Made by a program: the position numbers and the translations under genes
The notes under the pieces: model-generated
What the model was told of the DNA's origin: nothing
The model's input: the letters and a program-made list of their open reading frames with translations, nothing else
Databases searched by the model: none
Part shown: one piece after another, positions 1 through 64,000 of the stretch
Position numbering within the stretch: position 1 is the first letter of the stretch
Layout of the letters: every line of letters begins with the position of its first letter
NCBI GenBank assembly: GCA_963747695.1
Contig: CAVVFV010000010.1
Location: 197,618 to 261,617 of the forward strand
Length of the DNA: 64,000 nt
Direction of reading: 5' to 3'
Source of the DNA: Candidatus Falkowbacteria bacterium
Lineage (GTDB): Bacteria; Patescibacteriota; Patescibacteriia; Patescibacteriales; WJLG01

Positions 1-276
1 CTTCTCCTGGAAATAGCGGTCTTAGCGATAATACTGCTGTTGCCGGTGGTATTTGTTAAAAAACCAGTTGTCGCGGAAAGCTACGCCATGAACCGACCGA
101 CGGCCTACACAGCACCGTTGGCGAATGTCGCGGGGAAATATGTATTTTCCCTTGACTCGCTCGGTCAAGGAAGGAACGTTCTGATTTTCTGCCCGGACGG
201 CCAGTCCATTGGGCGGTCGGCACCGACAAGTGCCAAAACAACGCCCTGCTCTCTGTCAGGGGCAACGATACATTGA
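1..276 (+). CDS. hypothetical membrane-anchored protein, C-terminal fragment (open from window edge)
   Basis: Frame 1 is open from nt 1 to the TGA at 274-276. It begins with a hydrophobic helix, LLLEIAVLAIILLLPVVFV. No recognisable domain. Confidence 0.3.
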   Translation, partial: LLLEIAVLAIILLLPVVFVKKPVVAESYAMNRPTAYTAPLANVAGKYVFSLDSLGQGRNVLIFCPDGQSIGRSAPTSAKTTPCSLSGATIH

Positions 277-433
277 GAAGCTGGCTGACAGACCAACATT
301 CGGAGGGCCTGCAGAAAGACTTCGTAATGATCGCGATTGCCCCGATGGAAGTATCGAATTCACGGAAAAGTCGGGATGATCTATGACCCCGCCTGATTGC
401 CAAAGCAAAAAGGAGCGTAAAAACACAACCTAA

Positions 434-461
434 GGGAAGCGCACAATGTCTTCCCTTTTTT
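434..461 (+). terminator. rho-independent terminator-like hairpin
   Basis: GGGAAG-n10-CTTCCC stem followed by TTTTTTATTTT. Confidence 0.6.
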
Positions 462-668
462 ATTTTGCCTAAATGAGATATAATAATACTGATGGTTTAC
501 AATAACCTTCAAAAAAGCCCTTATGAAAAATATTATTAAAATTTTCCCTTGTTTTATCGATAATTTCACATTCGCGATCACGGCAAAATTAGTTTTGGCC
601 GATGACAATATCACGGCACTTGTACTTGCGATCGTATCGGCCAAGATGCTTACGCCGAAGATGCGCCA

Positions 669-1148
669 ATGGGTTGGGTAGCGGATGAAACCGGCGAAAC
701 AGGCATTGACTTGCACGACAGTATCGCCCAAGATGCTTGTGCAAATACGGTTCCGAATGTGGCCGGCAGCGATGCCAGCGGCTGGCGAACAAACTGGACC
801 GGATTGGGCGGTAGCGGCCGACCGGTTCCGGATGAGCGACTCCGGATCAACGCCCGTCCGGATACCGGTACCGTCCCGGCCGTCAATTTGAATAATCCTT
901 TAGGCAATACCGTTACCGTTCCCGGACTGGTTCACAATATTATCAATGCCGCGCTCGGCGTGGTCGGATCATTGGCTTTGGTGATGTTCATCTATGGCGG
1001 CTTCACTTGGATGCTTGCCGCCGGCAACGAACAAGCTGTGGAGAAGGGCCGCAACATTTTGGTCTGGGCGGCGGTCGGCCTGGTCGTCATCTTCGCTTCT
1101 TATTCTTTCGTCAACTTCGTCATCAGCGCCATCACCAGCAGCGGCTAG
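669..1148 (+). CDS. type IV secretion system pilin-like protein (TrbC/VirB2-type, CPR T4SS pilin family)
   Basis: The C-terminal half, NPLGNTVTVPGLVHNIINAALGVVGSLALVMFIYGGFTWMLAAGNEQAVEKGRNILVWAAVGLVVIFASYSFVNFVISAI, has the two-helix pilin signature with the AAGN..KG loop. No in-frame signal peptide is present (see findings). Confidence 0.65.
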   Translation: MGWVADETGETGIDLHDSIAQDACANTVPNVAGSDASGWRTNWTGLGGSGRPVPDERLRINARPDTGTVPAVNLNNPLGNTVTVPGLVHNIINAALGVVGSLALVMFIYGGFTWMLAAGNEQAVEKGRNILVWAAVGLVVIFASYSFVNFVISAITSSG

Positions 1149-1243
1149 GATCAATTAAAATTAAAAATGAAAAATTAACAATTTCTCTAAAAAAACGCCG
1201 GATAATTTCCGATGTTTTTTAAATGATAAAAATTACTCATTAT

Positions 1244-1468
1244 AGCGCGCATTGGAAAATTTTCCGTAATCACGCAGCGTATCATTCCCGCTGGCGGGAA
1301 AGGAAGCCGTGCAAAATTGCGTTGTCCGAAGCCCCGCTTCATTTATTAGGATTTTATAAAGGAAAGCGGGGCAAGTATAGCAATTTTGCTAGGCTTCATA
1401 GCGAAGTGATAGGAAATTTGTCCAGCGCGCGATTTTTTGCGCCACTTTTTTTAAAAAAAGTGGCAAAG
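1244..1468 (+). repeat. copy 1 of a 4-copy structured intergenic repeat family
   Basis: Shares these blocks with 28782-29005, 33640-33822 (reverse) and 59957-60138: GCGCGCATTGGAAAATTTT, CCGTGCAAAATTGCGTTG, TAGCAATTTTGCTAGG, TCCAGCGCGC and GCCACTTTTTT..AAAAAAGTGGCAAA. Confidence 0.9.
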
Positions 1469-1582
1469 ATGTTGATTTGTTCATTAGTAATAATGTCGGT
1501 AATAGACCCTCCCCGTCTCGCCCACGCCCAAGGGGACACGGCGGGCTCGGCACCCCTGCCGTGGAGGGGACTTTTTTTACTT

Positions 1583-2803
1583 CTAACTTCTTACTTTGAC
1601 AAATCCCCGTTTACCTTTCTGAATTAAGACTTCTTTGTCCGCCACCGCCATTTCCGCTTCCCGGTCGCTGACAGTTTGATTATCAACCTTCACGCCGCCC
1701 TGTTCGATCAATCGGCCGGCCTCGCTTTTGGATTTGGCCAAGCCGGCTTCAACCAGAAATCAGTTAATTGATAATTTCCGGCTGACATTTTGAAGACTGG
1801 GATATCAGCCGGTACTTCTTTATTCTGCACCGTGGCTTCAAAACCGCGCTGGGCTTTTACCGCTTCATCTTCGCCGCGGACGTTTTGACGATTTCGAAAG
1901 CCATCATTTTTTTATACTCCATCGGATTGACCCCTTTGGCCATCTCGCTTTTGATTTCTTTGATCGCTTCCAGCGGAACCTCGGTCAATAATTCCAAACC
2001 CATCGCGATATGATCATCGGAATAAGACATCGCTTTGCCGTACATATCAGCGGAAGAATCGACAAATTTATGCCATTGCCCTTAGTCTTGGACATGGTCC
2101 GGCCGTCGGGCGCGTCCATCATCTTGTTGGCGCGGACAAATCTTTCTTTGCCCAAATAAGCCTTGGATAATTCACGCCCGGCCAGCATATTGAAAGTCTG
2201 GTCAGCGCCGGCAATTTCCATATCGACGTTCATCGCCACGCCGTCATAACCTTGCATCAAGGGATAAATAAACTCGTGCAAGCCGATCGGATCGCCGGCC
2301 GCCAGACGGCGATCGAACATATCGCGATCAAGCATCTGCTGCACGGTCATATGCGACATCAATTTGATCACTTCGTCCAGCTTTAATTGCGAAAGCCATT
2401 CATGGTTGCGTTTGAATTGGACGGGATTATCGCCGCCGAAATCAATCAGCTGCGCGGCTTGTTCTTTCCAACCCTGTAAATTTTCTTCGATCTCGGCAAC
2501 GGAAAGCATCTTCCGGCCGGATTCCTTATCCGGGTCGCCAACGCGGGCGGTGTAATCACCGACCAGAAAAATCACTTCATGGCCGAGCTGTTGCAGAATG
2601 CGCATCGCCCGGATACCCATCGCGTGCCCGACGTGCAAAAATTTACCGGTCGGATCATAACCTTGGTAAATGCGCAGCCGCTCGCCCGAATACAATTTTT
2701 CCCGGAAGCCGTCAACGGAGGGATAAATCGCCTCGACGCCGCGGGTTAAGAACTTTTCAATCAATTCTTTGTCGACAATCACTTTGGACATATTTTTTAT
2801 CAA
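1583..2803 (-). pseudogene. tyrS: tyrosyl-tRNA synthetase interrupted by three apparent 1-nt frameshifts
   Basis: Class I motifs HVGH and TMSKTKGN lie in ORF 1985-2803. The DSSADMYGKAMSYSDDH..MAFEIVK continuation is in a second frame (ORF 1857-2045). VRGEDEAVKAQRGFEATVQNKEVPADIPVF is in a third frame. The S4-like tail LVEAGLAKSKSEAGRLIEQGGVKVDNQ..VKVRS ends at the stop at 1583-1585 in a fourth reading segment. Confidence 0.8.
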
Positions 2804-2817
2804 AATTATATTTAGCT

Positions 2818-3585
2818 TTAGTTATTATGGCCGTTCCGCCTGAACAGGAAAGGCAGCTGGCCGAATATTTCCCGCCAGACCTGGCAATAGAGCCAGAAAA
2901 TATTTTGCCGGTATTCATCAGGCTGATAGCGATAGCATTTCGCCGTCTTGACCATTTCCCCTTCCGCGTCAGCCTGTCTGCCCTCGATCGCGGCCAGCGA
3001 GCAGGAACCGGTATTGAAATAATTGATCGCTTTGAAGCACCAAATCTTACCGGCTTGCCGCTGCAGGATGACGGCCGGTAATGCCGAAAGGAGAACCGTG
3101 GCCGGAAGCAGAAAACAAGCTAATTTTTCCGAAAAGCCCGGACGGCCAACCTTGATCTCCCTGGAAAAATCATGCCCGTAAAGCAGGCGATGATTTTTCT
3201 TGATCTCAAAAAGGAATAGATTCCGGCCGACCAATTTGGTCATCAATCTGAGCCGGAAGCTGACCGGCTGGAAAGATTCATTCAATTCATCGCGTCCGAT
3301 AACGATCAGATGAATTCCGCCGAAGCTGTTACTGGCCAAGAAGATCCGCTGGATAAAGGCATTGAGCCGAGTCGGATGGATGCCGAAAATTTTCTCTTGC
3401 GCTCTTACGGCGGCGGCGAAAACTTTTTTGGTATCCCGCTTGCCGGGACAAATGATCAAAAGATCGATATCGGAAATGGCCAGATCTTTTTCGCCGACTC
3501 CGGACCCTAAAACTTCTACAGAAATGATCTTGTCTTTCTGATCTCTGACTAACTCTTCAACAAAAAGTTGTGTTCTGTTTTCCAT
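2818..3585 (-). CDS. nucleotidyltransferase (Pol-beta superfamily) domain protein
   Basis: ATG at 3585. The N-terminal motif VLGSGVGEKDLAISDIDLLII matches the GS..DxD NTase signature. The longer ORF reaching 3774 runs through tRNA-Leu and was rejected. Confidence 0.6.
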   Translation of the reverse strand: MENRTQLFVEELVRDQKDKIISVEVLGSGVGEKDLAISDIDLLIICPGKRDTKKVFAAAVRAQEKIFGIHPTRLNAFIQRIFLASNSFGGIHLIVIGRDELNESFQPVSFRLRLMTKLVGRNLFLFEIKKNHRLLYGHDFSREIKVGRPGFSEKLACFLLPATVLLSALPAVILQRQAGKIWCFKAINYFNTGSCSLAAIEGRQADAEGEMVKTAKCYRYQPDEYRQNIFWLYCQVWREIFGQLPFLFRRNGHNN

Positions 3586-3695
3586 TATTTTATCTGACGG
3601 TGCGGATGGAGAGATTTGTCCGCTACGTCGGCCTTTGACCGCGAGCGGATCCGCGCGCGCCGCATCGCGGCGACGTCGCGGAAACCCGTCTTGTT

Positions 3696-3780
3696 TGGTG
3701 CAGACGGTGGGACTTGAACCCACATGAATTGCTTCACAAGCTCCTAAGGCTTGCGCGTATACCAGTTCCGCCACGTCTGC
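3696..3780 (-). tRNA. tRNA-Leu (anticodon TAG), long variable arm, CCA encoded
   Basis: The reverse complement reads GCAGACG..CAAGC CTTAGGA GCTTG..GTGGGTTCAAGTCCCAC CGTCTGC ACCA and forms a cloverleaf by hand. Confidence 0.9.
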
Positions 3781-3999
3781 GAATTTACTAATCGTTTATC
3801 GGTATTAATTACCTTATTTTTAAGCAAAAAACGACTTCTGTCAATGTTGTTATAAATTAGAAATTGGAAATTTGAGATTAGCCCTCAAAACCAAATATCA
3901 AATTTCCAATTTCCAATTTCAATCTTCATTATATCATATATTTATGTTATAATAACACCATAGACCTAATAATTTATTAATCCACTAATTATCAATTTT

Positions 4000-4362
4000 A
4001 TGGACGAACAAAACCAAAATCCGACGCCGCAAACGCCACCGGCCGCCAATCCCGGCTCGGCCGACGACCGCGATGCGCAAGAAAATAAGTATGTCGCTCT
4101 TTTCTCTTACATCTATATCCTCTTCTTGATCCCGCTCTTGGCCAAGCGCGATTCTAAATTCTGCCAATTCCATGCCAAGCAAGGCCTGGTGCTTTTCGTC
4201 ATCGACATCATCGCCAGCCTGTTTATGTGGATCCCGCTGGTCGGCCAATTACTGATGCTGGCCTTGGCCGTGATCTCGATCATCGGCATCGTCAAAGTCT
4301 TGAACGGCGAATACTGGAAGATCCCCTACATTTATGATTGGTCGGAAAAAATTAAAATCTAA
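4000..4362 (+). CDS. DUF4870-like small membrane protein
   Basis: Pro/Gln-rich N-terminus followed by YIYILFLIPLLAKRDSKFCQFHAKQGLVLFVI and two further TM helices. Confidence 0.5.
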   Translation: MDEQNQNPTPQTPPAANPGSADDRDAQENKYVALFSYIYILFLIPLLAKRDSKFCQFHAKQGLVLFVIDIIASLFMWIPLVGQLLMLALAVISIIGIVKVLNGEYWKIPYIYDWSEKIKI

Positions 4363-4475
4363 TGCTAATTTGCGAATGATGCGAATCTACGAATAACCCA
4401 CCCCGCCTCGCCGGGCTCGGCACCCCTCCCAAGAGGGGAATTCGCGCAATTCGCATCATTAGCGAAATTAGCATT
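4361..4475. repeat. long intergenic palindrome of the gcgaat word family with a GC-rich mini-element in its loop
   Basis: AATGCTAATTTGCGAATGATGCGAAT pairs with ATTCGCATCATTAGCGAAATTAGCATT. The loop carries CCACCCCGCCTCGCCGGGCTCGGCACCCCTCCCAAGAGGGG. Confidence 0.8.
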
Positions 4476-4497
4476 ATCATTAATTAGCATTTAAACT

Positions 4498-6873
4498 ATG
4501 TCAAAGTTTGTCAAATTTTTCAGCGAGCTGCGCATCAAAGACGTGCCGCAGGTAGGCGGCAAGAACGCCTCGCTCGGCGAAATGTACTCCAAGCTGACCC
4601 GCAAAAAAATCCGCGTGCCCAACGGCTTCGCGCTGACGGCCGACGCTTACCGGTATTTTATGGATGAAACCGGATTAAAAAAGCATATCAAGGAAATCCT
4701 CAAAGATCTGGACACCAAAAGCGTCACCAATCTGATGGCGCACGGCAAAGCGGTGCGCGATGCGATTATGCGCGCCGAGCTGCCGGAAGCTTTGGACCGC
4801 GAGATCTTCAGCGCTTATCACAAACTTTGTAAGTCCGAAGGTCGCCCGGTTTTGGATGTCGCCGTCCGTTCCTCGGCCACGGCCGAAGACCTGCCCGACG
4901 CCTCCTTCGCCGGTCAGCAGGAATCGTTCTTGAATATCCGCGGCGAACAGCATCTGCTTTTAGCCGTCAAAGAATGCATCGCTTCGCTCTTCACCAACCG
5001 CGCCATCTCCTATCGCCATGACAAAGGCTTTGATCATTTCAAAGTCGCCTTGTCGGTCGGCGTGCAAAGGATGATCCGATCCGATATCGGCTCAAGCGGT
5101 GTGATGTTCACCATCGACACCGAATCCGGCTTCAAAAATACCGTTTTGATCCATTCCATCTATGGCTTGGGCGAAAATATCGTCCAGGGCCGCGTCAATC
5201 CCGACGAATTCTACGTCTTCAAGCCGAGCGGCGCGATCATTTCCCGCGCGCTGGGCAAAAAGGATCTCCGCTTGATCTATGATGTCGACCGCAACCATCC
5301 CACCAAAAATATTTCCGTGCCGGCGTCTGACCGCAATAAATTTTCTCTCGATGATGCCAACGTGAAATTACTCGCCCGCTGGGGGATGGAGATTGAAAAA
5401 CATTATAACAAGCCGATGGATATCGAGTGGGCGTTCGACGGCCGCGAAAAAAGACTTTACATCATTCAGGCCCGGCCGGAAACCGTGGAGAGCGTCAAGG
5501 ATCCCAACCTCATCGAAAAATACCAACTGGTCAAGGACGGCGAAATCTTGGTGCAAGGGCAATCAGTCGGCTCGAAGATCGGCGCCGGAGTGGTTAACCG
5601 CATCTTGGACGTTTCCGGCATCAAGACTTTCAAGCCCGGACAGGTTTTGGTGACTGATATGACTGATCCGGATTGGGAACCGATCATGAAGATCGCTTCG
5701 GCGATCGTCACCGACAAAGGCGGACGCACTTGCCATGCCGCGATCGTTTCCCGCGAGCTGGGAATTCCTTGCGTCGTCGGCACCAACAATGCGACGCGCA
5801 AATTAGCCACCGGCATGAAAATTACCGTTAATTGCGCCGAAGGCGAACATGGTTATGTCTATAAAGGTATTTTGCCGTTCAAGGTAACTCGGCGCAACGT
5901 CAAGAATCTCAAGCGGCCGAAAACCAAAATAATGATGAACGTCGGCGAACCGGACCTGGCTTTCCAAACTTCGTTCATCCCCAATGACGGCATCGGCCTC
6001 GCCCGCTTGGAATTCATCATTAACAACTCCCTTAAAATTCATCCGCTGGCTTTGCTGAATTTCAACCAGCAAACGCCGGAAGTCAAAGCGCAAATCGAAA
6101 AGATCACCTTCCCTTACAAGGATAAACGGCAATTCTTCATCGATAAGATGGCTGAAGGCGTGGCGACGATCGCCGCATCGGTCTATCCCAAAGATTGCAT
6201 CATCCGCTTGTCGGATTTCAAAACCAACGAATACGCCAACCTGATCGGCGGCAAAAATTACGAACCGGTGGAATCCAATCCGATGATCGGCTGGCGCGGC
6301 GCCAACCGTTATTATACGCCGCGCTTCGTTCCGGCTTTCGATATGGAATGCGAAGCGATGAAAAAAGTCCGCGACGGCATGGGACTCACCAACTTGAAGA
6401 TTATGATCCCGTTCTGCCGCACGATCGAAGAAGGCCAGCGCGTCAAAGGGATCATGGCCCGCCACGGTTTGATCCAAGGCAAAAACGGTTTGCAGATTTA
6501 TGTGATGGCGGAAATTCCGGCTAATATAATTCTCGCGGAAAAATTCGCCCGCGAATTCGACGGCTTTTCCATCGGCTCCAACGATCTCACTCAATTGACG
6601 CTAGGAATCGACCGCGATTCCGGCTCGATGCTCGGCGTTGCCGGCGTCTCTAATGAAAAGAACGAAGCGGTAAAAATATTAATCAAGCGTTTGATCGAAG
6701 TCGGCCATAAAACTAAGACCAAGGTCGGCATCTGCGGCCAGGCGCCGTCCGATTTCCCGGACTTCGTTGAATTCCTGGTCAAACTCGGCATCGATTCAAT
6801 CTCCTTGATCCCCGACACAGTGATCGACACGACGATCAATGTTTTGAAAGTTGAAAAGAAAATTCGAAGATAA
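4498..6873 (+). CDS. ppsA: phosphoenolpyruvate synthase (pyruvate, water dikinase)
   Basis: 791 aa. N-terminal VGGKNASLGEM, phosphohistidine swivel motif GGRTCHAAIVSRELGIPCVVG, and a C-terminal PEP-utilising barrel. Confidence 0.95.
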   Translation: MSKFVKFFSELRIKDVPQVGGKNASLGEMYSKLTRKKIRVPNGFALTADAYRYFMDETGLKKHIKEILKDLDTKSVTNLMAHGKAVRDAIMRAELPEALDREIFSAYHKLCKSEGRPVLDVAVRSSATAEDLPDASFAGQQESFLNIRGEQHLLLAVKECIASLFTNRAISYRHDKGFDHFKVALSVGVQRMIRSDIGSSGVMFTIDTESGFKNTVLIHSIYGLGENIVQGRVNPDEFYVFKPSGAIISRALGKKDLRLIYDVDRNHPTKNISVPASDRNKFSLDDANVKLLARWGMEIEKHYNKPMDIEWAFDGREKRLYIIQARPETVESVKDPNLIEKYQLVKDGEILVQGQSVGSKIGAGVVNRILDVSGIKTFKPGQVLVTDMTDPDWEPIMKIASAIVTDKGGRTCHAAIVSRELGIPCVVGTNNATRKLATGMKITVNCAEGEHGYVYKGILPFKVTRRNVKNLKRPKTKIMMNVGEPDLAFQTSFIPNDGIGLARLEFIINNSLKIHPLALLNFNQQTPEVKAQIEKITFPYKDKRQFFIDKMAEGVATIAASVYPKDCIIRLSDFKTNEYANLIGGKNYEPVESNPMIGWRGANRYYTPRFVPAFDMECEAMKKVRDGMGLTNLKIMIPFCRTIEEGQRVKGIMARHGLIQGKNGLQIYVMAEIPANIILAEKFAREFDGFSIGSNDLTQLTLGIDRDSGSMLGVAGVSNEKNEAVKILIKRLIEVGHKTKTKVGICGQAPSDFPDFVEFLVKLGIDSISLIPDTVIDTTINVLKVEKKIRR

Positions 6874-6880
6874 ATAAAAT

Positions 6881-6913
6881 AAAAAACACCCGGCTAGAAC
6901 CGGGTGTTTTTTA
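6881..6913. terminator. bidirectional terminator hairpin between convergent genes
   Basis: AAAAAACACCCGG-ctagaa-CCGGGTGTTTTTT. Confidence 0.8.
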
Positions 6914-6916
6914 TTT

Positions 6917-8206
6917 CTATTCCTTTAAACGGCTTAATTTATCTTCCGCCTCTTTTATCTGTTCATCCTTGACTCTGGTGGCTAATTTATTATCAGCTAT
7001 TTCCTTCTCGTTATTAACTATATCTCCTGACTCGTAAATAGTCAGCAAACGGCTTTTGAGGATATTTCTTTCGTCCTTCAAGGCGTCAAGCTCTTTCATA
7101 ATGGCGGTTATTTTTTTCTCTTCATCCAATTCCCGAATGGCGTCGGCTGATTCTTCGCCCATATTCTGGATGCTGGCGATAAATCTGTCATTCGGATCTT
7201 TGCTCGTGGCCAAGCCATTCTTATCTTTTCCTTTCTTTTTTTTCATCCTCAAGTTGCCGCCATCGAGCCACGCGCCCATTATCTTATCCGAAGCCGTATC
7301 AAAATCGTCATCGTCATTAATCTTATTTTTTTCCGAAATATCCCCCATCAAAGCTTCATAAAGAGTACAGACGGCACCGCTCATCCAAGCATGGAAAACC
7401 GGCGTGATATTATTTTTTGAACATTCAGCGATCGCCTGGCGCATCGGCTTGGTTAAATGCGCTTTAACCACGGCATCTTCAATATTTATAATTTCTTTGG
7501 CTTTTTCATCGCGAAAAATCTTGTCATGAACCACCTCCAATACCTGATTGATTCCTTTTACCCCATCAGTTTCTCCCTCGATTATAGTTTGCGACTCGCC
7601 AGGGCAACCGAACTCATCGCCGGACTCGTGGATCATCGTCGCATCAAGGCCGAATTTCTTGGCCAGCGCCCCTACCGCCGGATCTTTCAAGACTCTGACC
7701 GGAATCTTAATATATTCATCGCCTTGCTCATGCTTGCCGCCATTCAGATTATTAGTACCTCTTAAAGCGTTCAAGTCCCAACTGATATAAAAAAATTTTT
7801 TTAGATCACTGATCGATGGTTTGCTTTTAAAAAGCTTTCTGATCATATCCTTGATGATCATTTTTTCAAAAGCCTTATTAGGCATCTTAAAATTATCAAG
7901 ATAGGCATCATGAACCTCCTTGGCTTCCGCCTCGGCTTCATTCTTCAAATCCGTCTCAGAAAGCCCCTTTGCTTTCAATCGATCGATCTTTTGCTGTACT
8001 TTTTCCTTAAGCTTTGACGGCAGATGGGCGCAATACTTTTCTACATAGTCATCAAGGTTCATTTCGCGCTTATCTTTCTCTCTTTGGCCGTCATCGGCTA
8101 TTCTCTTTTCGTAGATCAAATCAATCCGCTCTTGCAGTTTTTTTTCTTTTTCTAAGATGCTTTCTGCGGATTCCGCCTTAGCTTCATTATCATTGTTTTC
8201 TAACAT
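6917..8206 (-). CDS. coiled-coil protein with a divergent GGDEF-like (nucleotidyl cyclase fold) core
   Basis: WDLNALRGTNNLNGGKHEQGDEYIK resembles the GGDEF D.D.FK.iND..GH..GD block. HESGDEFG sits at the GGDEF position and VFHAWMSGAV at the SiG position. Flanks are K/E-rich. I prefer the ATG at 8206 over the TTG at 8272. Confidence 0.45.
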   Translation of the reverse strand: MLENNDNEAKAESAESILEKEKKLQERIDLIYEKRIADDGQREKDKREMNLDDYVEKYCAHLPSKLKEKVQQKIDRLKAKGLSETDLKNEAEAEAKEVHDAYLDNFKMPNKAFEKMIIKDMIRKLFKSKPSISDLKKFFYISWDLNALRGTNNLNGGKHEQGDEYIKIPVRVLKDPAVGALAKKFGLDATMIHESGDEFGCPGESQTIIEGETDGVKGINQVLEVVHDKIFRDEKAKEIINIEDAVVKAHLTKPMRQAIAECSKNNITPVFHAWMSGAVCTLYEALMGDISEKNKINDDDDFDTASDKIMGAWLDGGNLRMKKKKGKDKNGLATSKDPNDRFIASIQNMGEESADAIRELDEEKKITAIMKELDALKDERNILKSRLLTIYESGDIVNNEKEIADNKLATRVKDEQIKEAEDKLSRLKE

Positions 8207-8210
8207 ATAT

Positions 8211-8250
8211 TTAAAAAATAAAAGGCAATACGGATTAACTCCGATTGCCT
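8211..8250 (-). terminator. terminator/attenuator-like hairpin between the 84-aa gene and the GGDEF-like gene
   Basis: The minus strand reads AGGCAAT-n14-ATTGCCT followed by TTTATTTTTT. Confidence 0.5.
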
Positions 8251-8255
8251 GATCT

Positions 8256-8510
8256 TCATTTAGCCTTTTCAATTTTGGCGAAAAGTTCGCTAAAGACTTT
8301 TTCTTCCTGTTCCTTAGTGTAGGTTTTGGGGATATAGCTGGGACGATACCCGGCCGAAAATGATCGAAGACCCAGGTTCCGATCTTTCATTTTGGCAACG
8401 CGGGAGCTTGACGCTGCCGCACCGTTTTTTAAACCTTGCTTGCTTTTCACGGCCGAGCCTCCTTTCATTTTCTTTTTTTTGGGTTTATTTTTCATTTTAG
8501 CTTTGGCCAT
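8256..8510 (-). CDS. small lysine-rich basic protein, unknown function
   Basis: 84-aa ORF MAKAKMKNKPKKKKMKGG... directly upstream of the GGDEF-like gene on the same strand. Confidence 0.4.
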   Translation of the reverse strand: MAKAKMKNKPKKKKMKGGSAVKSKQGLKNGAAASSSRVAKMKDRNLGLRSFSAGYRPSYIPKTYTKEQEEKVFSELFAKIEKAK

Positions 8511-8763
8511 AGGTTTGGTGATTGGTTAAGGGGTGGTTTACTTAAATTATAAGCAAATAACGAGTTAAGGTCAAAGTTAGAAAAAAATGCGATTTTTGAA
8601 AAAGATCATTTGTTTTATGGGCATCTTCTTTGAGATGGGGCTGTCTTGAAACTACAATGATTACATAATTATGTCAATCTTGACAAATTATAATAATTAT
8701 GATAGCGTTTAAACAGTTATTTTTCGTTTGCATTCTTACCAACTTAACCGAAAGGAGATAGGT

Positions 8764-9297
8764 ATGATCAGGGTTACGGGTTTCCGGAACAGTGAATCGG
8801 GAATACATCATTTCCCGACACAAGTCGTCTCACCAGACGATGCCTTGGCAGATCTGGCGAGTAATGAGCTGGGGTTCGGCGGCACCATCAGCGCGATCAC
8901 GCCGCGGCGGGTGACGGTCACGACGCCGATACCGATGCGGTACGGAATGATTGACACGGTCAATTTCAGCGGCGGTCAGCGGGAGATGCGGAACATTATC
9001 CGGTTCTGCAGTTTCTTCCTGCTAGCCGTTGCGGAACACGATGAGCTGGCGATCGCCGGGGCGGTAACAGCGGGTGAACATCTTACCGGCGACAATACCG
9101 GGATTTTTACCTTAGCGGCGCACGTTCTGGTCGGAGGCAGCCGGGTGAATCTGGCACTGCTCTTGAACCGGGGAATTTCTGAAACGGAAATTCTAACTGC
9201 GGGTGCGGCGATCGCGACACCAGATCTGTTGGCGGCCATCCAGTTGGCTGAAGAAATGAACCTTCCCATCATGCAAGCAATCGAGCTTGCCCACTAA
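8764..9297 (+). CDS. hypothetical protein (GC-richer than its neighbours)
   Basis: The ATG at 8764 is preceded by AAAGGAGATAGGT. 177 aa, no recognisable motif. Confidence 0.5.
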   Translation: MIRVTGFRNSESGIHHFPTQVVSPDDALADLASNELGFGGTISAITPRRVTVTTPIPMRYGMIDTVNFSGGQREMRNIIRFCSFFLLAVAEHDELAIAGAVTAGEHLTGDNTGIFTLAAHVLVGGSRVNLALLLNRGISETEILTAGAAIATPDLLAAIQLAEEMNLPIMQAIELAH

Positions 9298-9311
9298 AAA
9301 AGGAGAACCAA

Positions 9312-9584
9312 ATGAAAGCGAAAATTTTGAGAACTCCGCAAGGCGACCGAGTCGGATTTTGGCAGCGGCGACACCATGAAATCATGCGCGCCAAAAAAGG
9401 CAAAGGCGCTTATCGGCGTCAAAAAGAAAAAAGAGCTTACTTCGAAATGAATGTAAGCTCTTCTGTTTTTAAGCGCCATCAGTCCGATCAGGCACCCGGT
9501 AACTTCTTACGAAAAGTGTCAACAAATCTTTTGATTACCGAATTCTCCACCGAATCGGACACAAAGGGCAGCCAGCAAGGATAA
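9312..9584 (+). CDS. putative small Arg/Lys-rich protein; 3' extent doubtful
   Basis: Strong SD AAAAAGGAGAACCAA before the ATG. The ORF reads through a terminator hairpin at 9431-9462 and overlaps the convergent gene. Confidence 0.3.
   Translation: MKAKILRTPQGDRVGFWQRRHHEIMRAKKGKGAYRRQKEKRAYFEMNVSSSVFKRHQSDQAPGNFLRKVSTNLLITEFSTESDTKGSQQG
9431..9470. terminator. shared bidirectional terminator hairpin
   Basis: AAGAGCTTAC-n12-GTAAGCTCTT, flanked by an A-tract upstream and CTGTTTTT downstream. Confidence 0.6.
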
Positions 9585-10591
9585 TAATTATCAAGCACGA
9601 ACCGGTCAATCAAGGGCTTGGGCGAAGGCGGAAGATCAGGGTTGAATTCAACCACGAAAACATCATAGTAATCGCGGACAAAAACACCAATTTTTTTTCT
9701 GACCTTCATTTGGAAAACGATCGCCTTGCCGTCCGGAGTCCAGGTCGGATTGAGGCATTCCCCGGCCACGCCGTTGACTATCAAGACGCTTTTGATGACT
9801 TGCTTCTTGCTATTCAGCAATGCAGCGCCGATGCCGACCGTACCGGCATAGTTTACTTGATAAGCAACCCAATTATTCGTCGGCGAACAGGCCGGCCGCT
9901 GGTAATTGCCGTTGGCTCCGCCCTGCATAATCCAGCGCGGATTTTTTCCGTCGCGGTCCATGATCCAAAGATCGACCACGCCGGCATGGGTGCAATCATA
10001 AACGATCTGCTGATCATCATTCGTATAGCTGGGACTGCCGCAAAAAGTCAAATTATTGGTCAGGAGCCTCGGCTTCGGGTTTGCGCTGTCCAAGTCGGCG
10101 CAGAAAATGTCCCGGTAGCTGCCCGAACCGGTCAGATTAGCTTCAAAAAGTATATGCCGTCCGTCATGCGAACAAGCCGGATTGATATACAGCGAATCCG
10201 CGGTAATGAACATCAGGTCGGACATCGTCTTTAAGTTAAAGCGGTGGGTACGCAAATCGATCTTATTGAGATAATAGATCATTCCTTCGGAAGAAACTGC
10301 AATTCGACTGTCCAGTTTTCCGGCATAGAGAGCGATCGGCAGAATGATTTTTCGGCCAATGCCGCAAGTATCGCCGATCATCACTTCGCGGCGGACGAAA
10401 CCGGCGGGAGGGAAGGTCGTACTGTCGTAATAGATATTATCGGCGGCAAAAACGACATACGGCTGGAACGTCATCTTCGGCTTGAATATTTCCGCCAAGC
10501 GAGGGCGGTACCAATCCCAGCCGAAAATCAAAAAAACTACTAATATCACGCCGCCGACCCAGCCCAAAATTTTCCCGAGCTTCTTCATCAC
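9488..10591 (-). CDS. TolB-like beta-propeller (PD40/WD40-like repeat) protein with N-terminal membrane anchor
   Basis: N-terminal TM helix KILGWVGGVILVVFLIF. Repeated ..SP(S/T)..D(G)..I(V)F/Y.. propeller-like units, for example CSHDGRHILFEA, SPSYTNDDQQIVYD and NPTWTPDGKAIVFQ. Confidence 0.55.
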   Translation of the reverse strand: MMKKLGKILGWVGGVILVVFLIFGWDWYRPRLAEIFKPKMTFQPYVVFAADNIYYDSTTFPPAGFVRREVMIGDTCGIGRKIILPIALYAGKLDSRIAVSSEGMIYYLNKIDLRTHRFNLKTMSDLMFITADSLYINPACSHDGRHILFEANLTGSGSYRDIFCADLDSANPKPRLLTNNLTFCGSPSYTNDDQQIVYDCTHAGVVDLWIMDRDGKNPRWIMQGGANGNYQRPACSPTNNWVAYQVNYAGTVGIGAALLNSKKQVIKSVLIVNGVAGECLNPTWTPDGKAIVFQMKVRKKIGVFVRDYYDVFVVEFNPDLPPSPKPLIDRFVLDNYYPCWLPFVSDSVENSVIKRFVDTFRKKLPGA

Positions 10592-10686
10592 TCCTCCTTG
10601 TTTGGGTTTAAGAAAAAAAGAGCCGTCAATTTTTTACCGAGCTTATAGTAAAACTTATACTACTGGAAAATAATTTAGTCAACGGA

Positions 10687-10714
10687 TAAAAAAACTTGCG
10701 TCAGGCGACGCAAG
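10687..10714 (-). terminator. rho-independent terminator of the tsaD operon
   Basis: CTTGCGTC-aggc-GACGCAAG, with a T-tract on the minus strand. Confidence 0.7.
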
Positions 10715-10719
10715 CTGGT

Positions 10720-10941
10720 TTAACCGGAAACATCAATCTTTCCACCCGCCTGGCCGAAAGGGTCGGGCGGCGGCGCATTCTTTTTTTTCTCAGGCGTTTC
10801 CTGCGTTTTTTCCTTTTCGCCGGCTTTCCGGCGGTCTTTTTCCGGAAGCTCGCGGCGGATTTTTTGCTTCTCCTCGATCGGCTCGGTCTTCTCGTTCTCG
10901 GGAAAAGCGTCAGGAATAACAAAAGGCGGATCAGTTCGCAT
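10720..10941 (-). CDS. small K/E/P-rich, probably disordered protein
   Basis: Excellent SD on the minus strand (AATAGGAGGTAAAATAT before the ATG), 13 nt after the tsaD stop. Confidence 0.45.
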   Translation of the reverse strand: MRTDPPFVIPDAFPENEKTEPIEEKQKIRRELPEKDRRKAGEKEKTQETPEKKKNAPPPDPFGQAGGKIDVSG

Positions 10942-10953
10942 ATATTTTACCTC

Positions 10954-12087
10954 CTATTTAAATTCTAAATTTGAATCAGCTTTTAATTTGTTCCAAGGCG
11001 TGAAAGCTTTTTTCCGGGCCCGGAAATATCCGGCCGCGGCGATCATCGCCGCGTTATCAGTAGTATACTCCAAAGGCGGGATATGACAAGCCAGGCCCAG
11101 TTTGGCCGCCGCATTCTGGAACTCTTCGCGCAAAACCAGATTGGCGGAAACTCCGCCGGCCAACATCATTGTTTTAATTTTGAATTTTTTGGCCGCCTTA
11201 ACCGCTTTGCCGACCAGTGTTTCTACCACGGCTCGTTCAAATTCATGGCAATACTCCGGAACTTTATTTTTCCAATCCTGATCTTTTTGAATTTTATAAA
11301 GCAAGGCGGTCTTCAATCCGGAAAAAGAAAAATCAAAATTCGGATCATTCAACATCGGACGAGGTAGAATTATCCCCCTCCCGGGGAAGGGTGGCCGCGC
11401 CGCGCGGACGGCTTGCCCCGAGCCCTGTCGAGGGGGGTGTGTGACGGCGTAATCAGCATAGACATTTTTAAATTCTGCCGCTAACTTCGCCACAGCCGGT
11501 CCGCCCGGATAGCCAATACCGAGAAGTTTGGCCGCTTTATCAAATGCTTCGCCAGCCGCGTCATCCCTGGTTTCGCCGATCGTCTGGAATTTGCCATGGC
11601 TTTTCATTAATATAAGCATGGTGTGTCCTCCGGAAACAGTCAGAATCAGCGCCGGGAATTTTATTTTTTCGTTGCCGATAAAATTTGCATAAATATGCCC
11701 TTCAATATGATTAACGGCCACCGCCGGAATTTTCCAGGCATAAGCCAAAGTTCGCGCCGTTTCCACGCCGACCAAAAGCGAAGTAATCAATCCTGGGCCG
11801 ACCGTTACCGCCAGCGCATCAATTGCCGGCTTCGTAGGAACGCAATATTTTGCGTTCTTTTTTTGAGCGCAAGATATTGCGCTCCTACCGATCGCCTCGT
11901 TAATCACCGGCAAAATATTCAAAATATGCTCCCGGGCCGCGATTTCCGGGACGACGCCATTATATTTCCGGTGAATTTCGATCTGCGAAGAAACAACATT
12001 CGACAAAACCTTGACGGCATCTCCTTTGCCTTCAATCACGCTGGCAGCGGTCTCATCACAGCTGGTTTCGATGCCCAAAATTATCAT
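10954..12087 (-). CDS. tsaD: tRNA N6-adenosine threonylcarbamoyltransferase TsaD, carrying two in-frame palindromic insertions
   Basis: MIILGIETSCDETAASV, HIEGHIYA, DFSFSGLKTA and LAGGVSAN motifs. At 377 aa it is longer than the roughly 340 aa I expect for TsaD. Confidence 0.9.
   Translation of the reverse strand: MIILGIETSCDETAASVIEGKGDAVKVLSNVVSSQIEIHRKYNGVVPEIAAREHILNILPVINEAIGRSAISCAQKKNAKYCVPTKPAIDALAVTVGPGLITSLLVGVETARTLAYAWKIPAVAVNHIEGHIYANFIGNEKIKFPALILTVSGGHTMLILMKSHGKFQTIGETRDDAAGEAFDKAAKLLGIGYPGGPAVAKLAAEFKNVYADYAVTHPPRQGSGQAVRAARPPFPGRGIILPRPMLNDPNFDFSFSGLKTALLYKIQKDQDWKNKVPEYCHEFERAVVETLVGKAVKAAKKFKIKTMMLAGGVSANLVLREEFQNAAAKLGLACHIPPLEYTTDNAAMIAAAGYFRARKKAFTPWNKLKADSNLEFK
11370..11445. 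repeat. GC-rich mini-element inserted in frame in tsaD
   Basis: The minus strand reads CACACACCCCCCTCGACAGGGCTCGGGGCAAGCC..CCCGGGAGGGGG. It resembles the intergenic elements at 1505-1575, 4396-4440, 17505-17545 and 35893-36035. It encodes VTHPPRQGSGQAVRAARPPFPGRG. Confidence 0.7.
11834..11888. repeat. nested perfect palindrome inserted in frame in tsaD
   Basis: GTAGGA ACGCAATATTTTGCGT TCTTTTTTTGA GCGCAAGATATTGCGC TCCTAC. It encodes about 17 extra residues (AISCAQKKNAKYCVPT) before the conserved IDALAVTVGPGL. Confidence 0.7.
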
Positions 12088-12215
12088 CTTGACTTTTTTA
12101 TAATTATTATCTATATTATTACTAACATAAGTTAAGGAAAAAATCCAGCAATCAGCGGATTTTTATTTTTAAAAATAATTTGTAATTTATAATTTTTAAT
12201 TTATAATTGATATAT

Positions 12216-12287
12216 GGTCCCTTCGTCTATCGGTTAGGACACCAGGTTTTCATCCTGGTAAGAGGGGTTCGACTCCCCTAGGGACTA
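12216..12287 (+). tRNA. tRNA-Glu (anticodon TTC)
   Basis: GGTCCCT TC GTCT ATCGGTTA GGAC A CCAGG TTTTCAT CCTGG TAAG AGGGG TTCGACT CCCCT AGGGACT A. No CCA is encoded. Confidence 0.9.
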
Positions 12288-12503
12288 CGTAAAAGAAAAC
12301 ACTCGACCTCAGTCGAGTGTTTTCTTTTACGTAATTTCGGGAGTCGAACTGGTTGCGAGCGAGCTATGAGCCGCGAGGGAACGAGCGGCGAATAAGCAAG
12401 CGACGCCAGACGCGACCAACGGGAGCGTTTGGCGGCAACCCCGGACAAAGGAGCGAAGCGCAATCCGGCGCCGAGCGACTGCGACGACTCCCCTAGGGAC
12501 TTC
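12285..12503 (+). repeat. R1: hairpin, purine-rich GC-rich element and a 17-nt copy of the tRNA-Glu 3' end
   Basis: Nearly identical to 14250-14470. Ends in CGACTCCCCTAGGGACT (12485-12501), the same 17 nt as 12270-12286 inside tRNA-Glu. Confidence 0.9.
12288..12331 (+). terminator. perfect 20-bp hairpin immediately after tRNA-Glu
   Basis: CGTAAAAGAAAACACTCGAC-ctca-GTCGAGTGTTTTCTTTTACG. It is repeated at 14253-14296. Confidence 0.7.
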
Positions 12504-12562
12504 GGATAAATAAAAAATACTGACTTAACGCCAGTATTTTTTATTTATCCGAATTTTTAAAA

Positions 12563-13225
12563 CTATTTTGCAAATCTAAAAGTTTCCACTATGGCTTTCA
12601 TCATCGCATCCTCATTGAGTATATTAGATCCCATTCCCGCCGTCATTGGATCAAATTCATAAATCAAGTTTCCTTTTTTAACAAAGTAGGAATAAGACCT
12701 CCCGTAAATAGAATCTTGGGAATAAAATGACATAGCCTCATCGCTTGTAGGAATATCAACTTTGTTTAAATTTTCTGCTTTAGCCCCCTGACTAGAATAT
12801 GCTTTTATAATCCAATCTTCAAGTGACAGATTACTTACATTTTCGGATGCCGATATATTTACTGGGATATCAAAATCTCCACTAGACTTGGGGAAAATTT
12901 GCATGGAACCGCCATTTTGCAAAGATTTATCGCTTGATGTAAACGATACTATCCAATCCTTAGGAGCACTTATTTTATAACCATACTGTTTGTTTTCGTA
13001 TGTTTGCCAATCGTTTTTATCGATTTTTACCGCATCGATTTCAACTACGGTTGGGTGCTGTGAAATCGTCGAGGAAGCGATTGCAGACACCGGAGTAGAA
13101 GTGCTTATAGTTTCCTTTTTAACTTCTGGAACAGCTGAATGAGATTGATATTTAACAAAAATGATCAAACCCGCGACGATAATCAAAACAATGCCTACGC
13201 AAATAAAAATAATGTTTTTTTTCAT
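12563..13225 (-). CDS. membrane-anchored extracytoplasmic protein (partner B1 of the CHAP-like lipoprotein)
   Basis: N-terminal TM helix IIFICVGIVLIIVAGLIIFV, a Ser/Thr linker, then the DWQTYENKQYGYKISAPKDW motif. Paralog of 14530-15204. Confidence 0.6.
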   Translation of the reverse strand: MKKNIIFICVGIVLIIVAGLIIFVKYQSHSAVPEVKKETISTSTPVSAIASSTISQHPTVVEIDAVKIDKNDWQTYENKQYGYKISAPKDWIVSFTSSDKSLQNGGSMQIFPKSSGDFDIPVNISASENVSNLSLEDWIIKAYSSQGAKAENLNKVDIPTSDEAMSFYSQDSIYGRSYSYFVKKGNLIYEFDPMTAGMGSNILNEDAMMKAIVETFRFAK

Positions 13226-13314
13226 AGAATGAAACTTTTTATTATGATAAATTTATAAATAATTAAAATAGGGGGCGGTGTTTTCTTGAACACCGCCCGA
13301 TTAATAACCGATCA

Positions 13315-13971
13315 CTATTGGATGTGATAAACATTGTAGCCCAGTTTTTGGTTAGCCGACGTAGGCCTGGTAAATGCGTAAAAGTCGGAATACGACACGA
13401 AGTGGGTAGAGATATAATTTTCTTTTGGCGGATTGTTTGCCGGTGCCGCGACAAAATTACAATCCAGCATGTAAAAACCTTTCACGCCGCCCACTGTTAC
13501 GTTTCCGTTTAGAAAAAAAGAAGTGTGCTGAGTAGGGTGATAGGTACCGTCAGCCCAGCGAACATTCCAATACATTTGGATAATGTCAGCTGGGACGCAA
13601 TATTCGACCATTGTGCTTCTGCCTTGGATCGGCATACATGGGGCATCCTGCCACATGCTCATGTTATTCGGATAATATGCCGGAATCTGGACGGCTTGTC
13701 CGCTTGCCGTCAAAACGACATGAGACACCCAACCCCAACACTGCCCCGTGTTGTGGCCACCAATTTCGGAATTTGCTTTGGCAAGAATCTTACTGTCCCT
13801 AGTCGCTTGCGGCAATGCTTCCCACGTCTTCATTGCCGTTGATTGCGTGCAACCAGAAGAAAGTGCTGCTATGGGTTGTGCGGATTGTTCTTTACTGCTA
13901 TTTACGGGATTATTACTGCATCCCAAAACAACAAACAGAAAAGCAAGTGAAACAAATAGATTGGTTTTCAT
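13315..13971 (-). CDS. lipoprotein with a putative CHAP/NlpC-P60-like papain-fold domain (A1)
   Basis: Lipobox VVLGC. Candidate catalytic Cys in GQCWGWVSHV, His in PTQHTSFFL, and polar third residue in YMLDCNF. Paralog of 15286-15969. Confidence 0.45.
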   Translation of the reverse strand: MKTNLFVSLAFLFVVLGCSNNPVNSSKEQSAQPIAALSSGCTQSTAMKTWEALPQATRDSKILAKANSEIGGHNTGQCWGWVSHVVLTASGQAVQIPAYYPNNMSMWQDAPCMPIQGRSTMVEYCVPADIIQMYWNVRWADGTYHPTQHTSFFLNGNVTVGGVKGFYMLDCNFVAAPANNPPKENYISTHFVSYSDFYAFTRPTSANQKLGYNVYHIQ

Positions 13972-14249
13972 GCCAATCCTCCTTTGGTTTAGAATGGTTT
14001 AGTTTCCTGACAATAGTAATCAATTTTGAAAAGAACGAGCGTAAAAGAACCGGAACTAACTGGTATTCGCTTTCATCTCAATCTCCTTGTTAAGATTATA
14101 CGATTTATTAACTATAATTAATAGGTTAGCAAAAAAAAAATGGCCTTTGTCAAATTTTTCAATAATTTAAGCCTAAAATTTTACTGGCACCAACCTTTTC
14201 CATTTCCGAATATCCTGGATGATGGGGTGTAAATTCTCAATACAGTAGT

Positions 14250-14470
14250 CTACGTAAAAGAAAACACTCGACCTCGGTCGAGTGTTTTCTTTTACGTAAT
14301 TTCGGGAGTCGAACTGGTTGCGAGCGAGCTATGAGCCGCGAGGGAACGAGCGGCGAATAAGCGAGCGACGCCAGACGCAACCAACGGGAGCGTTTGGCGG
14401 CAACCCCGGACAAAGGAGCGAGGCGGTTTCCGCCGCCGAGCGACTGCGACGACTCCCCTAGGGACTACGG
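14250..14470 (+). repeat. R2: second copy of the hairpin, GC-rich element and tRNA-Glu 3'-end core
   Basis: Core CGACTCCCCTAGGGACT at 14450-14466. Differs from R1 at a handful of positions, mostly clustered in one internal hairpin. Confidence 0.9.
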
Positions 14471-14529
14471 ATATAAAAAAGACTGATACTATCAGTCTTT
14501 TTTATTTGAATCGTTCCAATTTGTTCGAA

Positions 14530-15204
14530 CTATTTTGTAAACCTAAAAGTTTCAATTATTGCCTTCATCATTGCATACTGATCAAGTAAATCACTATTCA
14601 AATCCATGGCACCAAAACCGAAAACATCATCGCCCTTTTTAACATAAGCACCATAAATCCCGTGTGACAATCCAACAAATGCTCCGTCGCTCGACGGAAT
14701 GTTTATCTCCATTATTTGCGCGGGGTTATCCTTCGCTTCCTGGCGATATTTTTTAAGCCAAACTTCTGGTGATGAAGTGTCATGAATAATGCCAATTGCT
14801 GTAGGAGCATTAAATTTTTCATCGCTATTTGGCATTATCAATAACTCGGTGCCATTTAAAAGATCGAGTTTCCCCGTAAAATTCCATCCCGCCGGAGCAC
14901 TAATTTCAAAACCATACTTTTCATCCTTGTAAATTTGCCAATTATTTTTATCTATTTTCACAGCGTTTATTTCTGCAAAGGTTGGATATGCTAAATTTGG
15001 AGATGAAGATGCTATCGTCCCCAAATTTGAGCTGCTAGCAACATTGTTCTGCTGGTTAATTAAAGAACTCGAAGAAGCAATTTTATTGACCTGATTTGCC
15101 CTATTCTTTTGATAACTTTTTTTCAATGGATACTCTTTTAAAACAACAACTCCGACTACAAGTAAAATAACTGCCAGCCAAATTAAGATTGTTTTTTTCT
15201 TCAT
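14530..15204 (-). CDS. membrane-anchored extracytoplasmic protein (partner B2)
   Basis: TM anchor ILIWLAVILLVVGVVVL, motif NWQIYKDEKYGFEISAPAGW, and a C-terminus AMMKAIIETFRFTK matching B1. Confidence 0.6.
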   Translation of the reverse strand: MKKKTILIWLAVILLVVGVVVLKEYPLKKSYQKNRANQVNKIASSSSLINQQNNVASSSNLGTIASSSPNLAYPTFAEINAVKIDKNNWQIYKDEKYGFEISAPAGWNFTGKLDLLNGTELLIMPNSDEKFNAPTAIGIIHDTSSPEVWLKKYRQEAKDNPAQIMEINIPSSDGAFVGLSHGIYGAYVKKGDDVFGFGAMDLNSDLLDQYAMMKAIIETFRFTK

Positions 15205-15285
15205 ATAAATATAAAAATTATTTAAATTTAAAAATTGGAATGGTGTATTCTGCTAAACACCATTCCAGCTAACTAATTGCTATTG

Positions 15286-15969
15286 TCACTGAATCTGATA
15301 TACCGAAAAACCCAAAAGTGGATTATTCACGGTGGCGGTGGTAAATAATTTGAAATCCGCGTAGGTCACTTTATGAACACTAACCGTGTACTTCGGGCTA
15401 AAATTACAATCAATCCACATCATGCAATTTTTAGTGTCGTCCGTATAGCCACTTGTATTACTTACAACAATTGCAGTGTGTGGGCCTTGGGGACCCAAAG
15501 ATCCGTTGGCTAACCTTGGTGTCCACCAAAGCTGAAATATTTGGCCAGGCGCAACCCAAGGAAGTGATGAAGCATTGCTATAAAGCTTTACGACTTGGCT
15601 GTTAAAGCAATCTGCACTTAACCATGAATAATAGTTGGGGGTGCCGCCATGATCACAAGTATTGGCACCGATCGTGATGCCGCTAACCGGCAAAACAACA
15701 TACGATTGCACCCAAGGCTTACACTCAACGGGCGGAATGTAGTTACTATAGTTGTTACCATTCATTGCTTGCGCAAAGGCCAAAAGCTTCGCATTTTTTT
15801 GCGGTTGCGACAGTAAATTCCAGGCCTGCAAGGTAGGCGTTATCGTACAAGTGGTGGCTACTGCTGCAAGTGGTTGAACCAACTGTTCTTTACTGCTATT
15901 CACGGGATTATTACTGCATCCCAAAATTGCAGCTGACAAGACAAGAGCAAAACAAAGATATTTTTTCAT
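15286..15969 (-). CDS. lipoprotein with a putative CHAP/NlpC-P60-like domain (A2)
   Basis: Lipobox AILGC followed by the same SNNPVNSSKEQ as A1. Candidate Cys in VECKPWVQSYV, His in GPHTAIVV, then MWIDCNF. Confidence 0.45.
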   Translation of the reverse strand: MKKYLCFALVLSAAILGCSNNPVNSSKEQLVQPLAAVATTCTITPTLQAWNLLSQPQKNAKLLAFAQAMNGNNYSNYIPPVECKPWVQSYVVLPVSGITIGANTCDHGGTPNYYSWLSADCFNSQVVKLYSNASSLPWVAPGQIFQLWWTPRLANGSLGPQGPHTAIVVSNTSGYTDDTKNCMMWIDCNFSPKYTVSVHKVTYADFKLFTTATVNNPLLGFSVYQIQ

Positions 15970-16309
15970 ATCCAGCCCTTTGGTTGCTGAGTTGATGGTT
16001 TAATGATCTGACAATAGTAATCAATTTTTAAAAGAACAAATACTGAAAGAACATTAGCTTGAATCCATTTTTTCGCCTCCCTGTTAGAATTATACGGTTT
16101 ATTAATGACTATTAACAGAGTAGCAAAAAAAAAATGACATTCGTCAAATTTTTCAATAATTTAAGCCTAAAATTTCACTTATATAAATATCATCCATTTC
16201 TTAATATCCGCGATAATAGGATGTAAATTCTCAATACAGTAGTCTACTGAAAATAAAATACCGCCACGCAAATTCGCGGGCGGTATAAATTATTCTGCTA
16301 AAAAAGAGC

Positions 16310-16699
16310 TTAGGCTTTACTCCGGATACCTCTGACAGCGCCGCTTTCGATGAGCGCGTCCACCAAACACAACGGCATTCGGATCTCCTGCATCCCCACA
16401 TCTATTCCGCAGTTGACGGCTTTGACGTAGATTTCTTTTTGAAAATCATAGCCGGCTTTGGATATCGTGGCATGGAGAGCTTCCGAACACACGCGTGAAA
16501 TCCTTTGCGTAAAATAGTCCGAGACATCGTAAGCAAAGGCCAAGGCCAGCTCCCTGGTCAAGGGCGCGGAAAGATCAGTCTCGGCCGTTTCTCCGCCTGA
16601 GAGCGAATCCCATTCGGCAAAAAAGGACTGTGCTTCAGAAACATTTGATTTTCTTACCAGCTCAAGGAAATCACCGTAAGTCTTATTTTCTCTGGACAT
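16310..16699 (-). CDS. hypothetical protein
   Basis: The ATG at 16699 is preceded by AAAGGAGGATAAGA on the minus strand. 129 aa. The longer ORF to 16816 overlaps sod and was rejected. Confidence 0.5.
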   Translation of the reverse strand: MSRENKTYGDFLELVRKSNVSEAQSFFAEWDSLSGGETAETDLSAPLTRELALAFAYDVSDYFTQRISRVCSEALHATISKAGYDFQKEIYVKAVNCGIDVGMQEIRMPLCLVDALIESGAVRGIRSKA

Positions 16700-16812
16700 T
16701 CTTATCCTCCTTTGGGGTTTATTTCTCCCCAGCTTAACAAAATTGGGCATCGATGTCAAAATACAAAAAATCCGACCTGCAGCCGGATTTTTTATTTGAA
16801 TTTTTTGAAAAT

Positions 16813-17421
16813 TCACCCCATCGCTTCTTCGAATTTTTTATTCAAGACATCCCAATTCAGATTCTTGAAGAAGTCATTGATATACGATTTGCGATCCGAG
16901 CCGTAATCGATGAAATAGGCATGCTCATAGCAATCGCAGACCAAGATCGGTTCAGCTCCCCAAACCGCGCCCTGATTGTGCACGTCGCACATATAGATTT
17001 TGATCTTTTCCGCCTGGCAATCATAGGATAAGACGAGCCAGCCGCGGGTGGCCAGGCACGAAGCTTTGAAATAGCGTTCAAAGTTCTCGTAGCTGTCCCA
17101 TTTTTCTTCGATCGCTTTTTTCAACTTTCCGCCCGGAACGCCGTCGCCGCTCAGAGCGTCAAAATAATGCTCATGGAGATAAACCGCATTGACCGCGAAA
17201 GTTTCAGCATCACGCAAAGACCGGAGATCATGGAAAGTCGGATTGACAGTTTCCACGTCGCCGCCGCCTTCGCCGTAAACGTGCAATTTGTCGTGGATCT
17301 CGTTGGCTTTGCTGACATAGCCTTTGTAAAGCTTGTTGTAATGAATGTCTAAGGTTTTTTGGGAAATTCCCGATACCTTGGAAAAATCATAAGTTTTGGC
17401 TTCTAATTTTGTCCCTTGCAT
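16813..17421 (-). CDS. sod: Fe/Mn superoxide dismutase
   Basis: LDIHYNKLYKGYV (ligand His retained), HEHYF, and C-terminal DCYEHAYFIDYGSDRKSYINDFFKNLNW with the D..H ligand pair. Confidence 0.85.
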   Translation of the reverse strand: MQGTKLEAKTYDFSKVSGISQKTLDIHYNKLYKGYVSKANEIHDKLHVYGEGGGDVETVNPTFHDLRSLRDAETFAVNAVYLHEHYFDALSGDGVPGGKLKKAIEEKWDSYENFERYFKASCLATRGWLVLSYDCQAEKIKIYMCDVHNQGAVWGAEPILVCDCYEHAYFIDYGSDRKSYINDFFKNLNWDVLNKKFEEAMG

Positions 17422-17565
17422 AAATTTTTCAACGCCGATTAATTTTAAAAAACCGTCGGCGCCCCCTGCTTAAAAATTATATTTAAATACTTTGTTTATG
17501 ATAATTTAATCGAGGGATCCCTCGACAGGGCTCGGGATGACAATGTTTCTAAAATCGAAACATTG

Positions 17566-18096
17566 TCATTTTTCAAATTTTTTCTTCATCTCCTCGTCCA
17601 AAGCGATATGGTCTTTTTCCACATTCATGATCGCTTCAAAAACTTCGCGGACTCTAGCTTCGGTCGCTTCGGCCAATGCCCGGGAATAAAATTCTACTGC
17701 GTGATTTTCCCGGCGATAGGAATCTTCGATGCAATCGGCCGGATCGGCCGGACAGTCTTCTTTGACTTCCGGAGTCGTTGCCAATTTTAATAATTTCCGG
17801 AAAACCGAGGCATGTTCCCGCTCCACCTTGGCCAGGCCTTTGAACATCTTGGCCGCTTCCTTATTAGTCAGCTTGTCAGCCGCGCAGAAATAAAAAGCGG
17901 TGTTGGATAATTCCAGCTGCAAAGCATCTTCCAGATTCTTCCGGCTTTTCTCGCTTACCGCCACGCCGATATTCTCATCTTCCCAATCGTGGGCGAATTT
18001 CAATTGCTCGGCCGCCACGCCGCAGAACGGACAAGAAGCCGGTTTCTCTTTTCCCAGATAAACTTCCCCGCAAATGTTACAGACAAAAATTTTCAT
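17566..18096 (-). CDS. reverse rubrerythrin (N-terminal rubredoxin-like Cys4 plus ferritin-like diiron domain)
   Basis: CNICG..CPFCG at the N-terminus. ExxH diiron motifs at EREHASV, ENHAVEF and EKDHIAL. Confidence 0.85.
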   Translation of the reverse strand: MKIFVCNICGEVYLGKEKPASCPFCGVAAEQLKFAHDWEDENIGVAVSEKSRKNLEDALQLELSNTAFYFCAADKLTNKEAAKMFKGLAKVEREHASVFRKLLKLATTPEVKEDCPADPADCIEDSYRRENHAVEFYSRALAEATEARVREVFEAIMNVEKDHIALDEEMKKKFEK

Positions 18097-18211
18097 AAAA
18101 ATCGGCTTAATTATTGCTAATGATATTTTAGCACAAAATCAAAAGCTATCAAATCCAATTTATACTAACTAACAAGCTGACGCGGAATTAATGGATAAAA
18201 AATCGCCTACC

Positions 18212-18829
18212 CTAAGGTAAGCGATCAAACTTGGCTTTCATTTTGTCAAGAAAGAACGGATAGAGATAGGCGTCATACATCGCCCGGCAGGAAGCGATCA
18301 GAATATTGCTATGGGCGCCCAGCGTTTTCCACTCGATCTCGCCGTTGGAAAAGTATACCGAAACCTGCATTCGCGCTCCCGACCCATTTTTTTTGTCCAG
18401 ATCGACTGTTTCGTAATCGACTAGCTTAATCGGTTCGACGATGTGACCGAGGTCAGGAAACAAATCTTCCAGCCCTTTCGCAAAGCACCTGTCCAGGGCA
18501 TTGACCGGACCATTGCCTTCGGAAACATAGAGCTCGGTTTTTCCCGCGACGGAAAGCTTAATGTTCACTTCGCACGATTCCCGGTTCCGATCGTCAACGC
18601 CGGCCAAAGAATGCCACGAAACGACCCTGAAGGTGGGATTGAACAGTCCCAGTCGGAACGACAGCCAAAGCTGCAAGGAAGCCTGCGCGTTCGCCGCCAT
18701 AAAATCCATTCCTTGTTTTTCATTGGCCCGGAACGCCGCGGCAAATTCGCCGTTGCGGGATTCAGGAATCATCGCGATCAGCTCGTGCGTCAGATAATTG
18801 AGCCGGCTGGCATTTCTAAGTTTTTTCAT
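18212..18829 (-). CDS. standalone LeuA-allosteric-domain-like protein
   Basis: VSEGNGPVNALDRCFAKGL resembles the GNGPVDAL block of the isopropylmalate/citramalate synthase regulatory domain. No catalytic barrel. Confidence 0.35.
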   Translation of the reverse strand: MKKLRNASRLNYLTHELIAMIPESRNGEFAAAFRANEKQGMDFMAANAQASLQLWLSFRLGLFNPTFRVVSWHSLAGVDDRNRESCEVNIKLSVAGKTELYVSEGNGPVNALDRCFAKGLEDLFPDLGHIVEPIKLVDYETVDLDKKNGSGARMQVSVYFSNGEIEWKTLGAHSNILIASCRAMYDAYLYPFFLDKMKAKFDRLP

Positions 18830-18955
18830 CCTTAATCCTTTCGTTGCTAAAGTGCGAAAGATCGTCCCGCAGCGAGACGATCTTTTTTATGTCATTGCTT
18901 GGCAATTTGCCTCTGTCAGCATTTTAACCAAAAAAAATTATTCCTGTCAAGCCGG

Positions 18956-20029
18956 CTAACCTAATTTTTTCTTAAACCAATTTACCGACTGGATCGAGAT
19001 GGGATCGACTTTGTTCAGCCCGGCCAAATAAAAGGTTATCCAGGAACCGAGCTGTAAAAGTTCGGCCGCCGCTCCCAGCTTGGTTTTACTCTGCAATCTA
19101 AGTTCGATGCTATCGATCCGGTTTTTTTGGATGATCTCCCGCGTCAGGCGGCTGCGTTTCTTTATTCGCGGATGATCGAGATCGCTTTTCACAAAAATAA
19201 AAATCAAATTTTTCTTATTGGTCGGCGGATTGGTTAATCCTTCCAGGGCATAATGATTCAGATCGGGCAGCACCAGATAATCGGCGAAATTCTTGCTCGT
19301 TTCGCAAAACATATTGCGCCAGGCGTGCAAATTCCCCTCGATAAATTCCGCGCCGACCAGGATAATTTCCCGGCCGTAAATCTTTTGCGCCGCCAAGCGG
19401 GCCGGATTACGGCGCGGGTCAGCCGATAAAATCAACTGGGAATTATTTTTTTCCAAAGCCGAAACGATCCGCGCAATTTCTTTTTGGTCGATCTTGATTA
19501 CTCCGGCTCGGCCAAGCAACGCCAATAAAGCGAAGACGGCATAGCCCAAACCCAGCCGCGGTTGGCGGGAAGGATTTTTTGTCGTACTAAAGATAAATCC
19601 TGGCAAATTTTCTTTCTTAAGCAAAGCCGCCAATTTATTATCAGTTCCTTGCTCAGTCAAACCAGCGATCTTAGCTCCGCTTTTTTTGGCAGCCGCAAAA
19701 GCGCTCAAGGGCTCCTCGGTATTGCCGGAATAGGAAGAAATCAGATAAAGAGTCTCTCGATCGACATACCCGGGCACTTGATAGCCGGGTTCAATCAAGA
19801 TCGGAACTTTGAGTTTATCCTTGAAAACCGCGGCGACGATGCGCGCGCCCAGATTCGAACCGCCCATCCCGTTCACTACCACGCGATTTATTTTTTTATA
19901 GGCCGGGGGCAATTTTAATTCCGCCGCCTGCTTCATTATATCGGCAATCTGCGCCGGCAAGGAAGCAATCGAATCAGCGACTTTTTCTTCATTTATTTTT
20001 TTAGTATTCTTGAGATTCATATATTTCAT
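18956..20029 (-). CDS. pgi: bifunctional phosphoglucose/phosphomannose isomerase (SIS domain)
   Basis: VVNGMGGSNLGARIV, SYSGNTEE and overall two-SIS layout. 357 aa. Confidence 0.75.
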   Translation of the reverse strand: MKYMNLKNTKKINEEKVADSIASLPAQIADIMKQAAELKLPPAYKKINRVVVNGMGGSNLGARIVAAVFKDKLKVPILIEPGYQVPGYVDRETLYLISSYSGNTEEPLSAFAAAKKSGAKIAGLTEQGTDNKLAALLKKENLPGFIFSTTKNPSRQPRLGLGYAVFALLALLGRAGVIKIDQKEIARIVSALEKNNSQLILSADPRRNPARLAAQKIYGREIILVGAEFIEGNLHAWRNMFCETSKNFADYLVLPDLNHYALEGLTNPPTNKKNLIFIFVKSDLDHPRIKKRSRLTREIIQKNRIDSIELRLQSKTKLGAAAELLQLGSWITFYLAGLNKVDPISIQSVNWFKKKLG

Positions 20030-20188
20030 TATATCATAATTAGTTAATTAGTTAATTAGCCGATCAGTTGATTGAAAAATAAGTCCGAAAACTAATTAGC
20101 CAATCGACCAATCGGCTAATTTCCAATATTGACTTCCCACTGATAAAAGGCCAATATATAAGTAGTAAATAACTAATTATAAAAAAAT

Positions 20189-21010
20189 ATGTTCAACTTC
20201 CTCCACACCTTCTCGCCCACGCCGATTCTCGTTTCATTCGGCCCGCTGCGGGTTTACTGGTACGGTTTATTCGTGGTTTTAGGCATCCTGACCGCGCTGA
20301 CCGTCTCTTTGAAACTGGCCAAGAAATTCGGACTTTCGCCGAACAAAATCTTTGATCTGTCTTTCTGGATGATCGTGGCCGGCATCATCGGCGCCCGGAT
20401 TTATCATGTCCTTTTGGAATGGAACTATTACAGCCAGGATTATTGGAGCATCTTGAAAGTCTGGCAGGGAGGAATGGCGATCCACGGCGGCTTGATCGCC
20501 GGCGCGCTGGTCTTGATCTATTTTTGTTGGAAAGAAAAAGTTAATTTCTGGCTGCTGGCGGCGGTCTTCGCGCCCGGCGTCGCTTTGGGACAAGCAATCG
20601 GCCGCTGGGGAAATTATTTCAACCAGGAACTTTTCGGCACGCCGACCAATCTGCCCTGGGGAATTCCGATCGACTTTATGAACCGCCCCGACCGCTATCT
20701 GTCGGCCGATTATTTTCATCCCACTTTCCTTTACGAATCGCTCGGCGATCTGCTGATCTTCGCCGTCCTGATGCTGATCGTCGTCCAATTCCTCAAGAAA
20801 AAATGGACGAACTACAAAATTATTTTCCTCACCTATCTTATTTTATATTCGGCTTTAAGATTCAGTACGGAATTTTTGCGCACCGATACGACCGCCTATT
20901 TTTTCGGTTACCGCTGGCCGCAGGTAATCAGCCTGCTGATCATTGCCGTATCGCTGATCCTCTTATTCTTTCCCCGAAAGAAAAGGGTCGAGTTGGATAT
21001 ATCAAAATAA
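20189..21010 (+). CDS. lgt: prolipoprotein diacylglyceryl transferase
   Basis: FGPLRVYWYGLF, HGGLIG and GRWGNYFNQELFGTPTNLPWGI motifs; polytopic membrane protein. Confidence 0.9.
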   Translation: MFNFLHTFSPTPILVSFGPLRVYWYGLFVVLGILTALTVSLKLAKKFGLSPNKIFDLSFWMIVAGIIGARIYHVLLEWNYYSQDYWSILKVWQGGMAIHGGLIAGALVLIYFCWKEKVNFWLLAAVFAPGVALGQAIGRWGNYFNQELFGTPTNLPWGIPIDFMNRPDRYLSADYFHPTFLYESLGDLLIFAVLMLIVVQFLKKKWTNYKIIFLTYLILYSALRFSTEFLRTDTTAYFFGYRWPQVISLLIIAVSLILLFFPRKKRVELDISK

Positions 21011-21200
21011 TTTGAGGCTGGCTTTTCATCCCGCCCCAGTTTTTATATAAAATAATTTCACTATCCGCTATAATTATTTTTTGATAATTTATCGTCTACC
21101 CCGTTTACCAACAAAACTGGCGGCGGGATTATACGATCCCTTTCTCGCCTTCCCTCGCCCCTAGCGAGGGGCGAGGTCGGCTCAAAGGGCTTGCGTATAA

Positions 21201-21375
21201 AAAAGGGGAGAAGCCGATCATCGATCAGCCCTCCCCTGCTCAAAATGCGAAATCCTGAAAAGGAGTTGCGGAGCTCCCCGCGGAAATAAACCACCGTAAA
21301 AAGAGGTCTCGAACCTCATCAAGAGTCCGTTACCAGACTCAGGGATTCCATGGTGATCCTTCGCATTTTGAAAAA
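21201..21375 (-). ncRNA. candidate structured small RNA with its own intrinsic terminator (family unknown)
   Basis: On the minus strand, a 10-bp closing stem AAAATGCGAA/TTCGCATTTT encloses three hairpins, including a T-loop-like GAGGTTCGAGACCTC. It is followed by GGGGAG..CTCCCC plus TTTTTTA. No convincing ORF. Confidence 0.35.
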
Positions 21376-21645
21376 AATATTTTTTCCTCTTTAATATAGA
21401 GAGGGAAGTTGTTGTCCTTCCCTCCCTCGCCCTTTACTGGCAGGAAGCCTGAAACGTACTGAGGAAAAAAATCGTCCCAGGCACTTTTACCCTATCGCAG
21501 GAAAAACAAACAGTCAATCCTCTTGTCTTAAAGATAAATTATTGATAGATTATATTTTAGGAATTGAATGAAAAAGAGAATATAAAATCTTAGATCGCCT
21601 TTGGCGGGCTTTGCCTCGCCGAAGTCCCGCCTTGGCAGGACGAAG

Positions 21646-21680
21646 GCGGGTATCGTATATCGGTATTACCCCAGCTTTCT
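21646..21680 (+). pseudogene. degenerate copy of the 5' third of tRNA-Gly
   Basis: GCGGGTATCGTATATCGGTATTACCCCAGCTTT versus GCGGGTATCGTATAGCGGTTATTATGCCAGTTTT in the intact gene 96 nt downstream. Confidence 0.5.
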
Positions 21681-21741
21681 CCCCGCTACGCCGCGCGGCG
21701 CGGCTTCGGGGGACAAGCAAGCTTACAAAAACAAATAAACC

Positions 21742-21816
21742 GCGGGTATCGTATAGCGGTTATTATGCCAGTTTTCCAAACTGGTCATAGGGGTTCGACT
21801 CCCCTTACCCGCTCCA
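21742..21816 (+). tRNA. tRNA-Gly (anticodon TCC), CCA encoded
   Basis: GCGGGTA..CCAGT TTTCCAA ACTGG..AGGGG TTCGACT CCCCT TACCCGC TCCA. Confidence 0.9.
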
Positions 21817-23302
21817 AAGAGAAACAAGACCTATTTTCCAGAAATTTTTCACGCGCTTCGCGAAGCGAAGCGTAAGGTTTAATGGGCACAAATTGAATTT
21901 TTTTATCTTTCAAAAACAGGTTCGAGCCGGAAATTTTTACGGCTGAAGATTTTTTATCCAAAAGTGATGATGAAATGGCGTTTTCGCCTATATTTACTGC
22001 GTCTTTTATCCATTCCCGCATCGGTTCGAGCCAAACTATAGACCCTCTCTTAAAATCGACGATTTTCTCCTCCAGCGACTTCTTGCGAGAGAGAAGACTC
22101 GCCTTCTCCGTGAGGTATGCCTCGCGCTCTATGTCTTGGTCTAAATATGCGGTAAGAAGGCGCTGGAGCTTCGCCTCGATAGCTATAACTTCTTCTCTCA
22201 TCTCATGACTTACAGTTGCTGATAATTGGGCGGCCTCTTTTGCATCTTTGTCGGTCATTTTCAAGAGTTCTGCCGCCCAATCGGAAGGCATAGCATATTC
22301 TTTTAGGACATCAGTCAATTGCGCGATCAATTCCTTGTCTTTCATGTACGGTTGTGAGCAAGCCCCTTTCTTTTTGGTGCAGTGATAGTAAGTATATTCA
22401 TGGGTCTTGCCGGATACCTGCCTTTTTATCTTATGCTCAGCCGTAATGGAACAGCCGCACTCGCCGCACCTAAATAGCCCGCATAGCGGCTGAGGTTCGT
22501 TTTTAATCTTGTCGTGCGGTTTGCCGCGATCGGCAATCACAGCCTGCACGCGGTCAAATAATTTTTTGGAAATGATTGACTCGTGTGTGCCTTCGTAGAC
22601 TTCGCCGGCATATTGGAACAGGCCGCAATAAAAAATGTCGGATAATATGCGCGATATTCTGTCCCGCTTGAATATGCTTCCGGTGTCGGCGCGCACGCCT
22701 TTCTCCGCGAAGAACGCGGAGATATCTTCAAGCCGCGAGTTGCCCTTGGCGTAAAGTTCAAAGGCGGCAATCACCACCTTCGCCGTTTTTCTCTCCACGA
22801 TAATGCGTTTCGTCCGAACGTCGTTCAAGTATCCGAGCGGGGCGCGCGAAGGATATTCGCCTCTCTTAACTTTTTCGTGTAGTCCGCGTTTAGTGTTAGT
22901 GCTCAAGTCGATGATGAACTGGTTAGCCATGCCAAACTCCATGCTCATAACCAGCGTGTTGTCGGTCGAGCGATAGCTCCGGTCATGGGTTTGGATATGT
23001 TGGATAGTTCCCCGCTGTAAAAACCAGCTGATTTGTCCGCCGTCGATCGGATTGCGGGCGAGACGATCAAGTTTCCAGCAAACAATGCCTTGCGCCTCGC
23101 CTTTTTCAAGGCGCGAAAGCATCTCGCCAAATACAGGGCGTCCAGGTCTCTTGGCTGATTGTTTTTCGATAAACTCCTCAACGATATTCAACCCTTCGGT
23201 CTTGGCCAGCGCCCGCAAGACGGCCAGCTGATCGTCAATAGAACGGACTTGCTTGTCTTCAACGTCAGTCGATTTGCGGGCGTAGAGGAAATAATTTGGC
23301 AT
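21785..23302 (-). CDS. large serine recombinase (resolvase/invertase N-domain, recombinase domain, zinc ribbon and coiled coil)
   Basis: YARKSTDVEDKQVRSIDDQ carries the catalytic Ser motif; also WKLDRLARN and CGECGCSITAE..YYHCTKKK. The stop codon lies inside tRNA-Gly. Confidence 0.9.
   Translation of the reverse strand: MPNYFLYARKSTDVEDKQVRSIDDQLAVLRALAKTEGLNIVEEFIEKQSAKRPGRPVFGEMLSRLEKGEAQGIVCWKLDRLARNPIDGGQISWFLQRGTIQHIQTHDRSYRSTDNTLVMSMEFGMANQFIIDLSTNTKRGLHEKVKRGEYPSRAPLGYLNDVRTKRIIVERKTAKVVIAAFELYAKGNSRLEDISAFFAEKGVRADTGSIFKRDRISRILSDIFYCGLFQYAGEVYEGTHESIISKKLFDRVQAVIADRGKPHDKIKNEPQPLCGLFRCGECGCSITAEHKIKRQVSGKTHEYTYYHCTKKKGACSQPYMKDKELIAQLTDVLKEYAMPSDWAAELLKMTDKDAKEAAQLSATVSHEMREEVIAIEAKLQRLLTAYLDQDIEREAYLTEKASLLSRKKSLEEKIVDFKRGSIVWLEPMREWIKDAVNIGENAISSSLLDKKSSAVKISGSNLFLKDKKIQFVPIKPYASLREAREKFLENRSCFSLERVRGVEPL
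21812..21985. repeat. IR-A, left arm of a perfect 174-bp inverted repeat
   Basis: Exact reverse complement of 23754-23927 by manual alignment. Covers the last 5 nt of tRNA-Gly and 58 recombinase codons. Confidence 0.9.
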
Positions 23303-23404
23303 AAATTTTATATTTCAATATTTTTTAGAAGTGTTATAATATCTACACAACGATGACACATTTCCATTATAACGCTATTATGAAAAATAGTAAATAACTA
23401 CTAT

Positions 23405-23611
23405 ATGCCAAAGGGGTCAATTATTTCCGGGAATATAAAAAAATACCGAGCCAAACTCGGTATTTCTCAAGACAAGCTGTCGAAAATGTCCGGTGTCGAT
23501 TACAACACGATCATTAAAATTGAATCGGGCGTGACTTACAACCCGCGGGTTGAAACATTGAAGAATATTGCCGATGTTTTTAAAGTCGGCATTGATGATT
23601 TGATGAGATAA
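23405..23611 (+). CDS. XRE-family helix-turn-helix transcriptional regulator
   Basis: IKKYRAKLGISQDKLSKMSGVDYNTIIKIESG is a typical HTH_3. The gene is divergent from the recombinase. Confidence 0.8.
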   Translation: MPKGSIISGNIKKYRAKLGISQDKLSKMSGVDYNTIIKIESGVTYNPRVETLKNIADVFKVGIDDLMR

Positions 23612-23753
23612 AAATATGCAGACGGATAAAGAAACAAATAAAATTTATAAAGTCTTTGAAATAATTTTGGCGGTTGGGAGTTCGCCGTTTTCTCAACTCG
23701 GCGAAGATGCATAATGCGCGCACGGGATGGGCGGGGCAAGCATTATACAATTT

Positions 23754-23927
23754 GAAAACGCCATTTCATCATCACTTTTGGATAAAAAATCTTCAGCCGT
23801 AAAAATTTCCGGCTCGAACCTGTTTTTGAAAGATAAAAAAATTCAATTTGTGCCCATTAAACCTTACGCTTCGCTTCGCGAAGCGCGTGAAAAATTTCTG
23901 GAAAATAGGTCTTGTTTCTCTTTGGAG
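23754..23927. repeat. IR-B, right arm of the 174-bp inverted repeat
   Basis: Encodes the same 58 codons (ENAISSS..CFSLE) on the plus strand within ORF 23727-23972. Confidence 0.9.
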
Positions 23928-24557
23928 ACGCTAAGAAACGAAATCCGAACAATTTATACCCAAATTTCTTGACGCTTTCGCCACCTGTTCAACCCCTTAT
24001 CTACCCCGTTTGTTAGAACTCATCTTGGCCAAAACGGCGGCGATTTACCGTTTCCTCTGGCAACTATTGAAGCTAACCAATAATAAAGAAAAAAACAGGC
24101 TCCTACCTGTTTTTTCTTTTATTGATTGGGGTTGGGAAAAGTTTAAATCAAATTATCGAAAAAAGTGGGCGTTATGCTTTTTTTTGTTTTCCCAAAAACA
24201 AAAGCCTCATCGATGGTGGAAACAAGAATTGACAAATACCAATAGGTCTTCTTTCAAGAAACTGCGGACGAACTTTGTTCGCCGGCAATTTCTTGAAAGA
24301 AAGTTGCCGCCTGGCGATAGAAAAGAAATTCCTCGCTACTGTCGGGCGGACAAATTTGCCCTTAAGACTCCTCACCGGGAAACCGCGGCTCCCCGAAATA
24401 TCGGAATCAATAGAAAAATAATAGTCAAAATCTTGTTAGTTATCAATGAAGCTTTCTGATTATATTGTAGCAAAAAATTGCCGGTTAATAAATACCAAAC
24501 CTGACACTAACTTAAGCCAAAATATCCGGCTTGCCAAAATAAAATTTTGCCCCTATA

Positions 24558-26084
24558 ATGAAACTAAAGCTTAAAAAATTTCGTAAATACCTCATGGATG
24601 AACTAAAAAAAGATATTATCGAACCGGCGGTCGAACCTTCGGCACCGCAAATTAGAAAAACCAAAGCCGGCGGCAGGAAATTATTTTACCAGATTTCCTT
24701 TTCCGCGGTTATTTTTTTTGTTGTCGTTTTCCTGCTTTTTTCCTTCCGCGGGCCGATCTCCGATCAGACCAATTCGATCATCGACAAAATTCCGATCTTC
24801 GGCCAGCTTCGGCATCTGGTCAACAGTTCCGATCGCCTGCTCAAAGACGAACAGACCGGCCGGATAAATATCCTGCTCTTGGGCATCGGCGGCAAAAATC
24901 ATGACGGCCCGTATCTGACCGACACGATCATGCTGGCTTCGCTTGATGTCAAAGATAAAAAAATCGCTTTGCTTTCGATTCCGCGCGATCTTTCCATCCC
25001 GGTGGAAAATACCACCGATTGGACGAAAATAAATGACATCGACGCTTTCGCCGAAGCCAAAACCCCCGGCTCGGGCGGAGTGGCCGCTTCCGAAGCGGTG
25101 GCCGATATCTTGGGCGTGCCGGTCGATTATTATGTCCGGGTCGATTTTGACGGTTTCAAGAATGTCATCGATAAGATCGGCGGCATTGACGTTAACGTCG
25201 AAAATACCTTGGATGATTACAGCTACCCGGTCGACGGTCAGGAAGACAATCCCGATTACAATGCCCGCTATATGCATTTGCACGTCGATAAAGGTTTGCA
25301 GCATATGGATGGCACCCTGGCTTTGGAATTTGCCCGGTCGCGCCACGGCGCCGGAGCCGAAGGTTCGGATTTCGCCCGCGCCCGCCGCCAACAGCTGGTT
25401 TTACAGGCAGTCAAAACCAAACTCTTGTCGGTCAACGTCTTGCTCAATCCGGTTCTGGTCACGCAAATCATCAGCGAACTGACCGATCACATCAGCACCA
25501 ATCTGCAAGTCTGGGAAATCGTCAAGGCCTGGACAATGTTCAAGGATGTCAACCAGAGCGATATCATCACCAAAGTGCTGGATAACAGCGCCGGCGGATT
25601 GCTTTATCAAACGATCAACGCTCAAGGCGCTTATGTTCTACTTCCGAATAACGGCGACTTTTCCGCCATTCAATATTTAGCGCAAAATATTTTCAGCCAG
25701 CCGCCGACGCAAACCAAAGACGACGTAGCTACGGAAAGCGCTTCGGTTGAAATTTTGAACGGCACCTGGATCAATGGACTCGCCAACAAGAGCGCGACCG
25801 ATTTGGAAAAATATGACTTTAAAGTGATTGCGGTCGCCAATTCCAGCCGGCAAAATTTTACCACTTCGGTGATCTATGATCTGACCATGGGACAAAAAAT
25901 CGATGCCTTGGCCGTCCTCAAAGAAAAAACCGGCGCCACCGTCACTTTTGATCTGCCCGATTGGCTTAAGGCCGATCTCTCCGCCGAGCTGACTAAAAAT
26001 CCCGGCGAGGAAAAACCCGACTTCGTCCTGGTGCTCGGTCAAGACGCGGACAAAACTAACTCGGGAACAGCCAACACACAATAA
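24558..26084 (+). CDS. LytR-CpsA-Psr (LCP) family cell-envelope phosphotransferase
   Basis: INILLLGIGGKNHDGPYLTDTIMLASLD..LSIPRDL, followed by a LytR C-terminal-like domain. The start may instead be the ATG at 24594, because TTGCCA-17-TATAAT ends at 24558. Confidence 0.8.
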   Translation: MKLKLKKFRKYLMDELKKDIIEPAVEPSAPQIRKTKAGGRKLFYQISFSAVIFFVVVFLLFSFRGPISDQTNSIIDKIPIFGQLRHLVNSSDRLLKDEQTGRINILLLGIGGKNHDGPYLTDTIMLASLDVKDKKIALLSIPRDLSIPVENTTDWTKINDIDAFAEAKTPGSGGVAASEAVADILGVPVDYYVRVDFDGFKNVIDKIGGIDVNVENTLDDYSYPVDGQEDNPDYNARYMHLHVDKGLQHMDGTLALEFARSRHGAGAEGSDFARARRQQLVLQAVKTKLLSVNVLLNPVLVTQIISELTDHISTNLQVWEIVKAWTMFKDVNQSDIITKVLDNSAGGLLYQTINAQGAYVLLPNNGDFSAIQYLAQNIFSQPPTQTKDDVATESASVEILNGTWINGLANKSATDLEKYDFKVIAVANSSRQNFTTSVIYDLTMGQKIDALAVLKEKTGATVTFDLPDWLKADLSAELTKNPGEEKPDFVLVLGQDADKTNSGTANTQ

Positions 26085-26234
26085 ATTAAAAATGAAAAGT
26101 TAAAAGTTAAAAATAGGGATTAATTATCCCTTTTTTTGTCTATAAATTTTAAAAATATTTATAATTTTTAACTTTTAATTTTTAATTGTCCCGTCTCTTG
26201 CTACATCCAACTTTCTACTCTATACTCTAAATAT

Positions 26235-27731
26235 ATGCCTAAAACTAAGAAAAAAATGCCTCTGGTCGTCATCTTCGGCCGGACCAATGTCGGTAAATCC
26301 ACGCTTTTCAATACTTTGGTGGAAAAACACCAGGCGATCGTCTCCGATATCGCCGGCACGACCCGCGACAGCAACGTCAACATCGTCCGCTGGGGCGGTT
26401 TTGCTTTTGAACTGATTGACACCGGCGGCATCATCAACCCCGACCAGGACACGCTTTTCAAAAAATCCAAGGGTGGCCAGGAAATTAAAACCGAAGATGA
26501 AATAAATATCAAAGTGCAAAAACAAGCGGTGCAATATTTAAAGCTGGCCGACCTGGTGCTATTTGTGGTTGATAACAAAACCGGAATATTGCCGGCTGAC
26601 CGGCAGATGATCAACGTCTTGCGAAAAAATTTGACCGGCGCGATCGAGGACAAAATATTATTGGTTGCCAATAAAGTCGATTCGCAGGCGCAGCAAGCCG
26701 ATGCGGCCGAATTCAACCGGCTCGGCTTGGGCGAACCGTTTATGATTTCCGCGGTAACCGGTTCGGGCACCGGCGATCTTCTGGATCTGATCGCTAAATT
26801 TCTGAAGAAAAGAAAATTATCAGTCAAAGAAAAAACCGAGGAAGAAGAAAAAATTTCCGTCTGCATGCTCGGCAAACCGAACGTCGGCAAATCATCTTTG
26901 TTGAATTCTCTTTTAGGCTATGAAAAAGTGATCGTCTCGCCCATCCCGCACACGACTCGCGAACCGCAGAACACCGAATTGGAATATCTGGGTAAAAAAA
27001 TAATCCTGATCGATACGGCCGGAATTTCCCAGCACGCTCATCAGGCCGAAGGTTTGGAAAAATACGGCGTGGAAAAATCTCTGGCAACATTGCGCCGCTC
27101 GGATATCGTCTTGCTCGTTTTGGATATTAATGAAGTTCTGACTCATCAAGACGCGAAGTTAGTTGAGGAGATCGTCGAAGCCGGAAATAGTTTGATCATC
27201 ATTGCCAATAAATGGGATTTGGTCCATCCCCGGGATACCAAAAAATATACCGCGATCATCCGTGATCATTTTCCTTTTGCCGATTGGGCGCCGATCCAGT
27301 TCGTTTCCGCCAAGACCGGAGAAAAAGTGCAAAAAATATTCGATCTGATCATCGAATTGGAAGCGGCCAGAAAAATCCAGCTTTCCGCTTCGCAATTAGC
27401 CCATTTCCTGTCCAAGATCGTCAAAATCCATCGTCCGGCCAAAGGCAAGGGAACCCGGCCGCCGCATATTTACGAACTCAAGCAGGAAGGCGTTGATCCG
27501 CCGGTTTTCGAAGTCCGCATCGGCCCCGACGACAATCTGCATTTTTCTTATACCCGTTTCATCATCAATAAGCTGCGCGAACGGTTCGGCTTCAACGGCG
27601 TACCAATCAAAATTTACGTGGCGAATAAGCCGAAAGTTCACGGTCAGATGGGCTTGCCCGGCCGCAAACGCGCCATCCCCGGCCGCCCGCCGGCAATACC
27701 TCGGCGTTATCGCGCCGCAAGAAGAAAGTAA
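26235..27731 (+). CDS. der: ribosome-associated GTPase Der (EngA)
   Basis: Two P-loops (GRTNVGKST, GKPNVGKSS) and a KH-like domain, plus a basic Pro/Arg-rich C-terminal tail. Confidence 0.9.
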   Translation: MPKTKKKMPLVVIFGRTNVGKSTLFNTLVEKHQAIVSDIAGTTRDSNVNIVRWGGFAFELIDTGGIINPDQDTLFKKSKGGQEIKTEDEINIKVQKQAVQYLKLADLVLFVVDNKTGILPADRQMINVLRKNLTGAIEDKILLVANKVDSQAQQADAAEFNRLGLGEPFMISAVTGSGTGDLLDLIAKFLKKRKLSVKEKTEEEEKISVCMLGKPNVGKSSLLNSLLGYEKVIVSPIPHTTREPQNTELEYLGKKIILIDTAGISQHAHQAEGLEKYGVEKSLATLRRSDIVLLVLDINEVLTHQDAKLVEEIVEAGNSLIIIANKWDLVHPRDTKKYTAIIRDHFPFADWAPIQFVSAKTGEKVQKIFDLIIELEAARKIQLSASQLAHFLSKIVKIHRPAKGKGTRPPHIYELKQEGVDPPVFEVRIGPDDNLHFSYTRFIINKLRERFGFNGVPIKIYVANKPKVHGQMGLPGRKRAIPGRPPAIPRRYRAARRK

Positions 27732-27826
27732 TGAAAAATGAAAAAGTCAAAATGTAAAATTATTGAGTCCGCCACTGGCGGACGAAATTCATTAATTTTT
27801 CATTTTGAGATTTACATTTTAAATTT

Positions 27827-28366
27827 ATGAAGATCATCGTCGGCCTGGGAAATCCGGGCCAAGAATTCGAAAACACCAGGCACAATGCCGGCTTTATGCT
27901 GGTTGATAAGCTGGCGCACGATGCCGGTGCCACTTGGAAATTCAACAAACACTTTAAAGCTGAACTGGCTGAAAGCCGCGGCGTTTTTTTCGTCAAACCG
28001 CAAACTTTCATGAACGATTCAGGCGTCGCGGTCACCGCCGTATTATCTTATTACAAATTATTGCCCAAAACTCTGGGAATCTTAAAAGCCAAAGGCGCCG
28101 ACCTTTCCCAAATTCTAACCGTCATCCATGATGACCTGGACATTCCGTTCGGCACTTATAAAGTTTCCGTCAATTCCCGCTCGGCCGGCCACAAAGGCGT
28201 GCAATCAATCATTAATCACCTTAAGACAAAAAATTTCCGCCGCATCCGCCTCGGTATCAAAACTCCCAATCGCGGCCAAATCCCGGCCGACAAATTTGTG
28301 CTGATGAAATTCAACGCGGACGAAAAAGAAAAACTCAATGCCTTGATTAAGACTATTAAAATTTAA
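27827..28366 (+). CDS. pth: peptidyl-tRNA hydrolase
   Basis: MKIIVGLGNPGQEFENTRHNAGF and HDDLD motifs. Confidence 0.9.
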   Translation: MKIIVGLGNPGQEFENTRHNAGFMLVDKLAHDAGATWKFNKHFKAELAESRGVFFVKPQTFMNDSGVAVTAVLSYYKLLPKTLGILKAKGADLSQILTVIHDDLDIPFGTYKVSVNSRSAGHKGVQSIINHLKTKNFRRIRLGIKTPNRGQIPADKFVLMKFNADEKEKLNALIKTIKI

Positions 28367-28367
28367 T

Positions 28368-28760
28368 ATGAAGAATTTTAACGGCGTAATAATCGAGGAG
28401 AGTCTCGAGGATAAGGATGTTTTGAAAAAAATAAATATTCTAAAAACTAAGATTGAACAAGTTACCGAGAAACATAAAACTCCCTGGATTAAACAATGGA
28501 CCTTACATACGGTTGAAGTGTCAGAAAACCGGGCTGGCGATGTCGCAGAGGAAATTAGTAAATCTCTGGATTCTAAACATAATTGGTACGCTGACTTCAA
28601 AAACAATTCTTATCACTATATAATCTTTCACGGTAAAGTTTTTTTCATCGACAGAAAAAGCAGAGAACAATACGACAAAGCTAAAAAATACGGGATCTCT
28701 TTGGGCATTCCCGAATATCAGGTGGACTTCCACCCAAACATTAAAGAATGGGAGAGATAA
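28368..28760 (+). CDS. hypothetical protein, tightly adjacent to pth (2 nt gap)
   Basis: The ATG lies 2 nt after the pth stop. 130 aa, no recognised motif. Confidence 0.5.
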   Translation: MKNFNGVIIEESLEDKDVLKKINILKTKIEQVTEKHKTPWIKQWTLHTVEVSENRAGDVAEEISKSLDSKHNWYADFKNNSYHYIIFHGKVFFIDRKSREQYDKAKKYGISLGIPEYQVDFHPNIKEWER

Positions 28761-28781
28761 ATTAAAACAAAACAACATTGC

Positions 28782-29005
28782 TGCGCGCATTGGAAAATTT
28801 TGGATAAGACGCGCAGCGTATCACCGCCGCTGGCGGGACAGGGAAACCGTGCAAAATTGCGTTGCTTGAGGAGGCGCCGCGCCGACGAGGTTAGCAATTT
28901 TGCTAGGTTTCATAGCGGAGCGTCCCAAAATTTGTCCAGCTCGCAGTTTTCTTGCCCCGTCATTTTTGCGGGGTTGCGCCACTTTTTCTAAAAAAGTGGC
29001 AAAAT
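28782..29005 (+). repeat. copy 2 of the 4-copy structured repeat family
   Basis: Same conserved blocks as copy 1, plus two extra hairpin modules. Confidence 0.9.
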
Positions 29006-29011
29006 AATTCT

Positions 29012-29407
29012 ATGGTGCGAAACGTAGCCGTAATAATTCTCTTCGACGAAGATAAAAAAATATTGCTTCAGCACCGCGCCGATAACGCCTTGAGACTTCC
29101 GGGCTATTGGGCATTTTTTGGTGGCGGAATTGAGCCGGGCGAGACCCCCGAACAGACGGTGAGACGGGAGTCTTTGGAAGAATTAAATTACCCGCTTACC
29201 AATCCCAAATTAATAATGAAACAGAATTTTATCTCGCACGGCGACGATAATGAAAAATATGTTTTTATGGAAGAATATGATCCCAATAAAAAAATCGCTT
29301 TGGGCGAGGGACAAGGTTTAGGCTGGTATCATCTTGCGGAAGCCAGCAAATTAAAAATCTTTGGCCACGATCTTGATGTTCTTGAATATATCGCGGACAA
29401 ATACTAA
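29012..29407 (+). CDS. NUDIX hydrolase
   Basis: Nudix box GGGIEPGETPEQTVRRESLEELN. The ATG at 29012 is preferred because upstream codons belong to the repeat. Confidence 0.8.
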   Translation: MVRNVAVIILFDEDKKILLQHRADNALRLPGYWAFFGGGIEPGETPEQTVRRESLEELNYPLTNPKLIMKQNFISHGDDNEKYVFMEEYDPNKKIALGEGQGLGWYHLAEASKLKIFGHDLDVLEYIADKY

Positions 29408-29719
29408 ATAAATAAAGTTTACCACATCGCAGTGCCCGGCGCGGGACTGCGGCGAAACCAACGTTGGCAGCAGCCCGCGGCGAGACTGCTGCATGGCTAT
29501 CAAAAAACCGGCCTCAAGCCGGATTTTTATTTACAAAAAATATTTTTAATTTTTAACTTTTAATTGATCAGTTCTGACGCACAAAATTCTGCTTAAAAGC
29601 AAGGTTGCCCTTTTTAAAACCGAGCCGAATCAAGGAGGGGCGATTCAACAAGGTTACTTTCAAGCAGAATACTAGGCGCCAGAGCCCCTCCAGGCTGACG
29701 TGAATTTATGATACAATGG

Positions 29720-29920
29720 ATAGCGTTCGCTTTGCCGCTTGCTTTACGGCAGATGAATGAACAAGGAGGAATGCATCCAGCAACCGATAAAACAGGCAGC
29801 AAACCAAACGCTAAACAAATTGAGGGGGAAACCCTTGATAGGGTTTTCCCCTCAAGACTCCCCTTTCCAAAGTGCTCGGGTCGCGGAATGAATCCGCCGA
29901 CCCTCGCGGTTTTTTTATCT
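29720..29920 (+). ncRNA. candidate small RNA or leader upstream of dprA
   Basis: Extended -10 TGATACAAT at 29709-29717. A 15-bp hairpin TTGAGGGGGAAACCC/GGGTTTTCCCCTCAA. A terminal GC hairpin followed by TTTTTTT at about 29910-29917. Confidence 0.3.
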
Positions 29921-30017
29921 ATAAACCTCTTAAGTGTTGTTTAATATTATCACAGTAAAAAATCCCGTCAAGGGGAAAATATCTATCGTTAAATTAGATT
30001 AAATATTAGCCAAAAAT

Positions 30018-31115
30018 ATGGAGGGGAACGATAAAAATTATCTGATCGCTTTGACTTATTTCCGCAAGTTCGGACCGGTCAGTTTGAAAAAATTAAAAAA
30101 TTATTTTCCCGACTGGAAAAATACCTTTTATGCGTCGGCCGAGGAAATAGCGCGCGCGGGAATCGATGAAAAAATCGCGAATGAATTCACTGCGGCAAGA
30201 ATAAATATAGTCCCTGAAAAAATTTCCGCCTATTTGACACGTGAAAATATCCAAACTGTTTCGTTGGCAGAAGACGACTACCCGGCCTTGCTCAAGGAAA
30301 TATTTTATCCGCCGTTTCTCTTGTTTTATCGCGGTAAGCTCGCCGTTAACGGCTTGAAAACCTTGGCCGTGGTCGGGGCGCGCAAATGCACCTATTACGG
30401 CCAGCAAGCGATTGAAAAATTGATTCCGCCGCTCGTCGAAGCGCGGATTTTAATTATCAGCGGCTTGGCGATCGGCATCGATTCGCTTTCGCAGCAAGCC
30501 ACGGTCAAGTCCGGCGGCCGGACGATCGCCGTTCTCGGCTCCGGCATCGACCGGGCAAGCATTTATCCGGCACAGAATCTGGAACTCTCAGAACAGATTA
30601 TCGCCCAAGGCGGAGCCATCGTTTCCGAATTTCCGCCCGGCACGCCGCCCCTAAGGCAAAATTTCCCGCAGCGCAACCGGATCATCGCCGGCCTGGCCCA
30701 GGCGACGCTGGTCGTCGAGGCCAATCAGAAGTCCGGATCATTGATCACGGCCCGCTTCGCGCTGGAAGAAGGGCGAGAGGTGATGGCGGTGCCGGGAAAT
30801 ATTTTTTCGCCGGCATCCGAAGGACCGAATAATCTGATTAAATCCGGGGCGAAACCGATATTTTCCGCCGTTGATATTCTCGAATCATTCGGATTTTTTC
30901 CGGAAAATGATGCGCCAAATCTGCCCAGGGATTTTTCCCAATTCAATCTTGATGAACGGAAAATCTTGGCGGCTCTATCAAACGAACCGACCAATCTCGA
31001 TGAGCTCATCCGTGCCGCCAAACTTGACACAAAAATAATAAATAGTACACTGACTATATTGGAAATCAAAAAGGCCGTAAAAAACGTTGGCGGCGGAAAC
31101 TATATATTAATTTAA
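30018..31115 (+). CDS. dprA: DNA processing protein DprA (Smf)
   Basis: LAVVGARKCTYYG, SGLAIGIDS and QNFPQRNRIIAGL motifs. Confidence 0.85.
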   Translation: MEGNDKNYLIALTYFRKFGPVSLKKLKNYFPDWKNTFYASAEEIARAGIDEKIANEFTAARINIVPEKISAYLTRENIQTVSLAEDDYPALLKEIFYPPFLLFYRGKLAVNGLKTLAVVGARKCTYYGQQAIEKLIPPLVEARILIISGLAIGIDSLSQQATVKSGGRTIAVLGSGIDRASIYPAQNLELSEQIIAQGGAIVSEFPPGTPPLRQNFPQRNRIIAGLAQATLVVEANQKSGSLITARFALEEGREVMAVPGNIFSPASEGPNNLIKSGAKPIFSAVDILESFGFFPENDAPNLPRDFSQFNLDERKILAALSNEPTNLDELIRAAKLDTKIINSTLTILEIKKAVKNVGGGNYILI

Positions 31116-31234
31116 ACGAAAATTTTTTGATTTTTTTTAAAGAAATGTAATATTGTTATATTGCCATATTGTTAAGCAACGAAATTTATGATCTTAGCAG
31201 TATAACAATATGACAATATAGCAATTTAATTTTT

Positions 31235-33493
31235 ATGGACTTAATCATCGTCGAGTCGCCAACTAAAGCCAAAACCATCACCAAATTCCTCGGCAAAGGT
31301 TTCGAGGTGGAATCTTCCTACGGCCATGTCCGTGATCTGCCAAAAAGCGAGATGGGTATTGATATTGAACATAATTTCGCGCCTTCCTATATCATCCCGA
31401 CCGCGGCGCGGAAGAATGTCACTAAGCTAAAAAAATTGGCAGCCAAAGCCGACAAAGTCATACTCGCGACCGATGAAGACCGCGAAGGGGAAGCGATCGC
31501 CTGGCATCTCTTAGAAGCTTTGGATATTCCAGAATCGAAGACCGAGCGTATCGCTTTCCATGAAATCACCAAAGAAGCGATCCTGGAGGCTTTGAAAACA
31601 CCGCGGGATTTGGATTTGAATCTGGTGGATGCCCAGCAGGCGCGCCGCATTTTGGATCGGCTAGTCGGTTATGAGCTATCCCCTTTCCTTTGGAAAAAAG
31701 TTGCCCGCGGACTTTCCGCCGGCCGCGTCCAATCGGTCGCGGTCCGCTTGATCGTCGAGAAAGAACGGGAAATCCAGGCTTTCAAACCAGAAGAATATTG
31801 GGATATCTTGGGTAAATTTCTGACTGCCAAAAATGAAAGCTTCGAGGCTTCACTCAATAAGATCGACGGCAAGACCGTGGAAAAATTGGCGATCAAGAAT
31901 AAAGAAGAGGCCGACAAAATTCTGGCTGATTTGAACAATGCTAAATATATCGTCGCTGGCGTCGAGCAAAAACAAAGCAAAAAGAATCCGCCCGCGCCGT
32001 TTACTACTTCCACTTTACAGCAGGCCGCCAACTCCATTTTAGGATTTTCCGCCAAGCAGACGATGATGATCGCCCAGCAATTATACGAAGGCGCCGAGAT
32101 CGCCGGCGAGGGCCAAGTCGGGTTGATCACCTATATGAGAACCGATTCGCTGAATCTTTCAGAAAAATTCTTAACCGATGCCCATAATTATTTGAAAGAT
32201 AGTTTTGACGGCAAATACGTAATCGCCGAACCGCGCAAATTCAAAACTAAAAGCAAAGGCGCCCAGGAAGCGCACGAAGCCATCCGCCCGACTGAAGCGC
32301 ACCGCGCGCCTGAATCGCTCGAAGCTTCGCTTACCCCGAATCAATTCAAACTATATAAATTGATCTGGCAGCGCGCCATGGCTTCCCAGATGCCGGAAGC
32401 AATCGTCAACTCGGCTTCTATTAATATTGATGCGCAGAACACTCCTTACCAATTCCGCGCTACCGGACAAACTTTGGTTTTCGACGGTTATCTGAAACTT
32501 TATCCGGAAAAGATCTCTGACAATGTTTTGCCGGTCGTGGCAGAAAAAGAAGAAGTCAAATTGGAAAATTTGAACGGTGAACAGCATTTCACCAAGCCGC
32601 CCGCCCGCTATTCCGACGCCACTTTGGTCAAGCAATTGGAAGAATACGGCATCGGCCGCCCTTCCACCTACGCGCCGACCATCGCCACCATCATCGAACG
32701 GAATTATGTCGCCCGCGATGACGCCAAGAAACTGAAACCGACCGATATCGCTTTCGTCGTTAATGATTTGCTCGTGGCGCATTTTCCCCAGATCGTCGAT
32801 TTCAAATTCACCGCCGAGATGGAAAATAATCTGGACGCGGTCGCTGAAGGCGAAAAGAAATGGCAGCCGGTCATCAGTGATTTTTATAAACCTTTCCACG
32901 AAAATTTAACGGCCAAATACGACGAGGTCGATAAGAATAAAATTATGCCTGAAGAAAAATCCGATGTTAAATGCGACAAGTGCGGCGCGCCGATGATCAT
33001 CAAAACCGGCCGCTATGGAAAATTCCTCGCCTGTTCGGCTTTTCCGAAATGCAAGAACATCAAATCCTTGGACGTTAATAAGGACGGTAAGGTCGATGGT
33101 AAAGACAAAGTCGCCTCAGAAGAGATGGAAAAGCTGAAAGAAAAATACAAAGACCAGGTCTGCGAAAAATGCGGATCGCCGATGATCATCCGCAACGGCC
33201 GCTTCGGTATGTTCCTCGCCTGCTCCGGCTATCCCAAATGCAAGAACATCAAGAATATGGAAGAGAACAAAGTCGGCACCGGCATCACCTGTCCCGCTTG
33301 CGGCAAAGGCGAGATCGTCCAAAAACGTTCACGCCGCGGCATCTTCTACGCCTGCAACAATTATCCCGAATGCAAGAATGCCTACTCCGGCAAACCGGTC
33401 AACGAAAAATGCCCGGAATGCGGCGCCCTATTAATGGAAGGCAAGGACGGACTCAAATGTTCCAGTAAGGAATGCGAATACGTCAAAAGCTGA
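31235..33493 (+). CDS. topA: DNA topoisomerase I
   Basis: Toprim N-terminus MDLIIVESPTKAKTI and the active-site Tyr context LITYMRTDS. Four C-terminal C4 zinc ribbons. Confidence 0.95.
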   Translation: MDLIIVESPTKAKTITKFLGKGFEVESSYGHVRDLPKSEMGIDIEHNFAPSYIIPTAARKNVTKLKKLAAKADKVILATDEDREGEAIAWHLLEALDIPESKTERIAFHEITKEAILEALKTPRDLDLNLVDAQQARRILDRLVGYELSPFLWKKVARGLSAGRVQSVAVRLIVEKEREIQAFKPEEYWDILGKFLTAKNESFEASLNKIDGKTVEKLAIKNKEEADKILADLNNAKYIVAGVEQKQSKKNPPAPFTTSTLQQAANSILGFSAKQTMMIAQQLYEGAEIAGEGQVGLITYMRTDSLNLSEKFLTDAHNYLKDSFDGKYVIAEPRKFKTKSKGAQEAHEAIRPTEAHRAPESLEASLTPNQFKLYKLIWQRAMASQMPEAIVNSASINIDAQNTPYQFRATGQTLVFDGYLKLYPEKISDNVLPVVAEKEEVKLENLNGEQHFTKPPARYSDATLVKQLEEYGIGRPSTYAPTIATIIERNYVARDDAKKLKPTDIAFVVNDLLVAHFPQIVDFKFTAEMENNLDAVAEGEKKWQPVISDFYKPFHENLTAKYDEVDKNKIMPEEKSDVKCDKCGAPMIIKTGRYGKFLACSAFPKCKNIKSLDVNKDGKVDGKDKVASEEMEKLKEKYKDQVCEKCGSPMIIRNGRFGMFLACSGYPKCKNIKNMEENKVGTGITCPACGKGEIVQKRSRRGIFYACNNYPECKNAYSGKPVNEKCPECGALLMEGKDGLKCSSKECEYVKS

Positions 33494-33639
33494 TTAGTGA
33501 ATTAGTCGATTAGGTACTTAGTCTTCAAAATTTCAAGTTGTCTCTATAAAAAAATCGTCAGCGTAAAGCTGGCGGTTTTTTGCTTTTGTCATCCTGAGCG
33601 CCTCGCGAAGGATCTGGTACTTCCAAAATCATCAAACAT

Positions 33640-33822
33640 CTTTTGCCACTTTTTTTTGGAAAAAAGTGGCGCAAAAAAACGCGCGCTGGACAAATTTTGG
33701 GACGCTCCGCTAGGAAACCTAGCAAAATTGCTATACTTGCTGACGCGGCGTCAGCTTCGGACAACGCAATTTTGCACGGTTTCCACGCTACGCGTCTTAT
33801 CCAAAATTTTCCAATGCGCACT
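33640..33822 (-). repeat. copy 3 (reverse orientation) of the 4-copy structured repeat family
   Basis: The reverse complement aligns block by block with copy 4. Lies between the convergent topA and NERD genes. Confidence 0.9.
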
Positions 33823-33880
33823 ACAAAGAATATTTTATAAAAAATCTTCTACAATTTACTGACAATTCTTTAAAACGTCA

Positions 33881-34948
33881 TTATTTTTCTGCTCCTAAAT
33901 AATTTACCAATTCATCGACCTCTGTATTTGAAAAAACTGCATTACCATAAGTAATATATCTGTTAATCTCATTAAGGGACAATATTTTTACATATTGAAA
34001 TTCTTCAGCTGGCTTGTGGTTCATCAATAAAATAATATTTTTAGGCGATATCTTTTGACTACCCCAATTTTTATTAAAGTCGTTCAGCTCCCCATTATCT
34101 ACTGCCTGATTCAATAAAACAAACATTGCAAAACTAGAACGGCGTAGTTGCTTTACCGGCGAAAATAAATCGAGATTTTCTACAGAAGCTTGACTCCAAT
34201 TTTTTGTTTCAATAATATAAATACCGGTTGGGCCAACAACTACATGATCTATCTGAATTGAATGAATCCGATCATCGTTTCTCTTATCATAAATTGGCCG
34301 ATAAAATTCTCTACGATAATCATTAACAATAAAATAAGAATCGGGAAGTTTTAAAAGTTCACTCAAAGCACGTTCTTCTCCTTCTGCCCCATAAAATAAA
34401 TTTTTATTCTCATCAAGAACGGATAGGGTAAATTTTATCCAGTTTATTTCTGGCTCCGATAAAGTATTAACCCATTTTTCAGTGTTGTTGCTTTTATCTT
34501 CCCATTCCTTCTTCAATGCTTCGATAACTCTAATCTCAGAATAAAAAGGTTTTTTAACCTCCTCTTCGAAATCCAACTCCAGAACCGACATTCTATTATG
34601 TAATTTTTTTCTTTTAAACCAAGAGGTTAATTCAAATATAGGATTATTTGTTTTTTTCAAACAAGCTATTTGCCGAAAAATATCCGCCTTTTCTTCTTCT
34701 AATAATTGTCTTCTTCCTTTTATTGCCCTGTCTAGCTCAATCGTCATTTTTTCACTAACCGACGCAAGTCTGCTTATGTCCAGCGATAAACGCTCCCTGT
34801 TTTTCTGCATTAATAACTCTAAAGAACTTTGATAATTATTTCGAAAAAAGCGAATATCTTCTAAAGTTTGAAAATTATCAACTTTCTTCTCGCTCAACTT
34901 TTTTAAAAGTTCGGTTAACGATCCGATTTGATTATATGTCTTAGCCAT
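33881..34948 (-). CDS. NERD (nuclease-related domain) protein with N-terminal coiled coil
   Basis: IQIDHVVVGPTGIYIIETKNWS is the NERD core. The N-terminal 200 aa are heptad-rich. Confidence 0.65.
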   Translation of the reverse strand: MAKTYNQIGSLTELLKKLSEKKVDNFQTLEDIRFFRNNYQSSLELLMQKNRERLSLDISRLASVSEKMTIELDRAIKGRRQLLEEEKADIFRQIACLKKTNNPIFELTSWFKRKKLHNRMSVLELDFEEEVKKPFYSEIRVIEALKKEWEDKSNNTEKWVNTLSEPEINWIKFTLSVLDENKNLFYGAEGEERALSELLKLPDSYFIVNDYRREFYRPIYDKRNDDRIHSIQIDHVVVGPTGIYIIETKNWSQASVENLDLFSPVKQLRRSSFAMFVLLNQAVDNGELNDFNKNWGSQKISPKNIILLMNHKPAEEFQYVKILSLNEINRYITYGNAVFSNTEVDELVNYLGAEK

Positions 34949-34998
34949 ATTGATAAAGGTAATTCAAAACCGCCCCAAAAGGAGCGGCTTTGATATTC

Positions 34999-35400
34999 TT
35001 ATTTCTCCTTAACCTTCACTTTCTTCGGTTTTTCCGCTTTTACTTCCTCTGCGGGGCACTCTTGGCAATCATCGCATTCTTCATCGTCGTCGCACTCGCA
35101 TCCTTCGCCACCTTGCTTGGCGTGCCAAGCCTTGGCGATCTCGACGATCTTCTTGAGGCCTTCGCCGATGAGGAATAGATAGCCGGCGCTGGAATCGACT
35201 TTTTCCTTGACCGCATCGATCACACCTTCGATCTTATCAAAGATCCGGCGCACATCTTTGAAGATTTTAAAAACGTTGCGGGTCATCGCGACGAGATAAA
35301 ACATCCCCCAGCAGAGAAAGATCGTAAAGGCGGCGACGCAGGCGGCGATAGTCAGAAGTAAAATGTCGTGAGAAGTTGAGAACATATTAGTAGTCGTCAT
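34999..35400 (-). CDS. membrane protein with an acidic Cys-rich C-terminal tail
   Basis: TM helices near the N-terminus. C-terminal GGEGCECDDDEECDDCQECPAEE, then a Lys-rich end. Confidence 0.45.
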   Translation of the reverse strand: MTTTNMFSTSHDILLLTIAACVAAFTIFLCWGMFYLVAMTRNVFKIFKDVRRIFDKIEGVIDAVKEKVDSSAGYLFLIGEGLKKIVEIAKAWHAKQGGEGCECDDDEECDDCQECPAEEVKAEKPKKVKVKEK

Positions 35401-35500
35401 CCCCGCCCCCGCTTACACGAGGTAAGCTCCGGCGGGATCCAACTTTGTTGCTCTAAATAGATTTTCTGGATTCCCGCCTTCGCGGGAATGACAAAGTAAA

Positions 35501-35893
35501 TTAATATTTAAAAAGTTCCTGTTTCTTTTCTTCGGGTTTGAACACGGCCGCTTGTCCGGCCTCGTCGGCCAAATCAATCTTCACGCCCCCGATATTCTTG
35601 GCAAGAAAATTATAGAAGGCGGCGGCGATCAAGCCGACGAGCCAGCCGATTGCTCCGGCAATCAGAGCCACAGCCAGAGCGATCAAAAAATTCAAACCCA
35701 AGCTGGTTGAAATGTAAATCAACAGCTTGCCGGCGGTTTGTTTCTCCAGCAAAACTAAAACCAAAGCATAAATCGAGGCGGCAAAGCTGATGATAAAACC
35801 GAACAGCGCGTAAATCAGCCCGGCAATATTGGCTACGGATAATTTTTTAATTTTCTTAATCTCTTGCATAATTTCTGTAATATTTACTCCCAT
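35501..35893 (-). CDS. small polytopic membrane protein
   Basis: Three predicted TM segments rich in Ala/Ile/Leu/Gly; 130 aa. Confidence 0.45.
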   Translation of the reverse strand: MGVNITEIMQEIKKIKKLSVANIAGLIYALFGFIISFAASIYALVLVLLEKQTAGKLLIYISTSLGLNFLIALAVALIAGAIGWLVGLIAAAFYNFLAKNIGGVKIDLADEAGQAAVFKPEEKKQELFKY

Positions 35894-36077
35894 CCATTAC
35901 ACACCCCGCCTCGCTCACGCTCGGCACACCTCTTTATAAAGGGGACTTCGCAACGAGGCAATAACTTCTTATCAATTCCCCTCTATTAAGAGGGGTGGCA
36001 GGCCGCCTCGGCCTGACGGGGCGTGTCATTCGCGGTTTTCGCGGCATTCGCGTTCATTCGCGGATTAGCATCATATT

Positions 36078-38507
36078 TTAAAAGTTTCGGATCTGCGCGG
36101 CAAATTTTTCCTTGAGATGGCTGATCAGTTTTTCTTGGATCTCGTCGACTTCCGATGATCCTAAAGTCCGCTCGGGCGAAGAATAAGTCACGTGGAAGGC
36201 CAGGCTCTTTTGGTCCGGAGATAAATTCTTTCCCTGATAAACATCAAATAATTCGGTGCGGACGATCAAGGCGTCGAATTTTTCGATCTCAGCCTTGATG
36301 TCATTATACAGGACATTCTCTTTGACCACAAAAGCGAGATCCCGCTCAAGCGAGGGATATTTATTGGGCCGCTCGTATGATTTCCCCGGCGCGGAGAGGA
36401 TTATTTTCACCAATTTTTCAAAGTCAACTTCCAGGACGGCCGCTTCCTTCTTGATGCCCAAAGCCGAAGCGACATCTCTCGCGAGCGTCGCGACCCAGCC
36501 GATCTCTTCGCCGGCGACGATAATCTTGGCGAAGGTTTTTTTGTCCGCCCATTCCGGGACCATTTCCGCCGCCTCGAATCTGGACGCCAGGTCAAAATTT
36601 TCCAAGAGATATTCCAATTTTCCTTTTACTTTCGGATAAGCCGCGCCCGGTTTGACGCTCGCTTCGAGCAAACCCAAATGCTTGATCTGAAACGGCAAAT
36701 TTTCTTTCCGTTCACTGTCTTTATTGATCCGGCCGACGGCATCCCAAAAAATGCTGCCGATCTCGAACAGGCTGATCGATTCGTATTTGGCTTGATTGGA
36801 TTTTATATTGTCAACCAGATTTTCCAGCAAATTTTGCCGCAGCATCGTCTGATAATTGCTGATCGGATTCAGCAGACGGAGATAACCTTTGGGGTTGATC
36901 TTTAATTTGCTTAATTTTTCCTCGCCGACAAAAGAATAATTGTAAACTTCGGTGGAAGCCGCGCCTTGAGCCAAAATATATTTAATTTTCCGCTCAATTT
37001 TCCTTTCTTCGTTGTCCAGCGGCGCTTTCATCTCCAAAAGCGGCAGACTGACCGGAAAATTATTATAGCCATAAATTCTGGCGATCTCTTCCAGGATATC
37101 TTCGCGGACGGAAATATCCTTGGTGGCGCGCCAAGTCGGGATCGACACGTCCAAAAGATGAGTTCCGGAATTTTCAACCAAAAAACCCAAGGCTTCCAGG
37201 ATTTTGACGATCTTCTTCTTGCCTAAATCTTCTCCCAGTTTTTTTGCCGCCCAGTTCAAATCCAATTGGATCGGCCCGGTCGCTAAGGAAAAATCACTGA
37301 CATCGGCGATTTGACTGGCGATCTTTGCCTCCGGACAAGTCTCCTGGATCAATTCAATACAGCGGGCCAGGGCCGGTTCGCAAAGGTTCGGATCAAGCGC
37401 TTTTTCAAAACGCATTGAGGCTTCGGTCCGCAAACCCAATTTGGTCGAGGTCTTCCTGATCGAAGCGGCATCGAAATTGGCCGCTTCCAAGATTATCGTC
37501 CGGGTCGACGGATTTATTTCGCTATTCTCTCCGCCCATCACGCCGGCTACGGCAATCGCTTTTTCCTTGTCAGCAATCACTAACATCGAGTTATCCAAGA
37601 CTCTCGTCTCGCCATCTAAAGTCTTGATTGATTCATCTTTTTTGGCGCGGCGCACCGCTATTTCCGTGACGATCGAGGCGTCAAAAGCATGCATCGGTTC
37701 GCCCAATTCGAGCATCACATAATTGGTGGCATCGACGATATTGTTGATCGGGTGCATCCCCACCGCCGCCAATCTTTGCTGCAACCAGAGCGGTGAATTT
37801 TTTATTTCCACGCCTTCAAGCTTGACTGCCGCATAACGGGGGCAGAGATCGGCATCATCGACTTTGACCGCCAATTTTTCCAGACCATCGTCGTCGGACA
37901 ATTTGGCCTCGACCAGCCGTTTGAATTCTTTGGTAGTCTTGGTTTCCAGCAAAACCGACAGTTCCCGGGCCATTCCCAAATGACCCCAAAGGTCGGGACG
38001 GTTGGATAAAGTCTTATTGTCTACTTCAAAAATAACATCATCTAATTTCAAGTATTCGGCAAGCGGCTGGCCGACTTTGGCCTTCTTGTCCAAAACCATT
38101 ATTCCGGCGTGCTCTCCGCCCAGTCCCAATTCATCTTCGGCGCAGATCATCCCGAAAGATTTTTCACCCCGGACATCGCGCTCTTCGATTTTCATTCCGC
38201 CCGGCAAGACCGCGCCGACTTTGGCCACCGGCACTAAAATTCCCGCCGTAACGTTAGGCGCGCCGCAGACGATTGAGAGCGGCTCTTTATCGCCGATATC
38301 GACTTTAGTGAGATTGAGCCGGTCGGCATTGGGATGTTTCTTGACTTCCAAAACTTTGCCGACCACGACATTGTCGAACCGCGCCGATTGTTTTTCGATC
38401 TTTTCCACTTCGGCCGTAAAATTAGTCAGCTTAGTCCCGATTTCTTCCGGCGTCGTTGATTTTGGAATATTGACTAGATCTTTTAACCAATTTAAGGATA
38501 GGAACAT
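36078..38507 (-). CDS. pheT: phenylalanyl-tRNA synthetase beta subunit
   Basis: 809 aa. The N-terminal tRNA-binding fold (VGKVLEVKKHPNADRL), B3/4, B5 and C-terminal anticodon-binding-like domains align by eye. Confidence 0.95.
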   Translation of the reverse strand: MFLSLNWLKDLVNIPKSTTPEEIGTKLTNFTAEVEKIEKQSARFDNVVVGKVLEVKKHPNADRLNLTKVDIGDKEPLSIVCGAPNVTAGILVPVAKVGAVLPGGMKIEERDVRGEKSFGMICAEDELGLGGEHAGIMVLDKKAKVGQPLAEYLKLDDVIFEVDNKTLSNRPDLWGHLGMARELSVLLETKTTKEFKRLVEAKLSDDDGLEKLAVKVDDADLCPRYAAVKLEGVEIKNSPLWLQQRLAAVGMHPINNIVDATNYVMLELGEPMHAFDASIVTEIAVRRAKKDESIKTLDGETRVLDNSMLVIADKEKAIAVAGVMGGENSEINPSTRTIILEAANFDAASIRKTSTKLGLRTEASMRFEKALDPNLCEPALARCIELIQETCPEAKIASQIADVSDFSLATGPIQLDLNWAAKKLGEDLGKKKIVKILEALGFLVENSGTHLLDVSIPTWRATKDISVREDILEEIARIYGYNNFPVSLPLLEMKAPLDNEERKIERKIKYILAQGAASTEVYNYSFVGEEKLSKLKINPKGYLRLLNPISNYQTMLRQNLLENLVDNIKSNQAKYESISLFEIGSIFWDAVGRINKDSERKENLPFQIKHLGLLEASVKPGAAYPKVKGKLEYLLENFDLASRFEAAEMVPEWADKKTFAKIIVAGEEIGWVATLARDVASALGIKKEAAVLEVDFEKLVKIILSAPGKSYERPNKYPSLERDLAFVVKENVLYNDIKAEIEKFDALIVRTELFDVYQGKNLSPDQKSLAFHVTYSSPERTLGSSEVDEIQEKLISHLKEKFAAQIRNF

Positions 38508-38509
38508 AG

Positions 38510-38542
38510 ATTATTAGGTACTTAGTTAATTAGGTGCTTAGG
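38510..38542. repeat. left arm of the inverted repeat enclosing the four-helix-bundle gene
   Basis: ATTAGGTACTTAGTTAATTAGGTGCTTAGG pairs with CCTAAGCACCTAATCGACTAAGTGCCTAAT at 38928-38966. Confidence 0.75.
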
Positions 38543-38916
38543 GCTTTATTTTGACGTTTATTTCTTAAAAATCTTATATAGCCATTTAATTGTTTATGCA
38601 AATCTATATACTTATTAATTGTGAAATCGGATAATTCTTTTGATAGATATTTTTTCCTGTACGCCCGGAAAATTCCGCTTTTCGTTTCTTCTATTTCACC
38701 TCGGGCAATAAATAAACTATTTATTTTTGCGCCATATGAATACTTGCCATAACTTTCGGCAATATTATCAACGACAGACGAAGAAGATCTTTTTAACTGA
38801 TTTGCGCCTCGATATTTTTCATCATCTGGAAATTTTTCATCAAGAACTCGATGAACAAAAATTTCTAAACGCACCGCTAATTTATAAACTTCTAAAGTTT
38901 CTAATCCTCCTCGCAT
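38530..38916 (-). CDS. four-helix-bundle protein (23S rRNA intervening-sequence protein family)
   Basis: LEVYKLAVRLEIFVHRV, QLKRSSSSVVDNIAESYGK and ARGEIEETK match the family pattern as I recall it. Confidence 0.75.
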   Translation of the reverse strand: MRGGLETLEVYKLAVRLEIFVHRVLDEKFPDDEKYRGANQLKRSSSSVVDNIAESYGKYSYGAKINSLFIARGEIEETKSGIFRAYRKKYLSKELSDFTINKYIDLHKQLNGYIRFLRNKRQNKALST

Positions 38917-38927
38917 ATGACGGAGCG

Positions 38928-38966
38928 CCTAAGCACCTAATCGACTAAGTGCCTAATCAACTAATT
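38928..38966. repeat. right arm of the inverted repeat enclosing the four-helix-bundle gene
   Basis: See the left arm. Extends to the pheS stop codon. Confidence 0.75.
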
Positions 38967-39994
38967 TAAAATTGTTGCAGAAATCTAAGATCTCCGCTAA
39001 TCGCCAATCTGGCATCGTCAATTCCATACTTAAGCTGCGCCAAGCGCGAAAGACCGAAGCCGAAAGCATAGCCGGAATAAATTTCCGGATCGATGCCGCC
39101 GGCGCGCAAAACATTAGGATGGATCAAACCGGCGCCGACGATTTCCAGCCAGCCGGAATTCTTGCAAACCTTGCAACCCTTTCCCTGGCAAAGCGAGCAA
39201 GTATACTCTCCGTTAGATCCCGGTTCAACGAACGGAAAAAACTTCGGCCGCATGCGCAATTTAGTATCAGCACCGAATAATTTTTTTCCCACCAATTCCA
39301 AGATGCCTTTCAGATGGGAAAAGTTAATATCCTTATCGATCAATAATCCCTCAAACTGATAAAAAGTGTGCTCATGGCGGGCGTCAGTCGCCTCGCAGCG
39401 GAAAGTCCGGCCCGGCACGACAACTCGCAGCGGCGCGCCGAGTTTTTGCATCGCCCTAATCTGCACCGGAGAAGTCTGCGTGCGCATCAATAAATCGTAT
39501 TCGCCGGCCGCATTCTTCTTGTCGATGTAAAAAGTGTCCTGCATATCGCGAGCCGGATGCGTCTTGGGGATATTCAAAGCTTCAAAATTATAATAATCGC
39601 TTTCCAGCTCCGGCCCGTCCGCCACGGTAAACCCGAGCGAAGTGAACAAGTCTTCCAGCTCCGCCTGGATAAGAGTTATCGGATGCAGGTGGCCGCGCGC
39701 GATCTTTTTGCCGGGCAAGGTCACGTCGGTAAAACTGTTCAGAGCTTCTTTGCCTTCGACCTCCCGCTTGATTTCCAAAAATTTAGCAGTGACATCGTTT
39801 TTGATGGAATTGGCCAGCTGCCCGATCTCCTTCCGCTCTTGCTCGGAAAGATCCCTGATGGCATGCAAAATCTCGGCCAGCTCGCCTTTACGGCCGAGAT
39901 ATTTTATCTCGACTTGATCAAGCAATTCGCCGGTCTTTGCCTTGTCCAATTCCTCCAGAATCTTTTTTCTTAAATCTTCAAGCTTATTCTTCAT
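38966..39994 (-). CDS. pheS: phenylalanyl-tRNA synthetase alpha subunit
   Basis: Class II motifs: HPARDMQDTFY, FRCEATDARHEHTFYQFEG and GAGLIHPNVL..GFGLSRLA. Confidence 0.95.
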   Translation of the reverse strand: MKNKLEDLRKKILEELDKAKTGELLDQVEIKYLGRKGELAEILHAIRDLSEQERKEIGQLANSIKNDVTAKFLEIKREVEGKEALNSFTDVTLPGKKIARGHLHPITLIQAELEDLFTSLGFTVADGPELESDYYNFEALNIPKTHPARDMQDTFYIDKKNAAGEYDLLMRTQTSPVQIRAMQKLGAPLRVVVPGRTFRCEATDARHEHTFYQFEGLLIDKDINFSHLKGILELVGKKLFGADTKLRMRPKFFPFVEPGSNGEYTCSLCQGKGCKVCKNSGWLEIVGAGLIHPNVLRAGGIDPEIYSGYAFGFGLSRLAQLKYGIDDARLAISGDLRFLQQF

Positions 39995-40088
39995 ATCAAA
40001 TATATTGTTAAATTGTTATATTGTCATATTGTTATATTGTTAGGCAACTATTTAAAAAACAATATAGCAATATGACAATATGACAATA

Positions 40089-40505
40089 TTATTTCGCTCT
40101 TAATATTCTTGATCTCGAATAAGATATTAAAACCAATTCCAATAAAGCCAGTCCGACGATTAGGAAGGAGATGTTCATCCAGGTAAAAAGATGGTGTGAC
40201 AGAAGGAATAAGGCGGCAAGGATCAGGATGGCGAATAAAAATGATTGCCGGAAAGCCTCGCCGACCGCGCGGAAGGCGAGCTGCTGCTTTAATAAGGAAA
40301 AGCGGAACAAAAAACCGAAGATCGTGCTTGTCCCCAAAACCGCCAAAAACAGCGAGGCATAGAACAACGCGAAACCCGGCCAATTGGTAGAAATTGGGTT
40401 GATATTGAAAATTACGCCGACAAAAATCCCCCAGCAGATCAGGGTAGTGAAGACCATTAGTAGCAGGTAACTCTTTAGGGTCATTTTAATTGGTTGATTA
40501 GTCAA
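40089..40505 (-). CDS. polytopic membrane protein, unknown function
   Basis: Four hydrophobic helices; 138 aa. Confidence 0.45.
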   Translation of the reverse strand: MTNQPIKMTLKSYLLLMVFTTLICWGIFVGVIFNINPISTNWPGFALFYASLFLAVLGTSTIFGFLFRFSLLKQQLAFRAVGEAFRQSFLFAILILAALFLLSHHLFTWMNISFLIVGLALLELVLISYSRSRILRAK

Positions 40506-40590
40506 TTAGTTAATTAGTTTTATAGTTAACGAGCGTATTTTGCTCAACTAATTAACTAATTAACCAATTAACATTCTGAAAATAAAAAAA

Positions 40591-43242
40591 CTATTTTATG
40601 GCGGAAAATTGCTCTCTTAGCCTGTTTAATTCCATCTGCGCTTTAGCCAACTTTTCCTTCTCGGCCGCCACCACTTTCTCCGGCGCTTTGCCGACGAATT
40701 CCTGGTTGGATAATTTGCCGTTCAAGGCGGCAACGAATTTTTCCAGATTGGCGATCTCTTTTTCTAATCTCACCTTTTCCTTTTCCGTATCGATAGCGCC
40801 CAAAAGATAAATCTCAATTCCGCCGACCGCGGCATAGATCGCGCCGGAAATTTTTTCGCCTTTTTCCGAAATTTTCAATTCGCCGATGCCGGTCCGCAAA
40901 CTCTTAATCAAAACTTCGTTTTCCTTGATCAGCTTCGCCTTTTCACCGGCGTATATCACTGCCTCGACTTTCTTCGCCGGCTCGACTTTGTTTTCGGCTC
41001 GGGCATTCCTGATTGCCATGATCACCTCTCGCGCCAGGTCAAAACTGTTGGAGACTTGCAACTCATCGGTGCCGACCATCGGCCACGATTCGACCATTAA
41101 CAATTTATCGTTGAATTTATGCCAAATCGCTTCCGAGACAAAGGGCGCGAAAGGGTGCGCCAGCTTTAAAACCTTGCGCAAAACTTCCAGTAAGATGGCT
41201 TTATTATTTTCGCCGTCTTCGAATTTGCTCGCCTCCAAATACCAGTCAGCCAGATCATTCCAGACAAAATCAACCAGCTTTTCGCCGGCCTGGGAAAAAG
41301 CCAGCGCTTCGATGTTCTTGGTGATACTCGCCACCGCGTCATTGATCCGGAACATGATCCAAACGTCGGCGGTCGTCAAATTATTGACGTCGATCTTCCG
41401 CTTAAACTTTCCCTCGGCGCGGCTCAAGATATAGCGGCTGACATTCCAAAGTTTATTGACGAAATTCCGCTGCGTCTCGATTTTTTCCCAAGACATCCGC
41501 GAATTGTTGCCGGGCGTACTGCCGATCAATAACGATAGCCGCAACGCATCCGTGCCGTATTTGGCAATCACATCCAGCGGATCAACGCCATTGCCTTTGG
41601 ACTTGGACATTTTCTTGCCATGCTCATCCAAAATATTGCCGTGCAAATAAACATCGGAAAAAGGTTTTTCACCCAAAGCATAATAGGACATCAAGATCAT
41701 TCTTGATACCCAAAGCGTCAATATTTCAAAACCGGTTTCCAGGACCGCGGTCGGATGGAATTTGGCTAAATCCCCTGATTTTACGCCATTTTTATAAGTA
41801 TCCGGCCAGCCCAAAGTCGAGAAAGTCCACATCCCGGAAGAAAACCAAGTATCCAGCGTATCCTCATCCTGCACCCAACCTTTTCCTTTTGGGACCGCCT
41901 CTCCCACAAAAATCTCTTCTTTCTTATCTCTTATCTCTTCTCTTTTATAGTAGGCTGGTATCCGGTGTCCGTACCAAATCTGCCGCGACACGCACCAGTC
42001 ATGCAGATTATTCATCCAGCGCAAATATTGATCATGAAATCTTTCCGGCGTGAATTTTATTTCTCCGCTCGAAGCCGCCGTAATCGAAATTTCCTTCAAT
42101 GACTTGCCGTCGAATTTATCCAATTTCTTATCAACATCGACAAACCATTGTTTCGATGGCAGCGGCTCGACCGGAGTATCGCAGCGATAGCATTGCGACA
42201 AATTATTGGTGATGTCTTCTTCTTTTTCCATCAAGCCGGCTTCGTTCAATCTCTCCACGACTTTTTCCCGCGCCTGGGCCGCCGGCAAGCCGGAATATTC
42301 TCCAAAACCCGGATTGATCCGAGCATCTTCGTCGATCACTTTGATCATTTCCAAATCATATTTCTGCGACATTTGGTAATCGACCATCGAGTGCGCCGGC
42401 GTCACACCCAAAGCTCCGGTGCCAAACGCCATATCCACGCCGATATCGGCAATGACTTTTATTTTCAAAGGCACGCCGACGAAATTTACTTCAAAAATCG
42501 AGCCGATATATTTTTTATAGCGCTCGTCGCGCGGATTGACGGCGACGGCCGAATCGCCCAATTTTGTTTCCGGCCGGGTGGTGGAAATTGCGATGGGGAA
42601 ATCCTTCGCATATTTAAAAGTATATAATTTCGCCGTCTGTTCCTTATATTCAAGCTCGTCATCGGCCAAAGTTGATTTGCACCTCGGACACCAATTGACC
42701 ACCCGTTCGCCGCGATAGATCACGCCATCGTTATACATATCGATGAACATTTTTCTTACCGCCTTGCCGCGTTGTTCATCAAGCGTGAAAGCCAAGCGCG
42801 ACCAATCAAGCGACGCGCCCATTTTTTTGATCTGATTCAAAATAGTATTTTGCGTCACCGCCACGAACTTTTTCGCTTCTGCCAAGAATTTATCCCGGCC
42901 CAAGTCATGCCGGGTTTTTCCGGTTTCTTTAAAAATTCTTTTCTCCACCACATTTTGCGTGGCGATCGCCGCGTGATCCGTGCCCGGAATCCACAACGCG
43001 CGAAAACCATTCATCCTTTTATAACGAATCAATAAATCTTCCACCGCGACCATCACGGCGTGGCCGACGTGCAATTTATCAGTAATATTCGGTGGCGGCA
43101 GAACGATCGTGTATGATGGCGCATCGGCCGGCAGCTTCAAATTATCCGGATTAAAAAATCCCGAATCTTCCCATTCCTTATTAATAGCATCCTCGTAATC
43201 CGCCGGGTTGTACTGTTTTTCTATTTCGGCTTCTTTGTTCAT
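40591..43242 (-). CDS. valS: valyl-tRNA synthetase
   Basis: 883 aa. HIGH-type LHVGHAV, KMSKSKGN, CP1 editing region, and a C-terminal coiled coil. Confidence 0.95.
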   Translation of the reverse strand: MNKEAEIEKQYNPADYEDAINKEWEDSGFFNPDNLKLPADAPSYTIVLPPPNITDKLHVGHAVMVAVEDLLIRYKRMNGFRALWIPGTDHAAIATQNVVEKRIFKETGKTRHDLGRDKFLAEAKKFVAVTQNTILNQIKKMGASLDWSRLAFTLDEQRGKAVRKMFIDMYNDGVIYRGERVVNWCPRCKSTLADDELEYKEQTAKLYTFKYAKDFPIAISTTRPETKLGDSAVAVNPRDERYKKYIGSIFEVNFVGVPLKIKVIADIGVDMAFGTGALGVTPAHSMVDYQMSQKYDLEMIKVIDEDARINPGFGEYSGLPAAQAREKVVERLNEAGLMEKEEDITNNLSQCYRCDTPVEPLPSKQWFVDVDKKLDKFDGKSLKEISITAASSGEIKFTPERFHDQYLRWMNNLHDWCVSRQIWYGHRIPAYYKREEIRDKKEEIFVGEAVPKGKGWVQDEDTLDTWFSSGMWTFSTLGWPDTYKNGVKSGDLAKFHPTAVLETGFEILTLWVSRMILMSYYALGEKPFSDVYLHGNILDEHGKKMSKSKGNGVDPLDVIAKYGTDALRLSLLIGSTPGNNSRMSWEKIETQRNFVNKLWNVSRYILSRAEGKFKRKIDVNNLTTADVWIMFRINDAVASITKNIEALAFSQAGEKLVDFVWNDLADWYLEASKFEDGENNKAILLEVLRKVLKLAHPFAPFVSEAIWHKFNDKLLMVESWPMVGTDELQVSNSFDLAREVIMAIRNARAENKVEPAKKVEAVIYAGEKAKLIKENEVLIKSLRTGIGELKISEKGEKISGAIYAAVGGIEIYLLGAIDTEKEKVRLEKEIANLEKFVAALNGKLSNQEFVGKAPEKVVAAEKEKLAKAQMELNRLREQFSAIK

Positions 43243-43507
43243 AAAAGCTTGGGCATATAATGCGAATACTGCGAATTTTTCGCGAATACTACGAACGCTT
43301 AGCGGATCGAATTAATCATTTTTCGCAAAATTTAATGCGCGCATTCAGCTAATATTTCATCTAAATTATAATAATAGATTATCAAAACCGAGCGGTTTTG
43401 GCAAGGAGAAATCAATTACAAATTATAAATTATAAATTAGAAATTTTCCCCGGAAAGGTTGTGTTTTAAGCCGTTTATTATTATACTGTAATGATGCCCA
43501 ATTATCA

Positions 43508-43536
43508 TTGACACACTGATAAATTAAGGATAAGAT
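43508..43536 (+). promoter_or_regulatory. sigma70-like promoter for the DHH gene
   Basis: TTGACA-17 nt-TAAGAT. Confidence 0.4.
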
Positions 43537-43599
43537 AAGTTTTTTGATGAAAATTATTTGACCGTCTTTTTAGGCAAGCCGGTAGACACTAAAAACCAG

Positions 43600-44772
43600 A
43601 TGCTGAATCAGCACCAGCAGATTTTTGAACAGATCAAGAAAGCGAAAAATATTTTGATCGCTTTTTCGTCCAATTGGAACGGGGACAACATCGCCAGCGC
43701 CCTGGCTTTTTATTTGTGGTTGAAAAAAATCGGCAAGAAGGCGGAAATAATTTCCAGCAAATCCGAAGACGGCACGGCCATGGAGATCAAGAGCAAGGCT
43801 TTTGATTTTCTGCCGGCCTTCAGTGAAATCAAACGCGTCGCCCGCGAAATGAATAAATTCGTCATCTCGCTCAATCTCTCCAAGGCGCAAGTGAAAGGCG
43901 TCAAATACCGGTTGGAGGCGGGCGCGGCCAAATTCATCATCACGCCGCAGAAGGGAAATTTCACCGAAGAAGATGTGAAAGTTGAAACCGAAGGATCAAA
44001 ATATGACTTGATAATCGTCCTGGATACGCCGGATATGGAATCGTTAGGCAAACTTTTTTCCGAGAACACTCAATTTTTTTACAGCACGCCGATTGTCAAT
44101 ATCGACCATCATTCGTCTAACGAAGAATTCGGGCAGATAAATTTAATTCAAATCAATGCGGTTGCGACGGCGGAAATTATTTTTTCCCTTTTAAGTTCAT
44201 ATGAAGAAAATTTGATTGATGAAGACATCGCCACTTGCCTTTTGACCGGCATCATTTCCAAGACCAAAAATTTCAAAACCGCCAATGTCACGCCGGATAC
44301 TTTAGCCGCGACTTCGTCTTTAATTTCCAAAGACGCGCGCCGCGAGGAAATCGTCAATAAATTATATCGTTCCCGCGGCATCGGCGTTTTAAAACTCTGG
44401 GGAATAATCTTATCTCGCCTCACCTACGCCAAAAACGGTCAGATCATCTGGTCGGCCGTTACCAATAATGATTTCATCAAAACCGACACTTCCAAGAGCG
44501 ATCTGAATGATATAATCGACGAATTAATCGCCAATATTCCCGAAGCCAAGGTGATCATCATCTTTTATGAAATCACTGATGCGACAGGCAACATCACCGT
44601 CAACTTCCTGGTCCATTCGCCGAAAAATATCAATGTACTTGATTTGACGAAAGATTATAATCCCAAAGGCGATGAAAAGATGGTCGAGATCGAAACCAAG
44701 AAACAATTAGAAGAAATCAAGGAAGAAATAATCGAATTGATCGACAAAAAAATCAACCAGTATTCGGCTTAG
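43600..44772 (+). CDS. DHH-family phosphoesterase (NrnA-like oligoribonuclease/pAp phosphatase)
   Basis: GDNIASALAF, IIVLDTPD and NIDHHSSNEEFG motifs, plus a DHHA1-like C-terminus. The start could be the TTG at 43558. Confidence 0.75.
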   Translation: MLNQHQQIFEQIKKAKNILIAFSSNWNGDNIASALAFYLWLKKIGKKAEIISSKSEDGTAMEIKSKAFDFLPAFSEIKRVAREMNKFVISLNLSKAQVKGVKYRLEAGAAKFIITPQKGNFTEEDVKVETEGSKYDLIIVLDTPDMESLGKLFSENTQFFYSTPIVNIDHHSSNEEFGQINLIQINAVATAEIIFSLLSSYEENLIDEDIATCLLTGIISKTKNFKTANVTPDTLAATSSLISKDARREEIVNKLYRSRGIGVLKLWGIILSRLTYAKNGQIIWSAVTNNDFIKTDTSKSDLNDIIDELIANIPEAKVIIIFYEITDATGNITVNFLVHSPKNINVLDLTKDYNPKGDEKMVEIETKKQLEEIKEEIIELIDKKINQYSA

Positions 44773-44960
44773 CTTCGCGGGCTTGAAAAATATAATTTAA
44801 CGTGTTAAATTGGTTATTGTTATCAAACCGATAACAAAGCGTCCGGAATGAGAGCGTCCATAGCTTCCCGCCAAAAGGACGGGGCAAGCAGCCGGACGAT
44901 AAAGCACGGCTCTTACTTGTCCCGCCAAATTTTTCAAATTATATTTCACCGCCGCCACAA

Positions 44961-45037
44961 GGGCGCATAGCTCAGTTGGTAAGAGCACCGCTCTTATAAA
45001 GCGGGGGTCGATGGTTCAAATCCATCTGCGCCCACCA
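44961..45037 (+). tRNA. tRNA-Ile (anticodon TAT), CCA encoded
   Basis: GGGCGCA..CCGCT CTTATAA AGCGG GGGTC GATGG TTCAAAT CCATC TGCGCCC ACCA. Confidence 0.8.
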
Positions 45038-45063
45038 AGATTAAATTGAAAAATTTGGCGGGA

Positions 45064-45103
45064 TAAAGCCGGGGTCGATGGTTCGAGTCCATCTGGACGC
45101 ACA
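45064..45103 (+). pseudogene. orphan 3' half of a tRNA
   Basis: ATAAAGCCGGGGTCGATGGTTCGAGTCCATCTGGACGCACA parallels the 3' half of the adjacent tRNA-Ile but has a different acceptor strand. No matching 5' half. Confidence 0.6.
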
Positions 45104-45183
45104 GTGACAATATTCTTTGTTGCAAAAATATTTTACGTACATTACAATTATAATATAACAATAAGCAGCTCTATTGTTCGGTT

Positions 45184-45873
45184 ATGCAAAAATTGGACAG
45201 AAAACAGAAGGCCATAAGGTTAAGAATTCGGGGTAAAAGCTTGGGAGAAATATCCGTTGACTTGAAAATTCCCAAATCAACTCTTAGCGGCTGGTTAAAA
45301 AAAGTCGGGATGCCTTTAAAATTAAAGAGGGCGTTGAATAAAAAACGGCTTGATGCTTTAATTTTTGCCAGAACAAAAGCGGCGGATTCTCACAAACGAG
45401 AGCGGCGGGAAAGAATGGAAAAGATTGAAAAAGAAGCGAGCCATTTTTTGCAAGGCGTAAAATTAAGTAAGGCTACGGCCGAACTGATTTTTTCCAGTTT
45501 TTATTTGGCGGAAGGAGCGAAAAGAAGAGGAAGTTTGGAGATTGCCAATTCCAATCCGGAAATTTTAGCCGGCTTCTGGAAATTAATGAAAATTCTGTAC
45601 CCGCTTGATTCGGGAAGAGTTCGCTGTCATCTTTATTTAAGGCTGGATCAGCCGGAAAAAGAATTAAAAAAATACTGGTCTGATGTCTTAAACATTCCGG
45701 AAAAACAATTTATCAAAAGCCAATTTGACAAACGCGCGATTTCTGCGACGCGCCCGGATTATAAAGGGGTCTGCTGTATTTATTATAATGATGTAAATTT
45801 GCAAAAAAGAGCCATTGCCATTGGCGAAGAATTGCTTAAAAAATTAAAGGTTATAAAAAATTTGGGCGGTTAG
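45184..45873 (+). CDS. HTH plus LAGLIDADG-like homing-endonuclease family protein
   Basis: N-terminal HTH RGKSLGEISVDLKIPKSTLSGWLKK. ELIFSSFYLAEGAKRRGSLEIANSNPEIL resembles a LAGLIDADG block, followed by KKYWSDVLNIPEKQF. The stop overlaps tRNA-Val by 10 nt. Confidence 0.45.
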   Translation: MQKLDRKQKAIRLRIRGKSLGEISVDLKIPKSTLSGWLKKVGMPLKLKRALNKKRLDALIFARTKAADSHKRERRERMEKIEKEASHFLQGVKLSKATAELIFSSFYLAEGAKRRGSLEIANSNPEILAGFWKLMKILYPLDSGRVRCHLYLRLDQPEKELKKYWSDVLNIPEKQFIKSQFDKRAISATRPDYKGVCCIYYNDVNLQKRAIAIGEELLKKLKVIKNLGG

Positions 45874-45939
45874 CTCAGTTGGTTAGAGCGTTTCCTTGAC
45901 ATGGAAAAGGTCAGAGGTTCGAATCCCCTACCGCCCACC
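45864..45939 (+). tRNA. tRNA-Val (anticodon GAC)
   Basis: GGGCGGT..TTTCC TTGACAT GGAAA AGGTC AGAGG TTCGAAT CCCCT ACCGCCC A. Confidence 0.85.
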
Positions 45940-46084
45940 GAAAATCAGAGAAGAGATAAGAGAGAAAAAAGAAGAAAAAAAACGATTTTTTGTTTCTTCG
46001 CCCTTATCTCTTTTTTGTTGCCAGCCGCGATTTTGATAAAAAAAATTCGTCTCTTCTCTCTTATCTCTTAACTCTTATCTGCTC

Positions 46085-46393
46085 ATGAAAAGATTTCAAC
46101 GGAAAATAGAAGATTTCGTCTGTGAAAATTGCGGAGCGAAAGTCAAAGGCAACGGTTATACCAACCATTGCCCGCATTGTCTTTGGAGCAAGCACGTCGA
46201 TATCAATCCGGGCGACCGCGGCTCGGAATGCGGCGGGCTGATGAAGCCGGTTGACATTGAAGTGAAAAAAGGAGAATATATCCTGACACAGAAGTGCGTG
46301 AAGTGCGGCCATCGGCGAAAGAACAGGATAAATATAGAAGATGAGATGGACAAAGTGATCGAACTGTCTAAAAATTTAATATTCACCATCTAA
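46085..46393 (+). CDS. RNHCP domain zinc-ribbon protein
   Basis: CENCG..GYTNHCPHCLWSKHVD..CGG..CVKCG. Confidence 0.7.
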   Translation: MKRFQRKIEDFVCENCGAKVKGNGYTNHCPHCLWSKHVDINPGDRGSECGGLMKPVDIEVKKGEYILTQKCVKCGHRRKNRINIEDEMDKVIELSKNLIFTI

Positions 46394-46455
46394 ATTAACG
46401 CCTAGATCATAAAATACCCTGAGAATAAATATTCTTTAATTAAAGGAGGCAAATC

Positions 46456-46719
46456 ATGGCTGAGCGACTCTCCCCCGGACCGTTCTTGGAAAAAATTTCC
46501 AAGGGGGCAAGGATCTTTTGCACCAATGGCCCGCTGGGCGTCATCGAAACGATCGCCAGCGAAACCTTTACCATCAAGCTGACGATTACCGATCTGGGCT
46601 TCAATGTCGTTCCTTACGAACTGAATAAGGAAAACAAGTTCTTTCAAATCAAAACCGGACGGAACTGCGTCCTGATTTCGGTCGCCCCCAACCGCGACGT
46701 CTGCGTAATTCATCCTTAA
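46456..46719 (+). CDS. hypothetical small protein
   Basis: SD AAAGGAGGCAAATC before the ATG; 87 aa. Confidence 0.45.
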   Translation: MAERLSPGPFLEKISKGARIFCTNGPLGVIETIASETFTIKLTITDLGFNVVPYELNKENKFFQIKTGRNCVLISVAPNRDVCVIHP

Positions 46720-46847
46720 TCGGCCGGCTAAACGGCATCCTCTTACTTTATTATTTAAGCAAACCGGTCTCCAGGCCGGTTTTTTCTTGCGATAATTGGC
46801 TTAAAATTGTATAATCAATAATGTAAAATTATCATTAGCCAACCATT

Positions 46848-47261
46848 ATGTTCGAGTTATTCAAAAAGGATTCGGGGCAAAATCTGCCTGGCGCGAAGGA
46901 ATCGGCTCACGATTGGCAGCCGGCGGATTTCGAAGAAGGCCAGTTATCGCTGGATGTTTACGAAACGGAAAAGAATATCATCGTCAAATCCACCATTGCC
47001 GGAGTCAAACCGGACGATCTGGACATCACCATCGATAATGATATGCTGACGATCCGCGGCAAACGCCATGACGAAGCCGGCGAAGAAGGCCGGGACTACC
47101 TCTATCAGGAATGCTATTGGGGGTCATTTTCCCGCTCGGTGATTTTGCCGGTCGAGGTGGACGCCAAGAAAATCGACGCCTCGCTGGAGAACGGAGTCTT
47201 GACCATTACTCTGAAAAAGGTTAAAAAGGCAGGTAAGGTAGGGGTAAAAGTAAAAAGTTAA
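46848..47261 (+). CDS. Hsp20/alpha-crystallin small heat-shock protein
   Basis: LSLDVYETEKNIIVKSTIAGVKPDDLDITIDNDMLTIRGKR .. GSFSRSVILP .. ASLENGVLTITLKK. Confidence 0.85.
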   Translation: MFELFKKDSGQNLPGAKESAHDWQPADFEEGQLSLDVYETEKNIIVKSTIAGVKPDDLDITIDNDMLTIRGKRHDEAGEEGRDYLYQECYWGSFSRSVILPVEVDAKKIDASLENGVLTITLKKVKKAGKVGVKVKS

Positions 47262-47285
47262 AAGTAATAAGTAATAAAAAATTTC

Positions 47286-47480
47286 ATGAAATTGATTTTT
47301 ACCGTTGAAAAAATTGAAATTGATCGGGTTATTCTCAATGATGAAAGCGGTAAAAAAATTTATTGGCCGAAAGACAAATTGCCCGCTAACGTTAAGGAGG
47401 ACGATAAAATAACTTTCAGTATCGGCGAGGATGATAATCTGGCCAAGGATATTTTAAACGAGATACTCGAAGTTAAATGA
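47286..47480 (+). CDS. DUF3006-like small protein
   Basis: VEKIEIDRVILNDESGKKIYWPKDKLPANVKEDDKI fits the DUF3006 pattern as I recall it. Confidence 0.4.
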   Translation: MKLIFTVEKIEIDRVILNDESGKKIYWPKDKLPANVKEDDKITFSIGEDDNLAKDILNEILEVK

Positions 47481-47504
47481 AATATTACGAGCAGCTAACT
47501 GACC

Positions 47505-49379
47505 ATGCTAGCTTTTCTAAAAAAACCGGAAGAAAATAAAAAAAAGCCCCACTATTGGCCGCTCTATTTCGTGGCTGTTTTTTTTATTTTGGCTGATCTG
47601 GCCGCTTCGTCATATCTCGTCTTCGAAGAATATTACAAAAATAAAATTTATCCCGGTATAAGCATCGGCGAGCTCTATTTGGGAGGAAAAACCGCGGACG
47701 AGGCAAAGAATATCCTGGAAACCAAAGTCAACGAACTCAATCAGAATGGTTTGAAATTCGCCTACGGCGAAAACGAAGCGACGATCACGCCGATAATTTC
47801 TTCTTTCAACGGCGACCTGGCTTATCAGGTCATAACGATCAACGTCGACGAAACGATCAGCCGCGCCTTAAGCGTCGGCCGCGATGCCGGAATACGCGCC
47901 GATCTCCTGGATCAGTTTGAAGCAATGCTGAACGGCCGGCGGATTTTTGTTTCTTTTTCCCTGGACGAAGAACAAATCACTAAGATGCTGGCTGATGATT
48001 TCGGCCAGTTCGCCGCCCCGGCGGAAAACGCCAAACTATTCGCCACCACCACTGACCGGCTCGGTAATGAACAGCTAACCCTGAAAATCGCCGCTGAAAA
48101 AACCGGTTACCAGCTTGATTATGACCGGGCCATCCTGGAAATGAAAGCTAATTTGAATAATTTCAACACCTCGACGATCGAATTGGCTTCAACCGAAGGC
48201 GCTCCGGAAATCAGCCAAAATGATTGCGCTCCGTTGCTGGCGCCGGCCCAAAAATTTTTGGACGACGCCGCCTTGACTCTGACTTACGCCAACCAGAAAT
48301 TCCCCGTCCCCAAAAATCAATTAGCTTCCTGGCTGGCGATCGACCGCGCCACCGACAGTCAAATGATTTTAGACTTGGACGAGGATAAAATCTCCGCCTG
48401 GCTCAAGCAGACAGCCGCGCCGAAGATTGAAATACCGTCGGCCGATGCCCGATTCGAGATCAAGAACGGCAAAGTGGTCCAATTCAACCAGAGCCGGAAC
48501 GGAATAGAAATAGACGTGGATCAGACTTATCAAAATTTAAAAACCGATTTTCTGGCTGATGATAAAAATATCGTCAGCATCGCCGTTGCCACCATCACCG
48601 GGGAAATCGCCGCCGCGCAAACGAATAATCTCGGCATCACCGAGATCGTCGGCACCGGCCAATCCAATTTCGCCCTCTCTCCCAAAAATCGCATCCACAA
48701 TATCGGCGTCGGCGCCGCCGCCCTGAATGGTTTGTTAATCCCGCCGGGCACGGAATTTTCCGTCGATAAGGCGCTGGGCGAAGTCGACGCCAAAACCGGC
48801 TACCTGCCGGAAATGACGATCATGGGCGATAAAACCGTCCCGCAAGAAGGCGGCGGCTTGTGTCAGATCGGCACGACGATGTTCCGCGCGGCGCTGGCTG
48901 CCGGATTTCCGATCACCGCCCGCCAGCCTCATTCTTACCGCGTCGTTTATTACGAGCCGGCCGGCACCGACGCGACCATCTACCAGCCCTGGCCGGATCT
49001 GCGTTTCATCAATGACTCGCCGAATTATATCCTGATCCAGACTCGTTCCAGCGGCACCATTCTGTATTTTGATCTTTGGGGGACTAAGGACGGGCGCCAA
49101 GTCGTGGAAACGGCGCCGACGATCTATAACATCACCAAACCTTTGCCTCCCAAATATACCGAAACGCTTAGCTTGCCGCCCGGCCAAAAAAAATGCACGG
49201 AACTTTCCCATAACGGCGCCGATGCCTTTTTTGATTACACGGTCACTTACCCGGACGGCACGGTCAAACAAAAAAGATTCACTTCGCATTATGTTCCCTG
49301 GCGCGAAGTCTGCCTGATCGGCGTCAAAACCCTTTCCGCCAGCTCCACGCCCACTTCTTCGCCGGCAACTGCCAACTAA
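47505..49379 (+). CDS. VanW-family protein with N-terminal membrane anchor
   Basis: GGGLCQIGTTMFRAALAAGFPITARQPHSYRVVYY is the VanW core. Upstream is a PG-binding-like region. Confidence 0.8.
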   Translation: MLAFLKKPEENKKKPHYWPLYFVAVFFILADLAASSYLVFEEYYKNKIYPGISIGELYLGGKTADEAKNILETKVNELNQNGLKFAYGENEATITPIISSFNGDLAYQVITINVDETISRALSVGRDAGIRADLLDQFEAMLNGRRIFVSFSLDEEQITKMLADDFGQFAAPAENAKLFATTTDRLGNEQLTLKIAAEKTGYQLDYDRAILEMKANLNNFNTSTIELASTEGAPEISQNDCAPLLAPAQKFLDDAALTLTYANQKFPVPKNQLASWLAIDRATDSQMILDLDEDKISAWLKQTAAPKIEIPSADARFEIKNGKVVQFNQSRNGIEIDVDQTYQNLKTDFLADDKNIVSIAVATITGEIAAAQTNNLGITEIVGTGQSNFALSPKNRIHNIGVGAAALNGLLIPPGTEFSVDKALGEVDAKTGYLPEMTIMGDKTVPQEGGGLCQIGTTMFRAALAAGFPITARQPHSYRVVYYEPAGTDATIYQPWPDLRFINDSPNYILIQTRSSGTILYFDLWGTKDGRQVVETAPTIYNITKPLPPKYTETLSLPPGQKKCTELSHNGADAFFDYTVTYPDGTVKQKRFTSHYVPWREVCLIGVKTLSASSTPTSSPATAN

Positions 49380-49488
49380 AATTTTTAAACTAAAATGCCG
49401 ATCGGGTAAATGATCGGCATTTTAGTTTAAAATTAACCGGCGGATAAAAAAAGGTTGTCCGAATGGACAACCGGTCTGGAAATGAACT

Positions 49489-49743
49489 TTACTTGTGCTG
49501 CGCGTCAAGCTTCGGCGTAATGTAATCTATCAGCTGGGTCAGATTCTTTATTCTTCCGATATCAGCAGTCGGGATCTCGATGCCATATTTTTTTTCAATA
49601 CCCGACGTGATATCGACCATATCGAGCGAATCGGCCCCCAGGTCCTTCACGAATTCTTTACCGGCGGATATTTTCGCCGCTTTGACTCCCAATACTTCAG
49701 AAATTATCGCCTTAACCTGCCACTCCAGTTCTCCCATACCCAT
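49489..49743 (-). CDS. acyl carrier protein-like
   Basis: LGADSLDMVDITSGIEKKYGIEIP contains the DSL phosphopantetheine attachment motif. The ATG at 49743 follows AGGAGGATTT. Confidence 0.75.
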   Translation of the reverse strand: MGMGELEWQVKAIISEVLGVKAAKISAGKEFVKDLGADSLDMVDITSGIEKKYGIEIPTADIGRIKNLTQLIDYITPKLDAQHK

Positions 49744-50417
49744 AAATCCTCCTTTTTTATTGACGAAAATTAAAGACCCAAAGATCAACTAATCTTTCGA
49801 TCTTAAACCCAAATGCCTCTCCTGTCAACCCGTTATTAAGGATTATCTTCAGTCTATTCGGGAACAATAACGCATCTTTGTTTCTTTAGCCAAAACAAAA
49901 AGACCGGCTCAAACGGGAAGGCAAGAAAATTTTCGTTAGGGTTCTTCGAGCCTGGTCCTGGTCGCGACTTTTTTATTTTACCTCGAGAGATAAAAATTAT
50001 AAAAAGTTTCGAACAACACCAGGCCCAAAAATCCTAAGAGAAAATCCCCATGCTTGTCGTGCCTACCCCGTTTCAACCGGCCTTGATAATAATCCTAATT
50101 TGCGAATGCATCTAAATCTACGAATATTAATTTTAATTCGGATTTCTATATTCGTAGCATTTGTAGCAAATCTTGATATGATAGCACGGCAATAAATAAT
50201 TGTCAATAGCTAAAATGACCAAATAATCCTAATTTTAGACCTAATTTGTGAAATTGGCTAACATTAAGGTTTTAATTCGATAATTTTTACTTCTTTTAGC
50301 CCTATTTATTGCCTTCCGCGTCAGCGAGAGAAACAAATTGAACCGGGAAGCATTTTTTTTATATTTTTATGTTATAATTTTACTTACGGACAGAAGATAA
50401 AATAGTTTCAACGACTT

Positions 50418-51131
50418 ATGCTAATCGAAGTGAAGAATTTGGTTAAGGAGTATCGCAATGAAGACGTGGTTACCAGCGTGCTGCACGGCCTTAATTTTGA
50501 AATAAAAAAAGGCGAATTCGTTTCGATTATGGGTCCTTCGGGTTCGGGCAAATCAACCCTGATGCATATCCTCGGCTTGCTTGATCGTCCGACCGGCGGC
50601 GTTTACAAATTCGACGGCCATAACGTGCTCGATCTCGATGATAACGAACTGGCGATCCTGCGCAATGAAAAGATCGGTTTTGTCTTTCAGGCATTCAATC
50701 TCCTGCCGCGCACCACAGTTATCGAAAACGTCAAACTGCCGCTCCTGTATTCCAAAAAGAAAATCAACCCTGACGAGCGGGCCCAGCAAGTCTTGGATTC
50801 GGTCGGCTTGGAACATCGGCTCCAATATTTCACCAATCAGATTTCGGGCGGCGAAAAACAGCGGGTGGCGATCGCCCGCGCCCTGGTGAATGATCCGGAA
50901 ATAATCTTCGCCGATGAGCCGACCGGCAATCTTGATTCCAAATCCGGCATCCAGGTGATGGAAATTTTCCAAAAATTGAACGATCTCGGCCACACGATAA
51001 TCTTGGTCACTCACGAAACCGCCACCGCCGAATACGCCGACCGCATCATCCGCATCCGCGACGGCGAGATCATCGGCGACGAGGAAGTCGTCAACAAAAG
51101 AAGAGGCGATGGCAACGGCATCCTCAAATAA
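50418..51131 (+). CDS. ABC transporter ATP-binding protein (MacB/LolD type)
   Basis: Walker [10 protein letters not shown], signature [15 protein letters not shown], Walker [13 protein letters not shown]. Confidence 0.9.
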
Positions 51132-51140
51132 AATTCAAAA

Positions 51141-51252
51141 CATGATGCGAATACTACAAATTATTCGCGAATACAGCGAACATTTTAACGAATTAAAATT
51201 CGTTTCGTAACTTTCGCGGTATTCGCGTACAATTCGTAGTATTCGCATCATA
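51141..51252. repeat. intra-operon long palindrome of the gcgaat word family
   Basis: CATGATGCGAATACTAC.. pairs with ..GTAGTATTCGCATCATATG. It fills the whole spacer between the ATPase and permease genes. Confidence 0.8.
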
Positions 51253-52523
51253 TGACCGACTTCAAAATAATGTTTAACTTCGTTAGACAATGCGCCAAGG
51301 CTTCGCTGGCTTCGCTTCTCGCCAACAAAACGAGGAGTTTTTTGACGATGCTCGGCATCATCATCGGCGTGGCGGCGGTCATCATCATTATGTCGCTGGG
51401 CGCCGGCGCGCAGAATCTGATCATTTCGCAGATCAAAACTTTCGGTACCAATAAAATCGGGATTCTCCCGGGAAAAGCGGAAACCACCGGACCGCCGGCT
51501 TCGGCGCTGGGAATCGTCGTCACCAGTTTGAAATTCGAGGATGCCCAGGCGTTGCGCAACAATCCCAGCATCCCGCATCTCACCGGCGTGGTGGCTTATG
51601 ACAGCTCTTCGGAAACTTTAAGCTATCAAGCTACTTCTTATACCACTTCGGTCGAGGGCGCTTCCGGCGATTATTTCACGGTCGAAGGCGGCGACTTGGC
51701 GAGCGGCCGATTCTTTACCGACGCGGAAGCGCAAGCCACCTCGCGCGTGGTGGTCTTGGGCGACACCGTCAAGAACGAACTGTTCGGCGATTCTCCGGCG
51801 GTCGGCGCCAACATCAAGATCAGCAATCATATCTTCCAGGTGATCGGCGTGATGAAGAAAAGAGGAACGATCCTGGTTCAGAATTACGACGACATGGTGA
51901 TCATCCCCGACCAAACAATGCAAAGAATAATCTTAGGCGTCGATTATTTGAATTTCATCCGCGCCACCGTCGATAACGAAAGCAATATGAATGAAACGGT
52001 GGCGGAAATTAAAGACGTGTTGCGCACCCGCCATGATATCACCGACCAGTCCGGAAACTCCGATGATTTCAACGTCCGCAACTCGGCCGACGCCCTGACC
52101 CTGATCACCACCGTTACCGACGCCCTGAAATTTTTCCTGACCGCGATGGCCGGCTTGTCGCTCCTGGTCGGCGGCATCGGCATTATGAATATCATGCTGG
52201 TCGCCGTTAACGAACGAACCAGAGAAATCGGTCTGCGCAAAGCGGTCGGCGCCAGCAACAGCAACATCATTCTGCAATTCTTGATTGAAACGATCATCAT
52301 CACCACTTTGGGCGGCTTGATCGGCATTGCGGTCGGCACCTTAGTCTCTCTTTTGGCCGACGTGATAATCCGCAGTCTGGGTTATGATTGGTCTTTTTCC
52401 GTTTCCTTATTATCAATTGTTATGGCGCTCACCGTTTCCGCCGCCATCGGCCTGATCTTCGGAATCTATCCGGCCAACAAAGCTTCGAAGCTTGAACCGG
52501 TGGAAGCGCTTCGCTACGAATAA
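51252..52523 (+). CDS. ABC transporter permease (MacB-like periplasmic core plus FtsX domain)
   Basis: N-terminal TM helix, large periplasmic domain, and a C-terminal FtsX block with REIGLRKAVGA. Confidence 0.85.
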   Translation: MTDFKIMFNFVRQCAKASLASLLANKTRSFLTMLGIIIGVAAVIIIMSLGAGAQNLIISQIKTFGTNKIGILPGKAETTGPPASALGIVVTSLKFEDAQALRNNPSIPHLTGVVAYDSSSETLSYQATSYTTSVEGASGDYFTVEGGDLASGRFFTDAEAQATSRVVVLGDTVKNELFGDSPAVGANIKISNHIFQVIGVMKKRGTILVQNYDDMVIIPDQTMQRIILGVDYLNFIRATVDNESNMNETVAEIKDVLRTRHDITDQSGNSDDFNVRNSADALTLITTVTDALKFFLTAMAGLSLLVGGIGIMNIMLVAVNERTREIGLRKAVGASNSNIILQFLIETIIITTLGGLIGIAVGTLVSLLADVIIRSLGYDWSFSVSLLSIVMALTVSAAIGLIFGIYPANKASKLEPVEALRYE

Positions 52524-52524
52524 A

Positions 52525-52598
52525 CATAATGCTAATCTCGCTAATGATGCGAATATACGAATTCGCAGATTCGCATCATTCGAAAATTAGCATTATAT
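52525..52598. repeat. intra-operon long palindrome of the gcgaat word family
   Basis: ATAATGCTAATCTCGCTAATGATGCGAAT pairs with ATTCGCATCATTCGAAAATTAGCATTAT. Confidence 0.8.
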
Positions 52599-52608
52599 CT
52601 AATTTTTT

Positions 52609-53904
52609 GTGAACGTATTAACTCTCTCCAAAACCGCCTTGCGCTCGATGATCTCGAATAAAGTTCGGACGGCATTGACCGTGCTCGGGATCGTCATCGG
52701 CGTCACCAGCATTATGATCGTCTTCTCGGCCGGCCAAGCCGTCCGCGGTTTATTATTTTCCCAAATCTCTTCTTTCGGCACCAATATCATCGAAACGGAA
52801 GTGAAAGTGCCGACCGATAAACTGAAATCCGGCACCAGCGCCGAGATCAGTTCCGGCATCAGCCTGGCGATGGGTACGCAGATCACCACTTTGACGCTCA
52901 CCGATATGGATAAGATCAACCAGTTGGACAATGTCAAAGACAGCTATGCCGCCATTCTCGGGCAGAAGCAGATCAACTTTATGGATCAGCGGAAAACCGT
53001 CACGGTTTTCGGCACCAATGCCAGCTTTATCAACATCGATCAAAGCAAAATTGCCGAGGGCCGTTTTTTCAGCGACAGCGAAGATCTGGCGCTGGACAAG
53101 GTCGTCGTGATCGGCGCCAAGGTCAAAACGGATCTCTTTGGCGATTCCGAGGCGGTCGGCCAGCAAGTGCAGCTCGGCAATTTGAAATATAATGTGATCG
53201 GAGTGATGAAAACGCGCGGCGCGGCCGGCGCGGGACTGGATTTTGACAGCTATGTTTATCTGCCGATCCGCACCCTGCAAAAAAGAGTGCTGGGAATAAA
53301 TTATGTCCTCTATATGGTTCACGAATTGAAGGACATCAACAAAGCCGATATCACTGCCGCGGAGATCACCGATCTCTTGCGCGAATCGCATCACATCACT
53401 CCCGACATCGATCCGGCCACCGGTCAGCCGACCACCAATCGCGATGATTTCCGCATCACCACGATGCAAGAAATGATAAAAACTTTGTCGACTGTCACCA
53501 ATGCCATGACTATTCTCCTCCTGGCCATCGTCGCCATTTCCTTGATCGTCGGCGGCGTCGGTATTATGAATATTATGTATGTGATCGTTTCCGAACGCAC
53601 CGCCGAAATCGGCTTGCGCAAAGCGGTCGGGGCGAGCTACGCCGACGTCATGGGACAATTTCTGACCGAGTCGGTACTGATCACCTTGGTCGCCTCGATC
53701 ATCGGCATCATTCTCGGCGTCGGTATTTCCTTCTTGATCGCGATCGGCGCCCAAAGCCAGGGAATCGATTGGCAATTCAGCCTGCCTTATTATTCTTTTA
53801 TCGTCGCGGTGGCTTTTTCCCTGATTTGCGGAATTGCCTTCGGTTTGCTTCCGGCGCGCAAAGCCGCCCGGATGGATCCGATCGAAGCCTTGCGCAATGA
53901 ATAG
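52609..53904 (+). CDS. ABC transporter permease, paralog of the preceding gene
   Basis: GTG start. Same architecture, with AEIGLRKAVGA in the FtsX domain. Confidence 0.85.
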   Translation: MNVLTLSKTALRSMISNKVRTALTVLGIVIGVTSIMIVFSAGQAVRGLLFSQISSFGTNIIETEVKVPTDKLKSGTSAEISSGISLAMGTQITTLTLTDMDKINQLDNVKDSYAAILGQKQINFMDQRKTVTVFGTNASFINIDQSKIAEGRFFSDSEDLALDKVVVIGAKVKTDLFGDSEAVGQQVQLGNLKYNVIGVMKTRGAAGAGLDFDSYVYLPIRTLQKRVLGINYVLYMVHELKDINKADITAAEITDLLRESHHITPDIDPATGQPTTNRDDFRITTMQEMIKTLSTVTNAMTILLLAIVAISLIVGGVGIMNIMYVIVSERTAEIGLRKAVGASYADVMGQFLTESVLITLVASIIGIILGVGISFLIAIGAQSQGIDWQFSLPYYSFIVAVAFSLICGIAFGLLPARKAARMDPIEALRNE

Positions 53905-54161
53905 CCGGACAATAGTTCTTTTCTGCTAACGGAAAAATAATCGCTAAAGCCAGCCTTAAAATGCGGACTTTTTCTTTTTCCTTTACTATTCTCCAGCCCT
54001 GCTATCCCATGCTCCCGAAAATCGGCCAGCCAGTACTTCAGCGCCCTCTCGCTGAACGGACAGACCGCCGCCATCAGCTTAATTGTCATTTCACCGTTCA
54101 GGATTGGCTTGATCCAGCGATATTTCTCTTCTTTGGTTGATTTGGGCATAGTTTTTGACAT
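53790..54161 (-). pseudogene. remnant of a transposase/integrase N-terminal HTH domain
   Basis: EEKYRWIKPILNGEMTIKLMAAVCPFSERALKYWLADFREHGIAGLENSKGKRKSPH resembles the HTH leader of IS481/IS3-type transposases. No catalytic domain follows, and the ORF tail merely overlaps the permease 3' end. Confidence 0.45.
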
Positions 54162-54215
54162 ATGCCCCCAGATTAGCAGAAAGTGCAATATGTGTGTGCA
54201 CATTACCTTCTGCTA

Positions 54216-54244
54216 TTGACTTTTTACCCAAAATGTTATATACT
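54216..54244 (+). promoter_or_regulatory. promoter P1 of the accessory islet
   Basis: TTGACT-17 nt-TATACT. The upstream context GCTATTGACTTTT is shared with P2. Confidence 0.55.
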
Positions 54245-54302
54245 ACAAAAAGACCTTTTTATTTAAATAATTCAACAATAAACCTTGTCTTGGAGGCAAA
54301 CG

Positions 54303-54647
54303 ATGGGTAATTTTGATCATTATTTCCAAAATCGGACACCAACTCAACTTCGATTCCTGACTGCCGTAAACGAAAGCGGAACGGCAATCGATACCCCGGA
54401 AGCCAAGAAACACGCCGAATTGCAAGAGAAGATCGCCGTCGCCATGTTGCAATCGGGTAACAGTCAGCTGTTAGAAGTCATGGGCGCTGCGGCTATCATT
54501 GCTCAGCAATGCAATACCGATCTAGCGACAATTCTGCTGGACTGCCAAAGCCCTTATGAGATCGTCCGATACTACCATCAAGGCGGAAATACTGGCGCCA
54601 TCAATGCCATCAGGGACAGAGAAACCAGATTGGCCTGCTCGCTTTAA
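54303..54647 (+). CDS. hypothetical protein (islet gene 1)
   Basis: SD GGAGGCAAACG before the ATG; 114 aa. Confidence 0.5.
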   Translation: MGNFDHYFQNRTPTQLRFLTAVNESGTAIDTPEAKKHAELQEKIAVAMLQSGNSQLLEVMGAAAIIAQQCNTDLATILLDCQSPYEIVRYYHQGGNTGAINAIRDRETRLACSL

Positions 54648-54687
54648 ATCGATCAACAACCCATTCACCAATATTCTAGGAGGCGTC

Positions 54688-55017
54688 ATGTACTTCATTC
54701 CCGAGAACAGAAGCATCGGTCAAATCCTCCAAGCAGTAGCCAACTGCGGTTACGACTTGGTTGTTGAATTGACCAGCCTCAGAAAAGAGGCACTCCTGCC
54801 AGGCTTTCAGATCGAAGAGGGGGCCGTAATCGGACGGTCGTCGAAATTAAATCCAATAACGATTCCGACCGATATGATCCGCGACATCCTGCGCATCAAT
54901 GGCGAGAATGTTCAAAGGAAAAATTCGCCATTCCCCGAAAGACGCGCTCCAATCTATCCCGGCGACGATCAGGTCTTCCTGGACTCGCCCAGACTTGCTC
55001 TTTCAATTCAAGCATAG
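54688..55017 (+). CDS. hypothetical protein (islet gene 2)
   Basis: SD AGGAGGCGTC before the ATG; 109 aa. Confidence 0.5.
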   Translation: MYFIPENRSIGQILQAVANCGYDLVVELTSLRKEALLPGFQIEEGAVIGRSSKLNPITIPTDMIRDILRINGENVQRKNSPFPERRAPIYPGDDQVFLDSPRLALSIQA

Positions 55018-55045
55018 CTGCGGACTAATCTTCGTCGACATTGCT

Positions 55046-55078
55046 AAAGGCCAGCCACGAAATGTGCTGGCCTTTTCA
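55046..55078 (+). terminator. terminator after islet genes 1-2
   Basis: GGCCAGC-n10-GCTGGCC followed by TTTT. Confidence 0.65.
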
Positions 55079-55090
55079 TTTTTCCGGCTA

Positions 55091-55119
55091 TTGACTTTTA
55101 CCTTTAAATATACTATACT
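55091..55119 (+). promoter_or_regulatory. promoter P2 of the accessory islet
   Basis: TTGACT-17 nt-TATACT, with the same hexamers and spacing as P1. Confidence 0.55.
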
Positions 55120-55191
55120 ATATACTCACCGTCCTTTTATATCCTATATTATCAAGAAAAACATCCGATAAATACGGAAAGCGAGTTAATT

Positions 55192-55473
55192 ATGCCTAAA
55201 ACTGATATTCCCCAGAACCCGATGACCCCGGCAGAAATATTTCAGGCGGCAAAAGACGCCTATGCGCAAGAAGCCGGCTTGAAAGTTTTGATTTTCAAAC
55301 GCCTCCCCCGACAGACGACCGCGCCTTGCCGAAAAATCGAACGGCAGATAATCTACCGGATCACCTTCTATGATGAGACGATCGTCCAGGGTGAAAACTC
55401 AAGACAGGAAGCAATCGGATATGCCATTGAAGAAATCCACTCGGCTTTTCCAATCATCATTGAAAAAAAATAA
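55192..55473 (+). CDS. hypothetical protein (islet gene 3)
   Basis: 93-aa ORF downstream of P2. Confidence 0.45.
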   Translation: MPKTDIPQNPMTPAEIFQAAKDAYAQEAGLKVLIFKRLPRQTTAPCRKIERQIIYRITFYDETIVQGENSRQEAIGYAIEEIHSAFPIIIEKK

Positions 55474-55529
55474 TCGGCAATTATTTACATCTCTACTGCC
55501 AATTTTCCTCAACCGATCAAGGAGATACT

Positions 55530-55874
55530 ATGGGAACTTATTGCGTTTGTGAAAGCAACACCCTTTGCCTCTCGTGCGGAGAGAGCAGAGATAAATGTGT
55601 GGGTAACCGCCGGAGGTCGACGATTGCCGATCTCAAGGCATACAGCACGTCTAGTGCCGAGGAAGGCCAGTTTAGCAAGTCTGATGCCGCTGGCGGAATG
55701 CGGAAAGAAAAACCCTGCGACATCATTTTCGCCACCGGCGAAAAAATGAAAAGAGGAATGTATCCTTACCGCAATCTTAATTTGGTATTTAACAGCTTTC
55801 GCATCAAACTCGGGCGGCCGAGCGATTTCATCGGCACCGAGCACAAAGTCGGATATTTGGTGGTAAAAGACTAA
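55530..55874 (+). CDS. hypothetical Cys-rich N-terminus protein (islet gene 4)
   Basis: SD AAGGAGATACT before the ATG. The N-terminus CVCESNTLCLSCGESRDKC suggests a small zinc-binding knuckle. Confidence 0.45.
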   Translation: MGTYCVCESNTLCLSCGESRDKCVGNRRRSTIADLKAYSTSSAEEGQFSKSDAAGGMRKEKPCDIIFATGEKMKRGMYPYRNLNLVFNSFRIKLGRPSDFIGTEHKVGYLVVKD

Positions 55875-55894
55875 CCGGAACGGGATCGACCATC

Positions 55895-55926
55895 AAAAAA
55901 AGGGAAGCCAGCGCTTCCCTTTTTCA
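55895..55926. terminator. bidirectional terminator (islet versus rarA)
   Basis: AAAAAAAGGGAAGC-cagc-GCTTCCCTTTTTC. Confidence 0.75.
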
Positions 55927-55946
55927 TTTTATAACAATCAATGAGC

Positions 55947-57161
55947 TTAAGTGTGTTTTAAATATTTCCTGCCCTTTAATTCATCGGGGAAATATTGCTG
56001 CCCGGTCGAATCTTCGAACGGCGTATATTTATAACCTTTGCCATAATCCAGATCCTTCATCAGCTTGGTCGGCGCGTTGCGAATCACTAACGGCACTTGC
56101 AAATTGCCCAATTCGACAGCGTCGCGTTCGGCCTGCCCGTAAGCCAGATAAGCATCGATGCTTTTCGGCGACTTGGCCAGATAGATCACCAATTGCGCCA
56201 AATGGACTTTGCATTCAGGCAAACCCAGATTCTTGCAGGCGTCCCAGACGCTCGTCGCCAACATCAGAGCGCTATTGTTGGCGAGTCCCACATCTTCCGA
56301 AGCGAACCTGACCAGGCGCCGGACAATATACATCGGATCTTCACCGGCCACCAGCATCCTCGCGAGCCAATATAAAGCCGCATCGGCATCACCGCCTCTT
56401 AAAGATTTATGCAAAGCGGAAATAATATTATAATGTTCTTCGCCGGTCTTGTCATAAAGCAGATTAGGATTGGCGATCACTTCCTTTACCAATACATCGG
56501 TGATTTTTTTATTCTGTTTCGAGCATGCTTCCAAGATATTCAAACCGGTCCGGGCGTCGCCGTTGGATAAATGGGCGATCAGCGCCAGCGTGTCTTCGGA
56601 AATTTTTACTTTCAATTCTTCAGCGCCGTGTTTGATTATTTTTTTCAATTCTTCTTCGGTCAGTCTTTCCAAAACGACAACTTTGGTGCGCGACAGCAAA
56701 GCAGAGTTGACGGCAAAGCTGGGATTTTCCGTGGTGGCGCCGATTAAAATCAAAGTCCCGCGTTCAACATGCGGCAGCAGCGCATCCTGTTGCGCTTTGT
56801 TCCAGCGATGAATTTCGTCGATGAATAAAATCGTCTTCTGCCCCAGGCGCTTATTTTCTTCGGCCCGCTTGATCACCTCTTTAAGTTCGCTCTTGCCCGA
56901 CTCAACGGCGGAGAATTCAATAAAATCCGCCTTGGTCAGGTTGGCGATGATCGCGGCCAAAGTCGTTTTGCCCGAACCGGGCGGACCCCAAAGGATGAGC
57001 GACGGCACCTCATCGGCCTCGATCGCTTTATACAAAAAACTTCCGGGCTTGATGATCTTCTCCTGCCCGACAAAACCGGCCAGATCTTTGGGACGTAATC
57101 GGGCCGCCAGCGGCATCCCGGCGTAAATTGGCTGATTGGCTTTCTTTATCATATTTACCAA
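55947..57161 (-). CDS. rarA: replication-associated recombination protein A (MgsA/RarA AAA+ ATPase)
   Basis: Walker A GPPGSGKTTLA, FIDEIHRWNK, and an MgsA C-terminal helical domain. Confidence 0.9.
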   Translation of the reverse strand: MVNMIKKANQPIYAGMPLAARLRPKDLAGFVGQEKIIKPGSFLYKAIEADEVPSLILWGPPGSGKTTLAAIIANLTKADFIEFSAVESGKSELKEVIKRAEENKRLGQKTILFIDEIHRWNKAQQDALLPHVERGTLILIGATTENPSFAVNSALLSRTKVVVLERLTEEELKKIIKHGAEELKVKISEDTLALIAHLSNGDARTGLNILEACSKQNKKITDVLVKEVIANPNLLYDKTGEEHYNIISALHKSLRGGDADAALYWLARMLVAGEDPMYIVRRLVRFASEDVGLANNSALMLATSVWDACKNLGLPECKVHLAQLVIYLAKSPKSIDAYLAYGQAERDAVELGNLQVPLVIRNAPTKLMKDLDYGKGYKYTPFEDSTGQQYFPDELKGRKYLKHT

Positions 57162-57316
57162 ATTTTAACACCCAGATTGACGTTTAGCAATGAGGAAATT
57201 GCTTGACAAATAAATATTTATAATTTAATCTAATCTATTGTCCTTTGATAAAAAAGTAAAAACCGCTTAAGAATTTAGGCGTGTTTTCTATAAACCTTTA
57301 ACTGAGGGGGTGTCTA

Positions 57317-58603
57317 ATGGCACGACGGAGGAAATTGTCGGTAGGATTGTGGACGGTGGGATACAAAGGAGTTGATCCTTTTGGCGGGCCGATACTTGAT
57401 AAAAGTACGGTCATCGAAAATCTGAATATCCTCATCGAGGGTAAAAAGGCCGGGTGGATTGATTATTTCTCGCCGCACGATGACGATCTCGTCACCTGGG
57501 ATCCCTATCATCCCGACGACTATCTCGACGAAAAAAGCTCGGTTCGCAAGGAATTGGCGGAAATCAAAGCCATCCTTGCCAAGGGCAAGCTGCCGGTAAA
57601 CATGATGACCTGCTCGCTGCACGGTCATCCTATTTTTGCCAACGGCGGCTTCACCAATCCCAATCCGGTTATCCGGATGCTGGCTTCGAAAAAAGCCATG
57701 CGGGCGGCCTGGATCGGCAATTATCTCGGCGCAACCCAGGTTACTTACTGGGTGGCGAGAGACGGTTTTGAATCGCCAGTCATGGTAGGGGTCGGTATCG
57801 ACAATCCTTACCACTGGCTCAAACAGGCGCTGGATACCATTTCCTTTGTCTGCAAACAGAACAACTATTCCATCAAACGCGGCACGATCGAGCCCAAGGC
57901 CAACGAACCGCGCGGCTTTTCTTATCTGCCGCTGGTCGGTTCAGCGCTGGCTTTTATCAACAACCTGTACAATCCGGTTTTCTGGGGAGTCAATCCGGAA
58001 ATTCCGCAGCACTCGGCCATGGTCTGCGCCAGTCCCTTTCTGGAAATCCAGCAAGCGGTTTGGGCGGAAAAATTGTTCTTCCTCCATGTCGGCGGACAGA
58101 TCTCGGGACAGTTCGACAATGATTTCCCACTGCTCTTCAGCCCGGACAATTGCAAGGTGATGATCCATATCTTCCGCTTCCTTGAGGAAAGCGGCTGGGA
58201 TGGAATCGTGGAATTCGATTGCCATGCTCCGCGTTCCGATCTGGCGGCTGGAAAAGAAAATTATCGCCAAACCATGCTGCAATTCCTGGCCTACAACGCC
58301 AAGATGTATCGGATGATCGAGCAAATCCTGGTGCCCAGGATTATGGCCAATGTAAAACTGGGCGACGCCGTCTTGAAACTGGGCCAGCCGGAATGTCTGG
58401 GGAGAGGGTTGCTCGAGCAGTATGAAGGCATTCTTTCTTCCGCTCCCAGCGCGGAAAAAACGAAAAAAATACTCGACCAGTTGCTTCCCGTGAAAGAAAT
58501 TCTTACGACCCGGCAGAATGTATTGGCCGCGGAAGAACAATTCAACCTTTCTCTTTACGGAGTCACCGAAGAAATGATCGACAAGGTCATGTCGAACAAA
58601 TAG
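57317..58603 (+). CDS. divergent xylose isomerase (XylA) family sugar isomerase
   Basis: Blocks collinear with XylA: PHDDD (FHDxD), YWVARDGFES (WGGREG), IEPKANEP (EPKPxEP), NPEIPQHSAM (NxExNHA), FDNDFP (DTDQFP) and FDCH (FDAK). Confidence 0.6.
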   Translation: MARRRKLSVGLWTVGYKGVDPFGGPILDKSTVIENLNILIEGKKAGWIDYFSPHDDDLVTWDPYHPDDYLDEKSSVRKELAEIKAILAKGKLPVNMMTCSLHGHPIFANGGFTNPNPVIRMLASKKAMRAAWIGNYLGATQVTYWVARDGFESPVMVGVGIDNPYHWLKQALDTISFVCKQNNYSIKRGTIEPKANEPRGFSYLPLVGSALAFINNLYNPVFWGVNPEIPQHSAMVCASPFLEIQQAVWAEKLFFLHVGGQISGQFDNDFPLLFSPDNCKVMIHIFRFLEESGWDGIVEFDCHAPRSDLAAGKENYRQTMLQFLAYNAKMYRMIEQILVPRIMANVKLGDAVLKLGQPECLGRGLLEQYEGILSSAPSAEKTKKILDQLLPVKEILTTRQNVLAAEEQFNLSLYGVTEEMIDKVMSNK

Positions 58604-58732
58604 ATTCCGAGAAAGAAGCAAAACGACAAAGCCTGAAGGGAATTTTCTTCAGGCTTTTTTATTTTTTGCCGCATCAATCGTGAAAAGTACCGTATTGAAT
58701 ATTATGTATTTACCGTGGTAACATTAATCATT

Positions 58733-59635
58733 ATGCAAATTACCGGCTGTTCCATCGTGGTTTCCACCTATAATCGCCTGCCTTATTTGAAAAACTGTCT
58801 GGCTTCTCTGCTTGATCTGGATTTTTATAATTATGAAATCATCGTCATCGACGACGGATCGACTGACGGAACAGGAGAATATCTCGACGGTCTGAAGGAA
58901 GAGCGGATCAAGGTTTTCCATAACGAACGCAATCTCGGCTTAAGCCTTGGCCGCGATAAGGGTATCGAACTTTCCCGCTACGACATAATCGCCTTTACCG
59001 ATGATGATTGCCAAGCTGACCGCTTCTGGCTCTCCCGCCTGACTGAACGATTTGCCGACGACCGCGTCGGCTTAGCAATCGGCCAGGTTTTTTATCGCGC
59101 CCAAAATTATCGCGGATATTTTCCCGAGCGTCTGGTCAGCAATCCGCAGGCTAAATGGCCGATGGGCTGCAATATCGCGTACCGGAAAAAAGTTTTCTCG
59201 CAGGTCGGAAATTTCGACCCGGCTTATTTTTTCTATAATAACGAGGATTCGGAAATGGCGATTCGTGCCATAAGCGGCGGCTGGTCTTTTTACCGCGTGC
59301 CCGAGGCCATAATTTATCATCAGCCGATCGATTGGACGATCGCATCGCTTTTAAGATCAGCTCGCAATGCCTCGGTCTGGCCGCTTTTGAAAAAAAAATA
59401 TCCGCGGCATTATCTGGTTTTTGGTCCGCCGATAAAATTCGGTTTCCTGGTGAACGGCCGGGATTATCTTTATCTCTTGCTTTCACCCGTCCTCGTCCCG
59501 GTCTTGTTAATCCGCTATCTCGCCCACGGCAAAAAAGATTTAAAAATATTTTTCGCCAAATGGCCGGTCTACCTTTTCCGGCGGAGATATTATCTTTATC
59601 GCGAGGCGATCCGGAATAGAATCTGGATGCTCTGA
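58733..59635 (+). CDS. family 2 glycosyltransferase
   Basis: CSIVVSTYNRLPYL and IIVIDDGSTDGT, with DDD in FTDDDCQAD. Confidence 0.8.
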   Translation: MQITGCSIVVSTYNRLPYLKNCLASLLDLDFYNYEIIVIDDGSTDGTGEYLDGLKEERIKVFHNERNLGLSLGRDKGIELSRYDIIAFTDDDCQADRFWLSRLTERFADDRVGLAIGQVFYRAQNYRGYFPERLVSNPQAKWPMGCNIAYRKKVFSQVGNFDPAYFFYNNEDSEMAIRAISGGWSFYRVPEAIIYHQPIDWTIASLLRSARNASVWPLLKKKYPRHYLVFGPPIKFGFLVNGRDYLYLLLSPVLVPVLLIRYLAHGKKDLKIFFAKWPVYLFRRRYYLYREAIRNRIWML

Positions 59636-59644
59636 AAATATTTT

Positions 59645-59672
59645 AAAAAACGGCCCGCGGGGCCGTTTTTTT
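59645..59672. terminator. bidirectional terminator
   Basis: AAAAAACGGCCC-gc-GGGGCCGTTTTTTT. Confidence 0.75.
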
Positions 59673-59917
59673 CATTTTAATTTTCCCGCGTGATAACTGA
59701 ATACCCGCCAAAGCAAATCCAGGACATAGCCGGCGATAAAGCCGCCGATCATATCCAAAGCCGCCAAGGAATTTATGGAGATCCCCAACAGCGGCGGCAG
59801 CCACCAAAAAAAATTCCATCCTTTTAAAAATAAAAGCAATCCAACCAGCGCGCCCAGATAACTTCCTCCCATCTTAAACGGATTAATAGTATCGTTATCC
59901 ATAAATTTAATTACCAT
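59672..59917 (-). CDS. small membrane protein
   Basis: Two or three hydrophobic helices; 81 aa. Confidence 0.4.
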   Translation of the reverse strand: MVIKFMDNDTINPFKMGGSYLGALVGLLLFLKGWNFFWWLPPLLGISINSLAALDMIGGFIAGYVLDLLWRVFSYHAGKLK

Positions 59918-59956
59918 TAATATTACGTCACATCAAAAAATTAATTAATTACCTTG

Positions 59957-60138
59957 CAGCGCGCATTGGAAAATTTTGGATAAGACGCGCAGCGTAGAAA
60001 CCGTGCAAAATTGCGTTGTCCGAAGCCAGCGCCTCGCTGGCAAGTATAGCAATTTTGCTAGGTTTCATAACGGAGCGTCCCAAAATTTTCCAGCGCGCAG
60101 TTTTTTGTGCCACTTTTTTCTAAAAAAAGTGGCAAAGA
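59957..60138 (+). repeat. copy 4 (shortest, core version) of the 4-copy structured repeat family
   Basis: All conserved blocks are present without the extra modules. Confidence 0.9.
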
Positions 60139-60149
60139 TATTGATAATA

Positions 60150-61514
60150 CTATATCATTTTCCGCTTCTTTAAAATATAACTTTCCGGGAACCATTCGCC
60201 GCGCAATTCACCGGCCAGGAAAAAGGAACCGGTGGCGAGGATCAGGTCATCAGGCTGCGCGGCTCGGCGGGCGGCGGAGAGCGCTTCGCGCGGGTCGATA
60301 AAAACCCTGATTTTTTTCTGGGTTAGTTTTGCCGATATTTGGCTCATTTTACCTAAGAATTGAGTTTTGCGCCGCTCCTGCAAAAAACGGGTCAGATAAA
60401 TCATATCCGCCACCGGGATGATCTCGCGCAAAATTCCTTCGGCATCTTTATTCTTCGCCAAGCCGATGATCAAGTGCAGCTTTCTATAATTGAACTGGCG
60501 GACAAATTCAGCCGTCGTTTTCATCTTGTCGACATTGTGCGCGCCGTCCAAAATTATTTTCGGCTCCGCAGAAACTTCTTCCAGCCGGCAAGGAACAAAA
60601 ACTTTGGCAATGCCTTTCTGGAAAGCGGCATGATTATCGCCGACAATTTTTTTCACCGCCTCAAAAGCCAGCACCGCATTGCCAGCTTGATGGACGCCGA
60701 TTAATTTAGTTTTGAATTTTTCTCCCTCATATAAAAATTCCACGCCTGAGAGATCATTTTTCAAGATCTGGTAATCGCCGTTGATCCGCCGGAAGGGAAC
60801 ATGCTTGGCGCGGCAAATATTCTGAAAAATCCGGTAGATCGTCGGATCTTGTTCGGCTGTAAAAAATTTACTGCCCGCTTTGATGATGCCGGCTTTATCC
60901 CGGGCGATCGCCTCTTTGGTCTTACCGAGAACGTCGGTATGGTCCAGGCCGACATTAGTGATGATCGAAACAAGGGATTTTTTGATCACATTGGTCGCAT
61001 CATACATTCCGCCGATTCCGGCTTCCAGCACGACGTAATCGCATTGCTGTTTCTTGAAATACAAAATGGCCGCGGCGAGCATCGTCTCGAAAAAAGACGG
61101 ACAGCCGTAGGGGCTTTTTTCAGCGCAGAGCGATAACTTCGGTTTGAGCTTTTCGACGATCGCCGCCAATTCGGCGGGAGCGATCAGCCGGTCATTCAAA
61201 TGGATCCGTTCGGTCAGCGAGACCGTGTGCGGAGAGACAAAAGTGCCGACGCGGAAACCGGCGGCCTGCAAAATTCCCGAAACGAAAAATGTCGTCGAGG
61301 TTTTCCCGGAAGTTCCGGTGAGCTGGATGAATTTCAGACCGCGATCCGGATCGCCGAGCAGCTTGAGCAAGAACCTTAACCGCAAAATAAAAAATTTCCT
61401 CCTGGCTTGGCGCCGATTATTTTCCCGCCCGGTCCGGAAAAAGGGAATGGGGTCGGGAATATTTATCAACGAGTCTAAAAATTTCTTGGCCGCGGCGAAT
61501 TCGTTATTTTTCAT
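60150..61514 (-). CDS. folC: folylpolyglutamate synthase/dihydrofolate synthase (Mur ligase family)
   Basis: P-loop TGTSGKTST. The Mur ligase middle and C-terminal domains align by eye. Confidence 0.8.
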   Translation of the reverse strand: MKNNEFAAAKKFLDSLINIPDPIPFFRTGRENNRRQARRKFFILRLRFLLKLLGDPDRGLKFIQLTGTSGKTSTTFFVSGILQAAGFRVGTFVSPHTVSLTERIHLNDRLIAPAELAAIVEKLKPKLSLCAEKSPYGCPSFFETMLAAAILYFKKQQCDYVVLEAGIGGMYDATNVIKKSLVSIITNVGLDHTDVLGKTKEAIARDKAGIIKAGSKFFTAEQDPTIYRIFQNICRAKHVPFRRINGDYQILKNDLSGVEFLYEGEKFKTKLIGVHQAGNAVLAFEAVKKIVGDNHAAFQKGIAKVFVPCRLEEVSAEPKIILDGAHNVDKMKTTAEFVRQFNYRKLHLIIGLAKNKDAEGILREIIPVADMIYLTRFLQERRKTQFLGKMSQISAKLTQKKIRVFIDPREALSAARRAAQPDDLILATGSFFLAGELRGEWFPESYILKKRKMI

Positions 61515-61836
61515 TGCTCGACAAATTTAAAATTAGTAAAAAAGGCTTTTCCAGAAATTATCCATAACCACTAGTTTAAGGCAAAAAAATAATTTTGTGA
61601 AGTTGGAAAATCTTTTTTTCCAAGCGAGGAAAAAATGGGGCGCTTTCACCGAGCCGCGTCAGCCCGAAACGGCCGTCCGACACGATAAACCTCTTAATTT
61701 TAAGGCTAACAATAAGTATTTTTTAATTTTTTGGCTATGCACTTTTTTTCCACACTCGAAAAACTTTAATATCATCGGATTTTGTGTTATAATTTATGTT
61801 GTAATTAATCTCGTTATTATGATTAAATAAAATCTT

Positions 61837-63693
61837 ATGAGGAGGATAAGAAATCTTTTTTTGTCGAGCGATGGTAAGAAGGTGTCGCTTTTTTATTTGC
61901 TCGGTTCAGGCGCCAAACAAGTCCACAAATTGGCGGAAAGCGCGGACACCCTGACTTTTTCACCATCAGCAAAAAAATTGACGATTGACGGCGAAAAAAT
62001 CGACAAGTGCCGTAATTTTCATGTCAGCAAATTGGGCAATAAATTTCTGCTCACTTATGAAAAGAGCGGTAAGTTATTCAGCGCCGTATCGGACAATCTG
62101 ACGCACTGGAAATCGATCAATTCCCTCGGCGGGATCAAATCAACCGGCGTCATCATTCCTGATTTTTATTATGACGAGGATCGCGTCATGTACTTATCGG
62201 ACAAGAAAAGCATCAAAATCGCCTATTCAGTCGATTTGAAAAAATGGCGTCCGCTCAAAACCGATCTGCTCAAAACCAGAACGGGAAAATTCGACAGCTC
62301 TGACATCATCCCGGCCGCGGTTTTTGTCCGCGACGAAGGTTTGGCTTTGGTCTATTACGCTCATGACGCCCATAAACGTTTGAGTCTGGGAGTCGCCTTC
62401 TTCAACAAAGACAACCCGGAGCAATTGATTTGGCGTTCTGATCTGCCGCTTTGGGTGCAAGACGACAAGGAGAAGATGAATCCGATCTCGCTGATCGAAT
62501 GGAAAGGCAGCATCATCTTTTATTATGAAGATAATCAAGGCCAGCTGATTTCCGTTTTCCTGCCTTCGGCCTGGTATTGGAAAAGCGCCAAACCGTCTTT
62601 GACCAAGAAATTCCTCAAAAAATCCCCCACTAACCCGATTTTCGGTCCCCGACCGGATAAACCTTGGGAATCGGTGGCCGCTTTCAATCCCACCGCCTTC
62701 CAGCATGACGGAAAAATCTATCTGCTTTACCGGGCGATCGGCGATGAGAATATTTCCGTAATCGGTTTGGCCACTTCGACCGACGGCATCCATATCGACG
62801 AACGCTTGGGCGAACCGATCTATCTTCCCCGCGCTTCATTCGAAGGGACTTCCGGCAACATCGATTACAACACCGCGGCGCGTTATTCTTCCGGCGGCGG
62901 CTGGGGCGGCTGCGAAGATCCGAAAGTCGTCAAGATCGGCGACCGCGTTTATATCGTTTATGTCGCTTTCAACGGCTACCCGGAAACCAATATCGCTTTA
63001 AGCTCGATCGCGCTCAAAGATTTCTTGAACCGGAAATGGACAGCTTGGAAAAGACCGGTTTTGATCACTTCACTCGATCTGGAGCATAAAAATCCCGAGG
63101 CGATCAAGGATTATCTGAAAGACCGTCCCTGGGTCAAGGATATCGGCATCGGTCACAAGAATCCTTCGATTTTGCCGGAAAAGATCAATGGCAAATACGT
63201 GATCTTCCATCGCATTTGGCCGAACATCGTGATCGATTTCGTCGACGATCTTAATTTTGACGGCAAGAAATTCCTCAAAGGCCAATATATGATCCCGGCT
63301 CGTCCGAATATGTGGGACAGCCACAAGATCGGTATCGGCGGCTCGCCACTGAAAATTAAAGAAGGCTGGCTGGTTTTCTATAACGCGGTGGACAAACGCG
63401 ATATGGGAAAATACAAGATCGGCGCGATGATTTTGAAGCATGATGATCCGACCAAAGTCCTGTACCGCTCCTCGCGGGCGATCCTGGAACCGGAAGAAGA
63501 TTACGAAAACCGCGGTCACAAATTCGGCGTGGTTTTTGCCGGCGGCTCTGCTATCAAAGACGGACAGCTTTTCCTCTATTACGGCGGTTCGGACAAATAC
63601 GCCTGCGTCGCCACCGCCCCGCTCGATAAATTCGTCAAACAGCTGATTGCCGGAGAAAAGCCGAAGATGAGAAAGGTAAAATTGGATAACTAA
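61837..63693 (+). CDS. glycoside hydrolase family 130 (mannoside phosphorylase-like) protein with an N-terminal extension
   Basis: NPIFGPRPDKPWESVAAFNPTAF, YLLYRAIG, GCEDPKV, NPSILPEK and LFLYYGGSDKY are typical GH130 five-bladed propeller blocks. Confidence 0.75.
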   Translation: MRRIRNLFLSSDGKKVSLFYLLGSGAKQVHKLAESADTLTFSPSAKKLTIDGEKIDKCRNFHVSKLGNKFLLTYEKSGKLFSAVSDNLTHWKSINSLGGIKSTGVIIPDFYYDEDRVMYLSDKKSIKIAYSVDLKKWRPLKTDLLKTRTGKFDSSDIIPAAVFVRDEGLALVYYAHDAHKRLSLGVAFFNKDNPEQLIWRSDLPLWVQDDKEKMNPISLIEWKGSIIFYYEDNQGQLISVFLPSAWYWKSAKPSLTKKFLKKSPTNPIFGPRPDKPWESVAAFNPTAFQHDGKIYLLYRAIGDENISVIGLATSTDGIHIDERLGEPIYLPRASFEGTSGNIDYNTAARYSSGGGWGGCEDPKVVKIGDRVYIVYVAFNGYPETNIALSSIALKDFLNRKWTAWKRPVLITSLDLEHKNPEAIKDYLKDRPWVKDIGIGHKNPSILPEKINGKYVIFHRIWPNIVIDFVDDLNFDGKKFLKGQYMIPARPNMWDSHKIGIGGSPLKIKEGWLVFYNAVDKRDMGKYKIGAMILKHDDPTKVLYRSSRAILEPEEDYENRGHKFGVVFAGGSAIKDGQLFLYYGGSDKYACVATAPLDKFVKQLIAGEKPKMRKVKLDN

Positions 63694-63714
63694 ATTTTGT
63701 ATTCTACATATAAT

Positions 63715-63935
63715 CCGGACTTACAAAACACTCGAATACCGCTGACATTAAATCCGAAGCACGAAATCCGAAATCCGAAACAAATTCAAAATTCCAATGA
63801 CAAAAATTCAAAACGTTTTGTATTTTGAATTTTGAACATTTGAATTTGTTTAGGGTTTAGAGCTTAGGATTTCGGATTTAAATAAATTTGCGGCCGGCGA
63901 ATATTTTGTAAGCTCGGATTATTTTTAAAAAGATA
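63715..63935. repeat. nested ~220-nt intergenic palindrome between two GH130-like genes
   Basis: AATCCGGACTTACAAAA pairs with TTTTGTAAGCTCGGATT. Inner arms AAATCCGAAATCCGAAACAAATTCAAAATTC pair with GAACATTTGAATTTGTTTAGGGTTTAGAGCTTAGGATTTCGGATTT. Confidence 0.8.
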
Positions 63936-63955
63936 ATTAGTGTTAAATAAATTTT

Positions 63956-64000
63956 ATGGCTATCGCCAAACGCTACCTCAACAATCCGATCCTCTTGCCG
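63956..64000 (+). CDS. 5' end of a further gene, possibly a second GH130-like protein (truncated by window end)
   Basis: MAIAKRYLNNPILLP; the NP(I/V)(L/F) start resembles the GH130 catalytic-domain N-terminus. Confidence 0.3.
   Translation, partial: MAIAKRYLNNPILLP

Follow-up and report, generated by a model that had tools for sequence, protein, structure and literature searches.

The enterobacterial repetitive intergenic consensus (ERIC, also IRU) is about 127 bp in length, and its properties are reportedly also described in Hulton 1991 and in Wilson & Sharp 2006. The Correia elements of Neisseria (nemis, CREE) are MITEs of 104-157 bp that begin and end with 26-bp terminal inverted repeats and also have a TA duplication, outward promoters and a site for IHF. 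REPs are single GC-rich hairpins 20-40 nt long, many of which have a GTAG head, and are linked to RAYT transposases. The attC sites of integrons (57-141 nt) carry the core sequences R'' (RYYYAAC) and R' (GTTRRRY), form cassette arrays with intI nearby, and combine a stem of conserved bulges with a variable terminal structure. ERIC sequences have been characterized as imperfect intergenic palindromes of conserved sequence, with chromosomal positions differing between related species (PMC3184786). The Correia elements consist of inverted arms, give rise to long-duplex transcripts, include internally deleted short forms, and lie near gene ends at locations that differ between close strains (PMC3184786). 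A full-text search of the literature gave no description of dispersed structured repeats in Patescibacteria or the Candidate Phyla Radiation.

Here we describe an element of ~180-260 bp, of which four copies lie in the window, that is, in the whole 64-kb stretch of DNA analysed. It rather probably represents a new family of intergenic repeats of the ERIC/Correia/BIME kind, which are structured, dispersed and non-autonomous, and is best read as a repeat family limited to one Patescibacteria lineage, which behaves unlike a conserved RNA gene. The copies, referred to as c1 to c4, are located at 1245-1476 (+), between a T4SS-pilin gene and a synthetase gene of TyrRS/TrpRS type; at 28783-29011 (+), between a 130-aa ORF and a NUDIX gene; at 33631-33821 (-), between the NERD and topoisomerase I (TopoI) genes; and at 59959-60145 (+), between GT2 and Mur ligase genes. 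A sequence-only reading of this DNA had proposed four copies, always intergenic, and indeed all four are found where it placed them, off by 1-5 nt at most, and 4/4 lie between genes, the settings being housekeeping and unrelated to each other. The similarity between copies runs beyond the limits first drawn, by ~9-20 nt upstream (consensus AAATAAATTTCCTTRTA) and by ~12 nt downstream (AAAGATnTTTGA), and c1-c4 are alignable from end to end. The 18-mer CCGTGCAAAATTGCGTTG occurs four times in the window against 0.09 expected, and the 17-mer GCGCATTGGAAAATTTT four times exactly and six times at up to three mismatches (1.53 expected). Searches with an nhmmer profile and with a covariance model (R1; 219 positions, 51 pairs) both recovered exactly c1-c4, and neither gave any diverged extra copy in the window.

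The anatomy of the element was drawn from 28 aligned copies, read 5' to 3' on the strand with the T-run. The unit consists, in order, of a main imperfect hairpin (140-190 nt), the T-run, the perfect 24-bp palindrome GCCAC-T7/A7-GTGGC (H2) and a short tail, and is thus asymmetric, with T-run, palindrome and tail all outside the 3' arm. An A/T-rich leader, with the upstream consensus given above, is missing from about six or more copies. The inverted-repeat arms P1-P3, ~25-30 nt in length, enclose an interior that varies between copies (P4, P5 and the apical hairpin). Helix P1 is GCGCGC/GCGCGC, and P2 is GGAAAATTTT(GG)/(CC)AAAATTT-G-TCC with one bulged G; inward from P2 follow a 4-5-nt bulge, P3, a 3x3 loop and a 4-bp helix with a bulged G. 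Position 22:219 is A·A, C-G or A-U, depending on the copy. Helix P4 is GAAACC/GGTTTC, P5 is GCAAAATTGC/GCAATTTTGC, and the apical region has the conserved flanks GUUGUYYGAAG...CAAGUAUA, between which the apical hairpin takes at least four forms. On the 3' side of P1, most copies carry A/G plus T6, followed by H2 and then by AAAGATnTTTGA. The blocks that had been paired by eye in the sequence-only reading all reappear in this scheme: GCGCGCATTGGAAAATTTTGG with CCCAAAATTTGTCCAGCGCGC, GACGC..GAAACC with GGTTTC..GCGTC, GTGCAAAATTGCG with TAGCAATTTTGCTA, and the GCCAC-T7/A7-GTGGC blocks of the second hairpin.

Variation between copies is modular. Optional sub-hairpins are limited to three fixed sites; a side hairpin is carried by c1, c2, L134 and L126a, and an extra GC hairpin is inserted between T-run and palindrome in c2, L134 and L137a. 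P2/P3 exists as two haplotypes, TTTTGG-ATAA-GACGC/GCGTC-CCAAAA and TTTCC-GTAA-TCAC/GTGA-TA-GGAAA, which are matched arm to arm except in one chimera, L126b, that loses pairing. The modules (P1, P2/P3, P4 and apical types) are found in all combinations and the subfamilies are common to several species, which points to recombination between copies. One copy, L137:218-355, consists of P1-P3 alone, capped by a GCA loop; in the orthologue of c3 in L137, a GC hairpin has taken the place of the P5/apical domain and a second hairpin is inserted before the palindrome. Since the L137 forms have lost or replaced the interior, it is dispensable, while arms, T-run and palindrome persist. The neighbours of the element are often other small GC-rich hairpin repeats (B and C modules) in mosaic arrangement.

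Copy c1 (+) is preceded by an A/T-rich leader at 1228..1244, a weak match to AAATAAATTTCCTTRTA. Its main imperfect hairpin (1245..1430) includes the 'type B' P2/P3 arms TTTCCGTAATCAC / GTGATAGGAAA, an optional hairpin at the side, CCCGCTGGCGGG, and an apical hairpin that is long and has an A/T loop; the T-run GATTTTTTG (1431..1439) stands directly 3' of the closing GCGCGC stem, and is followed by H2, GCCAC-T7-A7-GTGGC (1441..1464), and by the conserved tail AAAGATGTTGAT (1465..1476), which may be part of the element or a preferred target. In c2 (+), the main hairpin (28783..28944) has 'type A' arms and the side hairpin, and its 3' closing stem is GCTCGC, giving one C·T mismatch; the interrupted T-run (28945..28977) contains the small GC hairpin GCCCCGTCATTTTTGCGGGG at 28954-28973, and H2 (28978..29000) is followed by a tail (29001-29011) abutting the NUDIX start codon at 29012. 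Copy c3, on the minus strand, has a 'type A' main hairpin at 33681..33821, with GTGCGC as its 5' stem and hence a G·U pair on that strand, then the T-run GTTTTTTTGC (33671..33680), H2 (33645..33670) and the tail AAAAGATGTTTGAT (33631..33644). The shortest main hairpin, 'type A' without the G bulge, is that of c4 (+) at 59959..60098, followed by the T-run AGTTTTTTGT (60099..60108), H2 (60109..60133) and the tail AAAGATATTGAT (60134..60145), which ends 4 nt short of the stop codon (60150) of the convergent Mur ligase gene.

The computed fold of every window copy agrees with the nested hairpin plus second hairpin that had been suggested from the letters. The RNA folding z-scores of the copies range from -4.7 to -8.8 on either strand; as ssDNA the z-score is -10.1, and 0/200 shuffles fold as well. 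In an alignment of 28 copies (A4), 95.6% of 1,426 pair cells hold standard pairs, falling to 33-51% after the partners were slid by 1-3 columns, and nine pairs (82 cells) are altered on both sides. Covariation scores 0.137, a value that none of 500 shuffles reached (0.068±0.005), and RNAalifold independently predicted the same helices. A double change from A-U to G-C is seen 10 times in P4, and one from C-G to A-U and to U-A three times in the palindrome (GCCAC/GTGGC to GCAAC/GTTGC and GCTAC/GTAGC), although these counts are not independent events because the copies share descent; in L135b, P5 has changed from GCAAAATTGC/GCAATTTTGC to GCAAAATTTCA/TGAAATTTTGC. The pairing of the arms has been maintained during evolution. 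Template switching at quasi-palindromes can yield matched DNA changes without selection, and the fact that the same bulges and loops persist speaks against the two arms having simply been homogenised.

Of the two strands, the one with the T-run is favoured. On this strand G·U pairs outnumber A·C mismatches by 44 to 9 (~19 to 6 without doubtful apical pairs), and in 11/28 copies GCGAGC stands on both sides of P1 and forms tandem G·A/A·G, in place of which the opposite strand of the same copies has C·T/T·C. The tandem G·A, the excess of G·U on one strand and the conservation of internal loops suggest more than passive repeat DNA.

The element is neither a described RNA nor coding. Rfam 15 at gathering thresholds gave only five tRNAs for the whole window, and for c1, c3 and c4 at E<=5-10 the best scores were 10-26 bits against thresholds of 42-211 bits, being miRNA/sRNA hairpin noise; the original judgement that this is no named RNA family is thus upheld, both at gathering thresholds and at E<=10. 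There is no coding capacity: neither strand of the element contains a conserved ORF, and a small protein or type I toxin was rejected, since ATG ORFs are absent from many copies, frames differ and indels are not triplets. In L140, gene callers placed spurious ORFs of 45 aa and 91 aa on the element. An origin from phage, plasmid or E. coli was ruled out, as blastn (word size 11) against 5,426 complete E. coli genomes, in which ERIC and REP/BIME occur, and blastn against plasmids and phages gave no match, and IMG/VR held no copies but only chance 16-mer matches. IS110-type bridge RNA, TnpB/IscB guide RNA, retrons and TIGR arrays were rejected likewise, the partner protein being in no locus, Rfam giving no match, and the internal loops being constant and not programmable. 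The motif AAAAAGTGGC is confined to the elements, which excludes a DNA uptake sequence. Replication strand bias is uninformative, with GC skew negative throughout the window and copies in the ratio of 3 plus to 1 minus.

Outside the window, the wider census for which the sequence-only reading had called yielded 24 further copies, from metagenome contigs and from related genomes or MAGs. One metagenome scan gave 16 true copies (L118-L134). A scan of a genome collection, queried with the generic palindrome GCAAAATTGC..GCAATTTTGC, returned among the matches listed unrelated hairpins from many phyla and a single true copy, L006. The contig of L006 is labelled 'Nanoarchaeia' and encodes MurJ, and is therefore bacterial; it is most likely mis-binned, and transfer across domains was ruled out. 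The TopoI neighbourhoods of relatives provided eight syntenic loci of ~17-22 kb each, which we list by the amino-acid identity of TopoI to that of the window: L135 and L136, 95%, with two copies in L135; L140, 94%, with four copies in 22 kb; L137, 93%, with two copies, both remodelled; L138, 91%; L171, 90%; L139, 83%; and L170, 75%. In the last four syntenic loci neither nhmmer nor the covariance model detected a copy. The nearest named homologues of the window's TopoI are from 'Patescibacteria group bacterium' and Falkowbacteria-like, in line with a Patescibacteria genome. Genes of the syntenic relatives are 66-82% identical to those of the window in nucleotides, and ordinary spacers do not align, while copies of the element are 73-92% identical between species, the best pairs (92%) standing at non-orthologous sites. 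For instance, c4 is 92% identical to non-orthologous L140 copies and 82-85% identical to the other copies of the window. Cross-species identity of copies above that of flanking genes would point either to constraint or to recent spread.

The distribution among relatives with 75-95% identical TopoI is patchy, at 0-4 copies per syntenic ~20 kb, and polymorphic at single sites. The LytR-Der spacer is occupied by a complete copy in L140 and by the short form in L137, and is without the element in the window (26085-26234), L138 and L139. At the c2 position, in the Pth-DprA locus, the copy is missing from L137, L138 and L171, where hyp130, Def and DUF2268 are uncalled. The orthologues of c3 in L140 and L137 occupy the same site in the same orientation. 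Insertion-site polymorphism, proposed earlier as a check on mobility, is therefore present among close relatives and favours a mobile repeat; as the sequence comparisons show, copies were gained or lost at single intergenic sites while housekeeping genes diverged by ~20% in nucleotides.

The other sign of mobility looked for, a target-site duplication, was not found: the flanks of ~29 copies show no direct repeat, and comparison of filled with empty sites at two loci resolved no duplication, the A/T-rich, diverged spacers blurring the junctions. The empty orthologous site of L138 keeps a tail-like TTGTTTGATAATTTTGG and also the part TGTTTGAT... of the c3 tail, the element-free LytR-Der spacer of the window keeps a tail-like ATTTTTAAT, and both sites also keep leader-like sequence. 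Since both persist at these two element-free orthologous sites, the conserved leader and tail may belong to a preferred, A/T-rich target rather than to the element, although in L135b the copy's own tail stands beside the ancestral flank, contrary to this view. By inspection, the leader matches the reverse-complemented tail at only ~8/15 positions.

Comparison with the described families places the element near several of them and by sequence in none of ERIC, Correia or BIME. With ERIC it shares the form of an imperfect palindrome, an exclusively intergenic location, a well-conserved sequence, positions that differ between related species, size variants arising from indels at fixed internal sites, and a predicted long RNA hairpin; in contrast, there is no sequence similarity (blastn against the 5,426 E. 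coli genomes), the hosts belong to different phyla, the Patescibacteria element is longer and has an extra 3' module (T-run, perfect palindrome and tail), and the TA-flanked TIR/TSD of ERIC-type MITEs was not seen at its copies. Duplex-forming arms, short forms, variable locations and proximity to gene ends are common to this element and Correia, whereas the terminal repeats, duplication, IHF site and outward promoters of Correia were not demonstrated for it. The mosaic with other small GC-rich hairpin repeats recalls REP/BIME of E. coli and SPRITE, RUP and BOX of S. pneumoniae, and the terminator-like look, a GC stem followed by a T-run, that of SPRITE. REP by definition is a different object, since the present unit has ~200 nt and five helices, and no examined locus contains a Y1/RAYT gene. 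The proposal of a MITE-like mobile palindrome, made from the sequence alone, accordingly stands as to site polymorphism and falls short as to asymmetry and a nearby transposase, with no target-site duplication visible in the flanks inspected; the element is not a textbook MITE, because the palindrome module lies beyond the inverted-repeat arms.

We then weighed the readings in which the element acts as RNA. That each copy is the ordinary intrinsic terminator of its own gene, alike through local duplication or chance, is hardly credible. A GCGCGC closing stem followed by A/G plus T6 predicts intrinsic termination in most copies, and GC stem plus T-run was flagged as terminator-like in three of the four window copies, the T-run being interrupted in c2, L134 and L137a; yet identity is 74-92% over ~200 nt at unlinked loci and across species, the 140-190-nt hairpin far exceeds an intrinsic terminator in length, only 0.09 matches of the core 18-mer are expected by chance, and the flanking genes already own short terminators upstream of the element. 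Ordinary terminators are effectively refuted by the chance expectation, the profile searches and the cross-species identity. Many copies lie 15-45 nt 3' of the short terminator of the upstream gene, so that little transcription may read through to them, leaving a terminator role partly redundant. The second hairpin, first taken as terminator-like, is followed by a T-run on neither strand and is therefore not a canonical terminator; the T-run belongs to the main hairpin. Equally RNA-based, and in our estimate improbable, is a family of independently transcribed, trans-acting structured sRNAs, for instance protein-binding or sponge RNAs, with a promoter in the leader and an end at the U-run. Covariation together with conserved internal loops would fit such RNAs, as would the tandem G·A and G·U excess on the U-run strand, an apical UYYGA motif that might resemble a T-loop, the conserved -10-like TAAATT of the leader, ~7 nt before the first paired base, and a mild bias to co-orientation with the upstream gene (~17/25 copies by gene calls). 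Most copies face a convergent downstream gene. However, a sigma-70 consensus scan upstream of c1-c4 gave no promoter, and the flanks of the aligned copies hold no conserved -35 box or extended -10, although host genes have canonical promoters (TTGACA-N17-TAnnnT; for a tRNA, TTGACA-N17-TAAAAT, and for der, TTGCTA-N17-TATACT), and this makes a stand-alone RNA gene less likely. The leader itself is absent from at least six copies, and about one-third of copies lie in antisense orientation to the gene nearest upstream and would be read antisense from neighbours, as would L119, situated between rpoC and the gene of an M50 peptidase. Relatives whose TopoI is 90-91% identical lack the element, which is therefore not an essential conserved RNA; its apical domain is deleted or replaced in L137; and the conservation of palindrome and tail past the presumed terminator is unexplained by an RNA gene. 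As to the earlier suggestion of structured RNAs or terminators, the covariation is real, while a conserved promoter and a canonical terminator in H2 are lacking.

By analogy with attC or with IS200/IS605, the element might instead be a folded ssDNA recombination site or transposon end, capturing the accessory and defence genes alongside, a reading that we consider rather unlikely. The strand preference (G·U over A·C, tandem G·A) would agree with it, as would the conserved stem with fixed bulges (G214 and the A·A position) and a terminal structure ranging from a 3-nt loop to branched hairpins: the element would resemble attC in being an imperfect, strand-specific hairpin with conserved bulges and variable-length terminal structure, situated directly 3' of variable, tightly packed ORFs. 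As in the IS200/IS605-derived PATEs, the hairpin ends are asymmetric, the inspected flanks show neither terminal inverted repeats nor target-site duplication, and one end may abut a short specific target, to which the leader- and tail-like sequence of the two empty sites may correspond. Variable accessory or defence genes lie on the 5' side of the element and conserved flanks on its 3' side. At the Pth-DprA locus of three genomes, hyp130, Def and DUF2268 each stand 3-21 nt upstream of a co-oriented copy; in the TopoI-PheT island, NERD, Abi_alpha and GmrSD are beside the element; and two inverted copies, 5' ends inward, flank Abi_alpha plus a 148-aa ORF in L140 and a SIR2-like ORF in L129. This polarity is suggestive only, because the cases reduce to about three independent loci, and L140a and L137a lie between core genes without cargo. 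Other points against this reading are that copies are 5-27 kb apart among housekeeping genes, and that the attC definition is failed, as is that of REP: no R''/R' cores (RYYYAAC / GTTRRRY) flank P1, the examined loci contain no integrase, attI or cassette array, and the hairpin of 140-190 nt is above the range of attC. PATEs differ in turn, as TnpA(Y1) and TnpB are in no examined locus, the hairpin is much longer than IS200/605 ends, and Rfam gave no match to omega-RNA or reRNA-type families. A tyrosine recombinase, HUH/Y1 transposase or IS110-type gene was likewise in no examined locus; by Pfam lists, no transposase or recombinase adjoins any copy, and no autonomous element with matching ends was found, in the 64-kb window plus ~150 kb of related loci. 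The sole recombinase of the window is a large serine recombinase (21785-23302), and a link to it was rejected, since neither the gene nor its 182-nt inverted repeat shares sequence with the element. That the element is the cis site of an undescribed structure- or ssDNA-dependent gene-capture system of Patescibacteria (for NERD, Abi, GmrSD, SIR2, NUDIX, Def and others) is quite doubtful.

Under the preferred reading, that of a non-autonomous dispersed repeat, the element would spread as DNA through a trans-acting enzyme or by recombination between copies. When read through by RNA polymerase, the U-run strand would form a long irregular duplex followed by U6, which would presumably halt or attenuate transcription, and the duplex would, by analogy with Correia and ERIC, be an expected substrate of RNase III or other double-strand-specific RNases. 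Such termination or cleavage would insulate adjacent transcription units, and the copies could serve as scattered stretches of homology bordering variable gene islands.

The element may occupy ~1% of the DNA, as extrapolated from four copies in 64 kb; should the ordinary reading alone hold, it is one more family of the ERIC/BIME type. Since small, transposase-poor genomes gain and lose it between close species, the element is a useful marker of genome dynamics. The observation most worthy of follow-up is the consistent, if so far only suggestive, polarity relative to variable defence and accessory genes. Were the gene-capture reading true, the element would be a folded, strand-specific landing site for new accessory and defence genes. 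The repeat may help to explain the exchange of variable defence islands in Patescibacteria.

A second repeat family, repeat 'B' (AATAATGTCAGGAATAGACCCTCCCCG...CGGCACCCCTCCC..GGGG), occurs in the window at 1489-1580 and about 4390-4440; it forms a GC-rich hairpin with a T-run at its end and was also found 3' of 10 of the 29 element copies at the loci examined. Since repeat 'B' often stands directly downstream of the element, the pair resembles the mosaic layout of the BIME, the palindromic repeat of E. coli. The third family, the small repeat 'C' (GATCCTTCGCGnGGCGCTCAGGATGACAA; 33586-33625 on the minus strand and 17510-17543 on the plus strand), also forms a hairpin, adjoins the topoisomerase I (TopoI) terminator and recurs in the metagenome loci L122 and L127 and in the syntenic relatives L138 and L140; as L138 is a relative free of the main element, repeat 'C' does not depend on that element. 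Stop-codon-rich tracts of the 8-nt period TTAATTAG directly follow gene ends at 20020-20067, 33482-33513, 38510-38541 and 40478-40525, and the tract 3' of TopoI is kept in the relatives L135 and L137.

The Pth-DprA and TopoI-PheT intervals (28368-29407 and 33881-35400 in the window) are variable-gene hot spots of the clade, as compared among the window, L135, L137, L138, L140 and L171, the former carrying hyp130, NUDIX, Def or DUF2268 and the latter NERD, GmrSD, Abi_alpha, TrmB or DUF5362. In the more distant relative L170 (TopoI 75% identical), in which no element copy was found, a Cas12a-Cas4-Cas1-Cas2 locus is situated at 15972-21845, 4-10 kb from TopoI.

Two public records carrying the element deserve comment. 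A full copy is present on DATJQC010000029.1 (L006), deposited within a 'Candidatus Nanoarchaeia' MAG; its genes for MurJ and an acetate-CoA ligase show this contig to be bacterial, and it was probably mis-binned. The public annotation of L140 places 45-aa and 91-aa gene calls on element copies (3778-3915 and 12219-12494), and these ORFs are probably spurious.

Elsewhere in the window, about 2 kb is duplicated in tandem at 12285-16261 (repeat families D1/D3/D4, 70-95% identity), including the paralogous ORF pairs 12563-13225/13315-13971 and 14530-15204/15286-15969, for which no Pfam match was found, and a 48-nt palindrome, TACGTAAAAGAAAACACTCGACC..GGTCGAGTGTTTTCTTTTACGTA, at 12286-12333 and 14251-14298, the start of which is directly preceded by a tRNA (12216-12287). 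Another tRNA gene (21742-21813) is adjoined by a large serine recombinase gene (21785-23302, minus strand; 505 aa; Resolvase, Recombinase and Zn_ribbon_recom domains), the final ~182 nt of which recur, 98% identical, as an inverted repeat at 23754-23935. The whole region, 21742-23935, could represent an integrative or invertible module.

Follow-up and report, generated by a model that had tools for sequence, protein, structure and literature searches.

REPs, REP dimers (REPINs) and RAYTs reportedly go back to work by Nunvar in 2010 and by Bertels and Rainey in 2011. GTAG-type REPs are recognized by a short palindrome that has GTAG at one of its ends, a stem of 5-13 bp and a loop of 2-20 nt, and by inverted dimers; CGTC-type REPs are recognized by a CGTC tag, a stem of 8-9 bp, a loop of 4-5 nt and a 3-bp tail. 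The survey of GTAG REPs covered Proteobacteria, Cyanobacteria, Chloroflexi and PVC and described the tag as unpaired (PMC3733652). RPE-4 and RPE-6 of the Rickettsia palindromic elements (RPEs) were placed in the CGTC-tagged class (PMC3733652). RPEs are, in those parts of the citing article that treat them, about 100-150 bp long and have no dedicated transposase (Ogata et al. 2000, 2002, as cited in PMC10969869). The original prediction for the locus described here had named Rickettsia as the precedent for in-frame insertion; REP inserts are documented in other bacteria as well, among them Opitutus, Thauera and Xanthomonas (Di Nocera et al. 2013, PMC3733652), which makes the phenomenon less exotic than assumed there. 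For CPR/Patescibacteria, no report of an in-frame REP or repeat insertion was found in the literature searched, which agrees with the initial assumption of a new case, as an absence and not as a proof.

The window (the whole stretch of 64,000 nt that was analysed, from a Candidatus Falkowbacteria bacterium) carries two repeat elements in frame in the essential gene tsaD, named here element (i) and element (ii), and the observation of both inserts was confirmed. Their likeness to RPEs is a functional resemblance: palindromic repeats stand in frame in unrelated housekeeping genes, at positions compatible with the protein fold and in a reduced genome. By description they are set apart from RPEs, with lengths of 55 and about 75 nt, the GTAG tag of element (i) and a host from another phylum. 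The parallel to Rickettsia drawn in the original prediction is apt for how the insertion works, but element (i) is a GTAG REP and probably not a relative of RPEs. The intragenic MITEs, ERIC, BOX and Anabaena MITEs are likewise, where the source treats them, small non-autonomous repeats that are capable of in-frame fusions to ORFs (PMC10969869). In the window elements, neither a target-site duplication nor terminal inverted repeats like those of a known IS were identified.

Results

The gene that carries both inserts is located as follows:
10954..12087, minus strand: tsaD coding sequence, 377 aa, intact, catalytic motifs retained

The ORF was assigned to TsaD by a match to TsaD in the PDB (E = 4e-79), and PF00814 (Pfam; Kae1/TsaD/Qri7) was recorded on every TsaD homologue. 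The structure model reached a TM score of 0.88 against 4wq5 (Foldseek), with 0.8-0.88 for the core against solved TsaD structures. The ortholog alignment showed full-length homology and conservation of the metal-site motifs of the ASKHA-fold TsaD, HxxxH (H127, H131) and D344. Comparison with four orthologs gave a dN/dS of 0.08-0.11, about 0.09; the core of tsaD is under purifying selection. A scan of genome contigs with the TsaD protein retrieved distant TsaDs only, at 37-53 % identity. Basal relatives without the two segments have 335-345 aa, close to the roughly 340 aa that had been expected for a TsaD of normal length.

Among 120 TsaD homologues, three loops were insertion hot spots with many different repeat types, and in relatives of 70-84 % identity the sites were empty or differently filled. 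In the ortholog alignment that had been proposed as a check, both segments of the window protein fall into loops of which many close relatives have short versions. Both segments match dispersed repeats that are also found between genes. Both inserts keep the reading frame, as claimed, in the intact 377-aa ORF. Neither is a clean addition, a few ancestral loop codons being missing. The position in loops of the TsaD structure, likewise proposed as a check, was recovered on the model, in which both inserts form low-confidence, unstructured coil with a pLDDT below 50 for residues 70-86 (site 1) and 210-236 (site 3). A scan for perfect hairpins in the 64-kb window placed nearly all hairpins of at least 9 bp between genes, where they were terminator-like, and revealed no comparable insert in other genes of the window. 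A GC-spike scan of the window was unspecific; the genome has 46 % GC and many GC-rich coding stretches.

Site 1 is occupied by element (i):
11834..11888, unstranded: element (i), 55-nt REP doublet (REPIN-like), GTAG heads outward, an architecture also present in metagenome loci
11834..11857, plus strand: REP unit A, GTAGGAACGCAATATTTTGCGTTC; peptide of the coding strand ..N A K Y C V P T
11858..11864, unstranded: T7 spacer, A7 on the mRNA, codons Q-K-K
11865..11888, minus strand: REP unit B, GTAGGAGCGCAATATCTTGCGCTC on the minus strand; peptide G R S A I S C A
11824..11889, minus strand: site-1 loop segment, codons 67-88 (GRSAISCAQKKNAKYCVPTKPA), between helix 47-69 and strand 91-95

The element consists of two inverted 24-nt units of the form GTAGGA[A/G]CGCAA-N4-TTGCG[C/T]TC around the T7 spacer. 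Its arms (11834-11857 and 11865-11888) are 88 % complementary over 24 nt, with 7 T between them, and each arm alone forms an 8-bp hairpin. Folding yielded -33.6 kcal/mol on the mRNA strand (z = -7.75) and -36.9 kcal/mol on the opposite strand (z = -6.9), and none of 200 shuffles folded as well. The nested, near-perfect palindrome predicted at 11834-11888 was verified in location, arm pairing and fold, with z about -7. Unit A was identical to the corresponding unit in tsaD of the related locus L001. Relative to unit A, unit B has the G-C variant of the stem, which makes the doublet a heterodimer. The spacer between the units has 7 nt in the window versus 10-28 nt in relatives. Between the window and L001, the REP arms are 92-100 % identical versus 78 % nucleotide identity of the surrounding gene. 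SAISCAQK and YCVPTKPAIDALAVTVGPG are stretches of the predicted peptide at insert junctions.

The site-1 loop comprises 23 residues in the window versus 14 or 6 in basal relatives; the predicted gain of about 17 residues holds against the basal loop of 6 (+17), but not against that of 14 (+9). About 9 ancestral loop codons are missing, the closest relatives hold a different element there, and the ortholog comparison defined neither a target-site duplication nor a clean empty site. The REP doublet was present at site 1 in three lineages (P0001, P0007 and P0010), which are not monophyletic in a neighbor-joining tree of the core and share the same 3' junction. Tree and junction pull in opposite directions, and the doublets at site 1 may go back either to one event followed by recombination or to several insertions into the same hot spot. 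In the P0010 lineage the doublet was found in tsaD of five independent JGI and ENA assemblies (L001, L002, L076, L096 and L099), so that an assembly artefact is excluded for this lineage.

By tag, stem and loop, and inverted dimer, element (i) is a GTAG-type REP. It shares with GTAG REPs the GTAG head, next to which a stem of 8-9 bp closes a loop of 4 nt, and with REPINs the inverted units around a short spacer and the capacity to form one long hairpin. A search with the pattern GTAGGARCGCAA-N4-TTGCGYTC detected the unit in at least 120 stretches of metagenome sequence, either singly (28 nt) or as doublets of 55-76 nt; further doublets in this size range numbered 16 in metagenome loci. At a covarying stem position of the family, 112 units had A-T, 45 had G-C and 5 were mismatched. 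As a single-stranded hairpin the REP reads GTAGGAACGCAA..TTGCGTTCCTAC, and both units of element (i) start with GTAG on their own strand. Unlike the surveyed GTAG REPs with their unpaired tag, many single units pair GTAG with a terminal CTAC to a perfect 28-nt palindrome; such an end was present in 64 of 162 units. The sequence family is new compared with that survey and belongs to a phylum outside its range (PMC3733652). Viral contigs gave no match to the pattern. An Rfam search with both elements returned no covering family and only sub-threshold matches to microRNA precursors, a reflection of a generic hairpin.

Across the metagenome loci the family appears dispersed and mostly intergenic, with its TAG frequently ending the gene upstream, as in GTAG REPs. 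Within ORFs of at least 120 aa were 34 of the 83 REP clusters. Pfam confirmed as hosts of in-frame REPs ValRS (two), LeuRS, PheRS-alpha, Mur ligases (two), MnmA, Dus, ComEC, a methyltransferase and a DHH protein. As in GTAG REPs, the occasional intragenic copies encode about 20-30 residues. They were read in two frames only, VGTQxxAF and xRNAxxCVPT; since the GTAG head places a TAG in one of the three frames, only the other two persist in genes. Related contigs carried 1-2 REP clusters per roughly 5-14 kb. In one of them, L055, the ValRS is 76 % identical to that of the window, thus the REP host contigs stem from relatives of the window organism.

A gene for a Y1 transposase adjoined a REP in 9 of the 120 metagenome loci. 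In L134, an ORF at 846-1523 is flanked by REP units at 853 and 1471, resembling the RAYT genes of GTAG REPs that are flanked by units. The REP-adjacent transposases matched the NCBIfam model REP_Tyr_transpos (NF047646) with E = 2e-18 to 3e-14, at scores of 53-67 bits that lie below the curated cut-off of 80; matches to Pfam Y1_Tnp were borderline. Their named homologues were from Parcubacteria, Moranbacteria and Patescibacteria, or annotated as RayT by JGI. A putative REPtron, a cognate RAYT flanked by REPs, was present in related metagenome loci only.

Site 3 is occupied by element (ii), which belongs to a second repeat family:
11368..11444, minus strand: element (ii), full-length copy of a GC-rich dispersed repeat of ~70-77 nt, from the 5' (T)CACACACCCC box to the 3' GGGAGGGGGATAATT end
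11377..11469, minus strand: site-3 extra segment, codons 207-237 (NVYADYAVTHPPRQGSGQAVRAARPPFPGRG), replacing 4 codons of the empty allele
1506..1576, plus strand: intergenic family copy (nhmmer)
4392..4444, plus strand: intergenic family copy (nhmmer), translation ..RHPSQEGN
35883..35950, plus strand: intergenic family copy (nhmmer)
35972..36030, minus strand: intergenic family copy (nhmmer), inverted, adjoining the copy at 35883..35950
11417..11434, minus strand: 18-nt module of element (ii), CCCTCGACAGGGCTCGGG, also alone at 17519-17536, in L001 and in L161
17519..17536, plus strand: isolated copy of the 18-nt module, CCCTCGACAGGGCTCGGG, not a full family member

Element (ii) is an island of 75-77 % GC in a gene of roughly 45 % GC. 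Nhmmer united 11368-11436 with the intergenic copies at 1506-1576, 4392-4444, 35883-35950 and 35972-36030, which supports the predicted kinship to elements at 1505-1575, 4396-4440 and 35893-36035. The element predicted at 17505-17545 was rejected as a family member, it has only the 18-nt module in common. Within this module, element (ii) and 17520-17535 share an exact 16-mer with an estimated chance expectation of about 3e-5 in 64 kb. Element (ii) also aligned end to end with a copy located between genes of a related genome (L001, 7196-7266). Further in-frame members of the family stood in MetRS, CysRS, UvrC and LeuRS and, in relatives, at sites 1 and 3 of TsaD; the peptide ..RHPSQEGN of the copy at 4392..4444 recurred at TsaD site 3 of the relatives P0008 and P0015, and inserts of this type were at site 3 of L003 and L162. 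Site 3 has 31 codons in the window versus 4 in the empty allele L161; the predicted addition of about 25 residues was roughly right (+27), with a count that depends on the reference.

The palindromic nature ascribed to element (ii) found no statistical support, with a fold z-score of only -0.5; GC-rich shuffles folded equally well. A 7-bp terminal inverted repeat (CCCCCTC/GAGGGGG) and short internal hairpins were visible. CGTC precedes a short GC palindrome in the tsaD copy of the window, in the copy at 36030 and at site 1 of L003, with stems of only 4-6 bp, and the other copies have CGCC instead. An assignment to CGTC REPs or to MITEs was rejected for lack of clear defining features. Filled and empty alleles displayed no target-site duplication, and a search for a parent IS was negative.

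Discussion

Both segments are probably copies of short, dispersed non-coding repeats that landed in tsaD and were kept in frame in tolerant loops. They would have survived because the reading frame was kept and the loops tolerate extra residues. Element (i) is a REPIN-like doublet in which two GTAG-tagged REP hairpins stand in inverted orientation. The proposed mover of REPs of this kind is a REP-associated tyrosine (Y1/HUH) transposase that acts in trans on the single-stranded hairpins, and candidate RAYT-type genes adjoin the exact REP family of element (i) in related contigs; by analogy, a RAYT may have driven the transposition of the element (i) REPs. Element (ii) represents a second family of ~70-nt GC-rich elements with two hairpins, mostly intergenic in the window genome. 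Several observations count against this explanation: element (i) is the only REP doublet in the 64-kb window, which has no further copy of its family, and a RAYT gene was absent from the window and from the tsaD loci. The undefined empty site at site 1, the non-monophyletic lineages with the doublet, the RAYT matches below the cut-off and the fold of element (ii), no better than that of composition-matched shuffles, count against it as well. Most likely the inserts are translated, and an otherwise normal TsaD gains disordered loop stretches of about 20 and about 30 residues. Tolerated selfish DNA, presumably neutral, is the preferred reading over adaptive domains.

A lineage-specific expansion of TsaD loops by low-complexity drift or slippage, with a coincidental likeness to repeats, could draw on the variable length of the three loops over all 120 homologues, on some TsaD inserts that are simple low-complexity peptides and on the lack of a fold signal above composition in element (ii). 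It is very improbable and already largely refuted by the units of element (i), which match units in other genes and intergenic DNA at 24 of 24 and 22 of 24 nt, by the end-to-end alignment of element (ii) with intergenic copies, by the shared 16-mer and by the empty sites in sister orthologs. Palindromes can seed chimeric joins, the window locus is known from one assembly and its exact protein cluster has one member; an assembly artefact, or a decaying pseudogene, is nevertheless hardly credible for a gene in which the frame was kept twice, all catalytic motifs are conserved and dN/dS is about 0.09, with the orthologous doublet in five independent assemblies of one relative and element (ii)-type inserts at the same site in L003 and L162. 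Equally implausible are untranslated inserts, by ribosomal bypassing or removal from the mRNA. Bypassing has a precedent in some yeast mitochondria, in 'byp' elements derived from GC clusters, and the mRNA hairpin of element (i) is strong (-33.6 kcal/mol). All intragenic REP copies were seen in one of the two stop-free frames, and REPs in the TAG frame just end the upstream gene, with a different gene following (HscA then ferredoxin, FtsA then FtsZ). The REP loci examined contained no genes split at TAG-frame REPs, and bypass with split genes was rejected because TAG-frame REPs terminate the upstream gene. Stop-free frames and TAG-frame terminations form the pattern expected if inserts must be read through.

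Repeat-derived inserts might also have been exapted, as cis-acting mRNA or DNA hairpins or as loops with a role towards TsaB, TsaE or tRNA, which we consider unlikely; the cis roles that suggest themselves, translation pausing, mRNA stability or a nuclease or gyrase site, are just as doubtful. Site 1 follows directly on a long helix (residues 47-69), presumably helix alpha1 of the bundle at the TsaB-TsaD interface. To judge from a tentative helix assignment in the model, site 3 would be located in the helical insertion that contacts TsaE (PMC6009658). The REP stem covaries and its arms are better conserved than the surrounding gene between window and L001; such conservation is equally expected from a recent insertion of a family homogenised by a transposase. 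Spacer and insert content vary freely among close relatives, many of which have no inserts, and the insert loops are predicted to be disordered, which argues for tolerated repeat copies over exapted ones.

Conclusions

Small, streamlined genomes of Patescibacteria would, as that of Rickettsia does, tolerate selfish repeats in essential genes. The inserts offer an origin at the nucleotide level for the unusual loops, rich in Pro/Gly or containing Cys, by which many CPR proteins are enlarged, and they can lead to errors in alignments, phylogenies, domain boundaries and structure predictions of these proteins. Should the pattern prove as widespread as the cases of TsaD and the synthetases suggest, the inserts provide a natural map of insertion-tolerant loops in essential enzymes. 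The REP/RAYT pair found in relatives represents a candidate mobile system. In a bolder reading, tentative and rather improbable, Patescibacteria possess an active REP/RAYT system and at least one further GC-rich hairpin family, which insert in frame, time and again, at a small set of surface loops in essential enzymes tied to translation; some inserted loops or mRNA hairpins may have been co-opted. Targets may include TsaD with its three hot spots, several aminoacyl-tRNA synthetases, Mur ligases and even the gene for the RAYT. If this were true, much of the protein-length variation in the phylum would stem from selfish repeats, a major source that has so far gone undescribed.

The tsaD gene and its variable loops

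Two repeat elements had been proposed to lie in frame in tsaD; the observation was correct and its interpretation was supported. The gene encoded, with the reading frame kept, an intact TsaD with conserved motifs.

10954-12087, minus strand: tsaD, 377 aa, full-length TsaD
11834-11888: element (i), two inverted REP units with a T7 spacer (repeat and fold analysis)
~11368-11444: element (ii), an island of 75-77 % GC

PF00814 was present on all closest database relatives, and the named ones were TsaD of Patescibacteria. Solved TsaD chains matched the protein with E = 4e-79, and its AlphaFold model had target-normalised TM-scores of 0.8-0.88 to TsaD of E. coli, Aquifex and Thermotoga. The metal-binding HxxxH (H127, H131) and D344 were kept in the homologue alignment. 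A core dN/dS of 0.08-0.11 was observed against four orthologs, thus tsaD is under purifying selection.

Among 120 TsaD homologues with 54-84 % identity, three loops varied in length:

Site 1: after INEAL, basal 14 or 6-8 residues, longer in roughly half of the homologues
Site 2: after HIYANFI, basal 5-8 residues, longer in about a quarter
Site 3: before LPRPM, basal 9-14 residues, longer in more than half

Among the inserted peptides, several types derived from repeats could be recognised. Site 1 of the window was filled by element (i) and site 3 by element (ii), and site 2 was empty. Site 3 had 31 codons versus four in the empty allele of metagenome locus L161. Site 1 had 23 loop residues versus the basal 14, thus part of the old loop was lost. 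In the structural model, residues 70-86 and 210-236 were coil with pLDDT <50, so that both inserts mapped to low-confidence loops. A long helix (47-69) directly preceded site 1; it is read as helix alpha1 in the four-helix bundle formed by TsaB and TsaD, and site 3 would lie in the helical insertion contacting TsaE (PMC6009658). Other insert types recurred at the three loops in homologues P0024, P0029, P0036, P0038, P0065, P0066, P0082 and P0105. One was of the type ..SARVRVKSA..; AT-rich types, e.g., FQISNFQF and KSEILNPKQI, looked like translated AT-rich repeats in the protein alignment.

Element (i), a REP doublet

The predicted palindromic nature of element (i) was confirmed: its 24-nt arms were 88 % complementary and separated by seven T, each arm alone forming an 8-bp hairpin. 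Fold energies were -33.6 kcal/mol for the mRNA strand and -36.9 kcal/mol for its complement (z = -7.75 and -6.9), and none of 200 shuffles folded equally well. At codon level, two inverted copies of GTAGGA[A/G]CGCAA-N4-TTGCG[C/T]TC were read, with the GTAG heads outward. GTAG-type REP/REPIN elements are defined by a GTAG head on a short palindrome, by pairing of units into inverted dimers and by an associated RAYT (Di Nocera et al. 2013, PMC3733652). Element (i) shares the head, the palindrome and the inverted dimer, and in relatives RAYT-like genes stood beside the units. More precisely than in the original description, it can be called a REP doublet, from a GTAG-REP family of Patescibacteria that has RAYT partners.

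The REP unit pattern matched at least 120 stretches of metagenome contigs. Among the matches listed, units were single perfect 28-nt palindromes, GTAGGAACGCAA-N4-TTGCGTTCCTAC, or doublets of 55-76 nt; the variable stem position covaried (A-T 112, G-C 45, mismatched 5), and 34 of 83 clusters lay within ORFs of at least 120 aa. Hosts confirmed by Pfam were ValRS (two), LeuRS, PheRS-alpha, two Mur ligases, MnmA, Dus, ComEC and a methyltransferase. The host contigs are from relatives of the window organism; the ValRS of locus L055 was 76 % identical to that of the window. Only VGTQxxAF(L/P) and (G/R/C/S)RNAxxCVPT occurred as in-gene peptides among the matches listed. The third frame holds a TAG derived from the GTAG head; where an upstream ORF was in this frame, the gene ended there and a different gene came next, and the metagenome loci examined gave no indication that genes were split or bypassed. 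In 10 of 162 units among the matches listed, an upstream gene terminated at this TAG; these genes included HscA-like, FtsA and GatA-like ones (loci L044, L069, L066, L072), and such use is already reported for GTAG REPs of other phyla.

The window ValRS read MVGTDELQV exactly where L055 has the REP-encoded DVGTQNLAFLP; this region may be a decayed REP relic, with only 14 of 24 nt matching.

40594-43311, minus strand: ValRS, candidate relic region 41044-41097

The ValRS of L094 (493-3450) had a REP at the same position in the other frame (CGNAKFCVPT), as well as several in-frame tandem TRKHENTK repeats and a 26-residue GC-rich insert, both missing from the window and L055 enzymes.

RAYT-like transposases

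In 9 of the 120 listed loci, a gene of ~175-225 aa with a HUH motif (MPNHIHGII) and a C-terminal Y motif adjoined the REP; in L134 it had REP units on both flanks. NCBIfam REP_Tyr_transpos matched these transposases at E = 2e-18 to 3e-14, under the 80-bit equivalog cut-off, and Pfam Y1_Tnp matches were borderline. Database homologues numbered 2828 at E <= 1e-10, the named ones being 'transposase' of Parcubacteria/Moranbacteria/Patescibacteria or JGI 'REP element-mobilizing transposase RayT'; homologues were 130-260 aa long. No RAYT gene was found across the window. Element (i) would have been mobilised by a RAYT.

Some RAYT-like genes themselves contained REP-type units in frame, located after the HUH motif and before the C-terminal half and encoding GVGTQDFAFLH, NVGTQNVGTQNFAFLR and GRNAPRRV...ENAPRRVPT:

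L134, 846-1523: RAYT-like gene
L146, 1348-1899: RAYT-like gene
L157, 591-1148: RAYT-like gene
L047, 5312-5965: RAYT-like gene

Element (ii) and other repeats

Element (ii) folded no better than its shuffles (z = -0.5), therefore 'palindromic', proposed for both elements and true of element (i), applies only weakly here. A profile made from copies detected the tsaD copy and four intergenic copies in the window, 1506-1576, 4392-4444, 35883-35950 and 35972-36030; the predicted relative at 17505-17545 showed only an 18-nt internal module standing alone (17519-17536). In relatives, the profile also detected copies close to tsaD on its upstream and downstream sides, and the intergenic L001 7196-7266 aligned with element (ii) from the (T)CACACACCCC box through the GGAGGGG-ATAATT end. 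The family occurred in frame at TsaD sites 1 and 3 of relatives in differing frames (TPRxRGxxTPLERG versus THP...HPSxEG), and within MetRS, CysRS, UvrC and LeuRS. From these alignments the repeat identity of element (ii) is firm, and it is assigned to a second family of repeats, GC-rich and unnamed.

Further repeated or possibly mobile features of the window were:

21785-23302, minus strand: large serine recombinase, 505 aa, abutting the tRNA gene 21742-21813
1220-1476; 28758-29012; 33642-33840; 59934-60145: dispersed repeat of ~200-250 nt in four copies, of which one is inverted

Through a 182-nt inverted repeat (98 %; 21804-21985 and 23754-23935), the recombinase gene had its 3' end duplicated, and 21742-23935 resembles an integrated or invertible element. 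Each dispersed copy had a GCCAC-T/A-run-GTGGC hairpin; the repeat is a possible MITE, small RNA or promoter module. A tandem ~2-kb unit, repeated about three times (12285-16261, pieces 70-95 % identical), comprised a ~220-aa gene and a 48-nt perfect hairpin terminator.

Origin and tolerance of the inserts

The tsaD of L001/L002 (protein P0010) carried both REP units in the same position, with a 27-nt spacer, and the 3' junction ..CCTACG(AAG)CCGGC(A/T)AT(T/C)GAT was common to the window and L001. In the core NJ tree, the doublet-bearing P0001, P0007 and P0010 each had a sister of different site-1 state. A single origin followed by recombination and repeated hot-spot insertion are both possible. 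A DHH/DHHA1 gene on the L001/L002 contig had one in-frame single REP unit; ~45 nt upstream (L001 15150-15180) was a second in-frame hairpin, GGCAGAGTC-N10-GACTCTGCC, perfect over 9 bp, unlike REP in sequence and encoding SGQRQSPQGETLPEP.

For several phyla, CPR not among them, intragenic REPs are documented; in tRNA synthetases and repair genes these include dimers that code for 20-30 residues (Di Nocera et al. 2013, PMC3733652). The original prediction was aware of no description of in-frame insertion for CPR, and a literature search for palindromic elements, MITEs, RPE and intragenic repeats in CPR/Patescibacteria returned nothing relevant. Both inserts would be translated; that they are tolerated because the frame has no stop and the loop is disordered is well supported.

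Follow-up and report, generated by a model that had tools for sequence, protein, structure and literature searches.

A tRNA-targeting large serine integrase of Patescibacteria accompanied by a conserved inverted duplicate of its attachment site

The recombinases Hin, Gin and Cin are small invertases of ~190 residues that act with the help of an enhancer on sites of ~26 bp, and both orientations of their segments coexist; shufflons rely on a tyrosine recombinase. The yeast 2-micron plasmid encodes the tyrosine recombinase FLP, which recombines two 599-bp inverted repeats. In mycobacteriophages, an integration-dependent immunity was reportedly described by Broussard et al. in 2013, in which attP lies inside the 3' end of the repressor gene. 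What the repressor loses in this system is a tail that marks it for degradation; the phage integrase belongs to the tyrosine recombinases. The archaeal tyrosine integrases of the SSV type carry attP within the integrase ORF, target tRNA genes and have their gene split on integration (PMC7253208). Among large serine recombinases (LSRs), a 2020 study counted 14 of 297 cases that use a t(m)RNA gene and described such use as not reported before (PMC7192596). The motif bound by the ZD domain of LI integrase is shifted by 5 bp between attP and attB, and LSRs neither synapse nor recombine an attR-type hybrid with an intact attP (PMC3783163).

The window analysed here, a stretch of 64,000 nt to which all positions refer, contains a gene of tRNA-Gly(TCC) (21742..21816, plus strand; ARAGORN, Rfam tRNA at 59.5 bits) that serves as the attachment target and whose T-arm, with the 3' strand of the acceptor, makes up a B'-type half-site. 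On the minus strand, a large serine recombinase of 505 residues (21785..23302) possesses the Pfam domains Resolvase, Recombinase and Zn_ribbon_recom; its final eight codons and stop are antisense tRNA-Gly, giving a C-terminal end of ENAISSS...CFSLE followed by RVRGVEPL. A divergent control region (23303..23404) separates it from an XRE-family HTH gene of 68 residues on the plus strand (23405..23611; HTH_3, E = 2e-15). Promoter-like hexamers, which are consensus matches only, occur on both strands in the gap between the two genes (23291-23411), and a terminator-like site (23668-23687) lies 3' of the XRE gene.

This module is enclosed by two inverted arms, IR-A (21812..21985) and IR-B (23754..23927). 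An earlier note on this DNA had described them as exact reverse complements, and the match indeed extends over 174 of 174 positions; our repeat search lengthens it to 182 nt at 98% identity. A perfect inverted repeat of 174 nt cannot have arisen by chance within 64 kb. IR-A corresponds to integrase codons 440-497, combining the P-type arm of a split attP with the coding sequence of the ZD domain, and opens, again as described, in the final 5 nt (CTCCA) of the tRNA gene; most relatives with the repeat have the outer boundary of the arm at this same point in the protein. IR-B is an inverted duplicate of the same codons and forms the P-type arm of a second site. We likewise find in it the same 58 codons on the plus strand, followed by TLRNEIRTIYTQIS and a stop (23928..23972), which are the native C-terminal tail codons and provide the P'-type half-site. 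The content claimed for the interval between the arms, namely the rest of the integrase gene, the divergent promoter region and the XRE gene, is also present, and flipping the segment in silico yields an intact ORF of 511 codons, as had been predicted. Element DNA continues 3' of the tail ('Z', 23973..24186) with a bidirectional terminator at 24089-24116 (terminator scan), and its right limit is at ~24186, 259 nt past IR-B. We refer to IR-B, native tail and terminator together as attP*, an intact inverted duplicate of attP. The core CTCCAAA (21812..21818), which is the crossover interval, is the same at the window junction, in attP* and in the attB of an empty site (L166). IR-B and the tail together make up an ORF of 81 codons (23727..23972, plus strand), which has no Pfam match and is probably not a gene in its own right; it is unlikely to be a stand-alone regulator because its frame is broken in many relatives by an insertion or stop found in arm B only.

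Judged by its sequence, the 505-residue protein is an LSR of a big Patescibacteria family. More than 5000 homologues were found. The catalytic residues Arg9 and Ser11 are invariant. PDB sequence matches lead to the A118 and SPbeta integrases and leave the C-terminal region uncovered. The AlphaFold model of one homologue (P0015), which includes long helices at residues 340-420, has a confident fold to about residue 487 and low confidence from residue 496 on, with the tail region predicted to be disordered. For the family survey we examined 164 loci, of which 149 are distinct. A divergent XRE homologue lies within 400 nt of the integrase gene in 48 of 154 loci. A metagenome scan returned no near-identical element, the best match being 72-79%. 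A phage origin was considered and rejected, with no close relative of the integrase among the IMG/VR viral contigs.

In 103 of the 164 loci, the 3' end of the integrase gene reads antisense into a tRNA gene, the targets comprising 28 isoacceptor types, and the C-termini of the homologues are translations of antisense tRNA. As attB the family uses the 3' end of a tRNA gene, and its attP is located within the integrase gene itself, near codon 497. Because of this position, insertion swaps the final ~14 codons: codons 1-497 are joined to antisense tRNA, and the native 14-codon tail (LYxxxRTYF...) is sent to the far end of the island. There are no long direct repeats at the junctions; a short core is shared with the empty site, as is usual for LSR elements, measuring 3-7 nt at the junctions and 3-5 nt across all three sites in relatives. 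Both sites contain the motif TCGAACC, which in the tRNA is the T-loop; in 47 of 49 loci, the copy on the tail side is displaced outward by exactly 4 bp. Similarly, the window tail has CCGAACA 4 bp farther from the core than TCGAACC of the tRNA. This half-turn shift of the predicted recognition motif between attP-type and attB-type sites is in keeping with the LSR pattern. The constant spacing of +4 bp and the conservation of the tail as a peptide led us to reject the idea that the tail side is a decayed 3' fragment of a tRNA gene. The tail codons vary synonymously (Leu as TTA, CTA, TTG or CTC; Arg as CGA, AGA or CGT), an analysis that is partly circular as the sequences were picked by peptide pattern. 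A folded single-strand attP, as in the CTX phage, was rejected on mechanism, since a serine recombinase cuts both strands and would thereby produce chromosome ends closed by hairpins.

Both junctions, attL and attR, were found in nine relatives, in which the true element ends are the tRNA junction and a distant junction of host, core and native tail. For example, locus L070 runs from tRNA-Thr through the core GAG and a first tail (tail-P1) to the cargo, followed by the inverted tail-P2, the core CTC, IR-B, the integrase gene, IR-A, a further GAG and tRNA-Gly. The same three-site pattern is seen in L051, L069, L071, L107, L131, L132 and L135, and L001 and L067 are simple elements that possess no inverted duplicate. 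L091 and L092 hold one and the same element (99.8% identity), which is joined to tRNA-Arg in the former and to the native tail in the latter, a pair that points to a natural tail swap by integration and excision. In L104, an unintegrated configuration is present with both attP copies. The cargo of the family includes restriction-modification genes, SNF2/PLD helicases and T4SS coupling ATPases; it lies between the arms in some relatives, and the spacing of the arm from the integrase start ranges from 76 to 7239 nt. The earlier view of a mobile-element module at a tRNA gene is supported. The feature is probably the integrase end of an LSR-driven integrative island of Patescibacteria.

The attP* repeat is present in 94 of the 149 distinct elements, which come from many assemblers and include very long contigs. 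It sits between the cargo and the integrase gene and spans codons ~440-497, the native tail and the terminator, with repeat arms of 44-190 nt (median 152). In 87 of 95 loci, the two arms within a locus are more alike than the orthologous arms of the nearest locus. In addition, arm B exceeds arm A by 6-13 nt in 42 loci, and in the aligned examples this is due to a related insertion at the same point. Since the arms evolve in concert and yet 42 loci retain an insertion found in arm B only, the duplicate is old and is kept alike by recombination with the working copy. Such concerted evolution needs only gene conversion, with no function of the duplicate. Nor is attP* essential, as the simple elements L001 and L067 exist without it. 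The suggestion that the second arm is maintained and is not debris is nevertheless supported, and the swapped tail proves meaningful, being the conserved native C-terminus of the family (LYxxxRTYF in relatives). Arms and native tail are conserved in related genomes. The refuting case given in the earlier note, that IR-B might prove to be the decayed 3' end of a second element copy, applies only in part: IR-B does copy a 3' end, but as a conserved intact module it is not decayed. The window tail is not degenerate either, because the same lineage variant, ALRNEIRTLFTINS and a stop, is found in L165.

Compared to the complete relatives, the window copy is reduced. The same tRNA-Gly(TCC) allele occurs, identical and element-free, in L166, which like L169 is an empty site, and L165 is a partial relative. 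Homology to L166 resumes at 24187 and that to L165 at 24194. No second copy of the tail exists in the whole 64 kb, and the window has neither the distal junction nor the tRNA terminator when set against L165 and L166; only one of the paired junctions, attL and attR, is thus present. Having lost its cargo, distal junction and tRNA terminator, probably through a deletion as judged from comparison with relatives that are only ~80% identical, the copy is stranded and cannot excise. Two further candidates in the flanks were discarded: the hairpin at 24249-24301 is no vestige of an older attP pair, being conserved upstream of LytR in element-free relatives, and the upstream tRNA-Gly 5' half at 21647-21680 is neither part of the element nor a sign that the tRNA came along with it, as the element-free L166 has the same arrangement.

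No tRNA adjoins arm B in the assemblies of any surveyed locus, including the 94 distinct repeat-bearing elements. The native tail is joined to the integrase gene in eight contigs, which either have no repeat or no tRNA, or contain too little sequence to distinguish the free from the flipped state. For the window itself, an exact look-up of the integrase found no other assembly of the same genome on record, and a Logan contig of run ERR11748453 begins at 24085 and is uninformative on arm orientation. As the likeliest explanation we propose that the orientation seen in the window is the ground state left by integration, and that rare RecA-type crossovers between the arms would flip the integrase module and rejoin the integrase gene to its native tail, restoring the native integrase from the integrated state. 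Speaking against this proposal, no flipped locus is present in the survey, the tail is predicted to be disordered, and the tRNA-tailed integrase may itself be active. A further reading, possible though rather doubtful, is that attP* is a built-in, homology-driven flip device that rebuilds a self-splitting ('suicidal') serine integrase gene in the integrated state; the length of the arms would then determine how often, by chance and at a low rate, native integrase returns and excision becomes possible.

The earlier note raised the possibility of an invertible switch. On this reading, the 1.77-kb segment would be inverted by its own recombinase at sites within the arms, so that the enzyme toggles its C-terminus as a form of phase variation. 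Two observations speak for it: perfect inverted repeats flank the segment that holds the integrase gene, and a flip results in an intact ORF with a conserved tail. However, all assemblies have a single orientation, and an integrase-driven switch is not supported as there is no flipped locus; moreover, the mobile unit does not end at the arms. The enzyme belongs to the integrase-type LSRs and its half-sites are of attP/attB type, the two junctions of the window resemble an intact attP and a hybrid of attR type, two sites that LSRs do not synapse with each other (PMC3783163), the arm spacing of 76 to 7239 nt has cargo in between, and no outward-regulated gene is evident. We therefore regard a programmed switch as very unlikely. 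That the arms result from misassembly, or bound a transposon with terminal inverted repeats, is scarcely credible. Chimeric joins are often found at inverted repeats that exceed the k-mer in length, and the arms are where many of the family's contigs break. Yet 94 distinct elements from independent assemblies, very long contigs among them, have this architecture, and since it is family-wide we rejected an artefact. A terminal-repeat or IS607-type serine transposon was rejected as well, because the unit ends differ from the outer edges of the repeats: element DNA reaches 259 nt past IR-B, and complete relatives end at att junctions rather than at arms.

A stronger competitor, though on the unlikely side, holds that IR-B is a 3' fragment of a second, opposite copy that gene conversion preserves as a functionless passenger. 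Its arms would then evolve in concert as a mechanical result of homology; elements devoid of the duplicate look mobile (L001, L067), the inner part of arm B has a broken frame in many cases, and the flipped state is not seen at any locus. Against a mere passenger, 94 of 149 distinct elements retain the duplicate, with arms that often share only 60-90% identity with those of the closest other locus; the size range is narrow (44-190 nt, median 152), and conservation within arm B is highest, in the aligned examples, over its outer part as far as the core. Among the nine complete relatives, furthermore, the inverted copy includes the native tail, and 160-255 nt of repeat extend beyond the core where measured. 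Alternatively, attP* could be a second working attP by which a circular element integrates either way, its use leaving the integrase gene intact. In favour of this proposal, attP* possesses its two arms as well as the core and a motif spacing of the P' type, and L104 has an unintegrated configuration with both copies, but the predicted product, a tRNA beside an orphan arm with a native-tailed integrase, is never seen among the repeat-bearing loci, and we consider it quite improbable.

These findings explain a recurrent annotation puzzle in Patescibacteria, where the reading frames of integrases extend into tRNA genes, contigs break at one spot and orphan 'ORFs' copy the end of the integrase, and they give rules for delimiting defence-carrying islands. 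They also define a large clade of serine integrases that use tRNA 3' ends, seemingly by way of the universal T-loop sequence at attB-type spacing. As tRNA genes are conserved, multi-copy landing sites, such enzymes are of interest for integrase engineering. If the split gene is rebuilt by attP*, the question of the 'suicidal integrase' becomes experimentally testable in bacteria; and if the homology-driven flip is true, it would resolve the suicidal-integrase paradox in a way not described before and widespread in Patescibacteria. In the literature searched, no counterpart of the conserved inverted attP duplicate was found, and to that extent this spare site appears undescribed.

The domain set and catalytic serine of the integrase are those of large serine integrases such as A118/LI, Bxb1, phiC31 and SPbeta SprA. 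As in those systems, the junctions share only a few nucleotides, and the distal motif of attP lies about half a helical turn farther out, by 4 bp here compared to 5 bp in LI. Presence or absence of the element at the target, with the same element joined and unjoined in L091 and L092, also resembles the polymorphism of LSR elements. Unlike the known large serine integrases, however, this family targets the 3' end of many tRNA genes and carries attP inside the integrase ORF.

A serine recombinase gene with a segment bounded by inverted repeats recalls Hin, Gin and Cin, and inversion would swap a C-terminal coding end as it does there and in shufflons, but the present enzyme is a 505-residue LSR, with arms of 44-190 nt and a single orientation in the assemblies. 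The yeast 2-micron plasmid is likewise a circular element with two long inverted copies of its own recombination site and two invertible halves; unlike FLP, LSRs are not expected to recombine attP with attP. The mycobacteriophage immunity system is similar in that the C-terminus of an element-encoded protein differs between the free and integrated states, whereas the altered protein there is the repressor and here the serine integrase. The 'suicidal' integrases of the SSV type share attP within the integrase ORF, a tRNA target and a gene split by integration. They differ in that the recombinase here is a serine rather than a tyrosine enzyme, only the last ~14 codons are exchanged so that the ORF stays open, and the element keeps a duplicate of the end that is lost.

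Alignment of nt 21812-21985 against nt 23754-23927 gave a perfect reverse complement (174/174), which bears out the exact 174-bp inverted repeat described in the earlier note. The tRNA-Gly(TCC) gene lies at 21742-21816, the 505-aa integrase, with Resolvase, Recombinase and Zn_ribbon_recom domains, at 21785-23302 (minus strand), and the XRE HTH gene at 23405-23611. IR-A, the arm at the integrase 3' end, corresponds to integrase codons 440-497, and the antisense of the tRNA provides the final eight codons (RVRGVEPL). IR-B, the inverted copy upstream of the gene, carries the 58 codons again on the plus strand, followed by the different tail TLRNEIRTIYTQIS*. The observation is real, whereas its interpretation as an invertible or mobile switch proved right only in part.

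The window integrase has more than 5000 homologues, mostly in Patescibacteria MAGs. In the closest homologues aligned, the C-termini past position ~497 are antisense-tRNA translations (GIEP..., IPIYDTR...), and a small number end in ...LYxxxRTYFxxN instead. We examined 164 loci, which collapse to 149 distinct elements when integrase genes of 99% DNA identity are merged. In 103 loci the integrase 3' end meets an oppositely oriented tRNA gene (28 isoacceptor types in all), and 102 loci (94 distinct) possess an inverted repeat linking the integrase 3' end to an upstream site 76-7239 nt from the gene start. The repeats of these 102 loci measure 44-190 nt (median 152) with an arm identity of 81-100%, and in most their outer edge lies at the same protein position. 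As it recurs across these loci, the repeat is a family architecture, and an artefact or one-off is ruled out. Many MAG contigs break exactly at a repeat arm or shortly past the native tail (L002, L012, L019, L022, L081, L095 and others); short-read Patescibacteria assemblies are systematically fragmented by this integrase family.

In dozens of divergent loci, translating the DNA immediately outside arm B in the integrase frame yields a conserved tail, LYxxxRTYFxxNx*. Synonymous codon changes occur within it (Leu TTA/CTA/TTG/CTC, Arg CGA/AGA/CGT, Phe TTT/TTC), in a set of sequences chosen by the peptide pattern, which makes this test partly circular. Eight contigs encode a full-length integrase fused directly to an LYxxxRTYF-type tail. 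Both findings indicate that the tail, rightly considered meaningful in the earlier note, is the native integrase C-terminus. In the AlphaFold model of P0015, a homologue with the native tail, confidence is high up to about residue 487 (helices 425-443 and 447-458, hairpin 462-471, helix 477-487) and low from residue 496 on; the arms thus encode folded protein, and the tail resembles a flexible peptide. On the contig of P0005 (ENA ERZ1426829), two large serine recombinase (LSR) genes (501 and 554 aa) stand in tandem next to rplS, separated by an HTH_36 gene; the first ends in the start of a native-type tail (SLYGT).

Locus L070 consists, in order, of tRNA-Thr, ...cgt GAG, the distal native tail copy (tail-P1, plus strand) with about 150 nt, the cargo, the same ~200 nt inverted (including tail-P2), CTC, arm B, and the integrase with arm A joined via GAG to tRNA-Gly. 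The two outer junctions read as textbook serine-integrase attL and attR with a common core of 3 nt, excision would bring codon 497 back in frame with tail-P1, and the internal piece corresponds to an intact inverted duplicate of the entire attP region (attP*). This three-site pattern, with cores of 3-5 nt, was also found in L051, L069, L071, L078, L107, L131, L132 and L135; the simple elements L001 and L067 have a distal junction and lack attP*. Over the 2054 bp that end at the core GTG, L091 and L092 share 99.8% identity; past the core, one has tRNA-Arg and the other the native tail. L104 has both attP-region copies intact without a tRNA. Comparison of the loci shows integration at tRNA 3' ends via an attP within the integrase gene, swapping the last ~14 integrase codons. 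Cargo past attP* includes type I, II and III restriction-modification genes, Dcm with Vsr, SNF2/PLD helicases, T4SS coupling ATPases and SDH proteases. In the complete element L070, the cargo (2092-4725) is not a defence gene but encodes a secreted protein of 877 aa, which combines repeated Kre9/KNH-like Ig domains with a peptidoglycan-binding domain. No close relatives were found among viral contigs.

In 87 of 95 loci, each arm resembles its partner in the locus more closely than the orthologous arm of the nearest other locus; the window arms, for instance, are 100% identical to each other and 88% to those of L081. In 42 loci arm B is longer than arm A by 6-13 nt, the extra bases being, in the aligned examples, a related TTTTGAATTT-like insertion within the FGSNL codons. 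Such an arm-B-only insertion, together with the likeness of the arms within a locus, argues that the duplicate is ancient, its flanks kept identical to the working copy by gene conversion; these alignments show the inverted spare attP to be conserved and homogenised by recombination. Within the tRNA, the motif TCGAACC corresponds to the T-loop and T-stem; in the tail it supplies the RT codons, and there its start is exactly 4 bp more distant from the repeat boundary than in the tRNA (47 of 49 loci). Given this offset, and that attP of the LI integrase has its zinc-ribbon motif 5 bp farther out than attB does (PMC3783163), the combination of arm B and tail resembles a true attP and the tRNA junction a P/B' hybrid.

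The element-free host relative L166 has the identical tRNA-Gly allele, including an odd upstream 5'-half remnant, after which come a terminator, 2.4 kb holding methyltransferase and kinase-like genes, and LytR; in L169, also element-free, the tRNA, a terminator and LytR follow one another directly. In L165, the distal junction of a related element reads reverse-complement ALRNEIRTLFTINS*, core CTC and then a terminator hairpin. Compared with these three relatives of the host, the element-derived window DNA spans about 21819-24186, and the window has neither the distal junction nor the terminator belonging to the tRNA, nor any cargo; the shared core is CTCCAAA (21812-21818). No second tail copy was found anywhere in the 64 kb. 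The simplest reading is a deletion that would have stranded the integrase module with attP*.

The remnant (21647-21741) comprises a 34-nt tRNA-Gly 5' half cut at the anticodon loop and 61 nt preceding the intact tRNA-Gly. The half matches the intact tRNA-Gly genes of L081 and L169 without a mismatch; the intact window gene differs in its 5' two-thirds. As the arrangement also occurs in L166 (7078-7247), it is older than the integrase insertion, and the half reads as a record of an older anticodon-loop event. A strong hairpin upstream of the LytR/LCP gene (24249-24301; -35.6 kcal/mol, z = -5.3), conserved except for its loop in L165 and L166, is probably a host 5'-UTR/regulatory structure outside the element. 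Downstream of the tRNA-Gly terminator, L165 (140-520) and L166 (7290-7320) have repeated GGGAGTCGAAC units that look like an antisense tRNA-Gly T-arm. The surrounding 2.4-4.2 kb (methyltransferases, SKI-like kinase, ParB_N-like) are missing from the window and L169, and the units may have been left by earlier integrations at this tRNA-Gly hotspot. In the lgt-tRNA spacer, a sub-threshold Rfam match (21197-21267, minus strand) to Atu_C4, an sRNA of Rhizobiales, reaches 34 bits where the gathering score is 80 (E = 6e-4) and is probably due to chance.

As to the role of attP*, infrequent RecA-type crossovers within the outer arm portions would flip the integrase module from its ground state, the orientation as assembled, and reunite the integrase gene with its native tail, restoring native integrase from the integrated state. 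We regard this as the likeliest reading, though still somewhat doubtful: elements without attP* occur, and the tRNA-tailed enzyme may be unimpaired. The flipped state was seen in none of the loci examined, among which the native-tail contigs are uninformative or too short. Alternatively, attP* might be a functionless copy persisting through conversion, or a second usable attP. The programmed integrase-driven switch envisaged earlier is not borne out, as no flipped locus was seen and LSRs do not pair a P/B' hybrid with attP (PMC3783163), which argues against inversion catalysed by the integrase.

No description of the integrase family or of an inverted spare attP was found in the literature searched; tRNA genes as serine integrase targets were reported as new and rare in 2020 (PMC7192596). 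The feature works like a large-serine-integrase element, of which the window copy lacks only the presence of both junctions, and does not belong to the Hin/Gin-type switches. SSV-type suicidal integrases likewise combine an attP inside the ORF with a tRNA target (PMC7253208), whereas the enzyme of the window family is a serine recombinase.
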